From Gammaproteobacteria bacterium (GTDB lineage: Bacteria > Pseudomonadota > Gammaproteobacteria > Natronospirales > DASSBR01), in contig DASSNT010000032.1 of NCBI GenBank assembly GCA_035701285.1, positions 2,284 to 66,283 on the forward strand: a stretch of DNA of 64,000 nt, written 5' to 3'. Positions 1-64,000 of the stretch are shown here, piece by piece. Numbering within the stretch: the first letter of the stretch is position 1; every line of letters begins with the position of its first letter. The position numbers and the translations under genes were made by a program. A model generated the notes under the pieces. That model saw only the letters and a list, made by a program, of their open reading frames with translations, was not told where the DNA came from and did no database searches.

Positions 1-1
1 C

Positions 2-94
2 GCAGCAATGGATTGCCCGGTAGGTACAGTGCGTTCGCGGATTTTCCGGGCGCGCGAGGCGATCAGCGGCAGGTTGAAGCCGCTCCTGGAGTGA
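2..94 (+). CDS. rpoE: ECF sigma factor RpoE/AlgU, C-terminal fragment (gene begins upstream of the window)
   Basis: Frame-2 translation AAMDCPVGTVRSRIFRAREAISGRLKPLLE* looks like the region 4.2 HTH tail of sigma-E. It is followed by rseA/rseB/degP-like genes in the canonical order. Confidence 0.8.
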   Translation, partial: AAMDCPVGTVRSRIFRAREAISGRLKPLLE

Positions 95-108
95 CGGTGG
101 GTTGAGCC

Positions 109-750
109 ATGACTGAAATGCTGCGTGAACAGTTATCCGCGCTGGCGGACAATGAACTCGAGCACGGCGAAGTGGAGTTGCTGTTGCGCCACTACGCCGG
201 CAACGGCGAGTTGCGCGTGCACTGGAACGCATATCACGTGATCGGCGAGGCGCTTCGTCGCGGGCGCCCACCGCAGGGTGCCTCGCGCATTGCAGATCGG
301 GTTGCCGCTGTTCTGGACCTCGAGACCGACCAGCCCGCCAGCGGGCGCGATCGCACGACGCGGCGCTGGCTGAAAATTCTGCGTCCTGTTGGCGCGGTGG
401 CAGTGGCCGCGTCCGTCGGCGTCGTGGCCGTTCTGGTGGTTCGCGGGGGTCCCGCGCCGGATACTCTCGGTACCATACCGCCGGCCGAAGTCGTGCCGCC
501 ACAGGCGCGCGCACCCCGCATGGGCTTCAATTACGATGCAGTCTCAAGCGTGCGCTGGGATCAGGGCTCGGCACAAGTGCGGCGCGAGTTGAACGAATAT
601 CTGTTCGATCACAACGAGGATGCGCCGACGCTGGGCCGGCAGGGCATGCTTCCCTACGTACATATGGCTACCTTTTTTGCTGCTGAACCGCCCGCGGAAC
701 AGGCTTCGCCGAACGTGCTGGACAAGGCTCGCGAGGGCAAGGGCGAATGA
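109..750 (+). CDS. rseA: Anti-sigma-E factor, RseA/MucA-like
   Basis: 213 aa. N-terminus MLREQLSALADNELE matches the RseA_N anti-sigma domain. One central TM segment (VGAVAVAASVGVVAVLVV). Located directly after rpoE. Confidence 0.8.
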   Translation: MTEMLREQLSALADNELEHGEVELLLRHYAGNGELRVHWNAYHVIGEALRRGRPPQGASRIADRVAAVLDLETDQPASGRDRTTRRWLKILRPVGAVAVAASVGVVAVLVVRGGPAPDTLGTIPPAEVVPPQARAPRMGFNYDAVSSVRWDQGSAQVRRELNEYLFDHNEDAPTLGRQGMLPYVHMATFFAAEPPAEQASPNVLDKAREGKGE

Positions 751-1787
751 GGAGCCGCAACGCCGCAAGCGCCGCGATTTTTTGCTGCGCTCTGCTCGTC
801 GCGCTGCCTGTTTCCGCTGCTGATCATTCCGACCAACCCGTTCCGGTTCTCGACCTGCTGCAACGCATGAACCGGGCGCTGCAGACGCTCGATTACAAGG
901 GCACTTTCGTTTATCTGCATGAAGGCGAACTGGAAGCCATGCACGTTGTGCACCGCGTCGATGAGCGCGGCGGCGAGGAGCGACTGACTTCACTGACCGG
1001 GCCGTTGCGCGAAGTGGTTCGCCGGCACAAGACGGTCGAATGCATTCTGCCGCGCAAGCAGCTGGTCGTCGTGGACGAATACCACGCCGACTCGCGCTTT
1101 CCGATGATCATGCCGGCCGGCTCGGATGCACAGGAACTCGGCAAGTATTACAGCCTGCGCCGCCTGGGCCAGCAGCGCACCGCCGGGCGCGAATGCGTTG
1201 TTGTCGCGGTGCAGCCGAAGGACCAATACCGCTACGGCTACCGGTTGTGGCTGGATTCGAAAACCAATCTGTTGCTGCGCTCCGAATTGATCAACGCCGA
1301 GGGCGACACCATCGAGCGCGTGATGTTCACGCACATCGAGATGCCGCAGCAGATTCCACCCGACGCCGTCAGGCCGACGATCGACAGTTCCGGCTTCGCC
1401 AGGCGGCCTCGAAACGGCGGTTCAGCGCCCGCGGCACCTGGTTCGGGCGTTGCCATCGAGGTCGCAACGCTGCCGCCGGGATTCGCGCTGACAGTCGACG
1501 AATCCCAGCACATCGGCGCGGACGGGCCGCCGGTCCGGCACCTGGTTTTCTCGGACGGGCTTGCGTCGCTTTCGGTCTTTGCCGCGCCGTATACGGCCGG
1601 CAAGGATGTGCTGCACGGTGCGTCCCAGCGCGGGTCGGTGAACGCCTACGGCCGTGTGCTGGAAGGTTACCAGGTGACCGTGGTAGGCGACGTGCCGGCC
1701 GAGACCGTGGAAATGGTTGCGCAGTCGGTGCGCTTAGCGGGCGAGAAGACCCGCGCGGGCGAACGCGGGGCAGCAGACGGGAATTGA
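747..1787 (+). CDS. rseB: Sigma-E regulatory protein RseB/MucB
   Basis: 346 aa. ATGA overlap with rseA. Signal peptide (ALLVALPVSAAD). MucB_RseB-like N-terminal region (LLQRMNRALQTLDYKGTFVYLHEG). Confidence 0.85.
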   Translation: MRSRNAASAAIFCCALLVALPVSAADHSDQPVPVLDLLQRMNRALQTLDYKGTFVYLHEGELEAMHVVHRVDERGGEERLTSLTGPLREVVRRHKTVECILPRKQLVVVDEYHADSRFPMIMPAGSDAQELGKYYSLRRLGQQRTAGRECVVVAVQPKDQYRYGYRLWLDSKTNLLLRSELINAEGDTIERVMFTHIEMPQQIPPDAVRPTIDSSGFARRPRNGGSAPAAPGSGVAIEVATLPPGFALTVDESQHIGADGPPVRHLVFSDGLASLSVFAAPYTAGKDVLHGASQRGSVNAYGRVLEGYQVTVVGDVPAETVEMVAQSVRLAGEKTRAGERGAADGN

Positions 1788-1824
1788 TCGCGGGCGGAAT
1801 TCGATCTTTGGGGGACGGGGCTCG

Positions 1825-3180
1825 GTGAGGACACCATCAATCAGAAGCTTCCGGCACTGCTGCCGGGCCTTGCTTTGCCTGCTCGCGTTCGTCGCCGGTG
1901 CGACCGCGGCCGAATTGCCTGATTTCGCCGCCGTGGCGGCGCAGGCCGCACCCTGGGTCGTCAAGATTAATGCGGAACCGCTCGGCTTCGGACCCGGGCC
2001 GATGGCCCTTCGTCCGCCGCCGCAGGCGAATGAAGACGAAGACGATGCGCTGGGTTCCGGGCTCATCATCAGCTCCGACGGCTATATCCTGACCTGCGCG
2101 CACGTCATTGCCGGCGCCGGCTCGATAGAAGTGACGCTGGCGGACGGCCACCATTACGAAGCGAAGGTGGCCGGCGCGGACCGCGACAGCGACCTGGCGC
2201 TGCTGAAAATTGCGGCGACCGGACTGCCTGCCGCCACTATTGGCAACGCGGCCGCGCTCAAGCCGGGACAGTGGGTGGCCGCCATCGGCGCGCCCTTCGG
2301 GCTGGAGACCTCCATTACCGTGGGCGTGGTCAGCGCGGTCGGACGTCATCTGGCGAGCGAAAAGTACGTCTCGTTTATCCAGTCGGATGTGCCGATCAAT
2401 CCCGGCAGTTCCGGCGGGCCGCTGCTCAACGGCGCCGGTGAAGTGGTCGGCATCAATTCAGAGATCTACAGCCGGACAGGCGAATATACCGGCGTGTCGT
2501 TTGCCGTTCCGATCAACCTGGCACTGAACGTGGTGCGCCAGCTTCGCACTGATGGCGTCGTCAACCGTGGCTGGCTTGGCGTAAGCCTGCGCCAGGTGAC
2601 GCCGACCCTGGCGCAGGCGACCGGGATGGAAATGCCCGTGGGCGCGCTGGTCACACAAATAGTTCACCAGAGCCCGGCCGCGGAATCCGGTTTGCAGGTG
2701 GGCGACATCATTACGCGGTTCAACGGCGAAAGCGTCATGGCGCCGGATGATCTGCCGCCGCTGGTCGCTTCCGCTGCGATCGGCGAGCCGGCGGTACTGG
2801 CCGTGCTGCGCGATGGGGAGCACAAGCGGCTCAGCGTCACCATCGGCAAACTGGAGCATGAAGCCGACGACTTTGCCCTCGTAACCGACACCAGCCGCAT
2901 CGATCGACTGGGCATGGCGGTGCGGGATCTGTCGCCTGAACAGCGGCGGCGCCTGAACCTGAGCCACGGCGTGCTGGTGCAGTACGTTTCCGGTGCCGCG
3001 CGGGGTGCGGGGATCAAGCCCGGGGATGTGATTTTGCGCGTCGCACACGCGCAGGCCAGGACGGCGGACCAGCTCGATACGCTGGAAAGGAGATTCGAGG
3101 CCGGCCAGTTTGTGCCCGTGCTGGTCCTGCATCAAGATGAGACGCGGTTCGTGGCACTCAAAGTGCCGCCGATGTCGTGA
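1825..3180 (+). CDS. degP: HtrA/DegP/MucD-family periplasmic serine endoprotease
   Basis: 451 aa with a GTG start and signal peptide. Trypsin-like triad context (LTCAHVI, DLALLKI, GSSGGPL) and two PDZ-like regions. Fourth gene of the rpoE operon. Confidence 0.9.
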   Translation: MRTPSIRSFRHCCRALLCLLAFVAGATAAELPDFAAVAAQAAPWVVKINAEPLGFGPGPMALRPPPQANEDEDDALGSGLIISSDGYILTCAHVIAGAGSIEVTLADGHHYEAKVAGADRDSDLALLKIAATGLPAATIGNAAALKPGQWVAAIGAPFGLETSITVGVVSAVGRHLASEKYVSFIQSDVPINPGSSGGPLLNGAGEVVGINSEIYSRTGEYTGVSFAVPINLALNVVRQLRTDGVVNRGWLGVSLRQVTPTLAQATGMEMPVGALVTQIVHQSPAAESGLQVGDIITRFNGESVMAPDDLPPLVASAAIGEPAVLAVLRDGEHKRLSVTIGKLEHEADDFALVTDTSRIDRLGMAVRDLSPEQRRRLNLSHGVLVQYVSGAARGAGIKPGDVILRVAHAQARTADQLDTLERRFEAGQFVPVLVLHQDETRFVALKVPPMS

Positions 3181-3422
3181 AAGCGCCGCTGACGCTCTAC
3201 AGCCGCGCCGGCTGTCATTTGTGCGACGCGATGCTCGCTGAAGTGTCCGCATTCTGCGCGGGCCGCCCGGTTGAACTGGACGTCGTTGACGTCGATTCTT
3301 CGCCCGATCTGATCAGCCGCTACGGCCTGAAAGTGCCGGTGCTGGTCGGCACCGATGGCGAACTGTGCCACGGGCGGCTCGACGACGAGGCATTGGCAGA
3401 TTACCTGTGGGCGTTCCAATAG
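3177..3422 (+). CDS. Glutaredoxin-like small protein (DUF836-type)
   Basis: 81 aa. CHLC redox motif in LTLYSRAGCHLCDAM. 4-nt overlap with the degP stop. Confidence 0.7.
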   Translation: MKAPLTLYSRAGCHLCDAMLAEVSAFCAGRPVELDVVDVDSSPDLISRYGLKVPVLVGTDGELCHGRLDDEALADYLWAFQ

Positions 3423-3518
3423 GGCGCTTGCTTTTTACCCCGGACGGACGCGTCGCCAGCCGCGGGGCGCCGGCGCATCGTGTAAAATAGCCTCCTTTTG
3501 CCCGGCAAGCTCTCCTCT

Positions 3519-5309
3519 ATGGAGCACATCAGAAATTTCTCCATCATCGCCCATATCGACCACGGCAAATCCACCCTGGCGGATCGCTTTATCGAAATCT
3601 GCGGCGCCCTGACTGATCGGGAGATGGCGTCGCAAGTGCTGGATACAATGGAGCTCGAGCGCGAGCGCGGCATCACGATCAAGGCGCAGAGCGTATCGCT
3701 CGATTACGTCGCAAGGGACGGCAAGACCTATCGTCTCAATTTTATCGACACGCCCGGCCACGTCGACTTTTCCTACGAAGTCTCCCGCTCGCTCACCGCC
3801 TGCGAAGGTGCGCTGCTCGTGGTCGATGCGGCCCAGGGCGTCGAGGCGCAGAGCGTCGCCAACTGCTACACGGCGATCGACGAGGGGCTGGAAGTGGTGC
3901 CGGTGCTGAACAAGATCGATCTGCCGGCGGCCGAACCGGATCGCGTCATCGCTGAAATCGAGGATGTTATCGGCATCGAAGCGCGCGACGCGGTGCGGGT
4001 CAGCGCGAAGACGGGCGAAGGCGTGCGCGAGTTGCTCGAACAGCTCGTGCAGCGCATTCCGCCGCCGCGCGGCGATCGCGAGGCGCCGCTGCAGGCGCTG
4101 ATCATTGATTCGTGGTTCGACAAGTTCGTCGGCGTCATTTCGCTGGTGCGCGTGATGAACGGCCGTATCGAGCCGCGCCAGAAGGTGCAGGTCATGTCCA
4201 CCGGTCGCACCCACCAGGTCGATCGAGTCGGCGCCTTCCGGCCTAAGATGACCGATTCCCGGGCGCTGGAAGCCGGCGACGTCGGCTTCGTGATTGCCGG
4301 CATAAAGGAAATCGACGGCGCGCCGGTCGGCGACACGATCACCGCGGCGGACCGGCCTTGCGCCAAGCCGTGGCCGGGCTTCAAACAGGTGCAGCCGCGC
4401 GTCTTCGCCGGTCTTTTTCCGGTACGCGCCGACGACTACGAAGCGTTCCGGGAAGCGCTGCAAAAGCTGCGCCTGAACGACGCAGCGCTGTATTTCGAAC
4501 CGGAAACGTCGACGGCCCTGGGCTTCGGTTTTCGCTGCGGCTTTCTCGGCATGCTGCACATGGAGATCGTTCAGGAACGACTCGAGCGCGAGTACGAACT
4601 CGACCTGATCACGACCGCGCCGACGGTGATTTACGAGGTGCAAATCACGGCGGGCGAGACGCTTGCGGTCGACAACCCGTCGAAGCTGCCGCCGCCGAAC
4701 GAAATCGAAGAAATCCGCGAGCCGATCATCGAGGCGAACATTCTCGTGCCGCAGCAGCACCTCGGCGCCGTGATAATGCTGTGCGAAGAAAAGCGGGGCG
4801 TGCAGAAGCGGATGCACTATACCGGCTCCCAGGTGTCGCTGGTTTACGAACTGCCGTTGTCGGAAATCGTGCTGGACTTCTTCGACCGGTTGAAATCGGT
4901 CAGCCGCGGCTTCGCGTCTTTCGATTATCATTTCACTCGTTTCCAGGCCGCGCCGCTGGTGCGCCTCGACGTGATGATCAACGGCGACCGGGTGGACGCG
5001 CTGGCGATCATTGTCCACCGCGAGGAGGCCTACGCGCGCGGGCGCACGCTGACAGAGAAGATGCAGGAGATCATTCCGCGGCAGATGTTTGAAGTCGCGA
5101 TCCAGGCGGCGATCGGGAATCACATTATTGCCCGCTCGACCGTCAAGGCGCTGCGAAAAAATGTGACTGCCAAGTGTTATGGTGGCGACATCACCCGCAA
5201 GCGGAAACTGCTCGAAAAGCAGAAAGCGGGCAAGAAGCGCATGAAGCAACTGGGCTCGGTGGAAATTCCGCAGGAAGCCTTCCTGGCCGTGCTGCGCGTC
5301 GAAAAATAA
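3519..5309 (+). CDS. lepA: Elongation factor 4 (LepA)
   Basis: [31 protein letters not shown] and NKID GTPase motifs, with full-length similarity to LepA. The start was moved from the TTG at 3498 to the ATG at 3519 to match the conserved N-terminus. Confidence 0.95.
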
Positions 5310-5325
5310 CAGGAGATAAGACTCG

Positions 5326-6153
5326 ATGAGTCTGAGTTACATTTTTGCCCTGATCCTGGTGCTTGGCACCTGCATAACCGGCGTCATCTGGCTGGTCGAC
5401 CGACTCGCTTTTGCGCCGAAGCGGCGGGCCAGACTGGAAGCCGCTCGCAAAGAAGAAGGGGCGGAGGCCGAGGCCGAGACCGAGGCCGATAACAAGCCGG
5501 CCGACCCGTTGCTGGTCGATTACGCGCGCTCGTTTTTTCCGGTGTTTCTGATCGTGCTGATCGTGCGCGCGTTTATCGTCGAGCCTTTCCATATTCCGTC
5601 CGGATCGATGATTCCGACGCTGCTGGTCGGCGACTTCGTGCTGGTCAACAAGTTTTCGTACGGGCTTCGCATGCCGTTGTCACACTGGGAGTTTGTCGAT
5701 TTCGGAGATCCGCAGCGCGGCGATGTGGTCGTCTTCCGGCCACCCTGGCAGCCGGACCAGACCTGGATCAAGCGTATCATCGGCCTGCCCGGTGACCATA
5801 TCGTCTATCGCAACGAAACGCTTTACATCAACGGCAATCGCATCAGCGACACGCCGCTCGGCTGGTATTCCGGTCCGACTGTCGCGGAAGCACGGGTGAG
5901 CGTCGAGCATCTGGGCGACGACGATCATAAAATTCTGACGATGCCGAACGTGCCCAGCAAGGAAGGCAGCTGGACAGTGCCGCCGAATGAATACTTCGTG
6001 ATGGGCGACAACCGCGACAACAGCGAGGACAGCCGCTATATGGGATTCGTGCCGGAGAAGGCAATGGTCGGCAAGGCGTTCTTCATCTGGATGAACTGGG
6101 ACGGCTTTCCGTCCATGCCGATGTGGAGCCGTATCGGTAACGCAATAAACTGA
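5326..6153 (+). CDS. lepB: Signal peptidase I
   Basis: 275 aa. SGSMIPTL (catalytic Ser box), KRIIGLPGD (Lys box) and GDNRDNSEDSRY. Follows lepA. Confidence 0.95.
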   Translation: MSLSYIFALILVLGTCITGVIWLVDRLAFAPKRRARLEAARKEEGAEAEAETEADNKPADPLLVDYARSFFPVFLIVLIVRAFIVEPFHIPSGSMIPTLLVGDFVLVNKFSYGLRMPLSHWEFVDFGDPQRGDVVVFRPPWQPDQTWIKRIIGLPGDHIVYRNETLYINGNRISDTPLGWYSGPTVAEARVSVEHLGDDDHKILTMPNVPSKEGSWTVPPNEYFVMGDNRDNSEDSRYMGFVPEKAMVGKAFFIWMNWDGFPSMPMWSRIGNAIN

Positions 6154-6162
6154 GGGGCAGTC

Positions 6163-6534
6163 ATGCACACGAAAAACAGCCAGCGCGGTATGAGTATGAT
6201 CAGCATGTTGCTGGTCGCGGTGATCGCGATTGCAGTCGTGCTGCTCGTGATCCGGCTGTTCCCGGTCTATTACGACTCCTACGTCGTGTCGTCGATATTC
6301 AGCGACGTTCGCAGCGAAGCGCGCGGCAAAACGGCCGATGAAATTCGCGACACGATTGAGCGCCGCTTCGAAGTGAATGAAGTGAACATGGTCTCGATCC
6401 GCGACGTCAAGATTTCTCCCGCGCGCAATGGCGGTTCCGACGTGTCCCTGCATTACGAACAGCGCGTGCCTTTTGTCGGCAATCTTGGGCTGGTCGCGAC
6501 CTTCGACAAGCACGTCCTGGTTCCCGGCCATTGA
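6163..6534 (+). CDS. DUF4845-like small membrane-anchored protein
   Basis: 123 aa with an N-terminal TM (MISMLLVAVIAIAVVLLVI). Conserved position between lepB and rnc. Confidence 0.7.
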   Translation: MHTKNSQRGMSMISMLLVAVIAIAVVLLVIRLFPVYYDSYVVSSIFSDVRSEARGKTADEIRDTIERRFEVNEVNMVSIRDVKISPARNGGSDVSLHYEQRVPFVGNLGLVATFDKHVLVPGH

Positions 6535-7205
6535 GTCTCGAGACCCTGCTCGCCGACCGACTCGGATACGAATGCCGCAACCCGGAACTGCTGCAGCGAG
6601 CACTGCGTCACCGAAGCAGCGGCAGCCGGAATAATGAACGCCTCGAGTTTCTCGGCGACGCGGTGCTCGGCCTGATCATTGCGCGGGAACTGTTTCAACG
6701 CGACCCCGATTTCAGCGAAGGCGACCTCAGCCGCCTGCGCGCGAGCCTGGTGAACCGCGATGCGCTGGCCGAGCTGGGCACGGAACTGACGCTGGGCGAG
6801 TATGTTGACCTGGGCCCCGGCGAACTCAAGTCCGGCGGCTATCGCCGCAAATCGATCCTCGCCGACACGCTCGAAGCCGTGATCGGCGCCATTTATCTTG
6901 ACGGGGGCTACCGGGTTGCCGAAGCGGCCATCCAGCGGTTGTACGCGGAGCGGCTGGCCGACTTGCCGGCGCCGGAAACGCTGAAAGATCCGAAGACCCG
7001 GTTGCAGGAACATCTGCAGGCGCGCAGCCAGCCGCTGCCGCTATACGAGACCATCGAGCATCGCGGGCCACCGCACGACCCGGTGTTTACCGTCAACGCC
7101 AGCATCGAAGCCCTCGGCCTGAACGTAACCGCGACCGGCCGCAGTCGCCGCGTCGCCGAACAGCAGGCGGCGAGCGAACTGTTGAGCCGCCTCATCGATG
7201 GCTGA
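6531..7205 (+). CDS. rnc: Ribonuclease III
   Basis: 224 aa. RNase III signature ERLEFLGDAVLG and a C-terminal dsRBD. Confidence 0.95.
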   Translation: MSLETLLADRLGYECRNPELLQRALRHRSSGSRNNERLEFLGDAVLGLIIARELFQRDPDFSEGDLSRLRASLVNRDALAELGTELTLGEYVDLGPGELKSGGYRRKSILADTLEAVIGAIYLDGGYRVAEAAIQRLYAERLADLPAPETLKDPKTRLQEHLQARSQPLPLYETIEHRGPPHDPVFTVNASIEALGLNVTATGRSRRVAEQQAASELLSRLIDG

Positions 7206-8100
7206 ATCGGGCGCCGAATTCCGCGCCGGCTTTATCGCCCTGATCGGCCGGCCCAACGTCGGCAAGTCGACGCTGCTCAACCGTTTCGTCGAGCAGAAGA
7301 TCAGCATCGTCTCGGGCAAGCCGCAGACGACGCGTCAGCGCGTGCTCGGCATCAAGACGACAGCGGACTCGCAACTCGTCTTTATCGACACGCCGGGCCT
7401 GCACAGCGGCCAGCGCAAGGAAATCAACCGCCAGATGAACCGGGCCGCGGCGGGCGCCGCAATGGACGCCGATCTGGTGCTGTGGGTGGTCGAAGCGCCG
7501 CGCTGGCAGGCGGGCGACGACTTCGTGCTCGAGCGGCTGGCCAACAGCCCGCACCCGGTCGGGATCGTCGTCAACAAGGTCGACCGCGTGAAGCCGCGGG
7601 ACCGGTTGCTGCCGTATCTGCAGGAAGTCGCCGCCAAACGCGAGTTTGCCTTTATCACACCGGTGAGCGCCGCCAGCGGTGAAAACGTTGATCGGCTCGA
7701 GCAGGTCGTGGTCGAACATTTACCGGCATCGCCGCCGCTGTTTCCGCCCGACCAGGTGACGGACCTGCCGCAGCGCCTGTGGGCGGCGGAAATCATCCGC
7801 GAAAAGCTGCTCGGCGTGCTGCGCGAAGAACTGCCGCATGCGATTGCCGTTGAGGTCGAGCGCTGGCAGGAAGAACAGAATCTGCTCAAGCTGAGCGCGA
7901 TTATCTGGGTCGAGCGCGACAGCCAGAAGGCTATCGTCATCGGTCAGAAGGGCAAGGTGCTGAAGGCGGCCGGCCAGGCTGCGCGCCTTGATCTTGAGCA
8001 GGAGCTGGGGCAAAAGGTATTTCTGCAGTTATGGGTCAAGGTAAAATCCGGCTGGACCGACGATGCGCGCCGTTTGCGCGAACTCGGCCTTGGCGACTAG
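7198..8100 (+). CDS. era: GTPase Era
   Basis: 300 aa. GRPNVGKSTL, DTPG and NKVD motifs plus a KH domain. Overlaps the rnc stop. Confidence 0.95.
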   Translation: MAESGAEFRAGFIALIGRPNVGKSTLLNRFVEQKISIVSGKPQTTRQRVLGIKTTADSQLVFIDTPGLHSGQRKEINRQMNRAAAGAAMDADLVLWVVEAPRWQAGDDFVLERLANSPHPVGIVVNKVDRVKPRDRLLPYLQEVAAKREFAFITPVSAASGENVDRLEQVVVEHLPASPPLFPPDQVTDLPQRLWAAEIIREKLLGVLREELPHAIAVEVERWQEEQNLLKLSAIIWVERDSQKAIVIGQKGKVLKAAGQAARLDLEQELGQKVFLQLWVKVKSGWTDDARRLRELGLGD

Positions 8101-8152
8101 GTCGGCCCGTTCGTCCTGAGCCCGTCGAAGGGCTCCGGAACTTGCATTCCCG

Positions 8153-8860
8153 ATGGAAAGGCTTCAACTCCAGCCTGCTTACATACTCCACCAGCGGCCC
8201 TGGCGTGACACCAGCGGCCTGATCGAAGCCTTCACCCGCCCGGCCGGGCGCATCGGCCTGGTTGCGCGTGGTGTCAGGCGACCCAGGTCCAAACTCAAGG
8301 CGGCGCTGCAACCATTCCAGCCGTTGCTGCTGTCGTGGACGGGCCGGGGCGATCTGGCGACGCTCACTGAAGCCGAAACGACCGGTCGGCCTGTCGTACT
8401 TGCCGGGTCTCGCCTGCTGTGCGGGTTTTACGTCAACGAATTGCTGATCCGCCTGCTGCACCGCCACGACCCGCATCCGGACCTGTTCGACGATTATGCG
8501 CGTTGCCTGACCGGGCTGGCTGGTGCCGCGAGGGAAGAGGTTGCGCTGCGATTGTTCGAAAAACAGCTGCTGACGGCGTGCGGGTACGGCCTGAATCTGA
8601 CTCATGAGGTGGATTCCGGCGAATCCGTTGAGGCGGGGCGCCAATATGAATACCTGCTCGAACAGGGTCCGCGACAGGCCTCGCATGGTTCGGGCGGCTT
8701 GACTCTTCCCGGGGAATCGCTGCTCGCCTTGGCGAGTGATCGTCTGGAGGACGAGGAGGCTTTGCGGGATGCGAAACGTTTATTGCGCGCCGCACTTGAT
8801 TTGTACCTGGGCGACAAGCCGCTCAAAACACGGCAGGTGCTGCACGCGCTAAAGCGCTAA
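8153..8860 (+). CDS. recO: DNA repair protein RecO
   Basis: 235 aa. N-terminus (LQPAYILHQRPWRDTS) is typical of RecO. rnc-era-recO synteny. Confidence 0.9.
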   Translation: MERLQLQPAYILHQRPWRDTSGLIEAFTRPAGRIGLVARGVRRPRSKLKAALQPFQPLLLSWTGRGDLATLTEAETTGRPVVLAGSRLLCGFYVNELLIRLLHRHDPHPDLFDDYARCLTGLAGAAREEVALRLFEKQLLTACGYGLNLTHEVDSGESVEAGRQYEYLLEQGPRQASHGSGGLTLPGESLLALASDRLEDEEALRDAKRLLRAALDLYLGDKPLKTRQVLHALKR

Positions 8861-8906
8861 CTAATACGCATCCTGACGGTTGCGTATTCCGATGAAGCAT
8901 GCAATG

Positions 8907-8934
8907 ATAATCGCAACCAGGAGGTTGCGATTAT
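8907..8934 (+). promoter_or_regulatory. Perfect 12-bp hairpin covering part of the SD and start codon of the SRPBCC gene
   Basis: ATAATCGCAACC (8907-8918), loop AGGA, then GGTTGCGATTAT (8923-8934). SD AGGAGG is at 8919-8924 and the ATG at 8933-8935. Confidence 0.4.
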
Positions 8935-9379
8935 GAATGACCGTATAGAAAAAGCTGTTGAGCTCAAGGCGCCTGTCGCACGCGTGTGGCGTGCCCTTAC
9001 GGATTATCGGGAGTTCGGAGAATGGTTCCGCGTCGCGCTGGATGGGCCGTTCATCGTTGGTGAAACATGCCAGGGCCACATCACCTATCCGGGTTACGAA
9101 CACCTTAAGTGGCAAGCCACGGTGAAGGCGATGGAGGCTGAGCGGCTGTTTTCATTCACATGGCATCCATACGCTGTCGAGCAGGACGTCGATTATGGCA
9201 TCGAGCCGCAGACACTTGTTGAATTCCGGCTTGAACCGACGGACGACGGTACGCGTTTGATCATTTCGGAGTCGGGATTTGCCGCGTTGCCCGAAGGACG
9301 GCGTATGGAGGCGTTCCGGATGAACGAATCCGGCTGGGAGGAGCAGGCAGGGAATATCAGAAGCTATGTCGACGCCTGA
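8933..9379 (+). CDS. SRPBCC-superfamily protein (AHSA1/START-like)
   Basis: 148 aa. VELKAPVARVWRALTDYREFGEWF is typical of Aha1/SRPBCC domain proteins. Paired with an ArsR regulator, as is common for this family. Confidence 0.75.
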   Translation: MNDRIEKAVELKAPVARVWRALTDYREFGEWFRVALDGPFIVGETCQGHITYPGYEHLKWQATVKAMEAERLFSFTWHPYAVEQDVDYGIEPQTLVEFRLEPTDDGTRLIISESGFAALPEGRRMEAFRMNESGWEEQAGNIRSYVDA

Positions 9380-9692
9380 GGCCAATGCGGCGAAAACTTT
9401 TTCGGCGCTGGGCGACCCGACCCGGCTCATGCTGGTCATGAGGCTGAGCGACGGCCAGTCGCGGTCAATCATTCAACTATCTGCAGGCTTCAATCTGAGC
9501 CGCCAGGCCGTAACCAAGCACCTTCGCGTGCTTGAACAGGCGGGAATCGTTCAGGCCGATCGGGTGGGCCGGGAAAGCCGGTTTTCGTTCGTGTCGGAAC
9601 CGATTGAAGACGCGCAATCCTGCCTTGCTGCCGTCTCGCAGCAATGGGACGAGGCGCTGTTGCGACTGAAGACTTTTCTGAAAAGGGAGTAG
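9366..9692 (+). CDS. ArsR/SmtB-family transcriptional regulator
   Basis: 108 aa with a winged-HTH pattern (FSALGDPTRLMLVMRL ... LSRQAVTKHLRVLEQAGIV). Overlaps the preceding gene by 14 nt. Confidence 0.8.
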   Translation: MSTPEANAAKTFSALGDPTRLMLVMRLSDGQSRSIIQLSAGFNLSRQAVTKHLRVLEQAGIVQADRVGRESRFSFVSEPIEDAQSCLAAVSQQWDEALLRLKTFLKRE

Positions 9693-9728
9693 TCGACCGG
9701 CGAATGCAGTAGACTAGTGCGTCTCAAA

Positions 9729-9816
<88 letters not shown>

Positions 9817-9852
9817 ATCGAGCAGCGTTTGAATGCTGCTGGAAGGCGCGCA

Positions 9853-9881
9853 ATTAAAACAGCCGGCAGGCTTCGTGTCAA
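9853..9881 (-). promoter_or_regulatory. Candidate sigma-70 promoter for tRNA-Leu(CAG)
   Basis: On the minus strand: TTGACA (9881-9876), a 17-nt spacer, then TTTAAT (9858-9853). It lies about 40 nt upstream of the tRNA 5' end. Confidence 0.45.
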
Positions 9882-9921
9882 TGGCCGGGCGCATTTCCGA
9901 CAACTATTTTCAAGAGATTTC

Positions 9922-12132
9922 ATGGCGAAAAAGAAGAACTGGCGCAACGCCGATCCGCACGCTGAACGCGAGGCCCGCAAATACGAGCGGCCCATCCCCA
10001 GCCGGGAGGTCATCCTCGATCTGCTTGAGGATCTGGGCGCGCCGGCCAATTTCGGACAGATCGCGAAAGCGCTCGATTTGTCGGATGAGGTCGATCGCCG
10101 CGCGCTCGACCGCCGGCTCGGCGCGATGGTGCGCGACGGGCAGATTCTGCGCAATCGGCGCGGCGACTATTGCTTGACCCGCCATTTACCGGTGGTGGCC
10201 GGGACGGTGATCGGTCATCGCGACGGCTTCGGTTTTCTGCGTCCTGACGAAGACGGCGAGGACGTATTTTTGCCGCCAGGCCAGATGCGCGAGCTGATGG
10301 ATGGCGACCGCGCCCTGGTCCGGGTTAGCGCGGAAGACCAGCGCGGCCGGCGCGAGGGCCGGCTGGTGGATGTACTGGAGCGTCGACCGGCCGAACTGGC
10401 GGGGCGTTATTTTGAAGAGCAGGGCATCGGTTTTGTTCACCCGGACCATCCGCGTCTGCACCACGACATACTGGTTCCGCGTGAGCGGCGCGGAAAGGCG
10501 CGTTCGGGCGAAATGGTGCGTATCGAGCTGGTTGAATATCCGAGCCGGCATACCCAGCCGATCGGGCAGGTCGTCGAGGTGCTCGGCGATCAGCGTGCGC
10601 CCGGTATCGAGATCGAGCTGGCGATCAGCGCCCACGGCCTGCCGCACGAGTGGCCCGACGCGGCGCTGGCGGAGGCGGAAGCTTACGGTGACGAAATCCC
10701 CCGCGATGCCGTTTCAGGGCGTCTTGATCTGCGCGAGCTGGAGCTGGTGACGATCGACGGCGAGGATGCGCGCGACTTCGACGACGCTGTGTATTGCGAG
10801 CCGGTTCAGCAGGGCTGGAAGCTGCTCGTGGCGATTGCCGACGTCAGCCACTACGTCACGCCGGGCAGCGCGCTCGACGATGAAGCGGAATTCCGCGGCA
10901 CGTCGGTGTATTTCCCTGACCGCGTGATTCCGATGCTGCCGGAGGCGCTGTCGAACGGCTTGTGTTCGCTGAACCCGGACGTGGATCGCTTGTGCATGAT
11001 CTGCGAGATGCACATCGATCGCGTCGGCAAAATTACCCGCGCGGCGTTCCACAAGGGCGTGATGCGCTCGGCCGCCCGGTTGACCTACGCCGAAGTCGCG
11101 GCGGTGATTGCCGGCGACAAGGCCGCGCGCCGGCGCCGCGAAGCCCTGATTGGCCGCATCGAGACGCTGCACGACCTGTACCGGGCGCTCCGCAAGGCGC
11201 GCGACGCGCGCGGCGCGATCGACTTTGAAACCACCGAAACGCGCATTATTTTCGACGCCGAGCGCAAGATCACTTTGATCGAGCCGACGCAGCGCAACGA
11301 CGCGCACAAGCTGATCGAAGAATGCATGATCGCCGCGAATGTCGCGGCCGCCAAGTTTCTCAAGAAGCACAAGATGCCGGCGCTGTATCGCGTTCATGAC
11401 GGGCCGAACGAGGAAAAGCTGACCCAGTTGCGCGACTTTCTCGGCACGCTCGGCTTGAGCCTCGGTGGCGGCGACAGCCCGGAGCCGATGCATTACGCCA
11501 AGCTGCTGGAAAAGATCGGCGGGCGCGACGACGCGCACCTGATTCAGACGGTGCTGTTACGCTCACTGTCGCAGGCGGTGTACAGTCCGCGGCTCGACGG
11601 GCACTTTGGCCTCGGCCTCGAATCTTACGCGCACTTCACGTCGCCGATCCGCCGCTACCCGGATTTGCTGGTACACCGCGCGATCGGCCATGTGCTCGAC
11701 GGTGGCGGGCCATCTGATTTCCGTTACGGTTTCCGCGACATGGAGCGCCTTGGCCGGCATTGCTCGGAGACCGAGCGGCGTGCCGACGAGGCGACCCGCG
11801 ACGCGGTGTCATGGCTCAAGGCCGAGTTCATGCTCAACAAGGTCGGCGAGGAATTCGACGGCCTGATCACCGGCGTCACCTCGTTCGGCTTGTTCGTCGA
11901 ACTCAAAGGCTTGTTCGTCGAAGGTCTGGCGCACGTGTCGTCGCTCAGTAACGACTATTATCGCCACGATCCGGTACGTCACCGGCTGGTCGGTGAACGC
12001 AGCGGCCAGGTCTATCAGCTCGGCGACGCGCTGCGAGTCCGCGTGCTGCGCGTGAGCCTGGACGATCGCAAGATCGACTTCGAGCCGGTCGGCAAGGCGC
12101 CGACCGCTCGCAAGCGCCACCGGCGGCGTTAG
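9922..12132 (+). CDS. rnr: Ribonuclease R
   Basis: RNB catalytic domain (EDARDFDDAVYCE, HFGL...YAHFTSPIRRYPDL), a C-terminal S1 domain and a basic tail. The start is set at ATG 9922 (MAKKKNW) because the longer ORF begins only 13 nt from the divergent tRNA (9829 vs 9816) and would run across its predicted promoter. Confidence 0.9.
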   Translation: MAKKKNWRNADPHAEREARKYERPIPSREVILDLLEDLGAPANFGQIAKALDLSDEVDRRALDRRLGAMVRDGQILRNRRGDYCLTRHLPVVAGTVIGHRDGFGFLRPDEDGEDVFLPPGQMRELMDGDRALVRVSAEDQRGRREGRLVDVLERRPAELAGRYFEEQGIGFVHPDHPRLHHDILVPRERRGKARSGEMVRIELVEYPSRHTQPIGQVVEVLGDQRAPGIEIELAISAHGLPHEWPDAALAEAEAYGDEIPRDAVSGRLDLRELELVTIDGEDARDFDDAVYCEPVQQGWKLLVAIADVSHYVTPGSALDDEAEFRGTSVYFPDRVIPMLPEALSNGLCSLNPDVDRLCMICEMHIDRVGKITRAAFHKGVMRSAARLTYAEVAAVIAGDKAARRRREALIGRIETLHDLYRALRKARDARGAIDFETTETRIIFDAERKITLIEPTQRNDAHKLIEECMIAANVAAAKFLKKHKMPALYRVHDGPNEEKLTQLRDFLGTLGLSLGGGDSPEPMHYAKLLEKIGGRDDAHLIQTVLLRSLSQAVYSPRLDGHFGLGLESYAHFTSPIRRYPDLLVHRAIGHVLDGGGPSDFRYGFRDMERLGRHCSETERRADEATRDAVSWLKAEFMLNKVGEEFDGLITGVTSFGLFVELKGLFVEGLAHVSSLSNDYYRHDPVRHRLVGERSGQVYQLGDALRVRVLRVSLDDRKIDFEPVGKAPTARKRHRRR

Positions 12133-12134
12133 CG

Positions 12135-12872
12135 ATGAATAATTCGATCGTATATGGCATCCATGCCGTGGAGGCCGCGCTCAAGCGTGGCGCGATCAAC
12201 CGCGTATGGCTGTTGCGCGGGCGGGGCGACCGTCGGTTGGAGACTCTGGCCTCCGAAGCGTCAAACCAGAACGTGATGCTGGAACGCATGACGCGCGATG
12301 AGCTGGACCGGCTGGCCGGGGCGGTGGCGCATCAGGGGGCGGTGGCCGAGGTGCGCGCCGCGGCGCCGGGCGATGAGCAAACGCTAGAGGCGTTGCTGGA
12401 CGAGCTGACCGAGCCGCCGTTTCTGCTGGTGCTGGACGGCGTTCAGGACCCGCACAATCTCGGCGCCTGCCTGCGCAGCGCTGCGGCAGCCGGGGTGCAT
12501 GCGTTGATCGCGCCGAAGGACCGCGCGGCATCATTGACGCCGGCGGCACGCAAGGTTGCCAGCGGTGCCGCAGAAATCGTACCGTTCGTGCAGGTGACCA
12601 ATCTCGCGCGCACATTGCGGGGCCTGAAAGAACGCGGTATCTGGACTGTCGGCCTCGCCGGCGAAGCGGATCAGCCGTTATACGATTTCGAACTGGCGGG
12701 CCCGCTTGCGCTGGTGCTGGGTGCGGAGGGCACCGGTCTGCGCCGCCTGACCAAGGAACACTGCGACTTTCTGGCGCGCATCCCGATGACTGATGCGGTC
12801 GCGAGTCTGAATGTGTCGGTGTCCGCCGGCGTTGCACTGTTCGAAGCAGTGCGGCAGCGGCGCGTTGCTTAA
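12135..12872 (+). CDS. rlmB: 23S rRNA (Gm2251) 2'-O-methyltransferase RlmB (SpoU/TrmH family)
   Basis: 245 aa. SpoU motifs (LVLDGVQDPHNLGACLRSAAAAG, LVLGAEGTGL, IPM...SLNVSVSAG). rnr-rlmB synteny as in E. coli. Confidence 0.9.
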   Translation: MNNSIVYGIHAVEAALKRGAINRVWLLRGRGDRRLETLASEASNQNVMLERMTRDELDRLAGAVAHQGAVAEVRAAAPGDEQTLEALLDELTEPPFLLVLDGVQDPHNLGACLRSAAAAGVHALIAPKDRAASLTPAARKVASGAAEIVPFVQVTNLARTLRGLKERGIWTVGLAGEADQPLYDFELAGPLALVLGAEGTGLRRLTKEHCDFLARIPMTDAVASLNVSVSAGVALFEAVRQRRVA

Positions 12873-12894
12873 CATGCATAACTGAGGACAAGTC

Positions 12895-13590
12895 GTGCTA
12901 TTTCGCCAACTCTTCGACAAAACGTCGAGCACCTATACCTATCTGCTTGCCGACCGGCCGGGCGGCGAGGCGCTGCTGATCGATCCGGTGCTGGACCAGG
13001 CGGAAAGCTACGACCGGCTGCTGGCCGAGCTGGGGGTGAAGCTGGTGGTGGCGCTCGATACGCATACCCATGCGGATCATGTGACGGCGACCGGGCGGCT
13101 GGCGGACACGAGCGGCGCGCGCATCGTGACGGGCGAGCGCGGCCGCGCGGAGTGCGTGACCGAGCGGTTGCGCGACGGGGAGGTGTTGCGCGTCGGCCGG
13201 CTTGCGCTGGAAGCGGTTTATACGCCCGGGCATACCGACGATTCCTACAGCTATCGGATGCGGGATCGTATTTTTACCGGCGACACGTTGTTGATCCGCG
13301 GCACCGGTCGCACCGACTTCCAGAACGGTGATTCGTTCGCCGCCTATGACAGCCTGTTCAACAAGCTGCTGAAGCTGCCGGAAGCGACTCTCGTTTACCC
13401 CGCGCACGACTACAAAGGCTGGACCGTCAGCACGATCGGCGAGGAGCGGGCGCACAATCCACGTCTCCAGGTGGCGTCGGCCGAGGAGTACGCCGAACTG
13501 ATGGGAAATCTGAACCTGCCTCATCCGCGGATGATCGATCAGGCGGTCCCGGCCAACCTGCGTTGCGGCCGGGACGCGGTGACTGCCTGA
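12895..13590 (+). CDS. MBL-fold metallo-hydrolase, ETHE1/persulfide-dioxygenase-like
   Basis: 231 aa. LFRQLFDKTSSTYTYLLAD at the N-terminus and the DTHTHADH metal motif. Confidence 0.75.
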   Translation: MLFRQLFDKTSSTYTYLLADRPGGEALLIDPVLDQAESYDRLLAELGVKLVVALDTHTHADHVTATGRLADTSGARIVTGERGRAECVTERLRDGEVLRVGRLALEAVYTPGHTDDSYSYRMRDRIFTGDTLLIRGTGRTDFQNGDSFAAYDSLFNKLLKLPEATLVYPAHDYKGWTVSTIGEERAHNPRLQVASAEEYAELMGNLNLPHPRMIDQAVPANLRCGRDAVTA

Positions 13591-13645
13591 TACGGCGGCT
13601 GCTATCATTCGGCTTTCACAGAACATTAACCAACAAGGAGCCGTC

Positions 13646-13945
13646 ATGCCGCCAAAAATCACCGGTTCGGCGCTGATTCTTATTGCGCTTGTCGCATTGT
13701 CGGGCTGCTCGTCCGAGCCCTATCGTCCCGGTATGGACGCGCAGTGCCGCAGCGGATTGAGCGCGGCCTATGATGAGTTGAGCTTTGCCAAGTCCAGGGG
13801 TTTCGGCGGCACGGTGGACTACGCCAAGGCGGCGGCGCTGCTGAGCGCGGCAAAGATTCAGCAGCAATTCGACGAGTACGACAACTGTGTCGAAAAGGTA
13901 AGGGCCGCGCGGCGCTTCATCGAGGAATCGCAGGAGGCGCATTGA
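13646..13945 (+). CDS. Small lipoprotein, unknown function
   Basis: 99 aa with a lipobox (LVALSGC-SS). Confidence 0.5.
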   Translation: MPPKITGSALILIALVALSGCSSEPYRPGMDAQCRSGLSAAYDELSFAKSRGFGGTVDYAKAAALLSAAKIQQQFDEYDNCVEKVRAARRFIEESQEAH

Positions 13946-13964
13946 GCGCCATGATTACCGGTCC

Positions 13965-15221
13965 ATGGACGGGCCGATGCCACGGTTAACGTTCAGAGAG
14001 ATACACCCGACGACCCGAAGACTGCTTGCCTCGCGTTTCGCGCGCAGCGCGGGGCAGGGGGTGCTGATTGTCGATCTCGCGCTTTATCTGCACGCGCTCG
14101 GCTGGAGCGGCGCGGCGATCGGCGCCACATTGAGCGGCGCCGGGTTCTTCGCCGCCTTCGGCAGCATCACCATCGGCGTCGTCACCGACCGGCTGCGGCG
14201 CAAGCCGTTTCTGATCTATAACGAAGGCCTCACGCTGATCTGTGGGCTCCTGCTGTTGTTCGCGCGTCAGCCATGGGTGCTGATCGTCGCAATTATCCTG
14301 GCCGGTTTCGGGCGTGGGCAGACCGGCTCGGCAGGGCCGTTTTCGCCCGCCGAACAAGCCTGGCTGGCCGAGGCGGTGACGCCGGAGCGGCGCGGGCGCA
14401 TCTACAGCCTGAACGCCGCGCTTGGGTTCTTCGGCATGGCCATCGGCGCGGGCCTGGCAATGCTGCCGTTCGTATGGCGCGACGCGCTCGGCGAGGCGGG
14501 GTCATACCGGCCGCTGTTCGGCATTATCGTCATCGGCGCGGCGGTTAACTTGTGGCTGCTTGGCGGCGCCTCCGAATCGGTACGCGCGGCGGCGAAGCGC
14601 AGGCAGCGCGAACAGACGCTGCAGCGACGCGGCAGCCCGGAGCAGCGGCGCGAAAACCGCATCCTGATCCGGCTGGTGCAAATGAACGCCGCGAACGGGC
14701 TGGCCATTGGCCTGACGAGCCCGTTGATCAGCTATTGGTTCGCGTTGAAATTCGGCGTCGGGCCGGAGGCGATCGCGCCGGTCATGGCGCTGGCCTTCGC
14801 CAGCGCCGGCATCGCGTCGATGATGACCGGCCGGCTGACGGACTGGCTCGGGCTGGTGCGGTCCGTCGTCGTGACGCGCGGCATTGGTGTCGTGTTGCTT
14901 GGCGTGCTGCCGCTGAGCCCGTTTTTTCTGCTCGCGGCGCTGATTTACCTGCTGCGACTGGCTTCCAGCGGCGGCTCGCTGGGCGCGCGCTGGGCGCAGG
15001 TGGTGTCGCTGGTCGGGGATGAGCGCCGCGGGCTGGCGACCAGCGCCAATGCGGCCTCGTTCCAGATTCCGCAGGCGGTCGGCCCGGCGATTGCCGGCAC
15101 CCTGATTGGTGCCGGCTGGTTTGCGGTGCCGTTCTACGCCGGCGCGGTGCTGCAGGGGGTTTACGTCACCGCGTACGGGCGCGTCTTCGGGCGCTGGGAA
15201 CGCGAAAATGCGGCGCGCTAA
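13965..15221 (+). CDS. MFS transporter
   Basis: 418 aa, with multiple hydrophobic helices and the MFS loop motif (DRLRRKP). Confidence 0.8.
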   Translation: MDGPMPRLTFREIHPTTRRLLASRFARSAGQGVLIVDLALYLHALGWSGAAIGATLSGAGFFAAFGSITIGVVTDRLRRKPFLIYNEGLTLICGLLLLFARQPWVLIVAIILAGFGRGQTGSAGPFSPAEQAWLAEAVTPERRGRIYSLNAALGFFGMAIGAGLAMLPFVWRDALGEAGSYRPLFGIIVIGAAVNLWLLGGASESVRAAAKRRQREQTLQRRGSPEQRRENRILIRLVQMNAANGLAIGLTSPLISYWFALKFGVGPEAIAPVMALAFASAGIASMMTGRLTDWLGLVRSVVVTRGIGVVLLGVLPLSPFFLLAALIYLLRLASSGGSLGARWAQVVSLVGDERRGLATSANAASFQIPQAVGPAIAGTLIGAGWFAVPFYAGAVLQGVYVTAYGRVFGRWERENAAR

Positions 15222-15252
15222 AGCGCTCTGAAGAGTGCTTGTGACAGAGCCG

Positions 15253-16176
15253 TTAGTCGAAGTCCGCCGTTGTCGTTTCGTTCGCCGTGACGCTTACCGT
15301 TTTCGTTGCCGAGAAGTTCAGCGTGTCGGCCTGGCCGGGCGCATCGAGCTTGGCGCAGGTGACGGTCAGCGTGTATTCGCCTTCGGTGAGGAAGCCGATC
15401 TCGTAGTCATACGCGCCGGTGGTATTATTCAGCGTCAGCATTGAGCTTGCGAGGGGCTGCCCATCCGTTGTGTCCGCGCTGGTGTCCACGTCCGCCGGAA
15501 TCGCGTTGGCGCCAGCATAGGCGTAGACAGTCGGTCCACATGTGGCATCGGCAATCGAGAGCGTGCCGATGGACAGGGTGTTCGCGACTGAACCCTCTAT
15601 GGTGCCGACCTCGACGTTGTTGATCAGGCGCAGCGCGGGCCGCAGCTTGTAAGCAGTCGAAGCATCGGCCGGCGCATTGATCGACTTGCGCAGGTCGAAA
15701 TCAATGGTGAAATCGGCCGCGCCGCCTGCCGGTATCGTGATGCCGCTGACCAGCTTCAGGCCGCTTTCGGCGCCGCTGGGGATGACCAGGTCATGGCGCG
15801 AACCGTCGTCAAGCGTGATGTACGATTGACCGGCATCGACGTCCAGTCGAATCCACTGGTAGTTGCCCGCGTCGAGTGTTGCGCCGTCCAGCAGCACCGC
15901 CGCGTTCGAACCCTGGTACTTCAGCAGATCAATGGTTTTCGGCGAGTCGAAATCGAACGCCTTCGTGCCGCGGGGGCCGTGGATCTCGATGCCGGTGAAG
16001 GCAATCACGACAGCCTGGGCGCTGTCGATCGGCGCATCGGTGACCGCCAGATTCAACGTGCCCGTTTGCGGCGCCGACGTTGTATCGCTATCGGAGCCGT
16101 TACAGGCGGCCAGGGTCAGCGCCAGTGCGCACAGCAAAACGTTCGGCAGCAGCCGGGCAAGGAAGGTCCGGGTCAT
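15253..16176 (-). CDS. DUF4382-like lipoprotein
   Basis: Lipobox LTLAACNGS, then LNLAVTDAPIDSAQAVVIAFTGIEIHG, typical of DUF4382. The start is set at the internal ATG (16176), which has GGGAGA upstream. Confidence 0.7.
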   Translation of the reverse strand: MTRTFLARLLPNVLLCALALTLAACNGSDSDTTSAPQTGTLNLAVTDAPIDSAQAVVIAFTGIEIHGPRGTKAFDFDSPKTIDLLKYQGSNAAVLLDGATLDAGNYQWIRLDVDAGQSYITLDDGSRHDLVIPSGAESGLKLVSGITIPAGGAADFTIDFDLRKSINAPADASTAYKLRPALRLINNVEVGTIEGSVANTLSIGTLSIADATCGPTVYAYAGANAIPADVDTSADTTDGQPLASSMLTLNNTTGAYDYEIGFLTEGEYTLTVTCAKLDAPGQADTLNFSATKTVSVTANETTTADFD

Positions 16177-16263
16177 TATGTTCTCCCACGTGTGATTGTT
16201 GCGGGAGTTTAGCAACGCCCGGCGCCTCTTTCGTGACGCCCATCACGTTTTTCTGCCCTTGCG

Positions 16264-17799
16264 TCAGCTCATGTTCGCGGGCGATGAGTATGCCGGCAAC
16301 ACTTGGGCTAACGCACCCTGCTTGATCAACGCGGCCAGCGTTTCGATGTCCTTGTCGAGGCGCCGGTCGCCATCGTGCGCCTGCACATGTCCGCGTACCA
16401 GCGCGTGCAGGGCCTCGAGTGGCTCCGTCGTTTTCAGCGGACGCTGCACGTCGATCGCCGCGGCGGCAGCCAGCAGTTCTACCGCCAGAATGCGCGCGAC
16501 GTTGTCGGCGATCCGGTTCAGCTTGATGCCGGCCCACGGCGCCATGCTGACATGATCTTCCTGTCCGGCGGACGTCGAGATGCTGTCGACGCTGGCCGGA
16601 TGCGCGAGCGTCTTGTTTTCGGAAGCCAGGGCCGCGGCGGTGACATGCGCGATCATGAAGCCGGATTCGAGTCCCGGTTCGACCGTCAGGAACATCGACA
16701 GTTTCGGGTTGACCTGGCGCACCAGCAGGTCGCTGCGGCGCTCTGAAATGCCGCCGATTTCGGACGCGGCAATCGCCATGAAGTCGGACAGCATAGCGAT
16801 CGGCTCCGCGTGGAAGTTGCCGCCGGAGAGGACGTCGCCGTCGAAGATCAGCGGGTTGTCCGACACGCTGTTGGCTTCCAGCGCCAGCTTGTCCGCCGCG
16901 TGCGCGAGCGTATCGCGCACCGCGCCCAGCACCTGCGGCATACACCGCACCGAATACGGATCCTGAACGCGGCCGCAATCGCGATGGCTGTTCCAGATGT
17001 CGCTGCCGGTCAGCAGCGAGCGGAACTGTTTGGCGACGGCAATCTGTCCCGGCATCCGGCGCACCGCGTGGATGCGCGCATCGAATGGCGCGTAGCTGCC
17101 GGCAAGCGCTTCAACCGTCAGCGAACCGATCGCGATAGTCGCGGCAAGCAACTTGTCGACCTGCAGCAGACCTTCGATCGCCAGCGCCGCGCTGACCTGC
17201 GTGCCGTTCAGCAGTGCGAGGCCTTCCTTCGCCTGCAGTTGCGCAGGCTCACGGCCGGCGGCTTCGAGCACGTGCGGGCCGCTCAGAATTTGCCCGTTGT
17301 GATGCGCTTCGCCTTCGCCGATCAGCGCCAGTGCCAGGTGGGCGAGCGGCGCCAGATCGCCCGACGCGCCGACGGAGCCGCGGCTCGGGATCACCGGGAC
17401 GATGTTCGCGTTCAGCAACGCGAGCAGGGTGTCGACCACATCGGGCCGAATGCCCGACGCACCGACGGCGAGGCTGTTGGCTTTGAGAAGCATGATTCGG
17501 CGCACAACGTTGTCCGCGAACGGCTCGCCGACGCCGGCGGAATGGCTGCGCACCAGGTTGTATTGCAGGTCGATAACCTTGTCCGGTTCGATGCGCTGGC
17601 TCGCGAAAGCGCCGAAGCCGGTATTGATCCCGTAGCTGACCCGGCCGGTGCGCGCCACTTCCGACACGGTCGCAAGCGACCCCTGCATCTGTTCGCGCGC
17701 CTGGTCGCTGAGCACGACTTGCGGACGTTGTTGTTCGAAGGCGGCGACATCCTGCAAGGTCAAGTCGTGGCCGGTGAGGTGCAGAGTGGTTTGTGTCAT
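16264..17799 (-). CDS. hutH: Histidine ammonia-lyase
   Basis: 511 aa. MIO-forming GSVGASGDLAPLAHL motif. Confidence 0.95.
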   Translation of the reverse strand: MTQTTLHLTGHDLTLQDVAAFEQQRPQVVLSDQAREQMQGSLATVSEVARTGRVSYGINTGFGAFASQRIEPDKVIDLQYNLVRSHSAGVGEPFADNVVRRIMLLKANSLAVGASGIRPDVVDTLLALLNANIVPVIPSRGSVGASGDLAPLAHLALALIGEGEAHHNGQILSGPHVLEAAGREPAQLQAKEGLALLNGTQVSAALAIEGLLQVDKLLAATIAIGSLTVEALAGSYAPFDARIHAVRRMPGQIAVAKQFRSLLTGSDIWNSHRDCGRVQDPYSVRCMPQVLGAVRDTLAHAADKLALEANSVSDNPLIFDGDVLSGGNFHAEPIAMLSDFMAIAASEIGGISERRSDLLVRQVNPKLSMFLTVEPGLESGFMIAHVTAAALASENKTLAHPASVDSISTSAGQEDHVSMAPWAGIKLNRIADNVARILAVELLAAAAAIDVQRPLKTTEPLEALHALVRGHVQAHDGDRRLDKDIETLAALIKQGALAQVLPAYSSPANMS

Positions 17800-17811
17800 G
17801 AGTGAAAAAGG

Positions 17812-18999
17812 CTAAGAGTTGATCATCCGGCCGCGGTAATACACCGCGTCCGGTTTGAGGCCGCCTAACTGGTAACAAAGCATTTCCGGCGCCGGCAGAT
17901 CCCAGAGCGTGAAGTTGGCCTGTGTGCCGTGTTGCAGCATCCCGATGTCGTCCCGGCCGAGCGCGCGTGCGGCGTGGCTGGTAACTCCCTGCAGGGTTTC
18001 TTCCGGCGTCAGGCCGAAGAAGATTCCGGCCATGTGCATGATGGCTAGCAGGCTCGCCACCGGTGAGGAGCCGGGGTTGACGTCGGTCGCCAGCGCGATC
18101 GGCACGCCGTGGCGGCGGAACAGTTCGATCGGCGGTTTGCGCGTTTCACGCAGAAAATAGAACGCGCCCGGCAGCAGCACCGCAACCGTTCCCGCGTCAG
18201 CCATCGCCTCGACATCACGCTCTTCGGCGTACTCCAGGTGATCGCAGGACAGTGCGCCGAGTTCGGCCGCGCGCCGGGTCGCGCCGAAGTTCGAAAGCTG
18301 GTCGGTGTGCGCGCGCAGTCGCAAGCCAAGTTTGTCGGCGCGGTTCGCCAGTAGTGCAAGGTCGTCGCAATCGAAGGCGATGTTTTCGCAGAAAATATCG
18401 GCGGTATCGGCCAGGCCCGCCTCAGCGACCGCCGGCAGCATGTCGTCCACCACATGGCGCATGTAGGTTTGGCGGTCGCCGTCCTTCGGAATGCTGTGGG
18501 CGCCGAGAAACGTCGGCACGATGTCCATGTCGATTTCGCCGCGCAGCGCACCGATCGCGCGCAGCATTTTCATTTCGTCCTCGAACGTCAGGCCGTAGCC
18601 GCTTTTGATTTCGCAGGTTGTGAGACCTTCCGCCCGCAAGGCATGCAGGCGAGGCAGGGTGGCGGCGACCAGGTCTTCTTCGCTGGCCGCGCGCACGGCG
18701 CGGACGGTCGATAAAATACCGCCGCCCGCACGAGCGATGTCGGCATAGCTCGCCCCACGCAGTTTGGCTGCATGTTCGGCCATGCGTTCGCCGGCGTACA
18801 GCGCATGCGTATGGCAGTCGATGAAGCCGGGCAGCATGATACGATTCCCGGCATCGAAAACTTCCGCCGCTGGCGCGTCTGCGGGCGGATCGAATGCCGC
18901 GATTTTGCCGTTTGCTATCGCGATACTGCGAAAGCCAGCCTGTGCCGCGCCGTCCGTCATCGGGTAGATGCGGGCGTTGTTGATAATTAGGTCGTACAC
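17812..18999 (-). CDS. hutI: Imidazolonepropionase
   Basis: 395 aa. Amidohydrolase fold (PGFIDCHTH) with full-length HutI-like sequence. Confidence 0.9.
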   Translation of the reverse strand: MYDLIINNARIYPMTDGAAQAGFRSIAIANGKIAAFDPPADAPAAEVFDAGNRIMLPGFIDCHTHALYAGERMAEHAAKLRGASYADIARAGGGILSTVRAVRAASEEDLVAATLPRLHALRAEGLTTCEIKSGYGLTFEDEMKMLRAIGALRGEIDMDIVPTFLGAHSIPKDGDRQTYMRHVVDDMLPAVAEAGLADTADIFCENIAFDCDDLALLANRADKLGLRLRAHTDQLSNFGATRRAAELGALSCDHLEYAEERDVEAMADAGTVAVLLPGAFYFLRETRKPPIELFRRHGVPIALATDVNPGSSPVASLLAIMHMAGIFFGLTPEETLQGVTSHAARALGRDDIGMLQHGTQANFTLWDLPAPEMLCYQLGGLKPDAVYYRGRMINS

Positions 19000-19019
19000 G
19001 GGCGGCTAGGATACACAGA

Positions 19020-20342
19020 ATGACAAACAGACTCACCTTTCAGTACCTGCTGACGCCAGCCGGAATGGAGCGCGATCGCACGCTGGAACTCAGTGAGGCC
19101 GGCACGATCACGGCGATCGGACCGGCGGCCGGCCCGGCGGACGGCTTCCTGGCGCTGCCCGGCATGCCTAACGCACACAGCCATGCCTTTCAGCGTGCGC
19201 TGGCGGGATCTGCCGAGGCGCGCCTGGGCGAGGATTCGTTCTGGAGCTGGCGCGAAGCGATGTACCGGCTCGCCAACCGGGTAACGCCGGACGACATGCT
19301 CGTGATCGCGCGCCAGGCATTTGCCGATATGCTGCGCGGTGGGTACACCACCGTCGCGGAGTTTCATTATCTTCACGGGCTGCCGGACGGCCGCTGCGGC
19401 GCCGCGATGGCGGACGCGGTTATCGAGGCTGCCGCCGAGATGGGTATCCGGCTCACCCTGTTGCCGGTGTTCTACCAGGCCGGCGGTTTCGATGCGGCTC
19501 CGCAACCGGAGCAGCGCCGTTTCGTGCATGAATCGCTCGACGATTATCTGGGGTTGCTTGAAGATCTGCGCGGCAAAACGGCGCTGGGCGTGGCGCCGCA
19601 TTCACTGCGTGCGGTGCCGGCGGCGCAATTGCCGGCGCTGACGGACACCGCCCGCGAACTGTTGGGGGCGGACTGCCCGATTCACATTCATATCAGCGAG
19701 CAGACAGGCGAGGTGGACCAGTGCCGCGAGCGCCACGGGGCGACGCCTGTTGAATGGCTGGCACAGCATGTGGCGCTGGATCGGAACTGGAACCTGGTGC
19801 ACGCGACGCATGCCACTGCCGAAGAGCGCCGGCTGATTCAGGAACATGGCGCGAACGTGGTTCTGTGTCCGTTAACGGAAGCGTATCTCGGCGATGGTCT
19901 CTTCGCCGCCGGCGGGTTCGACGGGCGCATCGCGATCGGGTCCGACAGCAATATCCGGGCCGACGCCATCGAGGAGCTGCGCTGGCTGGAGTTCGGTCAG
20001 CGCCTGGCAGACCGCAAGCGGGCGCGGCTGGCGACGTCACAGGGACTGGGCGTGCCGCTCTGGTCGGCGGCAGCGCAAGGTGGCGCCGCGGCGGCCGGCG
20101 GCGTCGGCGGGGCTATCGAGATAGGCAAACCGGCCGACCTTGTCGTGCTGGGCGCCGATTCACCGGCACTCGCGGGGCATGACGACGCGACGCTGCTGGA
20201 CGCGCTGCTGATCGGCGGCAGCCGGGCTGATATCGCTACGGTTTACGTGGGCGGGCGGAAGCGGGTCGAACGAGGCGCGCTGGCGGGACAGGCCGATCCG
20301 TTGCCTGACTTCGACGCGGCGGTCCGGCGCCTGCTTCAGTAG
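19020..20342 (+). CDS. hutF: Formimidoylglutamate deiminase
   Basis: 440 aa. LPGMPNAHSHAFQR and HISEQ motifs of the HutF/guanine-deaminase-like amidohydrolases. Confidence 0.85.
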   Translation: MTNRLTFQYLLTPAGMERDRTLELSEAGTITAIGPAAGPADGFLALPGMPNAHSHAFQRALAGSAEARLGEDSFWSWREAMYRLANRVTPDDMLVIARQAFADMLRGGYTTVAEFHYLHGLPDGRCGAAMADAVIEAAAEMGIRLTLLPVFYQAGGFDAAPQPEQRRFVHESLDDYLGLLEDLRGKTALGVAPHSLRAVPAAQLPALTDTARELLGADCPIHIHISEQTGEVDQCRERHGATPVEWLAQHVALDRNWNLVHATHATAEERRLIQEHGANVVLCPLTEAYLGDGLFAAGGFDGRIAIGSDSNIRADAIEELRWLEFGQRLADRKRARLATSQGLGVPLWSAAAQGGAAAAGGVGGAIEIGKPADLVVLGADSPALAGHDDATLLDALLIGGSRADIATVYVGGRKRVERGALAGQADPLPDFDAAVRRLLQ

Positions 20343-21067
20343 TAGTGTGCGCGGTGTGCCTGGCGCGGCATGGCGCCCGGCAGTTCGCGGGCGGCGACGA
20401 AAGCCAGGTAGCCGATATACCCGCCGGAGATGACATCGCCGAGAAAGTGATATTCGGAGACGACTAGCGCGGCCGCGAGCGCGCAGATGGCGAGCCAGCC
20501 CAACGGCCGCAATCGCGGATAGTAGTGCATGACGGCGAACGCGAGGGCGCAGGCAATGGCCATGTGGCCGGAGGGAAAGCCGAAGAAGTTGTCGCCGGCG
20601 CTGAGCCAGCGAAACTCGAAATGATACGGGTGGTCGAGCCAGTAGCGGGTGTTGACGCGGCCGAAGACAGCCTTGAGCAGGTCTTTGGCCGTGTAGCTGA
20701 ACGGCAGGGCGGTGCCGATGACCTGCAGCAGGCAGACGAAGCGCCACCCGGCGTGCCGGCGCCGGAGGATGACGTAGCCGATCCAGCTGACGACGGTGAT
20801 AATGGCGACGAAGACGTCGAGCAGATCGGGGAACTCCATTTCGGTGACGAAGCCGGCGCCGCTTTCGCTCAGACTGCCGGCAACGAACTGGGCGAGCGGC
20901 AGGTCGATCCACGCGACCGCAATGGCAGTGGCGGCCGTAACGACGAGCAGTAGTGCCAGCATACGCGGCCAGTCGCGCAGCACCAGCGACCGCGCGTTTT
21001 CCGGGGGCGGCGGGTAGTCGGACGACCGCGTGATACTATCCAGGTGAATTCTTTCTTCAGCTTCCAT
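20336..21067 (-). CDS. PAP2-family phosphatase (membrane)
   Basis: 243 aa. Multiple TM segments. PAP2 motifs FPSGHMA and SEYHFLGDV. Confidence 0.8.
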   Translation of the reverse strand: MEAEERIHLDSITRSSDYPPPPENARSLVLRDWPRMLALLLVVTAATAIAVAWIDLPLAQFVAGSLSESGAGFVTEMEFPDLLDVFVAIITVVSWIGYVILRRRHAGWRFVCLLQVIGTALPFSYTAKDLLKAVFGRVNTRYWLDHPYHFEFRWLSAGDNFFGFPSGHMAIACALAFAVMHYYPRLRPLGWLAICALAAALVVSEYHFLGDVISGGYIGYLAFVAARELPGAMPRQAHRAHYY

Positions 21068-21896
21068 GCGCAGGATTACGATGACTGAGGTCGCCCCTTA
21101 TAAGGTGCGTGAGCCGACCGCCGAGGAAAAACGGGTGGTGGTCAGCATTCCGCATACCGGTACTTATGTTCCCGACGATATTGCGGCCAGTTTTGCGTCC
21201 GATGCGATTCGTTCGCTGCCGATGACGGACTGGCATCTGCATCATTTATACGATTTTCTTCCGCGTCTCGGTGTCACCACACTATACGCGACCTGGAGCC
21301 GATTTGTCGCCGATTTGAACCGTCCGCCAACGGACCAGCCGTTGTATCCGGGTCGCTTCGAGACCGGAATCGTGGCGGAGAAGACGTTCTGGGGCGATAC
21401 GATTTATGCGCAGGCGCCCGAGGCGGCCGAGGTCGAGCGGCGCAAGCGGCAGGTGCATGAGCCGTATCACCGGAAGCTTGCGGAGATTCTGGACGCGAAG
21501 CGGGAGAAGTTCGGACGCGTGGTGTTGATCGATGCGCACAGTGTCGCGTCGCGAGCCAGCTTGTTGCACGGGGAGTTGGAAAAAGAAATTTACCTTGGCA
21601 ATCGGGATGGCGTGACCTGCGGCGACTGGCTGATCGATCATGTTGCGGAGCGCTTTGGCGATGCCGGCCTGGCGGTGTCGTACAACGATCCGTACAAGGG
21701 CGGTTACATTACCGACCATTACGGCCGGCTGGAGGGTGTTGAGGCGTTGCAGATAGAAATGGCCGAGCGGATTTATATGGACGAGGATGATCCGCAGGCG
21801 GCGCTGTCCGATCCGAAATTCGAGAAGACGCGCGGGGTGTTGCGCGATTTGTTTGCTTCTTTGTTGTTGCAGGCGGAAGAGAAGATTCGCTCCTGA
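21066..21896 (+). CDS. hutG: N-formylglutamate amidohydrolase
   Basis: 276 aa, FGase family (VVSIPHTGTYVP, LIDAHS). The start may be the ATG at 21081. Confidence 0.85.
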   Translation: MRRITMTEVAPYKVREPTAEEKRVVVSIPHTGTYVPDDIAASFASDAIRSLPMTDWHLHHLYDFLPRLGVTTLYATWSRFVADLNRPPTDQPLYPGRFETGIVAEKTFWGDTIYAQAPEAAEVERRKRQVHEPYHRKLAEILDAKREKFGRVVLIDAHSVASRASLLHGELEKEIYLGNRDGVTCGDWLIDHVAERFGDAGLAVSYNDPYKGGYITDHYGRLEGVEALQIEMAERIYMDEDDPQAALSDPKFEKTRGVLRDLFASLLLQAEEKIRS

Positions 21897-21910
21897 CAGG
21901 TTATCGTAGG

Positions 21911-21987
21911 GGCGGCGGTGTGGGGACTTCTTTCAGGGACGGCATCCTGCCTCACACAGCCCTGAAAGAAGTCCCCACACCACCGCC
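21911..21987 (+). repeat. REP-like hairpin element, copy A (short form); probable hutG terminator or stabiliser
   Basis: 28-nt arms GGCGGCGGTGTGGGGACTTCTTTCAGGG and CCCTGAAAGAAGTCCCCACACCACCGCC (1 mismatch) around the 21-nt loop ACGGCATCCTGCCTCACACAG. The loop matches the distal part of copies B and C. Confidence 0.75.
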
Positions 21988-22004
21988 TCAGCCGTTATAG
22001 TTTT

Positions 22005-22142
22005 CCCGAATCCCCGAATCCCCGAATCCCCGAATCCCCGAATCCCCGAATCCCCGAATCCCCGAATCCCCGAATCCCGAATCCCGAATCCCGAATCCCG
22101 AATCCCGAATCCCGAATCCCGAATCCCGAATCCCGAATCCCG
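22005..22142. repeat. Tandem micro/minisatellite: 1 x CCCGAAT, 8 x CCCCGAAT, 9 x CCCGAAT, plus a partial unit
   Basis: Counted directly. Octamers occupy 22012-22075 and heptamers 22076-22138. The array ends 3 nt from the stop codon of the minus-strand methyltransferase gene. Confidence 0.95.
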
Positions 22143-22145
22143 TTC

Positions 22146-23033
22146 TTACTCCGGCTTCACGAACTTCAACGTCATCCGGTCGCTTTCGCCAATGTGGTCA
22201 AACACCGGCGGCACGATTTCTCCGATCCTCTTCATCATTTCGACCATGCGCTTGTTCTCGTCCGTTTCTTCGGGCAGCTTCGGCGCATGCGCGATGGCGC
22301 GGCTCGGCGGCAGCAGGTGAATGCTCATCGTGCGCGGATCGGCCGGGTTGGCATTGACGCGGGAGACCGCCGCCAGCTTGAAGCCGACATCCTGCGCCAG
22401 ATTGATGACGTAGGCTTCAGGCAGCCGGTGCAGCTTGCTGGCGTCTTCCGCCGCGTCGGTGTTGGGGTTGGCGCGATGCGCGACGACGCCGAAAACGCCA
22501 CCCGGCTTGAGCGCCTTGTAAGCCGCTTGAAACACTGATTTCAGCGTCCCTTCCGCTTGCCAATCGTGCGCGTTGCGGAAGGTCAGCACCATGTCGACGC
22601 TATTGGCCGGTGCGAGATCGGTCTGCTCGGGCGGCAGGAAAGATACGACCTTGACCTTGCCGTAGGCATCGGAATTGTCTTTGAGCTTCTGGCGGTAGCT
22701 TTTGGCCATTCGGCGCAGGAACTCGCTTTCGCTGTCGAGCGGCGGCGCGGCGGCGATGAGCTCGCCCCCGTCCTTGAGGTACGGGGCGAGGATTTCCGTG
22801 TACCAGCCGCCGCCCGGCTGCAGTTCGACCACCGTCATGTCCGGCTTCAGGCCGAAGAATTCGAGCGTCTGGTGCGGGTGGCGGTATTTGTCGCGCAGCT
22901 TGTGCTCGGCGCTGCGCTGCGGGCCCTGGATCACGTCGGACAGGGCGTCGGGCTGGTAGTATTGCTGTGCCGATGCGAGTTCCGGAATGAATGCCAGTGA
23001 AAGCATCGCAAGCAGGGACAGGGCAATTTTCAT
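22146..23033 (-). CDS. Class I SAM-dependent methyltransferase-fold protein with an N-terminal signal peptide
   Basis: 295 aa. Signal peptide MKIALSLLAMLSLAFIPELASA. Motif-I-like VVELQPGGGWYTEIL. Confidence 0.7.
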   Translation of the reverse strand: MKIALSLLAMLSLAFIPELASAQQYYQPDALSDVIQGPQRSAEHKLRDKYRHPHQTLEFFGLKPDMTVVELQPGGGWYTEILAPYLKDGGELIAAAPPLDSESEFLRRMAKSYRQKLKDNSDAYGKVKVVSFLPPEQTDLAPANSVDMVLTFRNAHDWQAEGTLKSVFQAAYKALKPGGVFGVVAHRANPNTDAAEDASKLHRLPEAYVINLAQDVGFKLAAVSRVNANPADPRTMSIHLLPPSRAIAHAPKLPEETDENKRMVEMMKRIGEIVPPVFDHIGESDRMTLKFVKPE

Positions 23034-23155
23034 TGCGACCTCCTTGTTGTCGAACCGGGCGATCCGGCTCGGATTTGGGCGTGGTCTATGTCAAAATACA
23101 CTGTTTTTGCCTGCCGGCAAATCCGGCGAGCCTTCTTTCGCTTGACGATAATTCA

Positions 23156-23890
23156 ATGAGCCACGAAAAGTTCAGTCTGGTCCTGCAGTCCAGCCGCATG
23201 GTGACGCCGCGCGTGCGGCAACTTGGTTTCGTTCGCGAGGACGGGCAGCCGCTAGAGTACGTCTCGGGGCAGTTCATCACGCTGCACCTGCCTTACGAGG
23301 ACATGGTGCTGCGGCGCAGCTACAGCATCGCGACGATGCCGGGCAGCGACGAGGAAATTCGCATTGCAGCGACCTACGTGCCCGACGGGCGCGCGACCAA
23401 GCTGTTGTTCGCCATGGAGCCGGGCGACAAAGTCGAGGCGACAGGGCCGTTCGGGCGCTTTGTGCTGCGGGAGGATCCGCCGGCGCGCTACATTCTGGTC
23501 GCGACCGGTACCGGCGTGTCGCCGTACCGCGCGATGCTGCCGCGTTTACGCGAGCGGCTGGAGGCCGAGGGTTGTTCGGCGCTGCTGCTGCTGGGCGTGC
23601 GCGGCCCGGACGAGCTGCTGTTTGGTGAGGATTTTCTGGAGTTTTCCGAAGGCCAGAAGGGGTTCGAGTTCGTGGCCTGTTACAGCCGCCACATGCCCGA
23701 CTCGCCGGGGCCACACGAGCGTAGCGGCTATGTGCAGAGCACGCTGCAGGAACTGGCCGTGGATCCGGAGCGGGATATCGTTTATCTGTGCGGCAACCCG
23801 GACATGATCGACGCGGCAGTCAACGATCTGAAGGAAAAGGGCTTTCAGAACCCCCGCTTGCGGCGCGAGAAATACGTCTCGTCGAACTAG
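23156..23890 (+). CDS. fpr: Ferredoxin-NADP+ reductase
   Basis: RSYSIA FAD-binding motif, GTGVSPYRAM NADP motif and a C-terminal YVSSN. The start is set at ATG 23156 (MSHEKF). Confidence 0.85.
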   Translation: MSHEKFSLVLQSSRMVTPRVRQLGFVREDGQPLEYVSGQFITLHLPYEDMVLRRSYSIATMPGSDEEIRIAATYVPDGRATKLLFAMEPGDKVEATGPFGRFVLREDPPARYILVATGTGVSPYRAMLPRLRERLEAEGCSALLLLGVRGPDELLFGEDFLEFSEGQKGFEFVACYSRHMPDSPGPHERSGYVQSTLQELAVDPERDIVYLCGNPDMIDAAVNDLKEKGFQNPRLRREKYVSSN

Positions 23891-23902
23891 GCACGCGCAA
23901 CG

Positions 23903-24103
23903 TCACCGGTTCCGACGCTTTCGCATTTTTGTCCAGACGAGGATCGACACTGCCGGCAACACGATGCCGCCGCCGACAAAGATGCCGCCCATGTACCACC
24001 CCAGGCGCGGGTCGTGGGGCGGAATGCCCGCCGCGGCGCAGATGACGATGGCCAGGCCCGCCCACAGCGCCGCCCACAGCAGCGGAACAATCAGCAGCAG
24101 CAT
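23903..24103 (-). CDS. Small two-TM membrane protein, unknown function
   Basis: 66 aa with two hydrophobic helices and a basic tail (KMRKRRNR). Lies 7 nt downstream of the preceding minus-strand ORF. Confidence 0.5.
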   Translation of the reverse strand: MLLLIVPLLWAALWAGLAIVICAAAGIPPHDPRLGWYMGGIFVGGGIVLPAVSILVWTKMRKRRNR

Positions 24104-24109
24104 TGGCGA

Positions 24110-24598
24110 TTAGAACGGGTTGTCGACCTGGACGTCGCGTTCGCGCAGTTCGTGCACGAACGCCTCAATGCGCTCCGCTGGCACACCCGTCAAGTTCACC
24201 ATCAGCACGCCGCGCCGCAGCCGGTTCGGCACGCTCTGTCGGCGCGTTTCGATCGACACCCGCTTGATCTGGTCGAGCGCGTAAGCGCGTGTGCCCAGCG
24301 AGAGTCCCCGCGGGTCTGATAGCGTGAGCATGTGTCCCGAGAGGCGGGCGGCCGGTTGCCGAATCAGCTTCACGCCAAGCGCACCGACGACCAGCCCGGC
24401 GACGAATGCCAGCACGGCCCAGCCGGGAAAGCTGGTGTAGAGCGCCAGCATGTAGGCGCCCGCAAATAAAATGGCGGCGCCGATCAGCCAGGGGTACATG
24501 CGCTTCTGGTCTCGAAAGAATACTTCTGCAGGTCTGTCGGGCATTGATCTTGTCCTTGGTCTTGCCGTCATTATCGGGCCCGCCACCGGCGGATGCAA
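24110..24598 (-). CDS. Membrane protein, unknown function (two TM helices plus a soluble C-terminal domain)
   Basis: Up to 162 aa. The start is uncertain; internal ATGs at 24571 (MTARPR) and 24544 (MPDRPAEV) are possible. Located downstream of nth on the same strand. Confidence 0.5.
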   Translation of the reverse strand: MHPPVAGPIMTARPRTRSMPDRPAEVFFRDQKRMYPWLIGAAILFAGAYMLALYTSFPGWAVLAFVAGLVVGALGVKLIRQPAARLSGHMLTLSDPRGLSLGTRAYALDQIKRVSIETRRQSVPNRLRRGVLMVNLTGVPAERIEAFVHELRERDVQVDNPF

Positions 24599-24605
24599 AG
24601 GCTGC

Positions 24606-25244
24606 TTACAGGTCGACCGTCTTGTGTCGGTACTCGCACAGGTCGGCGATCACGCAACGCGGGCATTTCGGCTTGCGCGCGACACAGGTGTAGCGGCCGT
24701 GCAGGATGAGCCAGTGGTGCGCGTTCGGCTTGTATTCGTCCGGCACGAACTTCAGTAGTGCCTTTTCGACGGCGAGCGGCGTCTTGCCCGGGGCGAGGCG
24801 GGTGCGGTTGGCGACCCGGAAGATATGCGTGTCGACGGCAATTGTCGGCTCGCCGAAGAGCGTGTTGAGAATGACATTGGCGGTCTTGCGGCCGACGCCG
24901 GGCAGTGCTTCCAGTTCCGCCCGGGTGTTCGGCACCTGGCCGTCGTGGCGGTCGAGCAGCAGCTCCGACATCGCGATGACGTTTTTCGCCTTGTTGTTAT
25001 ACAGGCCGATGGTGTTGATGTATTCCTTTAGCGCGTCTTCGCCGAGCGTCACCATCTGCTTTGGTGTACTGGCTACCTTGAAGAGTTTGGCGGTGGCGGC
25101 GTTGACGCCCCGGTCGGTGGCCTGGGCCGACAGGATGACGGCGACCAGCAGTTCATAGTCGTTGTTATAGACCAGCTCGGTGGTCGGCGCGGGGATCGCT
25201 TCCTGCAGCCGCTTGAAGATTTCCCGGCGCTTCGCTGCGTTCAT
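24606..25244 (-). CDS. nth: Endonuclease III
   Basis: 212 aa. HhH-GPD ([13 protein letters not shown]) and a C-terminal 4Fe-4S cluster loop ([17 protein letters not shown]). Confidence 0.95.
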
Positions 25245-25912
25245 GCCCGGTCCTTTCCGCGCCGGGCGCGGACCTCGGCGACCATGGCTTTGATTTCGCT
25301 CCGCCGGGCCGCCGCCGTCCGGGCGATCTGGTTATCCCGCCGCCGGTTTTCGCGCGCCGCGTGCTCGGCCGTCAGCCGTGCCGCGCGCGCCTCGACACGA
25401 TGACGGGCATGGTCTGCTGCCTGGCGATCGGCCGGCGGCACGTGTCGGCGACGCAGGGCTTCGATGGCGTCGTCGGCCGCGGGTTCGCCAGCCGCTGCCG
25501 TGCGGGCTTTCGCGGGAACCATGTCGATACAGTCGACCGGGCAGGGCGGCAGGCACAGCTCGCAGCCGGTGCATTCCGCGGCGATCACCGTGTGCATCAG
25601 CTTGGCCGCGCCGACAATGGCATCGACCGGGCAGGCCTGGATGCAGCGGGTGCAGCCAATGCAGGTGTCTTCGTCGATGACAGCGACAGTGGGCGTCAGC
25701 GTTTCACCGCACGCCGGGTCGAGCGGTTTCGGATCGCGGCCGGTAAGTTCGGCCAGCGCGGCAATGGCGGTGTCGCCGCCCGGCGGGCAGCGATTAATGT
25801 CGGCTTCGCCACGGGCGATGGCCTCGGCATACGGCCGGCAGCCGGCGTAGCCGCAGCGCTCGCACTGCGTCTGTGGCAGCAGCCGGTCGATGTCGTGCGC
25901 GGTGGGCTTCAA
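25241..25912 (-). CDS. RnfB/RsxB-like ferredoxin (orphan)
   Basis: 223 aa. N-terminal Cys cluster ([13 protein letters not shown]...CPPGG), two 4Fe-4S motifs ([24 protein letters not shown]) and an Arg-rich tail. ATGA overlap with nth. Confidence 0.8.
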
Positions 25913-25919
25913 TGGCGCC

Positions 25920-27932
25920 TTACTTGACCTTCATGCCCGGCTTCGACCCGGCATCCGGTTCGAGCACGAAGACATCCTTGCCACCGGGGCCGGCAGCCAG
26001 CACCATGCCTTCCGACACGCCGAAGCGCATCTTGCGCGGCGCGAGGTTTGCGACCAGCACGACCAGGCGGTCTTTCAGCGCGTCCGGTTCGTAGGCGGCC
26101 TTGATGCCGGCGAACACGGTGCGCGTGCCCAGCTCGCCGACGTCGAGCGTCAGCTTGAGCAGCTTGTCGGCGCCTTCGACATGCTCCGCATTGGCGACGC
26201 GCGCCACGCGCAGATCGATCTTCGCGAAGTCGTCGATGTTGATTTCGGCGGCATCCGATTTCGCTTTCGCCGCGGCCGGCTGCTTTTGCAGGTCTTCTCT
26301 GGAGGCGTCGATCATCGCCTGGATATCCTTCTGGTCAATGCGCTGCATCATCGGTTTGAACGGGTTGATCTGCGTGCCGAGCAGCGGTGTGTCGAGGTCC
26401 GTCCAGCGGAACGGCTCAACGTTCAGAAATTCCGCGGCCTTTTCGGCCAGGGCCGGCAGCACCGGCGCAAGATAAATCGCCAGCACGCGGAACAGGTTGA
26501 GTGCCTGCGTGCAGACCGCCTGCACCTGCTCGGCGTTGGCCAGGTCCTTGTTCAGCTTCCACGGTTTGTGCTCGTCAACAAAGGCATTGGCGCGATCGGC
26601 CAGTGCCATCACTTCGCGCACCGCGCGCGAGAACTCTCGGTTTTCGTAAGCCGAGGCAATGCTGTCGGCTGCCGCGGTGAAATCGTCGTACAGCGCCGGC
26701 TCCATCAGCGTGTCGGCCAGGCGGCCATTCGAGCCTTTATGAATGAACCCGGCCGAGCGGCTGGCGATATTGACCAGCTTGCCGACCAGGTCGCTGTTGA
26801 CGCGCTGGCGGAAGTCCTCAAGGCTGAGATCGATGTCGTCGAGACCCGGCCCGAGCTTGGCCGCAAAGTAGTAGCGCAGATACTCGGGATCGAGATGGTC
26901 GAGATACGTCCGCGCCTGGATGAACGTGCCGCGCGACTTCGACATCTTCTTGCCGTCGACTGTCAGGAAGCCATGCGCAAATACCGCACTCGGCGTGCGG
27001 AACCCGGCGGCGGACAACATCGCCGGCCAGAACAGCGCGTGAAAATAGATGATGTCCTTACCGATAAAATGGTATAGCTCGGCCTGGCTTTCCGCGTCCC
27101 AGAACGCGTCGAAATCCAGTTCCGGCGTGCGATTGCAGAGATCCCTGAAGCTCGCCATGTAGCCGATCGGTGCGTCCAGCCAGACGTAAAAGTACTTGCC
27201 GGGCGCATCGGGAATCTCGAAGCCGAAGTAGGGCGCGTCGCGGGAAATGTCCCAGTCCTTCAGGCCCGCCTCGAACCACTCATCGAGCTTGCGGCGCACG
27301 CTCTCGTGGACGTGGCCTCCACGGGTCCAGTCCTTCAGCATGGCCTCGAAATCGGCGAGCTGCACGAAGTAATGCACCGATTCCTTCTCGATCGGTGTCG
27401 TGCCGGAAACGACGGAGACCGGATTCTTCAGTTCGCTGGGCGAATAGGTCGCGCCGCAGTTTTCGCAGGAGTCGCCGTACTGGTCGGCCGCGCCGCAGCG
27501 CGGGCACTCGCCGCGAATGAACCGGTCCGGCAGGAACATCTGCTTTTCGACGTCGTAGGCCTGCGATATCGTGCGCTCGACAACGTGGCCGCCGTTCTTC
27601 AGGCCCTGGTAAATGCGGTTGGCGAGTTCCCGGTTTTCGGGAGAATGCGTCGTGTAATAATTGTCGAAGCCGATCATGAAGTCGGCGAAGTCGCGGCGAT
27701 GCTCGCGGTCCGAGCGCTCGATCAACGCTTCCGGTGTGATACCTTCCTGTTGTGCCTTGAGCATGATCGGCGTGCCGTGGGCGTCGTCGGCGCAGACGAA
27801 ATGGCAACGTGAGCCGAGCAGCTTCTGAAAGCGCACCCAGATGTCGGTCTGGATGTATTCGAGCATGTGGCCGATGTGGATCGAGCCGTTGGCGTAGGGC
27901 AGGGCAGCGGTGACAAGAATGTCGCGAGGCAT
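25920..27932 (-). CDS. metG: Methionine--tRNA ligase
   Basis: 670 aa. HIGH (SIHIGHMLE), KMSKS (KKMSKSRG), a Zn knuckle ([18 protein letters not shown]) and a C-terminal tRNA-binding domain. Confidence 0.95.
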
Positions 27933-27948
27933 GGGATTAGCTAGTCGA

Positions 27949-28467
27949 ATGAAACGCGAATTATGCCATAGGGGTTACGGCGGCGTCAGAATGCTCGTCG
28001 GCTTGCTGGGCCTGCTGGCGACGGCGCAGGCGGGCGCCGCTGCCCATGTCGGCGCGCCGTTGCCACCGCTCGAACTGCCGAACGTGAATGGCCAACTGGT
28101 GCCGCTGCGGAGCGATACTGCCAGGCTCACGATCATCAATTTCTGGGCGAGCTGGTGTACGCCCTGCCTTCACGAGATACCGGATCTCGTCAGCGTCTAC
28201 GACCGCTGGCGGCGGCATGGCGTGCGCGTAGTGGGCATTGCGGTGGATTCGGGCACGCCGGAAGAAATCGCCCGATTCGCCAGCGAGCACGGCATCGACT
28301 ATGCGGTGCTGGTTGCCGATACCGGCTGGGTGCGGCAGCACTTCGGGCTAACGGGTATCCCGGTCACGTTGATCGTCGACGGTCGCGGCATCATTCAGGC
28401 GCGGCTGCCGGGGCCGCAAACAGGGGAGCGCTTGACCTACATCATTAGCCGATATTTGCGGCGATGA
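27949..28467 (+). CDS. TlpA/ResA-like periplasmic thiol:disulfide oxidoreductase
   Basis: WASWCTPC thioredoxin motif and a signal peptide ([10 protein letters not shown]). The start is uncertain (27949 or 27991). The longest ORF start (27910) overlaps the metG start region. Confidence 0.75.
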
Positions 28468-28499
28468 TAAACTAGCACCCTTTCAGTCAGGATATTTCA

Positions 28500-29573
28500 A
28501 TGCGATTGACTACCGGCGCGGTGGCGGCGGCGCTGTCTGGCGCCACACCTCCCGATCTCGACGTTGATTTGTCTGCCGCGGTGGACCGTGTCGAGGTCAC
28601 CGAGGGCGGGCGGGCGAACGTCCGGCTCACGCTCGGTTTTCCCGCGGCCGGTATTCGCGACGGTCTGGCGAAATGGGTGGCCGAGCGGCTGGACTCGTCC
28701 GGTTTCCCCGTCGGCACCGTCGAGATCGATTGGGAGATTTCGCCGCACGCGGTGCAGGGTAATTTGCAGCCGCTCAAGGGCGTCAAGAATCTGATCGCGG
28801 TGGCTTCCGGCAAAGGCGGTGTCGGCAAATCGACGGTCGCCGTCAATCTTGCGCTGGCGCTGGCGGCGGAGGGCGCGCGCGTCGGCGTGCTGGACGCCGA
28901 CATCTACGGGCCCAGCCAGCCGCGCATGCTGGGGCTCGAAGGCCAGCGGCCGACCAGCCCGGACGGCAAGCACATCGACCCGCTGGTCGGCCATGGCCTG
29001 CAGTGCATGTCGATCGGCTTCCTCGTCGACCAGGACACGCCGATGATCTGGCGCGGACCGATGGTGACGCAGGCACTGACGCAGTTTCTGAATGATACCA
29101 GCTGGGACAATCTCGACTACCTGATCATCGACATGCCGCCGGGTACCGGCGACATCGCGCTGACGCTTGCGCAGCGCGTGCCGGTCAGCGGCGCGATCAT
29201 CGTCACCACGCCGCAGGACATCGCGCTGCTCGACGCCCGCAAGGGTCTGAAGATGTTCGAGAAAGTGGATGTGAACGTGCTCGGCATCGTCGAAAACATG
29301 AGCACCTATATCTGCCCGAAGTGCGGCCACGAAGAAGCCATCTTCGGCGAGGGCGGCGGCAAGCGGCTCGCCGACGAGAACGACACCCCGCTGCTGGGCA
29401 CGCTGCCGCTGGACCTGCGGATTCGCGAGCAGGCCGACAGCGGCCGCCCCACAGTCGTCGCCGAACCTGACGGCGACATCGCGAGAGCGTACCGCGCGCT
29501 CGCGCGCCGCGCCGCAGCCGAACTGGCGCAGACCGCGCCGGCGGCATTTCCGAATATCGTCGAGGAAGATTAA
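28500..29573 (+). CDS. apbC: Fe-S cluster carrier ATPase ApbC/Mrp
   Basis: 357 aa. [10 protein letters not shown] deviant Walker A and the CPKCGH CxxC motif. Confidence 0.9.
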
Positions 29574-30139
29574 TGAGCATCAAGTCGGACAAGTGGATTC
29601 GGCGCATGGCCGAGCAGGAAGGACTTATCGAACCGTTCGAGCCCGGCCAGGTGCGCGCCAACGGCAGCGGCAAGATCGTCTCTTACGGTACCTCGAGCTA
29701 CGGCTACGACGTGCGCTGCGCGAACGAATTCAAGATCTTCACCAACATCAACTCGGCCGTGGTCGACCCCAAAGCCTTCGATGCCAACAGCTTCGTCGAC
29801 TTCAGCGGCCCCGTCTGCATCATTCCGCCGAACTCGTTCGCGCTCGCGCGCACGGTCGAATACTTCCGCATCCCGCGCAACGTGCTGACCGTCTGCCTGG
29901 GTAAATCCACTTACGCGCGCTGCGGAATTATCGTCAACGTGACGCCGCTGGAGCCGGAGTGGGAAGGGCACGTGACGCTGGAGTTTTCGAACACCACTCC
30001 GTTGCCGGCCAGGGTGTACGCCGACGAAGGCGTCGCGCAGATGCTGTTCTTCGAATCGGACGAAGTGTGCGAAACCTCGTACAAGGATCGCGGCGGGAAG
30101 TACCAGGGCCAGCGCGGCGTGACGCTGCCTAAAGCTTAA
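29573..30139 (+). CDS. dcd: dCTP deaminase
   Basis: 188 aa with full-length Dcd similarity ([13 protein letters not shown]..., [17 protein letters not shown]). Confidence 0.95.
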
Positions 30140-30150
30140 GGCGGCAGGAA

Positions 30151-30283
30151 GAAATCCCCCTCCAGCTCCCCCTTCCGGCCTACGGCCGCAAAGGGGAGTG
30201 CAAGAAGCAAGAAGCACCAGAGCTATCACTCAAGTTCTCCCCTTTGCTCGCGTAGCGAGGAAGGGGGAGTTAGAGGGGGATTC
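30151..30283. repeat. Compound palindromic extragenic element (nested stems)
   Basis: Outer arms GAAATCCCCCTCCAGCTCCCCCTTCC and GGAAGGGGGAGTTAGAGGGGGATTC. Inner arms GCAAAGGGGAG and CTCCCCTTTGC. The centre carries a GCAAGAA direct repeat. It sits between the convergent dcd and DUF3108 genes. Confidence 0.75.
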
Positions 30284-31000
30284 TTACTTCTTGCCGAATT
30301 GAATCGACCGCAGTTCCAGCCGGAACACCGGATCGCCGTCCTTGATCTGCGCAACCTTCACCGGCACGTAGTTCAACTTCGGCGCCAGCCAGAATATGGT
30401 CTTGCGGATGGACCCCGGCTCGCTGCGCTCGACGCGAACCGCGGTAAACGCGCCTGCCGGCACTGAAATAGCGTCCCGCCCGACGACCTTCAGGTGATAC
30501 ACCTCAAGCTCGTTGCGGTTGACCACCGGAAAGCTGCCCGCATCCATGCCGCCGGCCACGCTCCGCGACAGCTTGAGCTGCGCCAGAAACGGGTCGCTCG
30601 CCCCCTTCGGGATATCGATCTTCTTTTCGTCGCCGCGATACGTGCTGTGCGCGACGTCATGCTTCCAGTCGAACAGAATGGACTGCGTGCGCTCATCGTC
30701 GCCCGTGTGGGAATAGCGATATTCGCGCGCGCTGAACTCACCGCTGTCGGCAATGGTAAAGACGCTCGACTCCGAAATGACGTCGTCGCGAAACAGGCTG
30801 ACCAGCCCGGTCGCGTGGCTGTCGGATTTGAAGCGCCAGCGATCCTTGCCGAGCTTCTCAAGCTGGAACTTCGCCACACCGGCGCGAACGCCGTGCGTGA
30901 TGACGTCGTAATCGGCCGCGTAGGGCTTCAGCGTTGCCGCAAAACCGGGGACCGCCAAAAGCAGCAACAGCACCGGCAGCAATCGTTTCAACAGCGTCAT
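30284..31000 (-). CDS. DUF3108-like exported protein
   Basis: 238 aa with a signal peptide. Conserved neighbour of purN in Gammaproteobacteria. Confidence 0.7.
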   Translation of the reverse strand: MTLLKRLLPVLLLLLAVPGFAATLKPYAADYDVITHGVRAGVAKFQLEKLGKDRWRFKSDSHATGLVSLFRDDVISESSVFTIADSGEFSAREYRYSHTGDDERTQSILFDWKHDVAHSTYRGDEKKIDIPKGASDPFLAQLKLSRSVAGGMDAGSFPVVNRNELEVYHLKVVGRDAISVPAGAFTAVRVERSEPGSIRKTIFWLAPKLNYVPVKVAQIKDGDPVFRLELRSIQFGKK

Positions 31001-31638
31001 TCGAAATCCATAACCGGTGGGGCGGCGAGCCGCTCGCCATCCATAAACACCTGGTTATCGTACAGCTTCACCCGTCCCGCGGCGAACCACTGGATCACAC
31101 GGGGATAAATCACATGTTCGGCCGCCTGTACCCGCGCGGTCAGCACCGTTTCGTCATCGTCAGCGTTGACCGGCACGCGCGCCTGCAGGATCACCGGCCC
31201 GCCATCCAGTTCCGATGTCACGAAATGCACGCTGGTGCCATGATGCGCGAGCTGCTCGGCAAGTGCGCGCCGATGAGTGTGCAGGCCCCGCAGTGCCGGC
31301 AGCAGCGACGGGTGGATATTAATCATGCGGCCGCTGAAATGCGCCACGAAGGCATCATCCAGAATGCGCATGAAGCCGGCCAGCACCACCAGGTCCGGCG
31401 AAAATGAATCGACCGTCTTCAGCAAATCGGCCCGCCAGGCACTGCGCCCGGCATATTCCCGCGGCGCCACCGCCCGAGTCGGCACGCCGGCTTTACGCGC
31501 CCGCTCGAGCCCGAACGCATCCGCCTTGTCGCTGACGACCGCCACAAGTTCGGCGGCCACATCGCCGCGCGCGATGGCATCAATGATCGCCTGCAGATTA
31601 CTTCCGTTCCCGGAAATCATCACGACTAGACGGAGCAT
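30997..31638 (-). CDS. purN: Phosphoribosylglycinamide formyltransferase
   Basis: SGNGSNLQAI and HPSLLP motifs. The start is set at ATG 31638 (MLRLVVMISG). Confidence 0.9.
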   Translation of the reverse strand: MLRLVVMISGNGSNLQAIIDAIARGDVAAELVAVVSDKADAFGLERARKAGVPTRAVAPREYAGRSAWRADLLKTVDSFSPDLVVLAGFMRILDDAFVAHFSGRMINIHPSLLPALRGLHTHRRALAEQLAHHGTSVHFVTSELDGGPVILQARVPVNADDDETVLTARVQAAEHVIYPRVIQWFAAGRVKLYDNQVFMDGERLAAPPVMDFE

Positions 31639-31687
31639 TTCTCTTCTTTTCCAGCTAAAGGTGTCAGCAAAATTCAACGTCTGGGGA

Positions 31688-31791
31688 GGTGGTGGCGTAA
31701 CGGCTTTCCGGGTCGTGTGAGACAGGGATGTCGAACGCGAAGCCTACATGGATGTATTCACGGCGTCCCGGGAAGGCGTTACGGTACCGCC
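31688..31791 (-). repeat. REP-like hairpin element, copy B (long form), in the purM-purN spacer
   Basis: The reverse complement reads GGCGGTACCGTAACGCCTTCCCGGG-ACGCCGTGAATACATCCATGTAGGCTTCGCGTTCGACATCCCTGTCTCACACGA-CCCGGAAAGCCGTTACGCCACC. The loop is near-identical to copy C. Confidence 0.7.
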
Positions 31792-31796
31792 TCTCG

Positions 31797-32834
31797 CTAA
31801 AGCGGATCGGCCGCAATCGAAACGTCCGGCCGAGCCTCGACCCCCCCAACAATCACGGCCTGTTCTCCGGCATCGGCCAAAACAGAAACCGCTTTATCGG
31901 CATCCCCGGCGGCCACGCAAACAATCATCCCCAGCCCGCAATTAAACGTCCGGTACATCTCATCGTCCGCAATATTACCGGCCTCCTGAAGCCAATCGAA
32001 AACCGCCGGCCGCTGCCATGAACCGGCGTCCAGCACTGCGCCCAGCCCCTCCGGCAACACCCGCGGCAGGTTTCCCGGAATGCCGCCGCCGGTAATATGC
32101 GCCAGCGCGTGCACCGGCACCTGCTTCATCAGATCGAGCAGTGGCTTCACGTAAATCCGCGTGGCGGCAAGCAAATGATCCACCAGCGGACGGCCGTCCA
32201 ATGGCATGTCCAGCTTGGCCCCGCTGACCTCCAGCACCTTCCGGATCAGCGAATAGCCGTTCGAATGCGGACCCGACGAGGGCAACCCGATCAAAGCATC
32301 ACCAGCTTCAACGGCGCTGCCATCGATGAGCCGATCCTTCTCGACCGCCCCCACACAAAAGCCGGCCAGATCGTAATCCGAGCCCTCATAAAGCCCCGGC
32401 AACTCCGCCGTCTCGCCGCCGACCAGTGCACAACCGGCCATCTCGCAGCCGCGCGCTACGCTCGACACCACCGCAGTCGCCGTATCCAGATCGAGATGGC
32501 CGCTCGCATAATAGTCGAGGAAAAACAGGGGCTCCGCGCCCTGCACGATCACATCGTTCACGCACATCCCCACCAGATCGATGCCGATGCCGTCATGACG
32601 GCCGGTCTCGATAGCCAGCTTCAGCTTGGTGCCGACGCCGTCCGTGCCCGACACCAGTACCGGATGTCGGTACTTGTCCGGCGGCAGTTCGAAAAGCGCG
32701 CCGAAACCGCCGAGCCCGGCCAGTACCTCCGGGCGCTGCGTACGGCGCGCAGCAGGCTTGATCCGTTCGATCAGCTCGTCGCCGGCGTCGATATCGACAC
32801 CCGCGTCGCGATAGGTCAGAGGCTTGGAGGTCAT
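31797..32834 (-). CDS. purM: Phosphoribosylformylglycinamidine cyclo-ligase (AIR synthetase)
   Basis: [13 protein letters not shown] and GTDGVGTKL motifs. The start is set at ATG 32834. Confidence 0.95.
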
Positions 32835-32874
32835 GGCGGACTCGTCATAAAAATATGATATTTTACTGCATCCC

Positions 32875-34029
32875 ATGACTTTCCTCTCGTCAGGTGTTCG
32901 ATTGAACTTCCCGCGTTTCTTTCCGCTGCTGATCGCCCTCGTTTTGATGCCCGCGCCGCTGCTGGCAAGCGTGGTGCCAAACCTTTATTCGGCCAGCGTG
33001 CCGGTTAACAGCCAGAGCGAGCAGGCGCGCAGCCAGGCGCTGCAGGGCGCGCTGCGGCAGGTTATCGTCAAAGTGACGGGCAGCCGCGCGGCGCCGGACA
33101 ATCCGCAGGTTGCCGCCATCGTCGCGCAGCCCGAACAATACCTCCAGGCCTATCGATACCAGCGCCACGTACCGGCGCCCAACGAACCGCTCTTCGGCCC
33201 CAACGCCTCGGCGACGCTGGACCTCTGGGCGCAATTCGACAGCCAGACGCTCAACCAGGCGCTGCGCGCTGCCGGCCAGCCGCTCTGGGGTAGCGAGCGG
33301 CCGGCAACGCTGGTCTGGATCGCCTACGAACAAGGCGACGGCCAACGCAATATCGTGGGCGCCGAAGCTGCGGACGCAGTGCTGCAAAGCGTGCAGCAGG
33401 CCGCGAAGGCGCGAGGCGTCCCGGTCATGTTTCCGCTGATGGATGTTCAGGATCGCGCGCATCTCAGCTTCTCCGACGTCTGGGGCGGCTTTGTCGCGCC
33501 AGTCGTGCAAGCGTCGCAGCGGTATCAACCGGATGCGATTTTGATCGGGCGGATCGACGGCAGCGGCATCGCCGCCAATGCCCGCTGGACCCTCGTCGTC
33601 GCCGGCCAGCCGACCAGCTGGGACGGCGCCCACGGCAAACCTTCGGAAGTGGCCAGCGCCGCCATTCAGCACCTGGCCGACCTCTACGCCTCCAGGTTCG
33701 TGATCAAGACGGGCGCTGGCGCGCAGCAGATTCCGGCGCTCGACATTATGGTCTCCCATATCGGCGATCTTGGCGCGTACGGCCGAGTCTTGAAGTATCT
33801 GCGTTCGCTGAGCGCCGTCGACAACGTCGAGCCGATGCAAATTACCGGCGACGCGGTGACGTTCAAAGTCAGCGCGCAAGGCACCATTGCCGACCTTGAG
33901 CAGACGATCGCACTGGGCTCAGTGCTCGAAACCAGCAACGAAACAATGCCCGTGCCGCCGCCCGAGGCCAATTCGAGCGTCACCCCAATTGCTGTTCCGC
34001 TGACGCTGCATTATCGATATCAACCCTGA
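32875..34029 (+). CDS. DUF2066-like exported protein
   Basis: 384 aa with a signal peptide. Divergent from purM, which is the usual context for this family. Confidence 0.65.
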
Positions 34030-34036
34030 TTCCGCC

Positions 34037-34770
34037 GTGCCTCACGCGCCCGAACAGCTCGCACTCGGTGTCGGCCTGTCGTCGGGCAGCACCTTCGCGG
34101 ATTTCCATGGTGGTGCCCAGCCTGAAGCGTTGGCGCTCGCCGAACGGCTGGCGCTGCGCACCGATTATCCGATCGCGTGCCTGTGGGGGCCGCCGGAAAC
34201 CGGCAAGACGCATCTCCTTCAGGCCGCCTGTCGCGCCGCCATCGGCGCCGGCCGGACCGCCGCCTATTTGCCGCTGATTGAGTCGAGCTATCTCGACCCT
34301 GATCTGCTCAAGGGCTGGGAACGCTTCGAACTGATTTGTGTCGACGACGTGGGCCAGGTTGCGGGGCAGGTGCGCTGGGAAACAGCGCTGTTCACGCTGT
34401 TCAACATGCTGCACGAATCGGGAGGTACGCTGCTCGCGGCCGCCAGAACACCGCCGGCAGGCAGCGACTGGGCGCTGCCCGATTGGCAATCGCGGCTGGC
34501 CTGGGGGCCCGTCGTCAAGCTCACGTCGATGAGCGACGAGGCGCGGCTGGCCGTGCTGCAGCTTCGGGCCTCGCGGCGCGGGCTGAAGCTGCCGGAAGAG
34601 GTGGCGCGTTTCCTGTTGCATCACGCGCCGCGCGACATGCACTCATTGATGCAGGTGCTCGACCGGCTCGATCATGCCTCACTCGCGTTGCAGCGGCGGT
34701 TGACGATACCGTTGGTGAAGCAGGTGTTGGAACGGGATTCGGGGTTCGGGGCTCGGGATTCGAAGATCAC

Positions 34771-34774
<4 letters not shown>
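34037..34774 (+). CDS. hda: DnaA regulatory inactivator Hda
   Basis: 245 aa with a GTG start. AAA+ Walker A (GPPETGKTHLL) and DnaA-like box VII/VIII. The C-terminal 12 aa are encoded by GGGATTC-type repeats. Confidence 0.85.
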
Positions 34775-38484
<3,710 letters not shown>

Positions 38485-38553
38485 TGCGCGATTCTTTGCG
38501 TGTGGATTCCCGCTTTCGCGGGAATGACAAGAATTCAAATGTTGTTTTTGTAG

Positions 38554-39036
38554 TTACTGTTTGCGTTGCCGCTCGAAATCCGCCAGCGCCGCTCCGACGA
38601 TGCCGCGAATTTCGTCCTTCAACTGCTGCGCGACGCGCTCGACCACCAGCGCTTCCACGCCCTCGACCGATTCCTTGACGATGCGCGCGGCGGCATCGTC
38701 CAACTCTGCCGTCAGCGCGGCGCGCAGCGCGGCTAAATCCGGTTCGGGCGCCGGTGGCGTTGGTATCGGTTCCGGCGGCAGAGCCGGATCGGGCACTGCT
38801 GCCATCCCGGCCGCCGCGGCCTCTTCGATGCCGAAATTGTCGTCGAATTCGATATCGGTATGACTGTCCGCGGGCGGCGCGTCCGGCGTTTCTGTCGTTG
38901 CCGGTTCTTCCGGGCCGACGTAGGGGCCGGTTTCGTCGGCCTGCGCCGGGTCGACGATATCCGTGAGCACCGGAATGCCGTCGTCCGGCTTGTTGCCGAT
39001 GTGCGGCTCGTGTTTAGGGTCTTCGGCCATCTTCAA
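38554..39036 (-). CDS. Acidic, Pro/Ala-rich hypothetical protein
   Basis: 160 aa. Starts 2 nt after the holC stop. No recognisable domain. The coding call rests on operon position and length only. Confidence 0.5.
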   Translation of the reverse strand: MKMAEDPKHEPHIGNKPDDGIPVLTDIVDPAQADETGPYVGPEEPATTETPDAPPADSHTDIEFDDNFGIEEAAAAGMAAVPDPALPPEPIPTPPAPEPDLAALRAALTAELDDAAARIVKESVEGVEALVVERVAQQLKDEIRGIVGAALADFERQRKQ

Positions 39037-39037
39037 A

Positions 39038-39457
39038 TCACAGCTTGTGGGTCTGCAAAGGATAGCCCCGATCCTGGTAGAAGCGAAATCGGCTTCGGCC
39101 TTGTGCGCGCCGTTGTTCGTCAGCGTCGATAATCTCCATCACCCGCTCAAAGCGGCTGAAAAACAACGGCACCTCGGCATCGAGATTAATCAGCAGCGGA
39201 CAATCGCCCGGTGGCTCCCGGCCCCCTGAACCGATCAACACCGGCGCGTCATCGCCCGCGGTTCGCGTGTGCGGAATGAAACTCTGCTGGCGAAATGTCC
39301 ACAACAACTCGTCCAGCGCGCCTGCCTGCGATTCGGATTCGGCGTGCACGTAAAGTTTCTGCCCGAGCCGGAACGCCTTGTCGGCCAGCCGGCACGCCAC
39401 GCGCTCGCGCCCCTGAGGGGGCGCGGACGCGAGCACGTAGAAGTCGACGCGCGTCAA
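39038..39457 (-). CDS. holC: DNA polymerase III subunit chi
   Basis: TTG start giving (M)TRVDFYVL, the typical HolC N-terminus. The start overlaps the pepA stop as TTGA. pepA-holC-valS synteny. Confidence 0.85.
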   Translation of the reverse strand: MTRVDFYVLASAPPQGRERVACRLADKAFRLGQKLYVHAESESQAGALDELLWTFRQQSFIPHTRTAGDDAPVLIGSGGREPPGDCPLLINLDAEVPLFFSRFERVMEIIDADEQRRAQGRSRFRFYQDRGYPLQTHKL

Positions 39458-40950
39458 CTCTGGTTGTTGGCGCGTTCGATCAGGTACTGCGACAGCAGCG
39501 TTACCGGCCTCCCGGTGCCGCCTTTCTCCTTGCCCGTTTTCCAGGCCACGCCGGCGATGTCGAGGTGCGCCCAGCGGAAGTTGCCGGTGAACCGCGACAG
39601 GTAGCAGGCTGCGGTGATGCTGCCGGCCTCGCGGCCGCCGACGTTGGCGAAGTCCGCAAAGTTGCTTTGGAGCTGCTCCTGGTAGTCGTCCCACAACGGC
39701 ATCCGCCAGGCGCGGTCGGTCGTTTCGGTGCTGGCTTTGAGCAGGTCGGCAACCATCTCCTCGTCGTTGCTGAACAGCCCCGCGGCATGGCTGCCCAGCG
39801 CAATAACGCAGGCGCCGGTGAGCGTGGCGATGTCAATCACGGTTTGAGGTTCGAAGCGCTCGGTGTAGCAGAGCGCGTCGCACAGGCACAGCCGGCCCTC
39901 GGCGTCGGTGTTGAGGATTTCGACCGTCTGGCCTGACATCGTGGTGACGATGTCGCCTGGCTTGACGGCGTTACCACCGGGCAGATTTTCGGTGCACGGC
40001 GTCACGCCAACGACATTAACCGGCAGATCGAGCTCCGCCACGGTCTGCAGCGCACCGAACACGCTGGCCGCGCCGCCCATGTCCCATTTCATTTCGTCCA
40101 TGGACGCCGGTGGCTTGAGCGAGATGCCGCCGGCATCGAAGGTGACGCCCTTGCCGACGAGCGCGTAAGGCTTGTCGCCGTTGCCGCCGCCCTGGTATTC
40201 CATGACGATCAGTTTCGCCGGCTGATGGCTGCCGCGCGAAACGGCCAGCAGCGCACCCATGCCGAGTTTTTCCATCTCGGCTTCGTCCACCACGGTGATT
40301 TTGATCTTCGGGTGGCGCTTCGCCAGTTCCTGCGCCTGCTCGGCGAGATGGGTCGGTGTGCAGAGATTCGCGGGCCGATTGCCGAGGTCCTTGGCAAAGC
40401 TGACGCCGGACGCGATAGCCTTCGCGTGGCGAAGCGCTTCTTTGGCTGCGCCTTCATCCGCGCCGGCCGGTAAGCTGAACTTCAGCGTCTCCAGCGGCTT
40501 GTCGTCGCCATTCTTGCTCTTGCACTCGCGGAAGGAGTAGCTCGCGTCGCTGGCCGCTTCCGCGCCATGGCGCAGGCGCCAATACAGATCGAGGCCGCCT
40601 TCGTCGCCGAGGGTTAACGTGTTCAGCGCTTCCTTGATGCCGTGACTGGCGACCGCCTTGACGGCGGCGCTGGTTGCTTTGCGCAGCGCCAGCGCGTCGA
40701 ATTTGTCCCGGGCGCCGAGGCCGACCAGCAGCACCAGCCCGCAGTCGAGGCCGGCTGGCTTGAACAGCGGCAGCAGCTTGCCGGTCTTGCCGGACAGCGC
40801 GCCCGACTCGATCAACTTGCCGATAGTGCCCTGGCTGGCCTTGTCGAGCGCGGCCGCGGCGGCAGTCAGCTTCTGATCTTCGAATACGCCGGCAATGACG
40901 CACGCGCCGCCGTATTGTTCCGGCTGTCCTGCCAAAACGGAAAATTCCAT
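39454..40950 (-). CDS. pepA: Leucyl aminopeptidase
   Basis: NTDAEGRLCLCDAL signature of the M17 family. The start is set at ATG 40950 (MEFSV), with AGGAG upstream. Confidence 0.95.
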   Translation of the reverse strand: MEFSVLAGQPEQYGGACVIAGVFEDQKLTAAAAALDKASQGTIGKLIESGALSGKTGKLLPLFKPAGLDCGLVLLVGLGARDKFDALALRKATSAAVKAVASHGIKEALNTLTLGDEGGLDLYWRLRHGAEAASDASYSFRECKSKNGDDKPLETLKFSLPAGADEGAAKEALRHAKAIASGVSFAKDLGNRPANLCTPTHLAEQAQELAKRHPKIKITVVDEAEMEKLGMGALLAVSRGSHQPAKLIVMEYQGGGNGDKPYALVGKGVTFDAGGISLKPPASMDEMKWDMGGAASVFGALQTVAELDLPVNVVGVTPCTENLPGGNAVKPGDIVTTMSGQTVEILNTDAEGRLCLCDALCYTERFEPQTVIDIATLTGACVIALGSHAAGLFSNDEEMVADLLKASTETTDRAWRMPLWDDYQEQLQSNFADFANVGGREAGSITAACYLSRFTGNFRWAHLDIAGVAWKTGKEKGGTGRPVTLLSQYLIERANNQS

Positions 40951-41097
40951 TCTCTTCTCCTCGGGCTGAAGTTCGGTACTTGGAAAGAAGGCCGGCGCGA
41001 TCAACGTGTATGATAGCGGCCTTGAGCGGCCGTGCGGCCGTGAAACCCAAGAATTGTAACGAAAGTCGGGATCATTCTCTAATCCAAGGGGCTAGCG

Positions 41098-42180
41098 CTG
41101 CGTATCGTCGACCGCTACATATTCCGCGAAGTTGTTCAGACCTGGGGCGGGGTGACGCTGGTGCTGATGCTGATTCTGATCAGCAACAGCTTTGCAGAGT
41201 ATCTCGGCGACGCTGCTGCCGGCACGTTGCCCGGCGGTGCGGTCCTGACCCTCGTCGGCCTGGCGTCCTTGAAATACCTGCTGATCGTCGTTCCTGTCGG
41301 GCTGTTCTTCGGCGTAATGCTCGCGCTCGGCCGGCTGTATCGCGACAGCGAGATGACAGCCATGCGCGCCTGTGGGGTGGCGACCTGGAACGTCTATCGG
41401 CCGATCATGTTGTTCAGCCTGATGCTGACGCTGGTGCTGGCGGTGCTCTCGCTGCAGGTGAGTCCGTGGGTTGCTTCAACCAGCGAAATCGTGCGCCAGC
41501 GCGCGGAGCAGCGCGCGGAATTTACCCATTTCGAAGCAGGCCGCTTCAAAAGCCCGAGCGACGAGGGCGTCTTTTACGCGCAGAATGTCGCGCCGGACGG
41601 GCGGCTGCGGGGGGTGTTTGCCGAGCGCCACGTTCGAGGCGAAGTGCAGATCGTCGCGGCTGACGCGGGCGTTCGAAAAGCTGCGCCGAATGGCGGCGGC
41701 CGGCTGCTGGTACTGCAAGATGGCTACCGTTACCAGGGCACGCCGGGCGAGGCCGATTTTCGTATCGCCAGGTTCGACAACTACGGCATTCGCATCCAGG
41801 CCGGCACTTCCGAATACGGTTCGAACGACATCGACACGAAATCGACGGCGGAGCTGTGGGGCGTGCCGACGCCCGAGGCGCGGGCCGAGGTGCAGTGGCG
41901 CATCGCCTTCCCGGTCTCGGCGCTGGTGCTCGCATTTCTGGCTGTGCCGCTGGCGCGAACGCAGCCGCGCCAGGGGCGCTACGGCAAGCTTTTCGCCGCA
42001 ATCCTCGTCTATATCATTTATTCGAACATCCTCGGCGTCGCTCGCGTTTGGGTCGAGCGGGGCACGACGCCGATTGGCGTGGGTCTATGGTGGGTACCCG
42101 GGCTTGCGATCGTGATCGCGTTCGTGCTGCTCTGGCGGCAGCGGGAACTGAAGCGTTACCCGCGGGTTGAAGCCGCGTGA
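41098..42180 (+). CDS. lptF: LPS export ABC permease LptF
   Basis: The YjgP/YjgQ-family N-terminal motif (L)RIVDRYIFREV lies upstream of the first canonical start (GTG 41152). A CTG at 41098 sits 6 nt after AAGGGG, and an in-frame stop lies at 41080. Confidence 0.8.
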   Translation: MRIVDRYIFREVVQTWGGVTLVLMLILISNSFAEYLGDAAAGTLPGGAVLTLVGLASLKYLLIVVPVGLFFGVMLALGRLYRDSEMTAMRACGVATWNVYRPIMLFSLMLTLVLAVLSLQVSPWVASTSEIVRQRAEQRAEFTHFEAGRFKSPSDEGVFYAQNVAPDGRLRGVFAERHVRGEVQIVAADAGVRKAAPNGGGRLLVLQDGYRYQGTPGEADFRIARFDNYGIRIQAGTSEYGSNDIDTKSTAELWGVPTPEARAEVQWRIAFPVSALVLAFLAVPLARTQPRQGRYGKLFAAILVYIIYSNILGVARVWVERGTTPIGVGLWWVPGLAIVIAFVLLWRQRELKRYPRVEAA

Positions 42181-43241
42181 CGTTGCTCGACCGCTATCTC
42201 GGCCGAACCGTTTTCGGCGGCGCGCTGATGGTGCTGCTGATTCTGGCGGCGCTGACGGCGTTTATAACGTTTATCGGCGAGTTCAATCACATCGGCACCG
42301 GCAGTTACGGCATTCCACAGGCGCTGCAATACGCGCTGCTGTCGCTGCCGGTGCAGTCGCTCAATCTGTTTCCGACGGCGACATTGATGGGGGCATTGCT
42401 GGGCCTCGGCGGCCTGGCGAGCGGCAACGAGTTGATGGTGATTCGCACGGCGGGCATTTCCACGCGGCGGATTGCAGTGTCGGCATTGCTCGGGGGGCTG
42501 GCGATGGCGATCCTGGTGGCGGCGGTCGGCGAACTGGTCGCGCCGCCGGCCAACCGCTTCGCCGACAATACCCGCAGCAAGCAGATGTACGGGCGCATCG
42601 GCTCGCTGAGTCAACACGGGGTCTGGGCGCGCGATGGCAACGTCTTTGTCAACGTTCGCGAGCTGGTCAGTCAGGATCTGATTCGGGATATCTATATTTA
42701 CCGGTTCGATGACGGCAAGCTCGCGAGTGCCTCGCACGCGGCGGAGGCGCGCTTCGAAGACGGTAACTGGATTCTGCACGACATCGGCACGACGACGCTT
42801 AATGGCATTACGAGTGCGACTGCCAGCCGTGACGATTCCGCGGTATGGTCGACGCTGCTGGATCCCGGGCTGTTGCGACTGTTCGTCGTCGACCCGAACA
42901 ATTTGTCGGCTAACGGTCTGCTGCGCTACATCGACTACTTGCAGCACAACGAACTCGATGCGGCGCGCTACCGGATCGCGTTCTGGGCAAAAATTGTCCG
43001 GCCGGTGACGGTGCTGGCGATGGTATTGCTGGCGATTCCGTTTGTGTTCGGCCCGTTGCGCTCGGTGACGACGGGCCAGCGGATGCTCGTCGGGATACTG
43101 ACCGGCGTGGCGTTTTACCTGTTCAACACGACGGTCATTCAGGTGGGCGAGGTGATTGGCGCCGCGCCATTGTGGACGGCGTGGACGCCGACGGTGCTAT
43201 TGGCTCTCGCCAGTCTGATTGCCATCGGTCGCCTTCGCTGA
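42177..43241 (+). CDS. lptG: LPS export ABC permease LptG
   Basis: 354 aa starting MTLLDRYLGRTV. 4-nt overlap with lptF. Confidence 0.9.
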   Translation: MTLLDRYLGRTVFGGALMVLLILAALTAFITFIGEFNHIGTGSYGIPQALQYALLSLPVQSLNLFPTATLMGALLGLGGLASGNELMVIRTAGISTRRIAVSALLGGLAMAILVAAVGELVAPPANRFADNTRSKQMYGRIGSLSQHGVWARDGNVFVNVRELVSQDLIRDIYIYRFDDGKLASASHAAEARFEDGNWILHDIGTTTLNGITSATASRDDSAVWSTLLDPGLLRLFVVDPNNLSANGLLRYIDYLQHNELDAARYRIAFWAKIVRPVTVLAMVLLAIPFVFGPLRSVTTGQRMLVGILTGVAFYLFNTTVIQVGEVIGAAPLWTAWTPTVLLALASLIAIGRLR

Positions 43242-43766
43242 TTTCGACTTTTTAACGGGCTTCGGCAGCACAGTCAGGCATGATGCGGACAGGCGATCGT
43301 GCCATGCGAGGCGCCGCCGGTCGAGCAGTGGCCAGATGAAGCCGGCGAGCGCGGCGATAAAGACGATCGGAGCGAGGATATTCTGAAAGACCCAACGGCC
43401 CTCGGCGCCCGGGTAGGCGATGAATTCCAGTCCCAGCGCTACGAGCAGCCACGGGATCAGCATGCTGAGGTAGCGTACCAGTGCTTGATACCAGCCGGGC
43501 GAGCGGCCGTCGCCGGCGATCAACTTGAGCCGCCAGGCTCGCATGCCGAGCGTCTGCCCGCCATGGGTCCAGAACCAGCCGAAGAACGCGAAGGCGACGA
43601 TCAGCAGGTAGACCCGATAGGCCGTTTCCGGCAGATGGCGGTCGTTGCGGAATATAGCGAGCGCGATTGCAGTGGAGGGAAACCACAGTGCGACGACCAG
43701 CAGCAGATCGTAGAAACCGGCGGCGAAGCGGCGAAGGAGGCCGGGTGGTTTATAAGCGGTGGTCAT
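43197..43766 (-). CDS. RDD-family membrane protein
   Basis: LLRRFAAGFYDLLLV at the N-terminus and RDD-type TM topology. The start is set at ATG 43766. The longer ORF runs into tRNA-Glu. Confidence 0.7.
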   Translation of the reverse strand: MTTAYKPPGLLRRFAAGFYDLLLVVALWFPSTAIALAIFRNDRHLPETAYRVYLLIVAFAFFGWFWTHGGQTLGMRAWRLKLIAGDGRSPGWYQALVRYLSMLIPWLLVALGLEFIAYPGAEGRWVFQNILAPIVFIAALAGFIWPLLDRRRLAWHDRLSASCLTVLPKPVKKSKSAKATDGNQTGESQ

Positions 43767-43991
43767 TTCACGGGATGTTTGGGGTGAGGTTTTATTTCCG
43801 GCGCCCACGATGTCGCTGCCGAGAGCTTGTCGACTGCCAAGGGAAGACAAGCGTGTAGCTATAGCGAAGCTTTGGCACAGGGATGTGCCAACATTTTCCA
43901 GCCGTTTCGGCTGGAAAATGAGCAAACCCGGAAATCGCATTTTCGGGTTTGCGCACGAGAAAGAAGCCAAGGATGGCTTCTTTCGTAAAAC

Positions 43992-44067
43992 TGGCGCTCC
44001 CAAGGGGAATCGAACCCCTGTTTCAGCCTTGAGAGGGCCGCGTCCTGGACCGCTAGACGATGGGAGC
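43992..44067 (-). tRNA. tRNA-Glu (anticodon CUC)
   Basis: The reverse complement GCTCCCATCGTCTAGCGGTCCAGGACGCGGCCCTCTCAAGGCTGAAACAGGGGTTCGATTCCCCTTGGGAGCGCCA folds as a cloverleaf. The anticodon loop is CT-CTC-AA. It closely parallels E. coli tRNA-Glu. Confidence 0.9.
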
Positions 44068-44107
44068 GAAGCGTTCCGCAGGCTAAAGCGCCGCGCGGAG
44101 CCGTGCT

Positions 44108-44135
44108 ATTATACGCGGGCAAATTTTCATCTCAA
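44108..44135 (-). promoter_or_regulatory. Candidate sigma-70 promoter for tRNA-Glu
   Basis: On the minus strand: TTGAGA (44135-44130), a 16-nt spacer, then TATAAT (44113-44108). It lies about 40 nt upstream of the tRNA. Confidence 0.45.
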
Positions 44136-44151
44136 GAACAATTCCATCGCT

Positions 44152-45471
44152 TTGTCGAACATCAATCCGCAGAGACAACCTATTACTTCGCCCATCACCG
44201 TGCCGCGCGCCGAGCATTCGGTTTCGCGAACCAACATTTCCGATAATGCGCTCAAGGTGCTGTATCGGCTGAAGGACGCCGGTTTTATGGCGTTCCTGGT
44301 CGGTGGCAGCGTGCGCGATCTGCTGCTCGGTCATGTGCCGAAGGATTTTGATGTGGCAACCGACGCGCATCCCGAGCAGGTGCGTGATTTGTTTCGCAAC
44401 AGCCGGCTGATCGGCCGGCGCTTTCGGCTGGTGCATGTGCGCTACGGGCGCGAGGTGATCGAGGTGGCGACGTTTCGGGCCTCGCCCGACACCGACATTG
44501 CCGCCGACGCAGACCGCACGCTGGACGAGAGCGGCCGTATCCTGCGCGACAACGTGTACGGCACGATTGAGGAAGATGCCTGGCGGCGCGATTTCACGGT
44601 CAATGCGCTGTATTACGACATCCGCGATTTTTCGGTCTGGGATTACGTCGGCGGCCTTGACGATCTGAATCATCGCGTTCTGCGGCTGATCGGCGACCCG
44701 GTGACGCGCTATCGCGAGGATCCGGTGCGGATGCTGCGGGCGGCCCGGTTTGCCACCAAGCATGATTTCACCATCGAGGCGACCAACGCGGAGGCGCTTG
44801 CCGGCTCGGCACCGCTGCTCGGCGACGTACCGCCGGCGCGTCTGTTCGACGAGGTCCTGAAGCTTTTCATGGGCGGGTATGCGCTCAAGAATTTCCGCAT
44901 GCTGCGGCGCTTCGGCCTGTTCGCCCAGCTGTTTCCCTGGACCGAAGAGTTGCTTGCAGGCGATGAGGCCACCCTGGGCTTTATCGAGCGCGCGCTGACC
45001 AACACCGACCGGCGCATCGAGGCCGGCCAGCCGGTGACGCCGGCGTTTTTGTTTGCGGCGCTGTTGTGGGCGCCGGTGCGGACTTTCGCCGCCTGGCGCG
45101 AGGCCGATGGTGTGCATCCGACGCAGGCGCTGCGGCAGGCGGCAATGGATATCTCTGCGCAGCAGCAGGCGCGCATCGCGTTGCCGCGCCGCTTCAAGCA
45201 GCCGATGACGGAGATTTTCGAGATGCAGGCGCGCTTCGGGCATCGGCGCGGCAAGCGGCCGGGGCGGCTGCTCGATCATCCGCGCTTCCGCGCCGCGTAC
45301 GACTTCCTGTTGCTGCGTGCCGAGGCCGGCGAAGTCGAGCAGGAACTGGCCGATTGGTGGACGGCGTTTCAGGCCGAGCAGGGCGCCAATGAAGAAGAAG
45401 CGCAGCCCAACAGGCGCCGTCGCCGGCGTCGCCGCCGGCGCGCCCAGAATAGCGGCGAAGAAGAGGAATAG
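44152..45471 (+). CDS. pcnB: Poly(A) polymerase I
   Basis: ALKVLYRLKDAGFMAFLVGGSVRDLLLG, DFDV and RLIGRRFRLVHV, with an Arg-rich tail. The 5' end is uncertain: TTG 44152 is the first canonical start downstream of the tRNA, but conserved residues (TRANF) extend upstream. Confidence 0.85.
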   Translation: MSNINPQRQPITSPITVPRAEHSVSRTNISDNALKVLYRLKDAGFMAFLVGGSVRDLLLGHVPKDFDVATDAHPEQVRDLFRNSRLIGRRFRLVHVRYGREVIEVATFRASPDTDIAADADRTLDESGRILRDNVYGTIEEDAWRRDFTVNALYYDIRDFSVWDYVGGLDDLNHRVLRLIGDPVTRYREDPVRMLRAARFATKHDFTIEATNAEALAGSAPLLGDVPPARLFDEVLKLFMGGYALKNFRMLRRFGLFAQLFPWTEELLAGDEATLGFIERALTNTDRRIEAGQPVTPAFLFAALLWAPVRTFAAWREADGVHPTQALRQAAMDISAQQQARIALPRRFKQPMTEIFEMQARFGHRRGKRPGRLLDHPRFRAAYDFLLLRAEAGEVEQELADWWTAFQAEQGANEEEAQPNRRRRRRRRRRAQNSGEEEE

Positions 45472-45474
45472 GCC

Positions 45475-45969
45475 ATTACCCGCGCCTACATTGGCCTGGG
45501 CAGCAATCTGGATGACCCGCGCGCGCACGTGGAGCAGGCGCTGAGGGAGATCGCGGCGCTGCCGGCCGTGTCGCTGCTGGCGGCGTCGCCGCTGTATCGC
45601 AGCCGGCCGATGGGACCGCAGGATCAGCCGGATTTCATCAATGCGGCGGCGTGCCTGGAAACCGTCCGTCCGCCCATGCGCCTGCTGGCGGAGTTGCAGC
45701 GCCTGGAGGCCGCCCATGGCCGGCAGCGCCATGGCGAACGCTGGGGCCCGCGGCCGCTCGATCTGGACCTGCTGATATTCGGCCTGGCCCGGATCAATAC
45801 GTTGAACCTGACGGTGCCGCATCCCGGGCTCGCCGTGCGCAATTTCGTCCTGTATCCTCTCGCCGATATCGCGCCGCGCGATTTACGGGTTCCGGGCTAC
45901 GGGCGTCTGGATGCCTTGCTGGCGCGCGTCGACGGCGATGATCTGGAAAAACTCGGAGCGGGGGAATGA
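45475..45969 (+). CDS. folK: 2-amino-4-hydroxy-6-hydroxymethyldihydropteridine diphosphokinase (HPPK)
   Basis: (I)TRAYIGLGSNL, GPQDQPDF and WGPRPLDLDLL motifs. The conserved N-terminus lies upstream of the first canonical start (GTG 45529), so an ATT at 45475 is proposed as the start. Confidence 0.8.
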   Translation: MTRAYIGLGSNLDDPRAHVEQALREIAALPAVSLLAASPLYRSRPMGPQDQPDFINAAACLETVRPPMRLLAELQRLEAAHGRQRHGERWGPRPLDLDLLIFGLARINTLNLTVPHPGLAVRNFVLYPLADIAPRDLRVPGYGRLDALLARVDGDDLEKLGAGE

Positions 45970-46616
45970 CGGCAGAGACAACGGGCATCCGCCATCTGGT
46001 CATCGAGGGACCGATCGGCGTCGGCAAGACGACGCTGGCGCGGCGCCTGGCGGAGACCTACAACGCCGAGCTGCTGCTCGAGCGCGCGGAAGAGAATCCG
46101 TTTCTCGAGCGCTTTTACCAGGACCCGAAAACCGCGGCGCTGCCGGCCCAGCTTTCCTTTCTGTTTCAACGCGTCCGGCAGCTCGAAAAGCTCCGCCAGG
46201 GGGATATCTTTTCGCCGGTGCGCGTGGCTGATTTTCTGCTCGAAAAGGACCGGCTGTTCGCTCACCTCAACCTCGATGACGACGAGCTGGGTTTGTACGA
46301 GCAGGTGTATTCACGCGTCAGCGTGGATATGCCGACGCCCGACCTGGTGGTCTATCTGCAGGCGCCGGTCGACGTGCTGATGCGGCGCGTGCGTCACCGG
46401 GGCATTGGTTACGAGCAACTGATCCGGCGCGAATATCTTGAGGCGCTGGCATCGGCCTACGCGCAATTTTTTCACCACTACGATCGCACGCCGCTTCTGA
46501 TCGTCAACGCCGCCGAGATCAATCCGGTAGCCAGCGACACGGACTACGAAGCGCTGGTCAGCGAAATCGCCGGCATCCGCACCGGGCGGCATTATTTCAA
46601 TCCTGTCGCCCGTTAG
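45966..46616 (+). CDS. Deoxynucleoside kinase family protein
   Basis: 216 aa. P-loop EGPIGVGKTTL and a dNK-like DRY/ERS region. 4-nt overlap with folK. Confidence 0.8.
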   Translation: MTAETTGIRHLVIEGPIGVGKTTLARRLAETYNAELLLERAEENPFLERFYQDPKTAALPAQLSFLFQRVRQLEKLRQGDIFSPVRVADFLLEKDRLFAHLNLDDDELGLYEQVYSRVSVDMPTPDLVVYLQAPVDVLMRRVRHRGIGYEQLIRREYLEALASAYAQFFHHYDRTPLLIVNAAEINPVASDTDYEALVSEIAGIRTGRHYFNPVAR

Positions 46617-46630
46617 CGGAAGGAGTCGTC

Positions 46631-47458
46631 ATGTATACCAAGGTCGAAACCCGCGCCGGCGACAAGCCTGTCACGATCTCGCAGCTCGCGAAGATGAAAA
46701 AGGCCGGCGAAAAGATCGCGTGCCTGACGGCTTACGATGCCAGTTTCGCGGCACTGCTCGACGCGGCCGGCGTTGATGTCGTGCTGGTCGGCGATACGCT
46801 CGGCATGGTGGTGCAGGGGCATCCATCGACCGTTCCGGTCACCGTTGATGACATGATCTATCACTGTCGCATGGTCAGCCGCGGCTTGCGCCGCGCGCTG
46901 CTGATGGCCGACATGCCGTTTTTGAGCTATCCGGAACCGCGGGAGGCGCTCGAGAACGCCGGCCGGCTGATGCGCGAAGGCGGCGCGGCGATGGTCAAGC
47001 TCGAAGCCAACGCCAACCAGGCGGAGGTGGTGCGGCATCTGGCGGCGAACGGCGTGCCGGTTTGCGCGCATCTCGGCCTGCGGCCGCAATCGGTGCACAA
47101 AATCGGCGGCTTCAAGGTGCAGGGCAAGGACGAGGCTGCGGCGCGGCAGATGATTGACGATGCGCTGGCCCTCGAAGCGGCCGGTGCCGATATTATTCTG
47201 CTGGAATGTGTGCCGTCGTCGCTCGGCCGCGAAATCACCGAGCGGGTGTCGGCGCCGGTTATCGGTATCGGCGCCGGACCGGACACCGACGGGCAGATTC
47301 TCGTACTCTACGACATGCTCGATATCACGCCGGGCCATCGGCCGCGCTTCGCCAAAAATTTTATGGCTGACGCTGAATCGCCGAAGGCAGCGGTTGAGGC
47401 CTACGTTCGGGACGTCAGCAACGGCGCCTATCCGGCCCCCGAACACTGCTTCGATTAA
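46631..47458 (+). CDS. panB: 3-methyl-2-oxobutanoate hydroxymethyltransferase
   Basis: 275 aa with full-length PanB similarity (LTAYDASFA, VLVGDTLGMV). Confidence 0.95.
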   Translation: MYTKVETRAGDKPVTISQLAKMKKAGEKIACLTAYDASFAALLDAAGVDVVLVGDTLGMVVQGHPSTVPVTVDDMIYHCRMVSRGLRRALLMADMPFLSYPEPREALENAGRLMREGGAAMVKLEANANQAEVVRHLAANGVPVCAHLGLRPQSVHKIGGFKVQGKDEAAARQMIDDALALEAAGADIILLECVPSSLGREITERVSAPVIGIGAGPDTDGQILVLYDMLDITPGHRPRFAKNFMADAESPKAAVEAYVRDVSNGAYPAPEHCFD

Positions 47459-47459
47459 C

Positions 47460-48305
47460 ATGGATACGACCAATCAAGTCGCGCCGCTGCGCGCGGCCGT
47501 CGCCGGATGGCGCGCGGCCGGCGAGCGCATCGCACTGGTGCCGACGATGGGCAACCTGCACGCGGGACACCTGGCGCTGGTCGAGCGCGCGCGTGAACTG
47601 GCGGATCGGATTGTCGTCAGTGTCTTCGTCAATCCGCTGCAATTCGGGCCGAACGAGGATCTGGCCGCTTATCCGCGCACGCTGGAGGAGGATCAGGCGA
47701 AGCTGGCTGCCTCCGGCGTCGATCTGGTGTTCGCGCCCGGTGTCGACGTAATGTATCCGGAAGGCGAAGCGCGCGCCACGATCAGCGTCGCAGGACTCAA
47801 TGACATTCTCTGCGGCGCGAGCCGCCCTGGCCACTTCACCGGTGTCGCGACCGTGGTCGCCAAGCTGTTCAACATGGCGAATCCCGATCTCGCGGTGTTT
47901 GGCAACAAGGATTACCAGCAACTCGTCGTCATCCGGCGCATGGTGTCGGAACTGGCGTTCCCGATCGAAATTGCGAGTGTGCCGACCATGCGCGAAACCG
48001 ACGGACTGGCGATGAGCTCGCGCAACCGCTATTTGAGTGCCGCGGAACGCGAACAGGCGCCGGAGCTTTATCGGGCGCTGGGAGCGCTGGAGGCGCAACT
48101 GCGCGCAGGCCAACGTGATTTCGCAAAGCTTGAAGCAGCAGCCCTGCAACAACTGGAAAAAGCCGGATTCCGTCCCGACTACGTCGCCGTACGCGAGCCG
48201 GACACACTCGCTGCGCCGCAGCCGCAAAGCAGTAGCTTCATCGTTCTCGGCGCAGCGTGGCTCGGCCGCGCCCGGTTGATCGACAACGTTGCGGTTGGCG
48301 GGTGA
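47460..48305 (+). CDS. panC: Pantoate--beta-alanine ligase
   Basis: VPTMGNLHAGHLAL signature. The start is set at ATG 47460, directly after the panB stop. Confidence 0.95.
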   Translation: MDTTNQVAPLRAAVAGWRAAGERIALVPTMGNLHAGHLALVERARELADRIVVSVFVNPLQFGPNEDLAAYPRTLEEDQAKLAASGVDLVFAPGVDVMYPEGEARATISVAGLNDILCGASRPGHFTGVATVVAKLFNMANPDLAVFGNKDYQQLVVIRRMVSELAFPIEIASVPTMRETDGLAMSSRNRYLSAAEREQAPELYRALGALEAQLRAGQRDFAKLEAAALQQLEKAGFRPDYVAVREPDTLAAPQPQSSSFIVLGAAWLGRARLIDNVAVGG

Positions 48306-48307
48306 AC

Positions 48308-48892
48308 CTACGGCAAGTCGCAGTCGAAATGCCGCAACAGCCGCGCCAGCCCGATCAGCGGCAGGCCGATCAGCCCCGTCGGATCATTGGATTCGATTGA
48401 GTCAAACAGAGTGATGCCCAGCGCCTCCGCCTTGAAACTGCCGGCACAATCGTAGGGCTGCTCGCGGTCAAGGTAGCGTTCAATTTCACCGTCCTCGAGG
48501 GCGCGAAAATGAACGCGTGTCAGATCGAGTGCTTGTTGTTGCTGATTAGTGGCTGAATCGACTACCGTTACTGCCGTGTAGAATTCGACCGTGCGGCCGG
48601 AAGCCGCTTTGAGTTGCGCAAATGCGCGCTCGCGACTGCCGGGTTTGCCGACGGGCGAGCCGTTCACGCTCGCCACCTGGTCCGAGCCGATGACCAGAGC
48701 GGGCGATCCGAATTCGGCGGCAACCGCTTCGGCTTTCGATCGCGCCAGCCGCGCGGCGAGAGCGCGCGGTGGTTCATCCGGGTGTGGCGTCTCATCGACT
48801 TCCGGGCTCCGGGACTTGAACCGGAGACCCAGTCGGGCGAGTAACTCCCGCCGGTAGGGAGATGAGGAGGCGAGAACGATCTGCAGACTCAT
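48308..48892 (-). CDS. maf: Maf-like nucleoside triphosphate pyrophosphatase (YceF type)
   Basis: 194 aa starting LASSSPYRRELL. Divergent from yceD-rpmF, as in E. coli. Confidence 0.85.
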   Translation of the reverse strand: MSLQIVLASSSPYRRELLARLGLRFKSRSPEVDETPHPDEPPRALAARLARSKAEAVAAEFGSPALVIGSDQVASVNGSPVGKPGSRERAFAQLKAASGRTVEFYTAVTVVDSATNQQQQALDLTRVHFRALEDGEIERYLDREQPYDCAGSFKAEALGITLFDSIESNDPTGLIGLPLIGLARLLRHFDCDLP

Positions 48893-48939
48893 AATTCTTC
48901 TTTGACAGTGTTGTCCGGCGCCCGTAAAATTGCTCGATT

Positions 48940-49467
48940 ATGTCCGAGTCGCTGCCGGAAAGGATTAACGCGGAGCGTCTGGCGCAGGAGCATACTCGCC
49001 TCGCGGGCGTAATCCCACTGGAGAAAATGCCACGGCTGGCGCAGTGCCTGACGGCATCTGCCGGTGCGGCGGCGGTCGAGGCCGAATTTGCATCGGGACC
49101 GGGTGAGCGTACCATTGTCCGCGGCAAGGCGACGGCGAGGGTGCAACTGACCTGCCAGCGCTGCCTGGAAAGCATGGAATGGCCGCTTCAAGCCCGATTT
49201 ACGCTGGCGCTGGTGGGCGACGAGGACGACGTGGCTTCGCTGCCGGAGGAATATGAGCCGCTGTTGTGGCCGGATGGAACCGGTTCGTTGCCGGCATTGA
49301 TCGAGGACGAGCTGCTGCTGGCGCTGCCGGCGGTGGCGCGGCATTCCGATCCGGCGGATTGCGGGCCGGTCGAGAGTCTGATGCGGACGGATGCGGAACA
49401 TGAGGTTTCGGACGACAACCCGTTTGCGGTACTGAATCAATTGAAGAGCGGTCGGCGCGATCAGTAG
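48940..49467 (+). CDS. yceD: YceD/DUF177 23S rRNA accumulation protein
   Basis: 175 aa. CQRC...C motif pattern. Located immediately upstream of rpmF. Confidence 0.8.
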
Positions 49468-49490
49468 CGCCATCGCTAGTGGAGAACGAA

Positions 49491-49676
49491 ATGGCTGTTC
49501 AACAAAATCGCAAGACACCGTCGAAGCGCGGCATGCGCCGTTCGCACGACGCGCTCAAGGGGCCGACGCTGTCGATCGAGCCCACTACCGGTGAAACCCA
49601 TCGCCGCCATCACGTCAGTGCCGATGGCTACTATCGCGGCCGCAAGGTCGTGGAGACCCCGCAGGAAGAAGACTGA
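49491..49676 (+). CDS. rpmF: 50S ribosomal protein L32
   Basis: [22 protein letters not shown]. The start is set at ATG 49491. Confidence 0.95.
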
Positions 49677-49682
49677 CGGACT

Positions 49683-49718
49683 GCCGCGCGTGAACCCGTA
49701 ACGGTTTCGACGCGCGGC
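49683..49718 (+). other. Long GC-rich hairpin between rpmF and plsX (possible attenuator or processing site)
   Basis: GCCGCGCGT...ACGCGCGGC forms a 9-bp outer stem, with an extended inner stem GAACCCGT/ACGGTTTC. No U-tract follows. Confidence 0.3.
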
Positions 49719-49858
49719 CGCCCATCTGTTCGCGCAGGTTTATTCCATTGAGCAAGTTTGTTGCCGCCCGGGAAGGCCTCTCCGGCTCCCCGGGAAACGG
49801 ACCGTCACGCCCGAAGATCCCAGGGCCTGCGGACCAACTCTCCGATAACGGTCTGAGC

Positions 49859-50887
49859 ATGAAAGGCCCGGTCGCTATCGCGGTTGATGTCATGAGCGGC
49901 GATCGCGGCCCGTCGGTCGTGATCGATGCGGCGCTCGAGTGTCTGCATGAGGCGCCGAATCTGGAGCTGATCCTGGTTGGCGATACCGAGGTTGTCGAGC
50001 CGCTGGTTGCCGGGCATGGCCGCGCCGACGACAAGCGTCTGCGCCTGCAGCACGCCTCCGAGGTCGTCGGCATGGACGAGCCGCCGCAGCAGGCCTTGCG
50101 CGGCAAGAAAGATTCGTCGATGCGGGTGGCGATCAACCTGGTCAAGGAAGGCGTGGCGCAGGCGTGCATCAGTGCCGGCAACACCGGCGCGCTGATGGCC
50201 ACGGCGCGCTTCGTGCTGAAAACGCTGCCGGGGATCGACCGGCCGGCGATCATTTCGCCGATCCCGGCGATGAACGGCCATACGCTGATGCTCGATCTCG
50301 GCGCGAATACCGACTGCACGCCCGAGCACCTGTTTCAGTTCGGCGTGATGGGCTCGGCGCTCGCGACTGCCGCCTACAACATCGAGCAGCCGGCCATCGG
50401 TCTGCTGAATGTCGGCTCCGAGGAAATCAAGGGCAACGATCGCGTCAAGCAGGCGGCGCAGTTGCTGGGCGACAGCGGCCTCAATTACATCGGTTTCGTC
50501 GAAGGCAACGATATCTTTTCCGGCCGCGTCGATGTCGTCGTCAGCGACGGCTTTGTCGGCAATGTTGCGCTGAAGACCATCGAAGGCCTCGCGAAAATGA
50601 TTGGCGGTTATATCCGTCAGGAATTCACCCGCACCTCGTTTACCAAGGTACTCGGCGGCATCTCGTCGCCAGTGTTGCGCGCGCTCAAGCGCCGCCTCGA
50701 TCCGCGCCTGTATAATGGCGCGAGTTTGCTCGGCTTGAACGGCATCGTGATCAAGAGCCATGGCAGCGCGGACCAGGTGTCGTTTGCCAACGCTATCCGC
50801 ATCGCGACGCTGGAAGCCGAAAAGCAGGTCCCGAAGCGCATTACGCGGCTGCTTGAGAGCCAGCTTGCGAAGGAACATCACGAATGA
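49859..50887 (+). CDS. plsX: Phosphate acyltransferase PlsX
   Basis: [11 protein letters not shown] and full-length PlsX similarity. The start is set at ATG 49859. Confidence 0.9.
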
Positions 50888-51852
50888 TTTATTCCCGGAT
50901 TCTCGGCACAGGGCATTATCTGCCCGACAACGTCGTTACCAACCTTGATCTTGAAAAGAAGGTTGAAACCAGCGACGAGTGGATTCGCACGAGAACCGGT
51001 ATTGAACGCCGCCACATCGCGTCCGAGGGCGAGACGACTTGCGACCTGTCGGAGCAGGCCGCCCTCCGGGCGATGGAAGCCGCCGGCGTCACCCCCGACG
51101 AGATTGATCTGATCGTCGTCGGCACCACCACGCCCGACCAGGTATTCCCGAACATGGGTTGCCTGCTGCAACAGCGCTTCGGCATTCATAACTGCCCGGC
51201 GTTCAGCCTGGAAGCGGCGTGCAGCGGCTTTATTTACGCGCTGTCGGTGGCCGACAAGTTTGTTCGCGCCGGAGAGGCGAAGCGGGCGCTTGTCGTCGGC
51301 GCCGAAACTCTGTCGCGTATGGTGGACTGGAGCGACCGTTCAACCTGTGTGCTGTTCGGGGACGGTGCGGGGGCCGTGGTGCTCGGACCGTCGGAGGAGC
51401 CCGGCATCATGTCCACCCATCTGCACGCCGATGGCCATTACAAGGATCTGTTGTTTTTCCCGGGCGGCGTCTCGAAGGGGTTCGACGCGTGGAAAGCCGG
51501 CGAGGCCTTCGTGCAGATGAAGGGCAACGAGGTGTTCCGCGTCGCCGTCAACACGCTGGGTCAGATCGTGAAGGAGACGCTGGCCGCGGCCGAGATGGAG
51601 CATGCGGAGATCGACTGGCTTGTGCCTCATCAGGCCAATCTGCGCATCATCGAAGCGACGGCCAAGAAACTCAAAATGCCGATGGAGCGCGTGGTTGTGA
51701 CGGTGCAGGAGCATGCCAATACCTCTTCGGCATCGGTGCCGATGGCGTTCGACGTTGCGGTGCGCGACGGCCGCATTCAGCGCGGGCAGACCGTCGTGAT
51801 GGAAGCCTTCGGCGGCGGCTTTACCTGGGGCTCGGTGCTGCTTCGGTACTAG
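50884..51852 (+). CDS. fabH: 3-oxoacyl-ACP synthase III
   Basis: 322 aa. Active-site Cys (EAACSGF), HQAN and GGGFTWG. ATGA overlap with plsX. Confidence 0.95.
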
Positions 51853-51895
51853 AAATTCCCGGACGAGCGGCCATTTGCTTTGTTGTGGCCGCGTA

Positions 51896-51901
51896 TATAA
51901 T
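51896..51901 (+). promoter_or_regulatory. Consensus -10 hexamer TATAAT in the fabH/ACP spacer (candidate cassette promoter)
   Basis: TATAAT lies 18 nt upstream of ATG 51920 and 30 nt upstream of ATG 51932. Only a weak -35 (TTGCTT/TTTGCT) is visible. Confidence 0.3.
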
Positions 51902-51919
51902 CGACGCTGACCAAAGCGC

Positions 51920-52198
51920 ATGGGGAACCCAATGGAATCGGAAACGGTTGAAGGGGAGGTTGCGGCGATGCTCGTCGAGGCCGTGAATCTGGATATCGCT
52001 CCGGCAGACATCGATCCGCAACAACCGCTCTTCGGCGGCCAGGGTATCGGGCTGGACTCGATCGATGCGCTCGAGTTGTCGCTGGCGATATCGGTCAAGT
52101 ACGGCTTCCAGATGCGCGCCGACGACGCGCAACGGCATCAGGCCTTCGCCAACCTCCAATCCCTCAGCCGATACATTCATACGCATCGACAGAAATAG
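51920..52198 (+). CDS. Dedicated acyl carrier protein (phosphopantetheine-binding)
   Basis: 92 aa with a GLDSIDALE Ser attachment motif. The alternative start ATG 51932 has a better SD (GGGGA). Confidence 0.8.
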   Translation: MGNPMESETVEGEVAAMLVEAVNLDIAPADIDPQQPLFGGQGIGLDSIDALELSLAISVKYGFQMRADDAQRHQAFANLQSLSRYIHTHRQK

Positions 52199-52200
52199 TC

Positions 52201-53547
52201 GTGGCCTTTTCTTTTCTGAATGGCTATGCCAACGATGCGCCCGTCGCCTGGCACGATGGGCGCGCTGTCGGGCGGCACGAGTTTGCGGCCGACGTGGCGG
52301 CGCTTCGAGCGCGTTTGCCGGTTGCCCGGTACCTGATCAACCTTTGCGACAACCGCTATGCCTTTCTGACGGCGTTCGCCGCGGCGCTGGCAGACCGGCG
52401 CATTACGCTGCTGCCGCCGGATGCCGGCGATGCAGGCCTGCTGGGTCTTTGCCGGCAGTACGAAGCCGCCGCCGTTGTTTCCGATCGGTCGCTGCCGTCG
52501 CTGCCGGTCCCGGTTTGTCAGTGGCGCCGCGCTGGCGGCGACAGTGGGAAAGCGAATGCCGTCCCGGCATCGTTTTCATCCGACCAGACGGCCGTGGTCG
52601 TACATACCTCCGGGAGTACCGGCGCGCCGCAGCCGCACATCAAGACATGGGGCGCGCTGGTGCGGCGCGCGCGTGCTGTGGGAGCGCGATTGGCACTCAA
52701 AGAGAGCCGCATCGCCGCAGTTGTAGCCACCGTGCCTTCCCAGCACATGTACGGCATCGAAAACGCGATCATGCTGCCGCTGCAGCATGGACTCGCGGTG
52801 CATGGCGAGCGGCCGCTGTTTCCGGCCGATGTGGCTGCCGCCCTCGACAAGCCGTCCCTGCTGGTGACCACGCCAATTCACCTGCGGGCTTTTACTGCGG
52901 CCGGGGTCGGTTGCACAGGCGTACGATTGATTTTGTCGTCGACGGCACCGCTCGCGATCGAGCAGGCGCGACGGGCGGAAGATTCCCTGGGCGCGCCCGT
53001 TGTCGAAATATATGGCAGCACTGAAACCGGTGTCGTCGCCACCCGGCGCACCAGCAGCGCCGATGAATGGCGCCTGCTCGAGTCTTTGCGGCTGCGGACG
53101 GAGTGCGGCGCGGTGCTCCTCGACGACGGTGGAGCCGATGTTGTCGTGGAGCTGCACGACTGCATCGAACTGCTCGGTGACGGCCGGTTCCGGCTGGGGC
53201 CGCGCGCGCAGGACATCGTCAAAGTGGCCGGCAAACGCGCTTCGCTCGCGGCGCTCACCGAGTCGTTGTGCGCCATCGCGGGGGTCGAGGACGCGGCATT
53301 CCTTGCGCCACACGAGCATGACGAGGCCGCATCGCGGCTGATTGCGTTCGTTGTTGCCCCACGCTGCAGTGAAGCGGAAATTGCCGCAAAGCTGCGGGCG
53401 CGTATCGACCCGATATTCCTGCCGCGACCGCTGGTCAAGGTCGAGGCACTGCCGCGCAATGCCACCGGAAAGCTTCCGCGCGAAGCGCTCCAGGAGCTGT
53501 GGGAAACGATTGCGTCAGGATGGACGCGTAGCTCAGATGCCGTCTGA
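52201..53547 (+). CDS. Adenylate-forming (ANL) acyl/aryl-ACP ligase
   Basis: 448 aa with a GTG start 2 nt after the ACP stop. Motifs HTSGSTGAPQ, YGSTETG, VKVAGKR and PRNATGKLPR. Confidence 0.85.
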   Translation: MAFSFLNGYANDAPVAWHDGRAVGRHEFAADVAALRARLPVARYLINLCDNRYAFLTAFAAALADRRITLLPPDAGDAGLLGLCRQYEAAAVVSDRSLPSLPVPVCQWRRAGGDSGKANAVPASFSSDQTAVVVHTSGSTGAPQPHIKTWGALVRRARAVGARLALKESRIAAVVATVPSQHMYGIENAIMLPLQHGLAVHGERPLFPADVAAALDKPSLLVTTPIHLRAFTAAGVGCTGVRLILSSTAPLAIEQARRAEDSLGAPVVEIYGSTETGVVATRRTSSADEWRLLESLRLRTECGAVLLDDGGADVVVELHDCIELLGDGRFRLGPRAQDIVKVAGKRASLAALTESLCAIAGVEDAAFLAPHEHDEAASRLIAFVVAPRCSEAEIAAKLRARIDPIFLPRPLVKVEALPRNATGKLPREALQELWETIASGWTRSSDAV

Positions 53548-53571
53548 CAAGCGCCGTCTTCCAGGTGGCAG

Positions 53572-54747
53572 ATGACGCCGATATCCGTCAGCGCATACAC
53601 CGCTACCAACGCCGCCGGAACCGGCCGCGCGGCGCTGCTGAATGCCCTGGTTGAGCGACGCTCCGGGCTGGCGCCGCTGCGGGAATACTCGGATCTGGAA
53701 GCATTCGTCGGCGAAATGGCCGGTCTTGATGCCATGCCGGTCGCGGCGGAGTTCGCGGAATACGACTGCCGCAATCACCGCCTCGCGCAACTGGCGCTGG
53801 ATCAGGACGGGTTTCGCGCGGCCGTGGCTCGCGCCGCCGCGCGCCACGGGGGCGGGCGCGTCGCGGTCGTCATGGCAACCAGCACGTCGGGTATCCGCGA
53901 GACCGAGGACGCCTACGACTATATGGCGGCGCAGGGGCGGCTGCCGGACGACTTTTGTTTCGACACCACGCACAGCATTCATTCGCTGGGGGAATTCGTG
54001 CGCCTGGCGTTACGCCTGGCCGGGCCGGCTTTCACGATCTCGACCGCCTGTTCGTCAAGCGCGAAAGTCTTCGCCAGCGCCGCGCGTCTGATCGCCGCCG
54101 GTGTCGTTGATGCAGCGGTGGTCGGCGGCGTCGACACGCTGTGCCGTAATACCTTGTACGGCTTCAATTCACTGCAACTGGTGTCGCGCGAGCCGTGCCG
54201 GCCGTGCGATCGTGATCGCGACGGCATCAGCATCGGCGAGGGAGCAGGCTTCGCCTTGCTGGAACGCGGGGATGCCGACGGCTTGCGGCTCATCGGCTAT
54301 GGCGAAAGCAGCGACGCCTGGCATATGTCCGCGCCGCATCCAAATGGACGCGGCGCACAGGCGGCGATGCGCTCCGCTTTGCGGTGCGCCGGCGTCGATG
54401 CTGCCGCAATCGATTACATCAATCTGCACGGCACCGCCAGCATTATCAACGACCGTATCGAAGACAAGGCGGTGGCGGCGGTGTTTGGCGGCACCAGGCC
54501 GTGCAGCTCGACCAAAGGCTGGACCGGACATACCCTCGGCGCCGCCGGCGCGACCGAGGCGGTCATCGCTTGCCTGTGCCTGGAGAACGGACTGGCGCCG
54601 GGCTGCCTGAACTCGGCCAGCGTGGATCCGACGTTCGCCAGCCGGGTGCTGCTGGACAACGACAGTCGGACATTGCGCCGGGTGTTGAGTAACTCGTTGG
54701 GGTTTGCGGGCAACAATTGCAGCCTGATTTTCGAGCGCTGCGGATGA
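53572..54747 (+). CDS. Beta-ketoacyl-ACP synthase (KAS I/II-type KS)
   Basis: 391 aa. Active-site Cys (ISTACSSS), His residues (HMSAPHP, NLHGTAS) and SSTKGWTGHTLGAAG. Confidence 0.9.
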   Translation: MTPISVSAYTATNAAGTGRAALLNALVERRSGLAPLREYSDLEAFVGEMAGLDAMPVAAEFAEYDCRNHRLAQLALDQDGFRAAVARAAARHGGGRVAVVMATSTSGIRETEDAYDYMAAQGRLPDDFCFDTTHSIHSLGEFVRLALRLAGPAFTISTACSSSAKVFASAARLIAAGVVDAAVVGGVDTLCRNTLYGFNSLQLVSREPCRPCDRDRDGISIGEGAGFALLERGDADGLRLIGYGESSDAWHMSAPHPNGRGAQAAMRSALRCAGVDAAAIDYINLHGTASIINDRIEDKAVAAVFGGTRPCSSTKGWTGHTLGAAGATEAVIACLCLENGLAPGCLNSASVDPTFASRVLLDNDSRTLRRVLSNSLGFAGNNCSLIFERCG

Positions 54748-55532
54748 AAGTATGGCTTGAGGGCATCGGCATCTGGGGGCCCGGCATGACCGGCTGGGCC
54801 GGTTGCCGGGCACGGCTGACCTGCGGGTCCGGCAAGCTTGACGATTTCCGGGAACCACCGGCTGCCGTATTGCCGGCGCAGGAACGGCGGCGCAGCACTG
54901 CCAGCGTCCGTCTGGCAGCGGAAGTTGCCGCGCAGGTCTGCGCAGCCGCCGGGCGCGACGCGGCAGATTATGCGACCGTGTCGGCATCGAGCGTCGGCGA
55001 CCTCGCCACGGTAGACGCCATTTGCAGGGCGCTGGTGGCTGATGCGCGGCTGCTGTCGCCCACCCGGTTTCACAATTCGGTGCACAACGCCCCCGGCGGC
55101 TATTGGAGCATCGTGAGCGGTTGCGAGCAGCCGGCCAATGCATTGGCCGCCGGTCCTGCGTCGTTCGCTGCCGGTCTTCTCGAAGCGGCGGTTCAATGCG
55201 CCTTGGAGGCGCGCCCGGTGATGTTGCTGGTTTACGATCTGCCGGGGCCTTCGCCGCTGGCCGAGGCGGCCGGCATCGGCGCCGGCTTTGCAGCGGCATT
55301 AGGGTTGAGTCCCGCGCCCGCTGCCGGCGCGCCGGCATTGGAAATCCGCTATGATGAAAATCAGACGCCGGAGACGGTCATGGAGGACCCGGCGCTTGAA
55401 GCGCTGCGTCGCGGCGCGCCCGGCGCCCGATGCCTGCCGTTGCTGTCGGCAGTCGCAGGCGGCGCAGGCGGCGCCGTGAAGCTGGGCATGGGAGCCGGAA
55501 GCCTGGCCATCACAGTCAGTCCGGCACAATGA
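54744..55532 (+). CDS. KS-like chain-length-factor protein (Ketoacyl-synt_2 type, no active-site Cys)
   Basis: 262 aa. ATGA coupling to the KS gene. Motifs LPAQERRRST, SSVGDLATVDAICRAL and FHNSVHNAPGGYWSI. Confidence 0.75.
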   Translation: MKVWLEGIGIWGPGMTGWAGCRARLTCGSGKLDDFREPPAAVLPAQERRRSTASVRLAAEVAAQVCAAAGRDAADYATVSASSVGDLATVDAICRALVADARLLSPTRFHNSVHNAPGGYWSIVSGCEQPANALAAGPASFAAGLLEAAVQCALEARPVMLLVYDLPGPSPLAEAAGIGAGFAAALGLSPAPAAGAPALEIRYDENQTPETVMEDPALEALRRGAPGARCLPLLSAVAGGAGGAVKLGMGAGSLAITVSPAQ

Positions 55533-55557
55533 AATCATAACGACGCAAGGAAGCAAA

Positions 55558-56295
55558 ATGCCGGTAGCCGACGCCGTTGTAGTGGTGATTCCCGCTTATG
55601 AGGAAGAGGAAACAATAACGTCTGTCGTCGCCGGGGCGCGACAGCAGATTTTGACGGTCATCGTCGTGGACGACGGCTCCACCGACGCAACCGGCGCTCG
55701 CGCTGCTGCGGCGGGTGCAACCGTGCTGACGCACCCGAAGAATCAGGGCAAGGCGGCGGCCTTGCGCAGCGGATTCGACTGGGCGCTCCGTCTGGGGGCG
55801 CGCGCGGTGATCACGCTGGACGGCGACGGACAGCACGATCCGGCGGACATCCCGCGGCTCGTTGATGCCGCGGATCGGCGTCCTGGCGCGCTGATCATCG
55901 GCGCCCGCAGTTCGCGCCGGGAAGGCGCCCCGCGGGCACGGTACTGGGCCAATGGTGTCGCGGATTTCTGGATTTCCCGCGCCGCCGGCTGCCGCATCAG
56001 CGACAGCCAGTCCGGATTCAGGCTATATCCGGAAGCGCTGCTGAGAAGCTGCCGACTCGCGGTAACCAGGGAGAAGAGCTTCGTGTTTGAAAGCGAAATT
56101 TTGATTGACGCGGCGCTCTCCGGCTATCCGGTGGTGGCGGTCCCGGTAGCGAGTCGCTACCCCGTGAACGCGCGCAAGAGTCATTTCCGTCCGGTAGTCG
56201 ACATCAGCCGGATCGTCCGCATGGTCGCCTGGAAGATCGTCTCCGGACGCCACCTGCCCGAACGCGCCTCGGCGCCGAGGTCCGAAACCCGATGA
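55558..56295 (+). CDS. Family 2 glycosyltransferase
   Basis: 245 aa. Motifs VVIPAYEEE, VVDDGSTD and DGDGQHD. No TM segment. Confidence 0.85.
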   Translation: MPVADAVVVVIPAYEEEETITSVVAGARQQILTVIVVDDGSTDATGARAAAAGATVLTHPKNQGKAAALRSGFDWALRLGARAVITLDGDGQHDPADIPRLVDAADRRPGALIIGARSSRREGAPRARYWANGVADFWISRAAGCRISDSQSGFRLYPEALLRSCRLAVTREKSFVFESEILIDAALSGYPVVAVPVASRYPVNARKSHFRPVVDISRIVRMVAWKIVSGRHLPERASAPRSETR

Positions 56296-57521
56296 AAACC
56301 GACATTCTGGTCATTGGCGGCGGCCCCGGCGGCTCGACTGCCGCAACGCTGCTCGCTCGACAGGGCTGGCAGGTCACGCTGCTGGAAAAGGCGCATCATC
56401 CCCGATTTCATATCGGCGAATCGCTGCTGCCGATGAACATGCCGATCCTGCAGGAGCTGGGGGTATTCGATGCCGTCGCGAAGATCGGCGTGCCCAAGCA
56501 TGGCGCCGACTTTGCCGGTCCAACTGACACTTCTTTCAGTACTTATTACTTCCGCGACGCGCTCAGGTGCCGCTTTCCTCACGCATTCCAGGTCAAGCGC
56601 GAGGAATTTGACGAACTGCTGTTCCGTCATGCGGCGGCTAACGGCGTGATTGCACGCGAAGGCGTGCAGGTCGAACAGGTGGCCTGGGAGGCGGACGGGC
56701 GCGCGGTTGCGGAGATCGTGGACGAAGTCGGCAACCGGTCCCGCATCGAGGCGCGCTACGTGGTGGATGCCAGCGGCCGCGATACTCTGCTGGCCAACCA
56801 GTTCAAGCTCAAGCGCCAGAACCCGAAGCACCGCAGCGCGGCGATGTATGCGCATTTTCGCGGCGTGACGGGCCGCAATGGCCAGGACGCGGGCAACATC
56901 GGCATCTATTGGATTGAGCACGGCTGGGGCTGGATGATTCCGCTGCGTAACGGGATCACGAGCGTCGGTTGTGTCTGCTGGCCGGAGTATCTCAAGCAGC
57001 GCCGCGGCATCGCGCAGGACAAGTTCCTGCTGGACACGTTGCGCGCGGTGCCGTCGATGTGGAGCCGACTGGAAAACGCGGAGATGGTGTCGGACGTGAT
57101 GATGGCGGGCAATTATTCCTATGATTGCTCGCAGATCGCCGGCAAGGGCTGGATCATGGTCGGCGATGCCTTTTCCTTTCTTGACCCGGTATTTTCCTCC
57201 GGCGTCTACCTGGCGATGTCGAGCGCACGGCGTGCTGCCGCCGCGGTGGACGCGATTTTGCGCAAGCCGGCCCGCGAAGGGGCTTTGCAGCGGCGCTACG
57301 AGCGCGAGACGCGGAGCGGGCTGAAGAAGTTTTCGTGGTTTATCTATCGGTTTACGACGCCGACGATCCAGAAGCTGTTTAACCAGCCGCGCAATACCTT
57401 GCAAATTCAGCAGGCGGTCACGTCGATGCTCGCCGGAGACGTGTATCGTAACCGGCCGGCTGATCGGCGCTTGCTGTTGTTCAAATTGATTTATCGCCTT
57501 ACCGGGGCTCGTGCCGCTTAG
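56292..57521 (+). CDS. FAD-dependent oxidoreductase, flavin-dependent halogenase-like
   Basis: 409 aa. Motifs GGGPGG, EKAHHPRFHIGESLLP, GWGWMIPL (WxWxIP) and GDAFSFLDPVFSSG. ATGA coupling to the GT gene. Confidence 0.75.
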   Translation: MKTDILVIGGGPGGSTAATLLARQGWQVTLLEKAHHPRFHIGESLLPMNMPILQELGVFDAVAKIGVPKHGADFAGPTDTSFSTYYFRDALRCRFPHAFQVKREEFDELLFRHAAANGVIAREGVQVEQVAWEADGRAVAEIVDEVGNRSRIEARYVVDASGRDTLLANQFKLKRQNPKHRSAAMYAHFRGVTGRNGQDAGNIGIYWIEHGWGWMIPLRNGITSVGCVCWPEYLKQRRGIAQDKFLLDTLRAVPSMWSRLENAEMVSDVMMAGNYSYDCSQIAGKGWIMVGDAFSFLDPVFSSGVYLAMSSARRAAAAVDAILRKPAREGALQRRYERETRSGLKKFSWFIYRFTTPTIQKLFNQPRNTLQIQQAVTSMLAGDVYRNRPADRRLLLFKLIYRLTGARAA

Positions 57522-57538
57522 CGTTTGGTCTCACGCGA

Positions 57539-57650
57539 GAGAGGCGGCGCGGCACCGTCTTCCAGGGACGCCGTGAATACGTCCCTGTAGGCTGCGGTCG
57601 CAGCATCCATGCTGCTCACGCCCCTGGAAGACGGCGCCGCACCGCCTCTC
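57539..57650 (+). repeat. REP-like hairpin element, copy C (long form); probable cassette terminator
   Basis: 29-nt arms GAGAGGCGGCGCGGCACCGTCTTCCAGGG and CCCTGGAAGACGGCGCCGCACCGCCTCTC (2 mismatches) around a 54-nt loop. It begins 18 nt after the halogenase stop. Confidence 0.75.
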
Positions 57651-57725
57651 CGAACCGTTGAGGCCTCATTCGAGCGATCCATATGGGTCTCAAAATCGGC
57701 CGCGACTCGTTGGGGGCATCCCCTG

Positions 57726-57731
57726 TATAAT
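57726..57731 (+). promoter_or_regulatory. Consensus -10 hexamer TATAAT upstream of the IR element and tRNA-Leu(UAG)
   Basis: CCCTGTATAATGGGTGT. The inverted-repeat element starts 5 nt downstream. No good -35 is seen. Confidence 0.4.
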
Positions 57732-57735
57732 GGGT

Positions 57736-57998
57736 GTGGTCTTCCAAGACAATATTTCCGGTTTCAGCGCCCCGGAGAGTCGTCCGGGCAAGGCGCCGAG
57801 CCGAAAGCGTAGCCGCCTACGGTGAGGATTGGCAACGCAGCACGGGCGGCTCTCCGGGGCGCCCGAAGGGAGTTCGCCTGCCGGCCCCTGGCCGCGTTGC
57901 GGCGACTTGACATGGATGGCCATGCCGGCGTCACCGCGCCTTGCCAGGAACCGGCAGGCGAGCTCTGAAATCCGGCAATATTGTCTTGGAAGACCACT
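57736..57998 (+). other. 263-nt element with perfect 21-bp terminal inverted repeats (candidate structured ncRNA or MITE)
   Basis: GTGGTCTTCCAAGACAATATT (57736-57756) is the exact reverse complement of 57978-57998. Pairing continues inward (CCGG, TTTCAG/CTGAAA, CAAGGCGC/GCGCCTTG) around asymmetric bubbles. Confidence 0.6.
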
Positions 57999-58002
57999 TG
58001 CG

Positions 58003-58090
58003 CGAAAGTGGCGGAACTGGTAGACGCGCTGGCTTTAGGTGCCAGTGGGGCGCTCCCCCGTGAGAGTTCGAGTCTCTCCTTTCGCACCAC
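58003..58090 (+). tRNA. tRNA-Leu (anticodon UAG)
   Basis: GCGAAAGTGGCGGAACTGGTAGACGCGCTGGCTTTAGGTGCCAGTGGGGCGCTCCCCCGTGAGAGTTCGAGTCTCTCCTTTCGCACCA folds as a class II cloverleaf. The anticodon loop is TT-TAG-GT. CCA is encoded. Confidence 0.9.
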
Positions 58091-58162
58091 GATTCAGGTC
58101 TTCAATTTTCCTGTCATCATTCATTCTCAACGTTTCCAGAACATCAAAGAGGTAGACCCGGC

Positions 58163-59495
58163 ATGGAGGTTTCAGTCGAATCAACCGGCGCACTTGAGCG
58201 CCGTATGCGGGTGCAGATCCCGTCCGAGCAGGTGGAAAGCGAGGTGGACAAGCGCCTGCAGTCGGTGGGCCAGCGCGCCAAGCTGAAAGGTTTCCGGCCC
58301 GGCAAGGTGCCGATGAAGGTTGTGCGCCAGCAGTATGGCGCGGAAGTGCGCCAGGACGTGGTGCGCGATCTGCTGCAGTCGAGTTGGGTCGATGCGATCA
58401 AGGAGCAGCAACTGGAGCCTGCCGGCGGGCCGAAGATCGACGATATCAGCGCCGAGCCCGGTTCAAACATGGAATATACGGCCATCTTCGAGGTGTATCC
58501 GGAGATCAAGGTCGACAACGTCGACAAACTCAAGGTTTCGCGCCCGGAGGTTGAAATTCAGCCGGCTGACATCGACAGCATGCTTGAGCGCCTGCGCGAG
58601 CAGAATGCGTCCTTCGAGCCGGTTGAGCGGCCGGCAGCCGAGGGCGACCAGGTGAAGGTTGATTTCCACGGCACGAAGGATGGCAAGGCCTTTCCGGGCG
58701 GTCATGGCGAGAACGTCGACGTCGTGCTCGGCGAGGGCCGTATGATTCCGGGCTTCGAGTCCGGTATCGAGGGCATGAGCGCCGGCGAAGAGCGCGACAT
58801 CGAGGTGACTTTCCCGGACGAGTACCCGGTTGAGGACCTGAAGGGCCAGAAGGCCAATTTCCATCTGAAGGCGCACGAGGTGGCCGAGCGCCGGGTGCCG
58901 GGTGCCGGAGATCGATGACGAGTTTGTCAAAAAGTTCGGCATCGAGTCTGGCGGCGTGGACGCGTTGCGCGACAAGATTCGCGACAACATGCAGCGCGAG
59001 CTGGATGAAAATGTCCGCACCAAGTTGAAAAATCAGCTTATGGACCAATTATTCGAAGCTAACCCGGTCGATGTGCCCGCGGCGCTGGTCGAAAACGAGG
59101 TCCAGCGCGTGCGCGAGGACACGCTGCGGCGGATGGGCATCAACGACCCGAAGCAGGCGCCGGACCTGCCGAACGATATGTTCGAGGAGCAGGCCCGCAA
59201 GCGGGTCGGGCTCGGCCTGCTGATCGGCGAGTTGATCAAGCGCGAGGAGATCAAGGCGGACGAGGAGCGCGTGCAGCAGAAGCTTGAAGCGATTACGGCG
59301 AGCTATGGCGAATCGGAACAGATGATTCGCGCCTACCGCGCCAATGCCGATGCAATGCGTCAGGTTGAAAGCCTGGTGCTGGAAGACCAGGTGACGGACT
59401 GGCTGCTGGAGCGCGCTGACGTCACTGCCGAGCCGAGCAGTTTTGCTGCAGTGATGGGGATGGAACCGGCTGCGGCCGAAGAGGAGAAATCATGA
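58163..59495 (+). pseudogene. tig: Trigger factor, interrupted by a frameshift (7-bp tandem duplication at 58893-58906)
   Basis: ORF 58163-58918 carries the N-domain (GFRPGKVP signature) and the FKBP PPIase domain. ORF 58902-59495 (GTG) carries the C-domain. Deleting one GGGTGCC copy gives a continuous ...AERRVPEIDDEFVKKFG... protein of about 441 aa. Confidence 0.85.
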
Positions 59496-60124
59496 GCAAG
59501 TTCGAGAACGGCTTCGAGGGGGGGCGCGCCCAGGGTTTGGTGCCGATGGTGGTCGAGCAGACTGCCCGCGGCGAGCGTGCCTACGACATCTATTCCCGCC
59601 TCCTCAAGGAGCGGCTGATCTTTATTGTCGGGCCGATCGAGGACCACATGGCGAACCTGATCGTGGCCCAGTTGCTGTTCCTCGAGTCGGAGAACCCGGA
59701 CAAGGACATCCAGCTTTACATTAATTCGCCCGGCGGTTCGGTGAGCGCGGGTCTCGCCATTTACGACACCATGCAGTTCATCAAGCCGCAGGTCAGCACG
59801 CTATGCACCGGCATGGCGGCCAGCATGGGCGCGGTGCTGCTGACGGCTGGCGCGGCCGGCAAACGCTACGCGCTGCCCAACTCGCGGGTGATGATTCACC
59901 AGCCTTCGGGCGGCTTTCAGGGCCAGCAGTCGGACGTGGAAATCCATGCCCGCGAGATGCTGCGGGTGCGCGACGCGCTCAACCAGATCATCTCGAAGCA
60001 CACTGGTCAGCCGATCGAACAGGTGCGGTCCGACACCGAGCGCGACCGCTTCATGAGCGGCGAGGACGCCGTCGAGTACGGCCTGATCGACTCGGTGCTG
60101 GAGCAGCGTGCCGCGGCCAAATAA
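59492..60124 (+). CDS. clpP: ATP-dependent Clp protease proteolytic subunit
   Basis: 210 aa. Motifs [29 protein letters not shown] (Ser) and MIHQP (His). Confidence 0.95.
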
Positions 60125-60232
60125 CGCGGCACGACCGCGACCGGTCGTTTGTCGGCGCCAAACGGCTTTGCGCGTCGAGCCTCGCATGCTATACATGACA
60201 TGCGAGCAAATAGCGAGCTAGACACGAGGTAA

Positions 60233-61516
60233 ATGATGAAAGACGACATCCACGGCAAGGGCGACGAAGACGGCAAGTTGCTGTACTGCTCGTTCTGCGG
60301 CAAAAGCCAGCACGAGGTGCGCAAGCTGATCGCCGGCCCGTCGGTGTTCGTATGCGACGAGTGCGTGGAGCTTTGCAACGACATCATCCGCGAGGAGATG
60401 GCCGAGCAGGCGGAGACGGCGCGCTCGAAGTTGCCCAAACCGAAGGAAATCAAGGAAGTTCTCGACGAATACGTCATCGGCCAGGAGAGCGCCAAGCGGG
60501 TGCTGTCGGTCGCGGTGTACAACCATTACAAGCGTCTGGAAGCGCGCAACGGCAAGGATGACGTCGAGCTGTCGAAGAGCAACATCCTGCTGATCGGCCC
60601 GACGGGCTCGGGCAAGACGCTGCTGGCAGAAACGCTGGCGCGCCTCTTGAACGTGCCGTTCACCATTGCCGACGCGACCACGCTGACCGAAGCGGGCTAC
60701 GTCGGCGAAGACGTGGAAAACATCATCCAGAAGCTGCTGCAGAAGTGCGACTACGATGTCGAGAAGGCGCAGACTGGCATCGTCTACCTGGATGAGATCG
60801 ACAAGATTTCACGCAAGTCCGACAACCCCTCCATCACGCGGGACGTGTCGGGCGAGGGCGTGCAGCAGGCGTTGCTGAAGCTGATCGAAGGCACAATCGC
60901 CTCGGTGCCGCCGCAGGGCGGGCGCAAGCATCCGCAGCAGGAATTTCTGCAGGTCGATACCAGCAATATCCTGTTCATCTGCGGCGGCGCGTTCGCTGGG
61001 CTGGACAAGATCATCCGCAACCGCTCGGAAACCAGCGGCATCGGCTTCGTTGCCGAGGTCAAGGGCAAGAGCGAAATCGACAACGTAGGCGACGTGCTGC
61101 GCGGCGTGGAACCGGAAGACCTGATCAAGTTCGGCCTGATTCCGGAATTCGTCGGGCGCCTGCCGGTGGTCGCGACGCTCGACGAGCTGGACGAATCGGC
61201 GCTGGTGCGCATTCTGGTCGAGCCGCGTAACGCGGTGACCAAGCAGTACCGCCGCATGTTCAACATGGAAAATTGCGAACTCGAATTTCGTGAGGATGCG
61301 CTGCGGGCCGCGGCGCGCAAGGCGATGGAACGCAAGACAGGCGCGCGTGGTTTGCGCACGATCCTGGAGCAGGTGCTGCTCGACACGATGTACGAATTGC
61401 CGTCGATGGAGAACGTTTCCAAGGTGGTGATCGACGAAGGCGTGGTCGAAGGCAGCAACGAACCCTACATCGTCTATGAGACGGAGACGCCGCAACTGGC
61501 CGCCTCCGACGATTGA
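60233..61516 (+). CDS. clpX: ATP-dependent Clp protease ATP-binding subunit ClpX
   Basis: 427 aa. Zn-binding domain (CSFCGK...CDEC) and Walker A (GPTGSGKT). Confidence 0.95.
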
Positions 61517-61551
61517 GTGCCCGAAGCAGGACACAGAGAGGCCAAAGCCTA

Positions 61552-63966
<2,415 letters not shown>

Positions 63967-64000
63967 AAGCTAGCGACGACGGGCCTTTGCGGCAGTTGAC

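Follow-up and report, generated by a model that had tools for sequence, protein, structure and literature searches.

A long two-block array of G-rich heptamer and octamer repeats downstream of a methyltransferase-like gene in a gammaproteobacterial metagenome-assembled genome

Tandem arrays of G-rich heptamers were described in Xanthomonas by Rehm et al. in 2015, with GGGAATC as the unit and (GGGANTN)n as the heterogeneous form, and numbered 186 in Xanthomonas campestris (Xcc) and 183 in X. axonopodis pv. citri (Xac) (PMC4692102). These repeats comprise 2-26 units with a mode of four and are in excess in non-coding DNA; 83% of those in Xcc occupy the same place in Xac, and they sit in more stable regions than controls (PMC4692102). 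In the family logo A4 and T6 are conserved and N5 is variable, the supplementary repeat list contains GGGATTC 65 times as well as GGGGATTC units, and the longest Xcc repeat starts with (GGGATTC)5 and continues as a mosaic of pure unit-variant blocks (PMC4692102). In vitro, (GGGAATC)4 and related oligonucleotides, units from Nostoc included, form K+-dependent G-quadruplexes (G4s) as judged by CD; the oligonucleotides assayed were (GGGAATC)4 and the Nostoc units (PMC4692102). RNA-seq of Xac revealed that transcripts start or stop more frequently at G4-capable repeats than at control repeats, an effect of equal size whether the transcript bears the G-rich or the C-rich strand, and a regulatory role for the heptamers could not be identified (PMC4692102). 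The family was reported to be absent from other gammaproteobacteria (PMC4692102).

The unit GGGATTC is also familiar from strain typing. Xanthomonas MLVA/VNTR loci include perfect tandem arrays of this identical 7-nt unit, about 5-11 copies long and variable between strains: locus 7764V17 of X. citri pv. viticola (CCCGAAT) has 10.7 copies in one genome and 5.7 in another (PMC6482255), and the VNTR loci of X. vasicola pv. musacearum include XVM006 (GGGATTC) and XVM036 (TCCCGAA) (PMC6459536).

Here we analyze an array of this kind in an unclassified gammaproteobacterial metagenome-assembled genome, using a window that comprises the whole 64,000-nucleotide (64-kb) stretch of DNA under study. Reading the sequence and parsing its units confirmed a real, perfect 138-base run of GGGATTC/GGGGATTC units at 22005-22142. 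On the minus strand the array reads (GGGATTC)10(GGGGATTC)8GGG, giving 19 G-tracts with ATTC between them. Its distal end is a single heptamer, CCCGAAT on the plus strand (22005-22011), which is followed by a block of eight CCCCGAAT octamers, GGGGATTC on the minus strand (22012-22075), and then by the heptamer block nearest the stop codon of the minus-strand gene (22076-22142), with nine full CCCGAAT units (22076-22138) and a partial CCCG. The tally is 18 full units plus one partial, with 19 C-tracts on the plus strand, and the octamer and heptamer blocks are each 100% pure. The coordinates, unit order and strand given in the first-pass annotation were correct to the base.

Statistically the array stands apart from the rest of the window. 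TRF reports it at 22004-22142 with period 7, 18.7 copies, 98% matches and a score of 206, against 58 for the runner-up in the window, and a two-unit pattern allowing up to two mismatches matched 12 times in the window compared to a shuffle mean of 0.79, with none of 100 shuffles reaching 12. As had been proposed from the first reading, the array carries the canonical intramolecular G4 motif (at least four tracts of G3 or more with loops of 1-7 nt), here in the form of 19 tracts with 4-nt loops. Searching the 64 kb for four G3+ tracts with N1-7 spacers returned two places, the array and 34734-34757. The array also contains 18 GATTC (GANTC) sites in its 138 nt. Rfam gave no match in or near it, the three matches in the window all being tRNAs.

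The array is a further member of the described G-rich heptamer family, in a new host, and what had been presented as an unusual, isolated feature belongs instead to a described and widespread class of repeat (PMC4692102). Judged by the GGGANTN definition (positions 1-4 and 6 conserved, at least two units and at least 14 bp), it comprises 10 GGGATTC heptamers and eight octamers with a four-G tract. The operational search rule of Rehm et al. asks for at least one GGGAATC, and none occurs in 22005-22142. This rule makes searching easier and does not delimit the family biologically; GGGATTC and GGGAATC blocks are contiguous in Rehm repeat #014 and in two Xanthomonas loci of our own collection (L053 and L071), where the one abuts the other.

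Resemblance to the Rehm heptamers extends beyond the GGGANTN fit to the mosaic of blocks, a size within the range of 2-26 units, the canonical G4 pattern and a second, short copy that overlaps the 3′ end of an ORF. The array differs from them in lacking GGGAATC, in its long pure block of 8 x GGGGATTC, in having 19 tracts against a modal four, in its host, an unclassified gammaproteobacterial metagenome-assembled genome rather than Xanthomonas, and in its lack of conservation at the orthologous locus, where Xcc and Xac share 83% of their repeats. The GGGGA(C/T)T heptamers treated in the Nostoc part of the same study are likewise G-rich 7-nt units in tandem, dispersed and intergenic, form G4s in vitro and share the positional bias discussed below; they differ from the window array in unit and in phylum.

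The G-rich strand of the array is the sense strand of a methyltransferase-like ORF of 295 aa (22146-23033, minus strand), whose TAA lies at 22146-22148, so the earlier placement of this strand downstream of that gene is borne out by the ORF position. The array starts 4 nt after the TAA, leaving a gap of 3 nt, and lies 108 nt from the other, convergent gene. Homologues of the 295-aa ORF carry the source names class I SAM-dependent methyltransferase or predicted methyltransferase, Pfam yields a sub-threshold Methyltransf_12 match only, and an identical protein, annotated as hypothetical (tag VFL45_04130), belongs to a metagenome-assembled genome. Its designation as an exported methyltransferase draws on a signal-like N-terminus, the names of homologues and this sub-threshold match. 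The longest ORF of an FAD/NAD-binding reductase (22991-23890, plus strand) shares 43 nt with the start of the methyltransferase ORF. On the identical contig and on related ones, the called reductase product is 244 aa long, which places its true start further downstream and makes the two genes divergent with a short shared promoter region.

The convergent gene on the other side encodes an N-formylglutamate amidohydrolase of the FGase/HutG family (21066-21896, plus strand; Pfam PF05013, E 1e-64). Between the two convergent genes lies a hairpin (21911-21987) with 28-nt arms at 21911-21938 and 21960-21987 that are 96% complementary. We considered whether this hairpin is a dispersed REP element and rejected the idea within the window, as only its own two arms were found in 64 kb, where it is single-copy. 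At one orthologous locus (L123, positions 3966-4052), whose methyltransferase is 73% identical, a hairpin with similar arms occupies the same position, with matching changes on both arms. Because a similar hairpin is found at the same place there, the structure at 21911-21987 is probably a shared 3′-end structure of the FGase/methyltransferase pair, though it lacks a U-tract. No T run follows either the array or the 28-bp hairpin, so that the GC-rich stem-loop plus U-tract of an intrinsic (Rho-independent) terminator is lacking, and a scan of the minus strand across 21500-23300 found no terminator-like site. Nor did we find an ORF of at least 50 aa covering the array. Read-through of the TAA would append a tail beginning ERDSGFGIRDSGF, with the next stop about 210 nt on, and nothing points to such translation taking place.

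The nearest orthologous methyltransferase loci, with protein identities of 83% (L122), 73% (L123) and 73% (L125), all lack the array. L122 and L123 keep the convergent methyltransferase/FGase pair, while in L125 the contig ends before the neighbouring gene is reached; a hairpin is retained after the stop codon in both L123 and L125. Since the array is absent from all three loci and both of its blocks are 100% pure, this sequence comparison indicates that the window array would be a recent, lineage-specific gain and expansion, and not a conserved functional element of the locus.

How such an array might be structured depends on its two blocks and on the nucleic acid considered. G4Hunter assigned the octamer block a magnitude of 1.88 and the heptamer block 1.14, just below the usual cut-off of 1.2, so that the G4 potential claimed for the whole array is strong in the octamers and borderline in the heptamers. 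Folded as RNA, the G-rich strand (22001-22148, minus strand) reached -53.8 kcal/mol with a z-score of -2.9. When ViennaRNA was allowed to form G4s, the energy was -88.6 kcal/mol, with two G4s confined to the octamer block and the heptamer block folded as a G·U hairpin. The C-rich RNA was unstructured except for the neighbouring hairpin. As DNA, the strands folded to -1.7 (G-rich) and -0.5 kcal/mol, both less structured than shuffles, which speaks against a DNA hairpin or slipped-strand structure and rejects ordinary hairpins at the DNA level; any non-B DNA form would then need to be a G4 or an i-motif. GGAUUC is self-complementary in RNA by way of G·U wobbles, and the G-rich transcript is therefore predicted to form long interrupted hairpins. 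The canonical GGGAAUC cannot pair with itself in this way, since A would face A at the centre.

A positional rule links the array to its family more broadly. Genes around the arrays were called crudely, by ORF length and third-position GC, and the calls were checked against the window. Among 62 intergenic arrays of at least four GGGATTC units, for 49 the nearer neighbour was the gene on the 5′ side of the G-strand and for 13 it was the opposite gene (binomial p 5e-6), with median gaps of 15.5 nt on the G-strand 5′ side and 117.5 nt on the other. A stop codon within 50 nt was found on the G-strand for 29 of these arrays and on the C-strand for nine (p 0.002), and the rule was followed in 16 of 22 convergent pairs (p 0.05). 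With 3 nt on one side and 108 nt on the other of a convergent pair, the window array is a textbook case of the position described by Rehm et al.

The window contains one further site, a short degenerate array of the same repeat type (34733-34762, plus strand; GGGATTC GGGGTTC GGGGCTC GGGATTC). The site falls within the final 13 codons of an Hda-like ORF (34037-34774), on its coding strand, an overlap with the ORF 3′ end that fits the positional rule of the G-rich heptamers. The Pfam Hda_lid match stops at residue 231 of 245, so the repeat is translated as a protein tail, which looks like a C-terminal extension built from repeat DNA. Two heptamer-type sites in 64 kb come to about the density in Xcc (186 in ~5 Mb), too small a number by which to judge dispersal over the genome.

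A scan covering one genome per species with the pattern (CCCGAAT)4 found it in at least 120 stretches of species-representative genomes, in arrays of 3-19 units. Among the 80 titled matches listed, 45 were from Lysobacterales (Lysobacter, Xanthomonas, Stenotrophomonas, Luteimonas, Rhodanobacter, Aquimonas, Thermomonas, Dokdonella and others) and 12 from Acidobacteriota, the rest coming from Planctomycetota, Cyanobacteria, Bacteroidota and others. GGGATTC arrays occurred in loci of Nostoc, Fischerella and Chamaesiphon, a minority there; the GGGGA(C/T)T heptamers of Nostoc correspond to the STRR repeats of heterocystous cyanobacteria.

Adjacent pure blocks are common in these arrays, where GGGATTC blocks abut GGGAATC, GGGAGTC, GGGACTC, GGGGATT, GGGGAAT, GGGAGGC or GGGACCT blocks. 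Octamer blocks were not seen among the 120 genome loci selected by the heptamer, and in a metagenome scan 25 stretches had at least four CCCCGAAT units, making octamer arrays rarer than heptamer arrays. One of these (L147) is an independent (CCCCGAAT)5(CCCGAAT)3, with the same 8-to-7 order as in the window. The clean block switch is thus a habit of the family, most readily accounted for by mutation of a unit and its subsequent expansion through slippage. Slippage of two unit variants, the origin proposed in the first-pass annotation, is the natural reading here, as juxtaposed pure variant blocks are the rule in the family and L147 adds an independent case. A less orderly pattern was observed on a GC-rich (71%) metagenome contig (L142, 4851-5021 and 10880-10928), where more than 170 nt of 7- and 8-nt units are irregularly interleaved (87878777778787 ... 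88887787), in contrast to the clean blocks of the window; the end of that contig carries an inverted heptamer array.

Some arrays are attached to larger palindromic structures. In five loci of metagenomes Ga0116230 and Ga0209208 (L128, L138, L140, L149 and L151), (CCCCGAAT)4-5 forms one end of a dispersed palindromic element of ~150 nt, GAATGACCAAATCCGAATGAAGAATGACGAAACC ... GTTTCGTCATT ... CATTCATTCGGGGATTCGGG, whose edges are inverted C-rich and G-rich repeats. This MITE/REP-like element hints at a possible route by which arrays spread. Separately, in five loci from Rhodanobacter, Stenotrophomonas and relatives (L022, L023, L062, L076 and L091) we observed a recurring ATTCGCAAGAGC-like flank after GGGATTC arrays. 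It is joined to a GCATCGCCCGCGAGCGGGC-type palindrome arm in L022, L076 and L091, and in L022 and L076 an opposite GTAGGAGCCCGC-type arm stands upstream, placing the array between two palindrome arms.

Other systems built on short tandem repeats share features with the array and differ in what they do. As to the suggestion of a strain-variable marker, the identical unit already serves as one in Xanthomonas MLVA schemes (PMC6482255, PMC6459536), and by analogy the window locus would be unstable too; unlike the MLVA loci, its mixed 7/8-nt array would give non-integer size steps. Phase-variable contingency repeats are likewise perfect tandems subject to slipped-strand mispairing, but they have units of 1-5 nt within the ORFs or promoters of surface genes, whereas the window array has a 7/8-nt unit and stands after a stop codon and outside the promoter. 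The contingency reading offered earlier fails on this point: the array lies beyond the stop codons of both genes of a convergent pair, and length changes outside ORF and promoter cannot alter a reading frame or promoter spacing. Likeness to telomere repeats (TTTAGGG/CCCTAAA) holds formally, in the 7-nt unit, the G3 tract, the tandem arrangement and the G4 capability. The loop sequence is different and neither telomerase nor a chromosome end is involved; a telomeric repeat at the end of a linear replicon is ruled out because the array is internal, between two convergent genes, with conserved syntenic genes on both sides.

Together these results make it probable, in our judgment, that the array is a microsatellite of the G-rich heptamer family, generated by slippage and unstable in copy number, and a near-neutral passenger at this locus. 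It would have arisen recently in the space that separates the methyltransferase-like gene's stop codon from the conserved hairpin, which is older. One unit variant would have expanded first, and a one-G change in the C/G tract would have created a second that expanded as its own pure block, the two expansions yielding (GGGATTC)10(GGGGATTC)8. Judging from its position, the G-rich strand would make up the initial ~140 nt of the transcript's 3′ untranslated region, for which folding predicts strong RNA structure: G·U-wobble hairpins in the heptamers and RNA G-quadruplexes in the octamers. Such an array may at most modulate the processing or stability of the mRNA 3′ end, without being a dedicated regulatory device. 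Two properties of the family sit uneasily with this account. Its strong bias in position and orientation is hard to explain by neutral slippage alone and hints at selection or a directional origin, and the 83% sharing between Xcc and Xac, together with the placement in stable regions found by Rehm et al., fits an unstable passenger poorly.

A selected 3′-end module could also be argued, in which an RNA G4 or G·U hairpin, or a G4 in the non-template DNA, pauses RNA polymerase or blocks 3′-to-5′ exonucleases and thereby terminates or stabilizes the methyltransferase mRNA, insulating the convergent pair. Beginning 3 nt past the stop codon, the G-rich strand is in sense orientation and is the only one with strong predicted RNA structure, the minus strand lacks a consensus intrinsic terminator, the bias of position and orientation was reproduced in 62 arrays from many taxa, and Xac transcripts start or stop at G4-capable repeats more than at control repeats (PMC4692102). 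That effect was independent of strand, however, which speaks against an RNA-G4 mechanism, and no regulatory role emerged from the work of Rehm et al. (PMC4692102). At this locus, moreover, there is no U-tract, the 19 tracts far exceed the modal four units of the family, and none of the three nearest orthologous loci has the array, while the hairpin kept in L123 and L125 could serve as the 3′-end structure there. We regard a selected module here as unlikely, though as the chief rival explanation. A wider and slightly more doubtful proposal is that GGGANTC-type arrays are a selected, modular 3′-end (and 5′-proximal) element across Lysobacterales and several other phyla, with a tunable number of units. 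The orientation and distance bias of the 62 arrays is compatible with it, as is the RNA-only self-complementarity of GGAUUC. If it were true, transcripts would fold into G·U hairpins or RNA G4s after the stop codon, defining or protecting mRNA 3′ ends, and the window locus would be a freshly born and unusually long example.

Two further readings carry little weight beside the passenger microsatellite. A short-read metagenome assembler might have produced the array itself, or else its number of copies and its arrangement in blocks: the source is a metagenome-assembled genome, the copy number of 8+9 comes from one short-read assembly, and the 138 nt in total are close to read length. Tandem repeats do break assemblies, and 21 of 123 arrays in our genome loci (L001-L120) lie within 150 nt of the end of a sequence, several beginning at its first bases; copy numbers in draft genomes and metagenome-assembled genomes are therefore unreliable. 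In an independent k-mer assembly of run SRR26502134 (a Logan contig, L121), the identical gene is followed by 29 nt of array before the contig ends, which it does because the repeat is longer than the assembler's k. The comparison with an independent assembly called for at the outset thus reproduced the stop-codon junction and at least four heptamers, the total copy number being outside this contig's reach. Searching JGI metagenome contigs for the gene end and array start (TTCGTGAAGCCGGAGTAR N0-12 GGGATTCGGG) returned 0 matches and thus no second strain. The two periodic runs, of about 75 and 74 nt, fall short of the large k values usual in metagenome assemblers, so reads can span each block, as reasoned from the sequence, and there is no sign of a k-limited collapse. 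Arrays of like unit and size, and 8-to-7 switches, also recur in many isolate genomes and other assemblies, and we consider an artefact very improbable. Least credible of all is a protein-recognition cluster, with GANTC sites for a CcrM/HinfI-type adenine methyltransferase or another sequence-specific binder. The 18 GATTC sites in 138 nt, the pure blocks formed by all four GGGANTC variants (N = A, T, G, C) in related arrays and the conservation of A4 and T6, and not N5, in the Rehm logo (PMC4692102) would suit it. Among 73 co-located heptamer arrays of units other than GGGATTC, however, 23 carry GANTC and 56 keep the G3+ tract, the common sister units GGGGATT, GGGGAAT, GGGAGGC and GGGAATT have no GANTC, and no DNA methyltransferase or binding protein was identified here. 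The feature shared by co-located arrays is the G-tract and not GANTC, on which we weakly reject a GANTC-methylation cluster.

For this window the finding is of little consequence, the array adding one more case to a repeat family known since 2015 and in routine use for typing markers. For the family, the self-complementarity of the ATTC-loop variant as RNA, and not as DNA, offers a concrete and testable alternative to the G4 reading. Repeats with exactly the GGGATTC unit reach well beyond Xanthomonas to many Lysobacterales genera, Acidobacteriota, Planctomycetota and others. In this wider set of genomes too, the repeats stay close to the gene on the 5′ side of their G-strand, and since the rule extends so far, the function of the repeat is still worth testing.

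Follow-up and report, generated by a model that had tools for sequence, protein, structure and literature searches.

The aryl-polyene (APE)/xanthomonadin pigment-lipid pathway is very common in bacteria, and the xanthomonadins that it yields are brominated aryl polyene esters. The core of an APE/xanthomonadin biosynthetic gene cluster, which was used here to define membership, consists of a ketosynthase (KS), an acyl carrier protein (ACP), a chain-length factor (CLF), a dehydratase (DH), a ketoreductase (KR), and a transporter (Grammbitter et al. 2020). The genes of one xanthomonadin-like pathway, that for the arcuflavin of Azoarcus sp. BH72, are divided between two unlinked loci, arcA-L (azo3910-3921) and arcM-X (azo0253-0264), both of which are essential (PMC3949708).

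Analysis of a 64-kb window (the whole stretch of DNA that was analysed) identified six tightly packed genes on the same strand, 3' of plsX-fabH, which encode an ACP, an ANL ligase, a KS, a half-size CLF, a glycosyltransferase (GT2), and a flavin halogenase. This cassette is similar to the APE clusters of Escherichia coli CFT073, Xenorhabdus doucetiae, and Acinetobacter baumannii (ApeA-R) in its ApeE/F-type ACP, ApeH-type ligase, ApeO:ApeC-type KS-CLF pair, ApeJ-type GT2, and tight same-strand operon. Unlike those clusters, it has only one ACP and is without ApeQ, ApeI/ApeP, the ApeK thioesterase, the ApeD acyltransferase, ApeL/ApeM (LolA/MMPL), the ApeR initiation KS, and the ApeB methyltransferase, and it carries a flavin halogenase, a trait examined on the window side only. 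The cassette is a cut-down form of the known APE/xanthomonadin pathway, in a small uncultured lineage that has lost the reducing and dehydrating enzymes of this pathway. The main reading, to which a probability of about 0.5 is assigned, is that this is a reduced, vertically inherited type II PKS cassette of the APE/xanthomonadin type, with KR, DH, and export functions supplied in trans.

An initial annotation, made from the sequence alone, had placed these six genes in an APE/xanthomonadin-type type II PKS. The ORF listing confirmed all six ORFs at the coordinates it had given, every motif that it had quoted was found in the translations, and all of the profiles that it had proposed for checking were matched (PF00550, PF00501, PF00109/PF02801, PF13723, PF00535, and PF04820/PF01494). 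The elongating, ApeO-type KS (53572-54747, + strand) contained PF00109/PF02801 and scored 510 bits against NF006618 (PRK09185), which has a cut-off of 407. Assignment of this protein to the housekeeping fabF/KAS I families, an outcome that would have counted against the annotation, was rejected, with scores well below cut-off for TIGR03150 (215 versus 494 bits) and NF005935 (143 versus 630 bits). The catalytic triad Cys160-His286-His320 was intact and was invariant in seven clade members, and the best matches in the PDB were 6qsp_A (265 bits) and 7f28_B. The ApeC-type half-size partner (54744-55532, + strand) matched PF13723 with 95.6 bits and is without the catalytic Cys. Its start at 54744 was supported by a 262-aa protein on record that is 100% identical, and its only PDB matches were 7f28_A and 6qsp_B, both ApeC chains. 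There were 1888 homologues of this protein, and every named one was a 'beta-ketoacyl synthase chain length factor'. Between them, the KS and CLF match both subunits of the APE ketosynthase heterodimer ApeO:ApeC, for which structures have been solved. In a KS tree the window was nested among full APE clusters, with the complete cluster of Halothiobacillus (L007; related loci are numbered in this way throughout) as its sister, and a long stem branch led to its clade. Together, the structural matches and the tree placement bear out the central claim of the annotation. An aromatic minimal type II PKS of the actinorhodin type was ruled out, as the 262-aa CLF belongs to PF13723 and does not have a full KS fold, and no cyclase or aromatase was found in the window.

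The ACP (51920-52198, + strand) is of the APE type, similar to ApeE/F, and probably starts at the ATG at 51932, which is preceded by the ribosome-binding site GGGGAA (51922-51927). It contained PF00550 and scored 102.7 bits against NF006617 (PRK09184; cut-off 70), while the 22 bits obtained with TIGR00517 did not reach the cut-off of 70 for acpP. Within GLDSID, S47 is the Ser for phosphopantetheine attachment, and DSID was invariant across seven clade members, with dN/dS for the ACP of 0.10-0.19. The next gene, which has a GTG start (52201-53547, + strand), encodes a protein similar to the aryl-acid:ACP ligases ApeH, XanA2, and ArcT of the ANL type. It contained PF00501 and PF13193, and its best NCBIfam match, TIGR02372 (4-coumarate-CoA ligase), scored 139 bits, short of its cut-off of 335; the ligase could thus be assigned to family level only. 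No solved structure was matched at E<1e-10. The ligase was 41.6% identical to its counterpart in the full Halothiobacillus cluster, and the TSGSTG, YGSTETG, and A10 GK motifs were conserved throughout the clade.

The GT2 (55558-56295, + strand) contained PF00535, and its best NCBIfam match was the polyprenyl-phospho-GalNAc synthase PpgS, at 96 bits and below cut-off. It has been likened here to ApeJ, for which a role as offloader was proposed (bioRxiv 10.1101/2020.12.19.423268). The last gene (56292-57521, + strand) encodes a predicted flavin-dependent halogenase, as judged by its signature motifs. It matched PF04820 with 107 bits, as well as PF01494, and contained the GxGxxG FAD motif as GGGPGG at residues 9-14, K69, GWGWMIP from residue 211 (W211-x-W-x-I-P), and FLDPVFSSG. 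The nearest solved structures were the halogenase 5buk, CmlS (3i3l), and PltA (5dbj), with which the Lys and WxWxIP aligned, so that the protein passed the alignment check that the annotation had set for it. K69 aligned with the Lys of the VKKPS motif of CmlS, which we take to be the catalytic K71 on the assumption of a tag offset, and with that of the GFPKK motif of 5buk. These motifs were conserved in L001, L003, and L005, and homologues 45-54% identical, for which orthology is not implied, were found in many full APE clusters. No flavin reductase gene was present in the cassette. An FMN_red protein is encoded elsewhere in the window (35124-35720), unlinked to the cassette.

These assignments suggest a pathway in which the ANL ligase would adenylate an aryl acid, presumably of the hydroxybenzoate type, and then load it onto the dedicated ACP. 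The halogenase would act on the aryl group, probably in its ACP-bound form, and the ApeO-type KS and its ApeC-type half-size partner would elongate the aryl-ACP with malonyl units. The ApeJ-like GT2 may help to build a glycolipid anchor and/or to offload the chain from the ACP. Ketoreduction, dehydration (that is, polyene formation), and export, for which the cassette has no genes, would come in trans.

Of the APE/xanthomonadin core, the window contained the ApeO-type KS, the adjacent ApeC-type PF13723 CLF, and the dedicated ACP and ANL ligase. A tblastn search of the 64 kb with the full APE gene set found no ApeQ/FabG3 KR, no ApeI/ApeP dehydratase pair, no LolA/MMPL export pair, and no LPLAT acyltransferase. 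Consistent with this, the KR of L007 had no match in the 64 kb at E<0.01, the Pfam survey found no adh_short protein, and ApeI/ApeP had no tblastn match in the window or in the loci of the clade. The gaps between the cassette genes are 2, 24, and 25 nt, with ATGA overlaps at KS/CLF and GT2/halogenase, so no small gene is hidden between them. Among approximately 50 further ORFs of the window that were surveyed with Pfam, there were housekeeping genes only. In other words, the absence of APE partner genes and further fab genes that had been noted near the cassette, within 5 kb for the former, extends to the whole window; there was no KR or DH in the 52 kb upstream or the 6 kb downstream of the cassette, and none within 10 kb of the cassette in L001.

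The gene upstream of the cassette, fabH (50884-51852, + strand), is of the housekeeping type (TIGR00747, 442 bits), as is plsX (TIGR00182, 370 bits). The cassette lies near plsX-fabH in four genomes (the window, L003, L001, and L005), and it had been suggested that it stands in place of fabD-fabG-acpP-fabF and has a functional connection to fatty acid synthesis. Synteny does not support this: fabH and the cassette have a gene on the opposite strand (BNR or GGDEF) between them in L001 and L005, and in L008 the cassette adjoins argG/asd and has no fab neighbour, which indicates that the link to fabH is positional rather than operonic. In the main reading, the cassette follows plsX-fabH by chance, having inherited this site. 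The spacer between fabH and the ACP gene (51853-51919, + strand) contains TATAAT at 51896-51901 and a conserved upstream AATTCC..CGG..GCGG motif. The TATAAT was identical in L003, and a -10-like TATAAT kept a constant spacing to the ACP start in five of seven related loci (the window, L003, L005, L001, and L090), although the upstream genes differ. A consensus scan of the spacer called no full sigma-70 promoter and found no acceptable -35. A promoter belonging to the cassette itself, as initially proposed, is therefore plausible from the conserved -10 box, though not as a complete sigma-70 call. Directly 3' of the halogenase stop is an inverted repeat (57539-57650) with 32-nt arms and a 48-nt spacer. 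This hairpin had been described as REP-like; the repeat is real, but its sequence occurs only once in the 64-kb window, which leaves that label unsupported. No T-run terminator was called there, and the repeat is probably a 3' boundary or transcript-end structure. The tRNA noted after it is tRNA-Leu(tag) (58002-58089, + strand), which is followed by tig-clpP-clpX-lon and marks the downstream boundary; tig-clpP is also found downstream of the cassette in L005 and L091.

Comparison with other genomes and metagenomes showed that a KR and/or DH adjoins the KS-CLF genes in 93 of 99 comparable loci. The other six had no KR or DH nearby, one of them being L088, a FAD oxidoreductase-KS-CLF unit amid housekeeping genes. 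Eight contigs, the window among them, form a single clade, and none of the eight contained KR, ApeI, or ApeP. In this clade these three genes are gone from their usual slots, and the exporter, acyltransferase, and GT2 have been lost to varying degrees. The gene order of L008 is canonical, ACP-LIG-[ApeI]-AT-LolA-MMPL-KS-CLF-[ApeP-KR]-GT2, with the bracketed three alone missing, and its GT2 is 65% identical to that of the window. Only L008 has kept LolA, MMPL, and the acyltransferase together; L005 and L090 have kept the acyltransferase alone. The release step is not the same throughout the clade: L001, L090, and L092 have no GT2, and there is no acyltransferase in the window, L003, L001, or L092. 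The invariant core is ACP-ligase-KS-CLF, in most cases with the halogenase. When the MMPL of the clade was used to look for a relocated exporter, no homologue exceeded 45% identity, so the MAGs of the clade appear to be without one, which favours loss over relocation for that function at least.

The stepwise decrease in size within the clade (L008 > L005 > window/L003 > L001/L092 > L091) could suggest that these loci are non-functional leftovers of a full APE cluster, lost piecemeal, and the cassette proteins do diverge faster than their neighbours, with 61-88% amino acid identity versus 95-97% for FabH between the window and the L003 and L001 copies. However, all ORFs are intact in every clade member, and dN/dS was 0.10-0.24 for all six genes, not near 1, with dS similar to that of fabH (fabH dN/dS 0.02-0.03), indicating that the six genes are kept by selection. 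No variation was seen in the Cys/His/His of the KS, the Ser of the ACP, the motifs of the ligase, or the Lys and WxWxIP of the halogenase. The promoter box is likewise conserved, and the core persists where CLF identity falls to 53%. Decay is therefore a very improbable explanation. The cassette is a clade-wide architecture maintained by selection and not a one-off, a point that the initial annotation had missed.

If the cassette is functional and reduced, the source of KR and DH is most likely a dedicated set elsewhere in the genome. This is indicated by the split pathway of Azoarcus, which provides a proven precedent for the alternative raised in the initial annotation, a fragment split off from a larger cluster; by the six other loci that have no KR or DH nearby; and by the failure of FabG to replace the dedicated enzymes: in vitro, the FabG of A. 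baumannii could not take the place of ApeQ (PMC8041823), and neither FabG1 or FabG2 of Xcc nor E. coli FabG complemented a fabG3 deletion (PMC6859482). The same results contradict, as a general possibility, the borrowing of FabG from FAS II that had been proposed for this locus, and weaken it here. A counterpoint to supply in trans is that the disappearance of three genes from two positions is as easily explained by their being unnecessary. It is possible, if doubtful, that in this lineage of uncultured Gammaproteobacteria the APE PKS has turned into a four- or five-gene unit (ACP, ligase, KS, CLF, and halogenase) with no dedicated KR or DH genome-wide, which either uses FabG/FabZ of FAS II or makes an unreduced halogenated aryl polyketide. 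The use of housekeeping FabG and FabZ/FabA to reduce and dehydrate the intermediates, making ApeQ, ApeI, and ApeP dispensable in the clade, is the less unlikely of these two routes, and if true would be something that canonical APE systems cannot do according to published work. The cassette would then be a minimal pathway sufficient in itself. This would fit the loss from L008 of the reductive-loop genes and those alone, the lack of KR and DH around the cassette in the window and L001, and the proximity to plsX-fabH in four genomes, and the clade's long KS stem branch is compatible with adaptation to new partners. Yet in addition to the ApeQ result, the ACP is still of the PRK09184 type and not AcpP-like, the fab link is not operonic, and fabG and fabZ are not adjacent to the cassette, so this route remains unlikely. 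Under the other route, which has a slight probability, the KS-CLF pair would produce a halogenated aryl-beta-keto or poly-beta-keto chain that stays unreduced and leaves the enzyme as a ketone, a pyrone, or some other product that is not a polyene; the lineage would thereby have converted its APE system into a minimal type II PKS of the non-reducing kind. In its favour, the invariant core is under purifying selection and all lipid-anchoring and export genes are dispensable across the clade, but the KS and CLF are still close to the polyene-making ApeO and ApeC, the KS triad is standard, and no release enzyme is encoded, be it a cyclase, an aromatase, a thioesterase, or another type. Furthermore, some members have kept GT2 and the acyltransferase, a sign that the product is lipid-anchored as the APE lipids are, and the literature searched contained no precedent.

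The cassette can be compared with three further groups of known systems. The arcuflavin loci of Azoarcus have a halogenase homologue, a glycosyltransferase, and KS/CLF, as does the window (PMC3949708). The division of genes is different, in that the KS-CLF locus of Azoarcus also has a dehydratase and a reductase, with ligase and ACP in the other locus, whereas in the window ligase, ACP, KS, and CLF are together and without KR or DH. The nearest relatives with complete clusters are Halothiobacillus diazotrophicus (L007) and Acidiferrobacterales-type metagenomic loci (L094-L108), which were 59-64% identical to the window in KS, 46% in halogenase, 42% in ligase, and 43% in ACP. Unlike the window, these have retained ApeI, ApeP, and KR. 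LolA and MMPL are retained in L007 and other full clusters (L109-L111), and neither is present on the short L094-L108 contigs. The third group comprises the xanthomonadin (pig) cluster of Xanthomonas campestris, the xanthomonadin-like cluster of Lysobacter, and loci of Rhodanobacteraceae (L030, L031, L044, L054, and L061). In these Xanthomonadales clusters, KR (FabG3), dehydratases, LolA, MMPL, and acyltransferase are kept in an adjacent divergent block, which the window does not have. The FAD enzyme that follows GT2 shares only 23-27% identity with the halogenase of the window, and the KS is 48-54% identical. In other respects the xanthomonadin-type clusters are organized like the window, with a single ACP, an aryl-acid ligase, and the same KS-CLF-GT2-FAD gene order.

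The open reading frame map placed six plus-strand genes where the initial annotation had put them, and profile searches agreed with each of its gene assignments. The genes encode an ACP (51920-52198; PF00550; 102.7 bits to NF006617/PRK09184, cut-off 70), an ANL ligase (LIG, 52201-53547; PF00501 and PF13193), a ketosynthase (KS, 53572-54747; 510 bits to NF006618/PRK09185, cut-off 407), a half-size KS-like protein (CLF, 54744-55532; PF13723), a GT2 (55558-56295; PF00535), and a tryptophan-halogenase-family flavoprotein (HAL, 56292-57521; PF04820, 107 bits). They are packed with gaps of 2, 24 and 25 nt and two ATGA overlaps. The ACP of the related loci starts at the equivalent of ATG 51932, and the first ATG, 51920, overlaps a conserved GGGGAA ribosome-binding site. 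The upstream alignment of these relatives therefore suggests that translation probably begins at 51932, giving a protein of 88 rather than 92 amino acids. For plsX, ATG 49859 is a more probable start than TTG 49748.

The closest solved structures to the KS were 6qsp_A (265 bits) and 7f28_B, and the CLF matched only 7f28_A and 6qsp_B, the partner chains in the same two entries. Both entries are ApeO:ApeC aryl-polyene (APE) ketosynthase/chain-length-factor heterodimers, from Xenorhabdus and Acinetobacter (PMC8358021). The catalytic triad of the KS was retained (Cys160, His286, His320). The alternative that this KS belongs to housekeeping fatty acid synthesis was not supported, as it scored 215 against a cut-off of 494 for the fabF equivalog but passed PRK09185, so the assignment to the APE family stands. 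The flavoprotein aligned with the halogenases 5buk, CmlS and PltA and kept the GGGPGG motif, a lysine (K69) aligned with the lysine in the 'VKKPS' of CmlS, and WxWxIP (GWGWMIP from residue 211). The initial annotation had tied its halogenase reading to this lysine and to WxWxIP, and with both present the reading holds. Because the KS and CLF match the ApeO:ApeC chains and the flavoprotein keeps the halogenase signature, the cassette, judged by sequence, combines a halogenase with a type II PKS core of the APE/xanthomonadin type, in line with the initial proposal.

The complete APE cluster of Halothiobacillus diazotrophicus (L007) contains an ACP, ligase, ApeI, LpxL-type acyltransferase (AT), LolA_3, MMPL, ApeP, KS, CLF, ketoreductase (KR), GT2 and halogenase. 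When all proteins of this cluster were searched against the 64-kb window, only the six cassette genes were matched. A Pfam survey of approximately 50 additional ORFs in the remaining 58 kb returned housekeeping functions only, among them rseAB, degP, lepA, rnc, era, recO, rnr, a hut operon, metG, purMN, hda, valS, pepA, lptFG, pcnB, folK and panBC. Together these searches extend the absence of KR, dehydratase (DH) and export genes, originally noted within 5 kb, to 52 kb on the upstream side and 6.5 kb on the downstream side. The reductive loop (KR plus the ApeI and ApeP dehydratases) was the only core chain-building function without a candidate in the window; export and lipid-anchoring genes were absent as well. 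The histidine-utilization set at 16264-21896 combines an aromatic amino-acid lyase (606 bits) with a pair of amidohydrolases and an N-formylglutamate amidohydrolase; a PAP2 gene lies among them. The lyase (16264-17799) was considered as a source of coumarate or another aryl acid and rejected, given its imidazolonepropionase-type, amidohydrolase and N-formylglutamate amidohydrolase neighbors, which identify a hut operon.

Two collections of 80 loci each, one drawn from species genomes in GTDB and the other from JGI metagenomes, were annotated with the same component set. Among the 99 loci outside the window's clade that reached at least 2 kb past the CLF, 93 had KR, ApeP and/or ApeI inside the fetched flanks, and the most common layout among the comparison loci was ApeP-KR directly 3' of the CLF. 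The six exceptions (L088, L043, L051, L070, L079 and L083) were all Xanthomonadales-type, so dispersed APE genes are not unique to the window's clade. In L088, from a Rhodanobacteraceae MAG, an FAD oxidoreductase-KS-CLF unit (8576-11901) was surrounded by housekeeping genes. Two JGI metagenome contigs, L112 and L114, carried, a few kb upstream of otherwise typical APE genes, a fabH-like gene together with another KS that is divergent (36-37% identity to the window KS); this fabH-like gene could be a KAS III that belongs to the cluster, in contrast to the housekeeping fabH beside the window's cassette.

Seven related contigs were gathered from the closest CLF homologs, and none of the seven contained KR, ApeI or ApeP. 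L003 was identical in layout to the window (plsX-fabH-ACP-LIG-KS-CLF-GT2-HAL). The others were arranged as fabH-GGDEF(-)-ACP-LIG-AT-KS-CLF-GT2-HAL-tig-clpP-clpX (L005), GGDEF(-)-ACP-LIG-AT-KS-CLF-HAL (L090), plsX-fabH-BNR(-)-ACP-LIG-KS-CLF-HAL-DedA (L001), BNR(-)-ACP-LIG-KS-CLF-HAL (L092), argG-?-asd-ACP-LIG-AT-LolA-MMPL-KS-CLF-GT2 (L008), and a CLF followed by unrelated genes and then tig-clpP (L091). Relative to the common order, which is ACP-LIG-ApeI-AT-LolA-MMPL-KS-CLF-ApeP-KR-GT2 (as in L010), L008 lacked only the three reductive-loop genes, which were gone from two separate positions. In a neighbor-joining KS tree, inferred without support values, these contigs grouped with the window in a single long-stemmed clade, which fell within the full clusters and had the full Halothiobacillus cluster as its sister. 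KS identity was 69-80% within the clade and at most 64% to anything outside it; the best match to the window KS in the GTDB genome scan was 59% identical, and an exact-sequence look-up of this KS returned no match. The tree placement and these identities indicate that the reduction is derived and of single origin, followed by lineage-specific losses of the exporter, acyltransferase and GT2. The window's exact CLF was present in sequencing run SRR25158421 with two other clade variants. The Logan runs SRR25158421 and SRR25158192 (L002, L004, L006, L090 and L175) held three architectural variants of the reduced cassette in one run and two in the other, so different versions are carried by several related strains or species living together in one sample.

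A cassette that had lost its reductive genes might simply be decaying, the explanation ranked last of three alternatives. FabH was 95-97% identical between the window and L003 or L001, and the cassette proteins were 61-88% identical. However, Nei-Gojobori dN/dS stayed within 0.10-0.24 in every comparison of each of the six genes, and the KS catalytic residues, ACP serine, ligase core motifs and halogenase signature were invariant across the clade. Cassette dS relative to L003 (0.4-1.0) was of the same order as that of fabH (0.8). These values point to purifying selection and vertical co-inheritance rather than a pseudogenized relic or a recent insertion. The GC content of the cassette was slightly higher (0.65-0.69 versus 0.61-0.63). 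Horizontal insertion at the adjacent tRNA-Leu was unsupported as a recent transfer, because cassette dS resembles fabH dS and the relatives share the synteny.

The cassette lies downstream of maf(-), yceD, rpmF, plsX and fabH, the last a housekeeping gene (TIGR00747, 442 bits), and is followed by an inverted repeat, tRNA-Leu(tag), tig, clpP, clpX and lon. A functional logic for the fab linkage, as initially suggested, was not upheld: in L001 and L005 a gene on the opposite strand lies between fabH and the cassette, and there are no fab genes near the cassette in L008, so the linkage is not a conserved operon. The TATAAT of the proposed cassette promoter was confirmed at 51896-51901, and alignment upstream of the ACP gene placed a (T)GTATAAT box approximately 20-25 nt before the GGGGAA ribosome-binding site and start codon in the window, L003, L005, L001 and L090, irrespective of the upstream gene, but a consensus scanner found no acceptable -35. 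A putative promoter of the cassette's own is thus supported by conservation, though not proven. A AATTCCGACCGGCGG-like motif, a possible regulator-binding site, was present approximately 25-40 nt upstream of the -10 box in the window (51853-51872) and ahead of the cassette in L005, L090 and L008.

The inverted repeat 3' of the cassette (57539-57650) has a 32-bp stem and no second copy within the 64-kb window, so its earlier 'REP-like' label is undemonstrated. Directly upstream of tRNA-Leu(tag) was a structured element of approximately 260 nt (57736-57997), also single-copy in the window, whose outer 29-nt inverted repeat (57736-57764/57969-57997, 93% complementary) encloses two 23-nt hairpins. 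The element matched no Rfam family and could be an uncharacterized RNA or a small inserted element. A tandem duplication of 7 nt at 58891-58904, CCGGGTG CCGGGTG, breaks the tig gene (58163-59495) into two ORFs; the L005 ortholog has one copy and an intact 441-aa gene. The split reflects either an error in sequencing or assembly or a true frameshift in a highly conserved housekeeping gene.

The leading alternative for the source of the reductive loop is that it is borrowed from FAS II. However, A. baumannii FabG could not stand in for ApeQ when APE synthesis was assayed in vitro (PMC8041823), and neither Xcc FabG1 or FabG2 nor E. coli FabG restored xanthomonadin in a fabG3 mutant (PMC6859482). 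In Azoarcus BH72 a functional pathway is split between two unlinked loci, each essential (PMC3949708). Because FabG fails in two systems and this split precedent exists, we favor dedicated KR and DH partners that would be encoded elsewhere in the genome. A search for relocated KRs, with a profile built from the closest KRs of the outgroup, was saturated by Acidiferrobacterales-type sequences among the 120 matches listed, where the one 'Gammaproteobacteria MAG' match was from an unrelated assembly (GCA_003542715.1). A second CLF was sought in the clade's MAGs through accession blocks, and only the three proteins already known bore accessions. A search with the L008 MMPL found nothing above 45% identity besides the query, a result weakened by MAG incompleteness and the word prefilter, which hints that the exporter was truly lost rather than relocated.

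By homology to the reconstituted APE pathway (PMC8253772), the ligase would put a hydroxybenzoate-type acid on the ACP and the KS-CLF would elongate the bound acid with malonyl units. The halogenase would act on the aryl ring; several of the solved structures closest to it are of enzymes that use carrier-protein-bound substrates. For ApeJ-type GT2 proteins, both GalNAc addition to a lipid anchor and transfer of the ACP-bound chromophore onto the anchor have been proposed (bioRxiv 10.1101/2020.12.19.423268); given the latter proposal, the window GT2 could provide the release step.

In APE systems the dedicated KR and DH are regarded as core, non-replaceable parts. A clade kept by selection without the three reductive genes in their usual positions, the only genes missing in L008, is a natural experiment that informs on how strictly APE synthases are kept apart from the fatty-acid pathway. 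If the partners are truly absent, the clade would reveal either cross-talk between the cassette and FAS II or a novel class of product, the latter in keeping with a shift to unreduced chemistry, the alternative ranked second. If, as we favor, they are simply encoded at another place in the genome, the clade adds a further case of a split cluster and a warning for automated gene cluster callers that demand a KR, DH and transporter. No APE clusters without KR and DH were described in the literature searched, and this monophyletic, selection-maintained APE lineage without the KR and both DH genes is a variant of a well-known system.

What the first reader, a model, noticed from the sequence alone, without database searches (positions are those of the whole stretch)
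57726..58002. 263-nt inverted-repeat element inserted exactly between a consensus -10 box and tRNA-Leu(UAG): structured ncRNA or MITE
What the sequence shows:
- 57736-57756 (GTGGTCTTCCAAGACAATATT) is the perfect reverse complement of 57978-57998.
- Pairing continues inward through CCGG/CCGG, TTTCAG/CTGAAA and CAAGGCGC/GCGCCTTG. These stems are separated by asymmetric internal loops of about 15-20 nt.
- The GC-rich interior of about 140 nt has further local helices: GCAACGC/GCGTTGC, GGTGA/TCACC, and the hairpin CATGG-ATGG-CCATG.
- The interior is not a simple palindrome, which fits a folded RNA better than plain dyad DNA.
- A consensus TATAAT (57726-57731) ends 4 nt before the element.
- The element ends 4 nt before the mature 5' end of tRNA-Leu (58003).
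- If the 263 nt are removed conceptually, the -10 box sits about 8 nt from the tRNA. That is the geometry of a minimal tRNA promoter.

Two readings follow from this.
- The element may be a mobile MITE-like insertion into the tRNA leader. However, no target-site duplication is visible.
- Alternatively it is a rod-like ncRNA (long closing stem plus central bubble, superficially like 6S RNA) co-transcribed with the tRNA and released by RNase P/E processing.

I could not match it to RNase P RNA, tmRNA, SRP RNA, 6S RNA or common riboswitch consensus sequences from memory.
Basis: partly seen in the sequence, partly recalled or inferred. Interest (0 to 1): 0.65.

Follow-up and report, generated by a model that had tools for sequence, protein, structure and literature searches.

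The report
Mobile palindromic repeat in tRNA leader
A 262-base self-complementary piece of mobile DNA sits between the promoter and a leucine tRNA gene of an uncultured gammaproteobacterium; it is a new family of a familiar kind of bacterial repeat, not a new RNA gene.

Summary
The inverted-repeat element is real. It spans 57736-57997 (262 nt) with perfect 21-bp termini. It lies 4 nt after a TATAAT box that is conserved in relatives, and 4 nt before tRNA-Leu(UAG). It folds as a 30-bp closing helix carrying two 96-nt hairpins, not as a 6S-like rod, and it folds equally well on both strands. No Rfam family matches.

Three related genomes have the same promoter and tRNA only 13-17 nt apart, with no element. 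A fourth keeps a 26-nt relic of the right end, in register. One of the empty-site relatives carries an 89%-identical copy at a different locus, filling the 5-nt gap between a DUF2066 gene and hda, in the opposite orientation to transcription. That locus is empty in the window and in three other relatives. The element has therefore moved.

There is no target-site duplication, no coding signal and no transposase nearby. The two copies differ by seven compensatory pair changes, and none disrupts the shared fold. The 58-nt centre is identical, whereas host genes are only 76% identical.

Best reading: a non-autonomous MITE/REPIN-like element that is passively co-transcribed with the tRNA. Copy number per genome and the mobilising enzyme remain unknown.

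The parts
57726..57731 (+). TATAAT -10 box of the tRNA-Leu promoter, in the conserved context CTGTATAAT
   Evidence: CTGTATAAT is present upstream of tRNA-Leu(UAG) in L005, L007, L009 and L012. The function is inferred from this conservation. The consensus scan found no full -35/-10 pair.
57736..57997 (.). The whole mobile palindromic element (262 nt)
   Evidence: Homology with the L009 copy starts and stops exactly at these bases: 88.6% over 264 aligned columns, or 89.3% when gap columns are excluded. It is absent from the orthologous leaders of L005, L009 and L012.
57736..57766 (.). Left terminal inverted repeat, the 5' arm of closing helix P1. It begins GTGG and contains the mini-palindrome GTCTT-CC-AAGAC.
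   Evidence: Five positions differ from the L009 copy, and all five are mirrored in the right arm.
57767..57862 (.). Internal hairpin A (23-bp arms, 50-nt structured interior)
   Evidence: Inverted repeat I4 and the folds. It shows two compensatory pair changes relative to the L009 copy.
57863..57869 (.). 7-nt linker CCGAAGG at the dyad centre
   Evidence: Folds. It lies inside the 58-nt block that is 100% identical between the two copies.
57870..57965 (.). Internal hairpin B (23-bp arms, 50-nt interior with the CATGG-ATGG-CCATG tip)
   Evidence: Inverted repeat I5 and the folds. It is 94% identical to the L009 copy.
57966..57997 (.). Right terminal inverted repeat, the 3' arm of P1
   Evidence: A 26-nt relic of this arm survives in the L007 leader, at the same 4-nt distance from the tRNA.
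57998..58001 (+). TTGC spacer between the element and the tRNA
58002..58089 (+). tRNA-Leu(UAG), intact
   Evidence: ARAGORN and the Rfam tRNA model. It is 88/88 identical to the L005 tRNA.
34030..34036 (+). Empty counterpart of the second insertion site: the 7-nt spacer TTCCGCC between the DUF2066 stop codon and the hda GTG start
   Evidence: In L009 the equivalent 5-nt spacer (CTA/CG) holds the 264-nt copy.

Best explanation
The feature is one copy of a small, non-autonomous, palindromic mobile DNA element. It belongs to the MITE/REPIN class and is a previously undescribed family in an uncultured gammaproteobacterial genus.

Shown:
- It is an insertion into the short leader between the conserved -10 box and tRNA-Leu(UAG).
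- A sister copy occupies a different intergenic gap in a related genome.
- Each of the two sites is empty in the other genome.

Inferred:
- It encodes nothing and is moved in trans by an enzyme encoded elsewhere.
- Both insertions lack a target duplication, the ends begin GTGG followed by a small hairpin, and base-pairing rather than sequence is what the ends preserve. The enzyme therefore most likely recognises folded (hairpin or single-stranded) ends, as REP-associated or IS200/IS605-type HUH transposases do, rather than acting as a cut-and-paste DDE transposase. I put this sub-claim at about 0.4-0.5.
- In this window the element is carried passively. Transcription from the tRNA promoter should start within its first few bases and run through it, because it has no terminator-like T-run.
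- The roughly 265-nt folded leader should then be removed by RNase III cutting the 30-bp closing helix and/or by RNase P at the tRNA 5' end. This would leave a normal tRNA.
For: Insertion at the tRNA leader:
- Leaders of L005, L009 and L012 have CTGTATAAT 13-17 nt from the same tRNA and no element.
- The L007 leader keeps a relic of the right end in register: 19 of 30 anchored positions match, and 0 of 20,000 shuffles reach this.

Second copy and reciprocal empty sites:
- L009:2831-3094 is 88.6% identical over 264 aligned columns, in reverse orientation, between the DUF2066 stop and the hda start.
- An independent Logan contig, L044, confirms that copy.
- The DUF2066-hda junction is 7 nt in the window. 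It is overlapping or 5 nt in L045, L046/L047 and L048.

Features of a DNA-level palindrome:
- Both copies fold into the same Y shape on both strands, at -175 to -191 kcal/mol.
- There is no excess of G:T over A:C mismatches on either strand.

Pairing is maintained:
- There are 7 pairs changed on both sides, 4 changed on one side to or from G:U, and none broken in the consensus structure. Slid controls give 0-2.

Not protein-coding:
- Two 1-nt indels separate the copies and substitutions show no clear 3-periodicity.
- Searches of two protein collections with translations of the element found no ORF called on another copy.

Other:
- No RNA family matches.
- No terminator-like site lies in the element, and the tRNA is intact.
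- RNase III cleavage at the paired TIRs of co-transcribed Correia elements is documented (PMC10969869).
- GTAG/GTGG-headed REPs with 5-bp stems, 2-nt loops and head-to-head dimers are documented (PMC3733652).
- Compensatory changes in REPIN hairpins are documented (PMC3116915).
Against: - Only two full copies and one relic were found, in about 170 kb of non-redundant DNA from this genus. Multi-copy status within one genome is therefore not shown.
- No transposase or RAYT was found. None of the 26 window ORFs scanned against Pfam is one.
- No IS with these ends was found on plasmids.
- The conservation pattern is the reverse of the usual MITE/REPIN pattern. The termini are the most diverged part (78-82%) and the centre is invariant.
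- The copies are far more alike (89%) than the host genes (76%; third codon positions 54-55%). This needs either recent spread or purifying selection.
- No standalone REP-like units with this head were found.
- Transcription and processing of the element are entirely inferred.
Confidence: 0.72

Rival explanations
1. It is primarily a functional structured RNA. In this reading it is a three-way-junction ncRNA gene, itself mobile or duplicated, that is co-transcribed with the tRNA and released by RNase P/E/III. Selection on the RNA would keep its core sequence and its helices.
For: - Both copies lie in regions that should be transcribed: a tRNA leader, and the inside of the DUF2066-hda operon.
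- There are 7 compensatory and 4 wobble-compatible changes, and none is disruptive.
- The 58-nt centre is 100% identical, and overall identity is 89% against 54-55% at synonymous positions of host genes.
- If the L007 relic is orthologous, the window copy is old yet intact.
- In L009 the strand co-directional with transcription folds 10 kcal/mol better than the other strand.
Against: - The two copies are in opposite orientation relative to the local direction of transcription.
- In the window copy the two strands fold equally well.
- There is no strand bias of G:T against A:C mismatches.
- No Rfam match appears even at E <= 10, apart from generic hairpin models.
- No internal promoter-like site was found.
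- The element is absent from the orthologous loci of close relatives, so neither site needs it.
- With two sequences, the covariation cannot separate RNA from DNA hairpins or from co-evolving protein-binding ends.
Confidence: 0.12
2. It is a classical IS-derived MITE moved by a DDE transposase that binds the 21-30-bp terminal inverted repeats. The missing target duplication would be an accident of these two sites, or a property of the parent IS.
For: - The perfect 21-bp TIRs, small size, lack of an ORF and intergenic sites all fit the definition.
- Changes in the TIR are mirrored in both arms, as expected if both ends must fit one protein.
Against: - There is no direct repeat of any length at either insertion: GGGT|..|TTGC and CTA|..|CG.
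- The L009 site reconstructs to a 5-nt spacer with nothing left over.
- The TIRs are the least conserved part, whereas the transposase-binding ends of MITE families are normally the most conserved.
- No IS with these ends was found in the plasmid collection, where only single chance matches appeared.
- No transposase lies in the window.
Confidence: 0.15
3. It is not mobile at all. In this reading it is an ancestral regulatory palindrome, such as a protein-binding or terminator-like structure, that was present at both loci and was lost differentially. Alternatively, it is an assembly artefact of the MAG.
For: - The source is a metagenome-assembled genome.
- No independent assembly covers the window copy; the Logan contig L001 stops upstream of it.
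Against: - Differential loss would need clean, exact removal in at least three lineages at each site, leaving spacers of 0-17 nt.
- The L009 copy is confirmed by a second assembly.
- The L007 relic lies at the same position as the window copy.
- No T-run follows any of the helices.
Confidence: 0.03

Closest known systems
REPINs / head-to-head dimers of GTAG-type REP sequences (Bertels & Rainey 2011, PMC3116915; Di Nocera et al. 2013, PMC3733652)
   Same: - Intergenic and non-coding.
- Two inverted end units that together close a long hairpin.
- No target duplication.
- Compensatory changes keep the hairpin.
- The ends begin with a GT[AG]G-like head (here GTGG) followed by a 5-bp stem with a 2-nt pyrimidine loop. 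GTGG heads, 5-bp stems, short TY-type loops and structured spacers are all described for GTAG REP families.
   Different: - It is 262 nt, against roughly 70-110 nt, with a spacer of about 200 nt that is itself two 96-nt hairpins.
- The ends are the least conserved part and the spacer the most conserved. In REPINs the REP ends are near-invariant and the spacer varies.
- No single REP units of this type were found in about 225 kb of held sequence.
- No RAYT gene was identified.
- High copy number is not shown.
Correia / NEMIS elements of Neisseria
   Same: - A small TIR-bounded palindromic element.
- Often inserted between promoters and genes and co-transcribed.
- The paired TIRs form an RNase III substrate in the transcript (PMC10969869). 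This is the model for how the tRNA could still mature here.
   Different: - From my own knowledge, Correia elements are about 100-155 bp, duplicate a TA target and carry IHF sites.
- This element is 262 nt, has no duplication, folds as a three-way junction and shares no sequence with them.
ERIC / IRU elements of enterobacteria
   Same: - Imperfect palindromes in transcribed intergenic DNA.
- Found in either orientation.
- From my own knowledge, their sequence is better conserved between species than the surrounding genes.
- Their mobilising enzyme is unknown.
- Copy numbers range from tens to hundreds.
   Different: - ERIC is about 127 bp (my own knowledge) and belongs to a different lineage.
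- There is no sequence similarity.
- ERIC copies are often orthologous between species, whereas here the two copies are at different loci.
6S RNA
   Same: Only a long closing helix and a size of a few hundred nucleotides.
   Different: - No match to the Rfam 6S models, or to any other family, even at E <= 10.
- The fold is a Y, not a rod with a central bubble.
- It is strand-symmetric.
- It is absent from close relatives.

Membership tests
MITE (miniature inverted-repeat transposable element) | Terminal inverted repeats | tested here: met
   The terminal repeats are 21 bp perfect and pairing extends to 30 bp. The second copy has 33-nt arms that are 94% complementary.
MITE (miniature inverted-repeat transposable element) | Small size (under about 300-500 bp) with no transposase or other conserved ORF | tested here: met
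   The copies are 262 and 264 nt. Two 1-nt indels separate them and substitutions show no clear codon periodicity. Protein searches with translations of the element found no ORF from another copy.
MITE (miniature inverted-repeat transposable element) | Direct target-site duplication flanking the element | tested here: not met
   The window flanks are GGGT|..|TTGC. The L009 flanks are CTA|..|CG, and the empty-site spacer reconstructs without any leftover.
MITE (miniature inverted-repeat transposable element) | Evidence of mobility: presence/absence polymorphism at orthologous sites | tested here: met
   The two loci are reciprocally filled and empty in two genomes. Three more empty relatives were found at the tRNA-leader site and three more at the hda site.
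MITE (miniature inverted-repeat transposable element) | Multiple copies within one genome | tested here: inconclusive
   There is one copy in the 64-kb window and one in the 14.7 kb of L043 (the L009 genome). No further copies appear in about 225 kb of held related DNA. A Logan contig breaks inside the conserved core, which hints at a repeat. The whole genomes could not be scanned.
MITE (miniature inverted-repeat transposable element) | A parent IS with the same termini | tested here: inconclusive
   Searching the TIRs against 72,556 plasmids gave only single chance matches. Exact scans with this copy's TIR gave only chance hits in the genome and metagenome collections and no match in the viral contigs. 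The TIR proved to be the variable part, so these scans were insensitive.
REPIN / REP-RAYT system | REP unit: a GT[AG]G head followed by a short palindrome, present as two inverted units | tested here: inconclusive
   Each end reads GTG-GTCTT-CC-AAGAC in the window copy and GTG-GTCCT-TC-AGGGC in the L009 copy. One compensatory and one wobble change occur inside the mini-stem. The stem is only 5 bp and shares the last G of the head. No singletons were found.
REPIN / REP-RAYT system | A RAYT (Y1 HUH transposase) gene in the genome, typically flanked by the REPs | not testable with these tools
   None of the 26 window ORFs scanned is a transposase.
REPIN / REP-RAYT system | Conserved REP ends with a variable spacer; length about 70-110 nt; tens to hundreds of copies | tested here: not met
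   The ends are 78-82% identical against 89-100% for the interior. The length is 262 nt. Copy number is not established.
Any curated RNA family (Rfam 15), including 6S, SRP, RNase P, tmRNA, riboswitches and ribozymes | A score at or above the family's gathering threshold | tested here: not met
   Only tRNAs pass in the window. At E <= 10 both copies hit only generic long-hairpin (miRNA precursor) and weak SRP models, far below threshold.

The most novel reading that the evidence does not exclude
The element is more than a selfish repeat. In this reading it is a mobile, structured nucleic-acid module whose three-way-junction core is under strong purifying selection and whose closing helix is free to covary. 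It would insert without target duplication, with base precision, a few nucleotides upstream of gene starts: 4 nt before a tRNA 5' end and 2 nt before the hda start codon. It would act either as a new class of hairpin-guided, ssDNA-transposed element or as an RNA-level processing or insulating module that its hosts retain.
Probability: 0.12. Interest if true: 0.6.

Novelty: new member of a known kind. Interest (0 to 1): 0.3.

Why it matters
- The finding resolves a puzzling structure as mobile DNA. This prevents it from being annotated as a novel ncRNA.
- It documents that a 262-nt, very stable fold can sit between a promoter and an apparently intact, single tRNA-Leu(UAG) gene. This is a natural case for studying how tRNA maturation (RNase III/RNase P) tolerates long structured leaders.
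- It adds a repeat family from an uncultured gammaproteobacterial lineage with three unusual traits: no target duplication, an invariant core, and covarying ends. If these hold up across many copies, they could point to an uncharacterised mobilisation mechanism.

Tried and rejected
Searches that found nothing useful:
- Exact scans with the terminal repeat (19-mer against GTDB genomes, 18-mer against JGI metagenomes, 19-mer against viral contigs) returned only single-arm chance matches in low-GC DNA, or nothing. The second copy later showed that the terminal repeat is the variable part.
- Core probes against viral contigs gave nothing.
- blastn of the whole element against plasmids and phages gave nothing.
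- blastn of the terminal repeats alone against plasmids gave only chance matches.
- I looked for other copies through spurious ORFs. A concatenated six-frame translation against 5.8 billion proteins gave nothing. The open minus-strand frame against 1.84 billion representatives hit only low-complexity giant proteins.
- nhmmer with a two-copy profile against all held related loci found no further or degenerate copies.
- A search for singleton REP units with the GTGG head found none.

Interpretations rejected:
- 6S-like rod.
- Protein-coding. One frame is open across the element in L009, but two 1-nt indels and the early stop in the window copy break it.
- Internal promoter or terminator. None was found.
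- Generic local alignment did not support the L007 relic. Only the alignment anchored on the tRNA start did.

Look-ups that failed: two attempts to extend beyond the window (ClpX and the Tig fragment) were not on record.

Full report
**1. What is in the sequence**

The 21-mer GTGGTCTTCCAAGACAATATT occurs at 57736-57756 on the + strand and at 57977-57997 on the - strand. It occurs nowhere else in the window, even with three mismatches allowed, and none is expected by chance. Pairing between the two ends extends to 29-30 bp.

The element is 57736-57997, 262 nt. TATAAT is at 57726-57731 and GGGT follows it. After the element come TTGC and then tRNA-Leu(UAG) at 58002-58089.

Each has 23-bp arms separated by 50 nt: 57767-57789/57840-57862 and 57870-57892/57943-57965.

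The minimum-free-energy fold is a closing helix that carries two side-by-side 96-nt hairpins joined by CCGAAGG. Its energy is -178 to -180 kcal/mol, with z = -11.6 against dinucleotide shuffles. Those cross-pairings are real and lie in register with the global dyad, but they are not the preferred fold.

The opposite strand folds just as well, at -176.6 kcal/mol with z = -11.8.

**2. No known RNA family**

cmscan at gathering thresholds finds only the three tRNAs in the window. At E <= 10, both this copy and the second copy hit only generic long-hairpin models (plant miRNA precursors) and weak SRP models, far below threshold. There is no 6S, RNase P, tmRNA, riboswitch or ribozyme match.

**3. 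Source and relatives**

The Tig fragment encoded downstream is identical to a protein from a third-party-annotated MAG named only 'Gammaproteobacteria bacterium', on an 86.7-kb contig. Five related lineages have Tig at 72-83% identity. The next hits, at about 55%, are Woeseiaceae and Steroidobacteraceae. The window, L005, L007 and L009 form an unresolved group at 78-81% Tig identity.

**4. The tRNA-leader site is empty in relatives**

All relatives keep CTGTATAAT upstream of the same tRNA. The gap between the -10 box and the tRNA 5' end is as follows:

| Locus | Gap (nt) |
|---|---|
| L005 | 17 |
| L009 | 16 |
| L012 | 13 |

The -10 box is therefore a conserved promoter element, and the 262 nt are a lineage-specific insertion into a very short leader.

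L007 has a 43-nt leader whose last 30 nt align with the last 29 nt before the window's tRNA. That stretch is the right terminal repeat plus the spacer. The match is 19 of 30 positions with one gap, and 0 of 20,000 shuffles reach it. An unanchored local alignment was not significant. I read this as a relic of the element's right end at the same position. Either the insertion predates the split between the window lineage and L007, or the site was hit twice.

**5. A second copy at another locus, with reciprocal empty sites**

A local blastn of the element against every fetched locus found a second copy at L009:2831-3094 (GCA_035690945.1). It is 88.6% identical over 264 aligned columns and lies in the reverse orientation.

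That copy begins 3 nt after the stop codon of a DUF2066 gene and ends 2 nt before the GTG start of hda. An independent Logan assembly, L044, carries the same junction.

The window itself contains DUF2066 (32875-34029) and hda (34037-34774), separated by only 7 nt. In L045 and L046/L047 the two genes overlap, and in L048 they are 5 nt apart.

Each genome is therefore filled at one site and empty at the other. This is direct evidence that the element inserts, or excises cleanly. Both L009 genes are on the + strand and the copy there is reversed. The two copies therefore have opposite orientation relative to local transcription.

**6. Ends and targets**

Homology between the copies stops exactly at GTG(G/A)TC... 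and ...GACCAC. The flanks are GGGT|..|TTGC in the window and CTA|..|CG in L009. Neither site has a direct repeat of any length, and the L009 spacer reconstructs to 5 nt with nothing left over. Two sites are too few to call a target motif.

**7. How the two copies differ**

Identity by segment:

| Segment | Identity |
|---|---|
| Whole element | 89% |
| Two arms of the closing helix | 78-82% |
| Hairpin A | 89% |
| Linker plus hairpin B | 94% |
| Central 58 nt | 100% |

For comparison, tig and hda of the same two genomes are 76% identical at the nucleotide level, with third codon positions at 54-55%.

Of 30 differing columns, 18 lie in paired positions of the shared fold:
- 7 pairs changed on both sides. 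Five are in the closing helix and two are in hairpin A.
- 4 pairs changed on one side, to or from G:U.
- No pair is broken.
- Slid-partner controls give 0-2 double changes.

Twenty-four of the 28 substitutions are transitions, and two 1-nt indels separate the copies.

Each terminal repeat also contains a mini-palindrome: GTCTT-CC-AAGAC in the window and GTCCT-TC-AGGGC in L009. It keeps its pairing through one compensatory change and one wobble change.

Counting mismatches over the union of both strands' folds shows no strand bias. The window copy has 4 G:T against 3 A:C, and the L009 copy has 1 against 3.

The complementarity is therefore maintained. With two sequences, however, this cannot distinguish an RNA helix, a DNA hairpin or cruciform, or two ends co-evolving with one binding protein.

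**8. What it is not**

- It is not protein-coding. The indels break every frame, and the frame that is open across the L009 copy stops early in the window copy. Two protein-collection searches with its translations found no ORF called on another copy.
- It is not flanked by a transposase. The 26 window ORFs scanned against Pfam are housekeeping genes or have no Pfam match.
- It does not contain a promoter-like or terminator-like site by the consensus scan.
- It was not found in plasmid, phage or viral collections.

**9. Most likely mechanism**

Shown: it is a non-coding palindromic insertion with a sister copy elsewhere and reciprocal empty sites.

Inferred: it is a non-autonomous element mobilised in trans. 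Three things make a hairpin- or ssDNA-recognising enzyme of the REP-associated or IS200/IS605 type more likely than a DDE transposase:
- Neither site has a target duplication.
- The ends have a GTGG head plus a mini-hairpin.
- The ends preserve pairing rather than sequence.

GTGG heads, 5-bp stems, 2-nt pyrimidine loops, head-to-head dimers and structured spacers are all described for GTAG-type REPs (PMC3733652). Compensatory changes are common in REPIN hairpins (PMC3116915).

It fails other REPIN criteria, however. It is 262 nt long, its ends are less conserved than its interior, no singleton units were found and no RAYT is known. I therefore class it as REPIN/MITE-like and do not file it as a member of either family.

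In the window, transcription from the conserved -10 box should start within the first bases of the element and read through it. A 30-bp perfect helix is a canonical RNase III substrate, as shown for the paired repeats of co-transcribed Correia elements (PMC10969869). RNase P then defines the tRNA 5' end. The tRNA gene is intact and 88/88 identical to that of L005. All of this processing is inferred, not shown.

**10. What remains odd**

- The conservation pattern is the reverse of a typical MITE or REPIN: an invariant centre with covarying, fast-changing ends.
- The copies are much more similar than neutral sites of their hosts.
- If the L007 relic is orthologous, the window copy has stayed intact for a long time.

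These points leave room for a selected function of the fold, or for recent spread between lineages. Copy number per genome is unknown. The Logan contig L044 ends inside the 100%-conserved core, which is what a repeat does to a k-mer assembly, but that is only a hint.

**11. Verdict**

This is a new family of a known kind of element. Interest is modest, at 0.3. The most novel reading still open is a selected, structure-defined mobile module or a new hairpin-guided insertion mechanism. I give that a probability of about 0.12.

Noticed in passing
window 57539-57650; 21911-21987; 31683-31795; also L045:49-143, L045:5499-5586, L046:20127-20247: A second, unrelated family of hairpin repeats, 77-121 nt long. 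A conserved core of about 65 nt (…CAGGGACGCCGTGAATACGTCCCTGTAGGCT…GGCATCCTGCCTCACACAGCCCTG…) is closed by arms that differ between copies but stay self-complementary. The copies sit after stop codons or between genes. The purN/purM copy is at the same position in the window and in L045. One copy lies only about 85 nt upstream of the element studied here.
   Followed up: partly
window 58891-58904 (tig, 58163-59495): The trigger factor gene is split into two overlapping ORFs (58163-58918 and 58902-59495) by a 7-nt tandem duplication, CCGGGTG x2. The duplication is absent from L005, L007 and L009. It is either an assembly error in the MAG or a real frameshift.
   Followed up: partly
L044 (Logan SRR25158193 contig), positions 1-142; L001 (Logan SRR26502134 contig), end: Short-read contigs stop inside repeats. 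L044 ends at element position 142, within the 58-nt core that is identical in both copies. L001 ends inside the 57539-57650 hairpin. Both breaks are consistent with these sequences being multi-copy in the samples.
   Followed up: no
L009:3080-3099 (= L043:9984-10003): In the L009 copy, the element's terminal ...GAAGGATCAC supplies an AAGGA Shine-Dalgarno-like motif 6 nt upstream of the hda GTG start. In relatives hda overlaps DUF2066 or lies within 7 nt of it. In the folded transcript that motif would be buried in the 33-bp closing helix.
   Followed up: no
window 53572-57521: Directly upstream lies an aryl-polyene-like biosynthetic cluster. It encodes a beta-ketoacyl synthase, a KS-like protein, a family-2 glycosyltransferase and a FAD-dependent halogenase-like oxidoreductase. 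Part of it is also found next to tig in L007 and L012, but not in L005 or L009.
   Followed up: no
L043:7432-7524: In the L009 genome the purN/purM spacer holds a different 93-nt hairpin with 41-nt arms. This is the position where the window and L045 carry the other hairpin family, so this spacer is a recurrent home for palindromes.
   Followed up: no

Follow-up and report, generated by a model that had tools for sequence, protein, structure and literature searches.

Does the tig locus of this uncultured gammaproteobacterium still encode trigger factor, and, if its frame is broken, does the break lie in the organism or in its record? Among 15,575 representative genomes, 97.86 % carry tig, almost all of them in one copy (PMC11559001). 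In the window, that is, the whole 64-kb stretch of DNA that was analysed, the three trigger factor domains are not encoded in a single uninterrupted frame. The locus is a disrupted tig and not an intact member of TIGR00115.

The break coincides with a short tandem repeat. The heptamer GGGTGCC is present twice, head to tail, at 58893-58899 and 58900-58906, as the sequence-only reading had reported. The repeat is longer than these two copies: a perfect period-7 tract on the plus strand, GCCGGGT GCCGGGT GCCGG (19 bp, 2.7 copies), occupies 58890-58908. Positions 58880-58925 read GTGGCCGAGC GCCGGGT GCCGGGT GCCGG AGATCGATGACGAG, and the sequence of the duplicated allele across the tract is GCCGGGTGCCGGGTGCCGG. 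A first-order Markov model predicts 0.02 perfect period-7 tracts of 19 bp or more per 64 kb, while two are observed, the other one being a true microsatellite at 22 kb. One 7-bp unit of the tract is an insertion relative to all seven aligned relatives.

This extra unit changes the reading frame of tig by +1. A premature TGA at 58916-58918 on the plus strand, 10 nt past the tract, ends the first open reading frame (ORF1, 58163-58918, plus strand), which ends ...HEVAERRVPGAGDR, with ...AERRVPGAGDR as its last residues; the predicted product of 251 aa thus consists of native residues 1-246 followed by five out-of-frame residues, GAGDR. Deleting one copy in silico restores ...HEVAERRVPEIDDEFVKKFG... 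and gives a product of 441 aa. The open stretch of the +1 frame begins at 58869, contains a GTG at 58902 and ends with the TGA at 59493-59495. The frame shift ending ORF1 at this TGA, the single protein of about 441 aa obtained on removal of one copy, and the open frame of 197 codons from GTG 58902 to 59495 (MPEIDDEF...) had all been claimed beforehand, and each was recovered in translation.

The three domains of trigger factor are divided two plus one between the resulting frames. ORF1 matches the Pfam domains Trigger_N (residues 1-144, E = 1.2e-43) and FKBP_C (156-230, E = 1.1e-17) and carries the ribosome-binding motif GFRPGKVP, which fits the signature GFRxGxxP of the trigger factor N domain (PMC11559001). 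ORF2 (58902-59495, plus strand, 197 aa from the GTG) matches Trigger_C (E = 5.8e-36); its product would start with fMet in place of Val245 and continue from Pro246 to Ser441 of the intact protein. In the restored protein, PF05697 (1-144), PF00254 (156-230) and PF05698 (263-414) follow one another in this order, and the 441 residues score 461.9 bits against TIGR00115 (cutoff 180.2), spanning profile positions 1-410 of 410. An equivalog-level score is reached only after one 7-bp copy has been removed, as neither ORF is full length as encoded.

Both halves are on record at NCBI. ORF1 is identical to HET7587295.1 ('MAG TPA: trigger factor', 251 aa) and ORF2 to HET7587296.1 ('hypothetical protein VFL45_04345', 197 aa) in the nr database; the two genes follow each other directly on a contig of 86,689 bp from an uncultured gammaproteobacterium. 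The duplication is therefore a property of the source record and did not arise during preparation of the window. Two open reading frames on the minus strand across the site (186 and 172 aa) have a composition that mirrors the coding strand and gave no Pfam match at E ≤ 0.1; they were rejected as genes and are regarded as shadow ORFs of a gene with 63 % GC.

The restored protein was aligned to E. coli trigger factor (1W26) over residues 1-431, with no gap near the junction and with residue numbering that is identical up to about residue 326. Residues F217, P218, Y221 and F233 correspond to the E. coli residues named in PMC6166725; H222 of the E. coli protein is replaced by P222. In E. coli constructs, the PPIase domain comprises residues 148-249, and the substrate-binding domain was made as 113-432 minus 150-246 (PMC6166725). 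With the frames diverging after Pro246, the break thus falls exactly at the junction of the PPIase and substrate-binding domains, which bears out the proposal that it lies at a domain boundary, given that these constructs take 150-246 as the PPIase insert. The companion proposal, that both fragments might fold, is weakened by the same constructs. Since the substrate-binding domain is discontinuous, being made up of residues 113-149 plus 247-432 (PMC6166725), the 197-aa fragment lacks 113-149, part of its own domain, and is incomplete as a domain.

A comparison of tig with related strains, which the sequence-only reading had called for, was carried out next to a search for homologous proteins. 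The protein search returned three proteins of 441 aa, 99-100 % identical, in the Logan assemblies of five SRA runs; the one from SRR31240229 is the restored protein, letter for letter. Among the best 120 homologues, the truncated product is unique to the window's own record; the 251-aa product HET7587295.1 forms a cluster of one member and was found on no contig of the assembly index. At the nucleotide level, the same-strain comparison spans 58060-59895. The contig from SRR31240229 (L009, 1,598 bp) aligns to window positions 58060-59664 with zero mismatches and a single 7-bp gap. Contigs from SRR31240247, SRR31240241 and SRR31240238 have one copy of the unit and differ additionally only by A58911C, while that from SRR26502124 has one copy, A58911C and two further SNPs. 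Two more distant MAG contigs, L014 (91 % identity) and L001 (82 %), have one copy each, so that the single copy is found by alignment in all seven relatives.

The polymorphism at 58911 (A/C, Ile/Leu248, plus strand) lies 3 nt past the tract, with A in the window and in L009 and C in the other relatives. Because both share this rare A, L009 represents the haplotype of the window without the duplication. Position 58911 also varies among neighbouring run accessions (A in SRR31240229; C in SRR31240238, SRR31240241 and SRR31240247), and it is the sole SNP over 1.5-1.8 kb between the window and the contigs of the latter three runs, a single difference, which indicates that strain diversity is very low. 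The Logan contigs of the strain, five in total, all start inside the tRNA-Leu gene upstream of tig, at 58060 or 58064; this presumably marks a branch point of the assembly graph caused by tRNA sequence common to other genomes. The nearest MAGs by protein identity are DASSKQ010000111.1 (GCA_035690225.1; 95 %) and DASSNE010000049.1 (77 %). A search of JGI metagenomes with a pattern allowing an optional 7-bp insert gave zero matches; the organism is not represented there, and the result is silent on allele frequency. Look-ups for the exact products of clpP (210 aa) and clpX (427 and 426 aa) found none on record.

The anatomy of the tract suggests that the second copy most likely arose by replication slippage. 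The intact sequence CGC CGG GTG CCG GAG holds the word GCCGG twice, 7 bp apart, as GCCGG-GT-GCCGG. During replication, a nascent strand misaligned between the two GCCGG words would give GCCGGGT-GCCGGGT-GCCGG. The seven added bases shift the frame by +1 after Pro246 and lead to the 251-aa product ending in GAGDR, which keeps the ribosome-binding and PPIase domains and loses the C-terminal arms, the main substrate-holding region of trigger factor (PMC11559001). The C-terminal 197 codons are probably translated little or not at all, since GTG 58902 lacks a Shine-Dalgarno (SD) sequence. Slippage of 7-8-bp units does occur in this genome, as indicated by a 7-8-bp microsatellite at 22005-22142.

Apart from the duplication, tig shows no further decay, with zero other differences from L009, which suggests that the duplication is very recent. 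Deletion of tig typically has no effect on growth, DnaK and GroEL overlapping with trigger factor in function (PMC11559001). Cells with the allele can therefore survive for some time in a soil population, and across the species the gene is kept intact. A null allele would be tolerable, yet it is expected to be under negative selection, and a single sighting without secondary decay fits such selection. On these grounds we favour, with a probability of roughly 0.62, a real and very recent loss-of-function duplication in tig that is private to one MAG. The sequence-only reading had left the choice between a recent mutation and an artefact; that two-way reading is supported by the occurrence of the single-copy haplotype, with zero mismatches, in another sample.

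The most serious competitor is the second half of that choice, namely that the duplication was introduced by sequencing, library preparation, assembly or consensus calling and that tig of the organism is intact. The duplicated allele occurs in one MAG only, a single-copy and otherwise identical sequence was obtained from an independent run, and the tract is short, GC-rich and repetitive, all of which is as expected for an error; low-coverage errors, moreover, can occur in a MAG consensus. Given a gene present in 97.9 % of representative genomes, a single disrupted copy in one record is a priori suspect. Against this stands the form of the change: a clean and perfect tandem duplication of 7 bp, formed between 5-bp repeats that were already there, has the signature of a mutation and is untypical of Illumina or long-read error.

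The quality of the surrounding assembly argues in the same direction. A frameshift scan of the whole window based on GC3 alone was too noisy without homologues, and frames were instead checked by tblastn of the translated long ORFs from L014 and L001 against the window, a comparison covering about 13 kb. The trigger factor of the relatives maps to frame 2 of the window until 58900 and to frame 3 from 58899. Genes for an acyltransferase, two ketosynthases, a glycosyltransferase, an FAD-dependent halogenase-like enzyme, clpP, clpX and lon each map in a single frame, and over the approximately 10 kb common to the window and L014 tig alone is frame-broken. These one-frame neighbours and the zero mismatches to L009 across 1.6 kb speak against an assembly that is generally error-prone.

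A further argument concerns the assembler itself. The single-copy allele contains no repeated word of at least 12 nt; a de Bruijn graph at k ≥ 27 therefore has no cycle here, and the junction k-mers would then have come from reads, as an assembler of this type cannot add a copy. The SMAG catalogue was built from Illumina reads, assembled per sample with MEGAHIT v1.2.9 at a k-min of 27 and a k-step of 10 (PMC10640626). DASSNE010000049.1 bears an isolate name of this soil catalogue ('SMAG_U1217 k141_951534'); DASSKQ010000111.1, by its neighbouring accession, probably comes from the same catalogue, and from the neighbouring accessions of these sister MAGs we infer that the window's MAG belongs to the same Illumina/MEGAHIT batch. 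To the extent that this assembly method applies, the second copy is more probably a real variant at the level of the molecule than a product of the assembler. The k-mer argument is compatible with a low-coverage error and with an artefact of PCR, both of which are possible. Taken as a whole, an artefact is a plausible but less likely source of the second copy.

Far less probable is a working split trigger factor, in which ORF1 and ORF2 would be made as separate chains, the second by reinitiation at GTG 58902, and would reassemble non-covalently via the 113-149 linker, a segment that packs against the C domain. Several features are suggestive of such an arrangement: the break coincides exactly with the domain boundary between Pro246 and Glu247, the Val-Pro codons are kept in both ORFs next to a legal GTG near the stop, ORF2 read to its end would keep the conserved ATGA coupling to clpP, and the NCBI pipeline called both coding sequences. 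The initiation signal speaks against it. Under a simple model that assumes the canonical 16S 3' end, the anti-SD duplex at GTG 58902 has an energy of -3.8 kcal/mol, which 27 % of random window positions equal or better, compared with -7.1 kcal/mol at the tig ATG (58163), -9.1 at clpP and -6.5 to -7.2 at clpX. The suggestion that translation could restart at this GTG is weakened by the gap between -3.8 kcal/mol and the -6.5 to -9.1 of real starts, and independent initiation at 58902 finds no support.

As the ORF1 stop lies 14 nt downstream of the GTG, only termination-reinitiation could drive it. Translational coupling in bacteria makes reinitiation by terminating ribosomes conceivable. The split is, moreover, not conserved: the identical haplotype exists without the duplication, all relatives are unsplit, and there is one truncated record among the 120 best homologues. 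The placement of the GCCGG repeat sets the position of the break, and its match with the domain boundary may be a coincidence. The annotated 197-aa coding sequence is simply the longest ORF. Were the arrangement real, it would constitute a natural split ribosome-associated chaperone with translational coupling into clpP preserved; the full claim, with the duplicated allele real, kept in a natural population and yielding trigger factor as two reassembling polypeptides, is if anything a shade more improbable still.

Programmed +1 frameshifting before the TGA (e.g. at CGA-UGA-C, in the manner of prfB) to rescue the full-length protein was rejected on codon geometry and lack of conservation. In its favour, the C-terminal part is read in the +1 frame with respect to ORF1, the stop comes within four codons of the tract, and a +1 shift there would swap only EID for GAGDR. 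However, tRNA-Arg sitting on CGA in the P site has no way of re-pairing with GAU, no SD-like stimulator was found upstream, and the site is missing in all relatives including the identical haplotype, so that a conserved recoding signal is lacking and the chance of such a rescue is negligible.

The surroundings of tig are otherwise well preserved. The gene had been placed at the head of a tig-clpP-clpX-lon cluster, and the order tRNA-Leu, tig, clpP, clpX, lon was indeed found, all on the plus strand. A tRNA-Leu with anticodon UAG (58002-58089; ARAGORN; Rfam RF00005, 55.9 bits) lies directly upstream of tig. It is followed downstream of tig by intact clpP (59492-60124; NCBIfam clpP equivalog, 333.8 bits; SD GAGGAG, -9.1 kcal/mol), clpX (60233-61516; NCBIfam clpX, 686-687 bits) and lon, encoding endopeptidase La (61585-63966; NCBIfam PRK10787, 1293 bits), all three full length against the equivalog models. 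The clpX product is 98.8 % identical to that of L014, in one frame throughout.

The end of tig runs 4 nt into clpP, stop and start sharing ATGA (59492-59495), and the same overlap is present in L014 (7323-7326) and in the five Logan contigs of the strain, which suggests that tig and clpP are translationally coupled in this clade. The strong SD GAGGAG of clpP sits within the 3' end of tig. In E. coli, an intergenic gap separates the two genes and clpP has its own promoter. Because of the 4-nt overlap, the premature tig stop, which would leave about 570 nt untranslated ahead of clpP, could lower ClpP expression; clpP nonetheless has a strong SD of its own. Promoter and terminator scans of 57500-61700 gave nothing above chance level, the hits being a single promoter-like site within ORF2 (59025-59052), where chance alone would give 0.7, and a single minus-strand site resembling a terminator. 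Rfam models returned three tRNAs only for the whole window, and no RNA element at or near the duplication.

Upstream of tRNA-Leu and tig, a conserved cluster at 52630-57521 (L014 positions 1-5751) encodes an AMP-binding enzyme, a lipid A-type acyltransferase, two ketosynthase-like proteins, a family 2 glycosyltransferase and the FAD-dependent halogenase-like enzyme, for which the top NCBIfam match is a CmlS-type halogenase, well under its cutoff. By its gene content, the cluster looks like a biosynthetic locus of the aryl-polyene or halogenated-lipid type.

Set beside known systems, the restored product has the same Trigger_N, FKBP_C and Trigger_C architecture as trigger factor in TIGR00115 and 1W26, and tig lies upstream of clpP-clpX-lon as in E. 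coli. It differs from E. coli tig in that the window's gene loses its frame past Pro246 through a 7-bp duplication and in that the tig stop of this clade overlaps the clpP start. The locus also resembles pseudogenes formed by slipped-strand duplication, with a perfect tandem copy bounded by a short direct repeat (GCCGG), a unit length that is not a multiple of three, a stop 10 nt on and no other decay. The resemblance involves no difference in kind; here, the gene affected encodes a near-universal chaperone and the break lies at a domain boundary. Among engineered fragments, ORF1 matches the NP fragment (1-246/247) and the break is at the residue used for PPIase excision (PMC6166725). Unlike the laboratory SBD construct, ORF2 (246-441) is without residues 113-149, and the predicted pieces of the window bear a GAGDR tail and an fMet for Val245. 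N-terminally truncated trigger factor paralogues are likewise natural partial genes, but they are extra copies without the N domain beside a complete gene and are conserved within lineages (PMC11559001), whereas the sole tig copy seen in the window is itself divided, and none of the relatives shares this split.

None of the four readings considered makes the locus a new kind of thing; it is an ordinary private frameshift or an error. If the favoured reading of a real duplication is right, the locus would be a further example of a transient loss-of-function allele in a chaperone gene that is dispensable though near-universal, caught, judging from the zero decay elsewhere in the gene, within a few generations of arising. 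Such a textbook-style repeat-mediated duplication, placed by chance on a domain boundary, would carry little import beyond the record itself. As regards annotation, HET7587295.1 and HET7587296.1 belong together as the two parts of a single frameshifted gene and should be treated accordingly; tools that estimate completeness or count marker genes may arrive at a wrong number for tig in this MAG.

Other repeats in the window were recorded as well. The microsatellite at 22005-22142 is biphasic, with about nine copies of the 8-mer CCCCGAAT followed by about ten copies of the 7-mer CCCGAAT, and its end lies 3 nt short of the stop codon of an ORF on the minus strand (22146-23090). At 138 bp it is slightly shorter than the largest MEGAHIT k of 141, and its assembled copy number may be unreliable. 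Immediately upstream, at 21905-21990, inspection by eye showed a long imperfect inverted repeat, GGGGCGGCGGTGTGGGGACTTCTTTCAGGG ... CCCTGAAAGAAGTCCCCACACCACCGCC, a possible terminator or REP-like element whose arms of some 28 bp enclose a loop of roughly 20 nt. At 34733-34762, TRF detected CGGGATT in a degenerate array of 4.3 copies, and this heptamer is the reverse complement of the one at 22 kb, which is thus present at a second locus in the opposite orientation.
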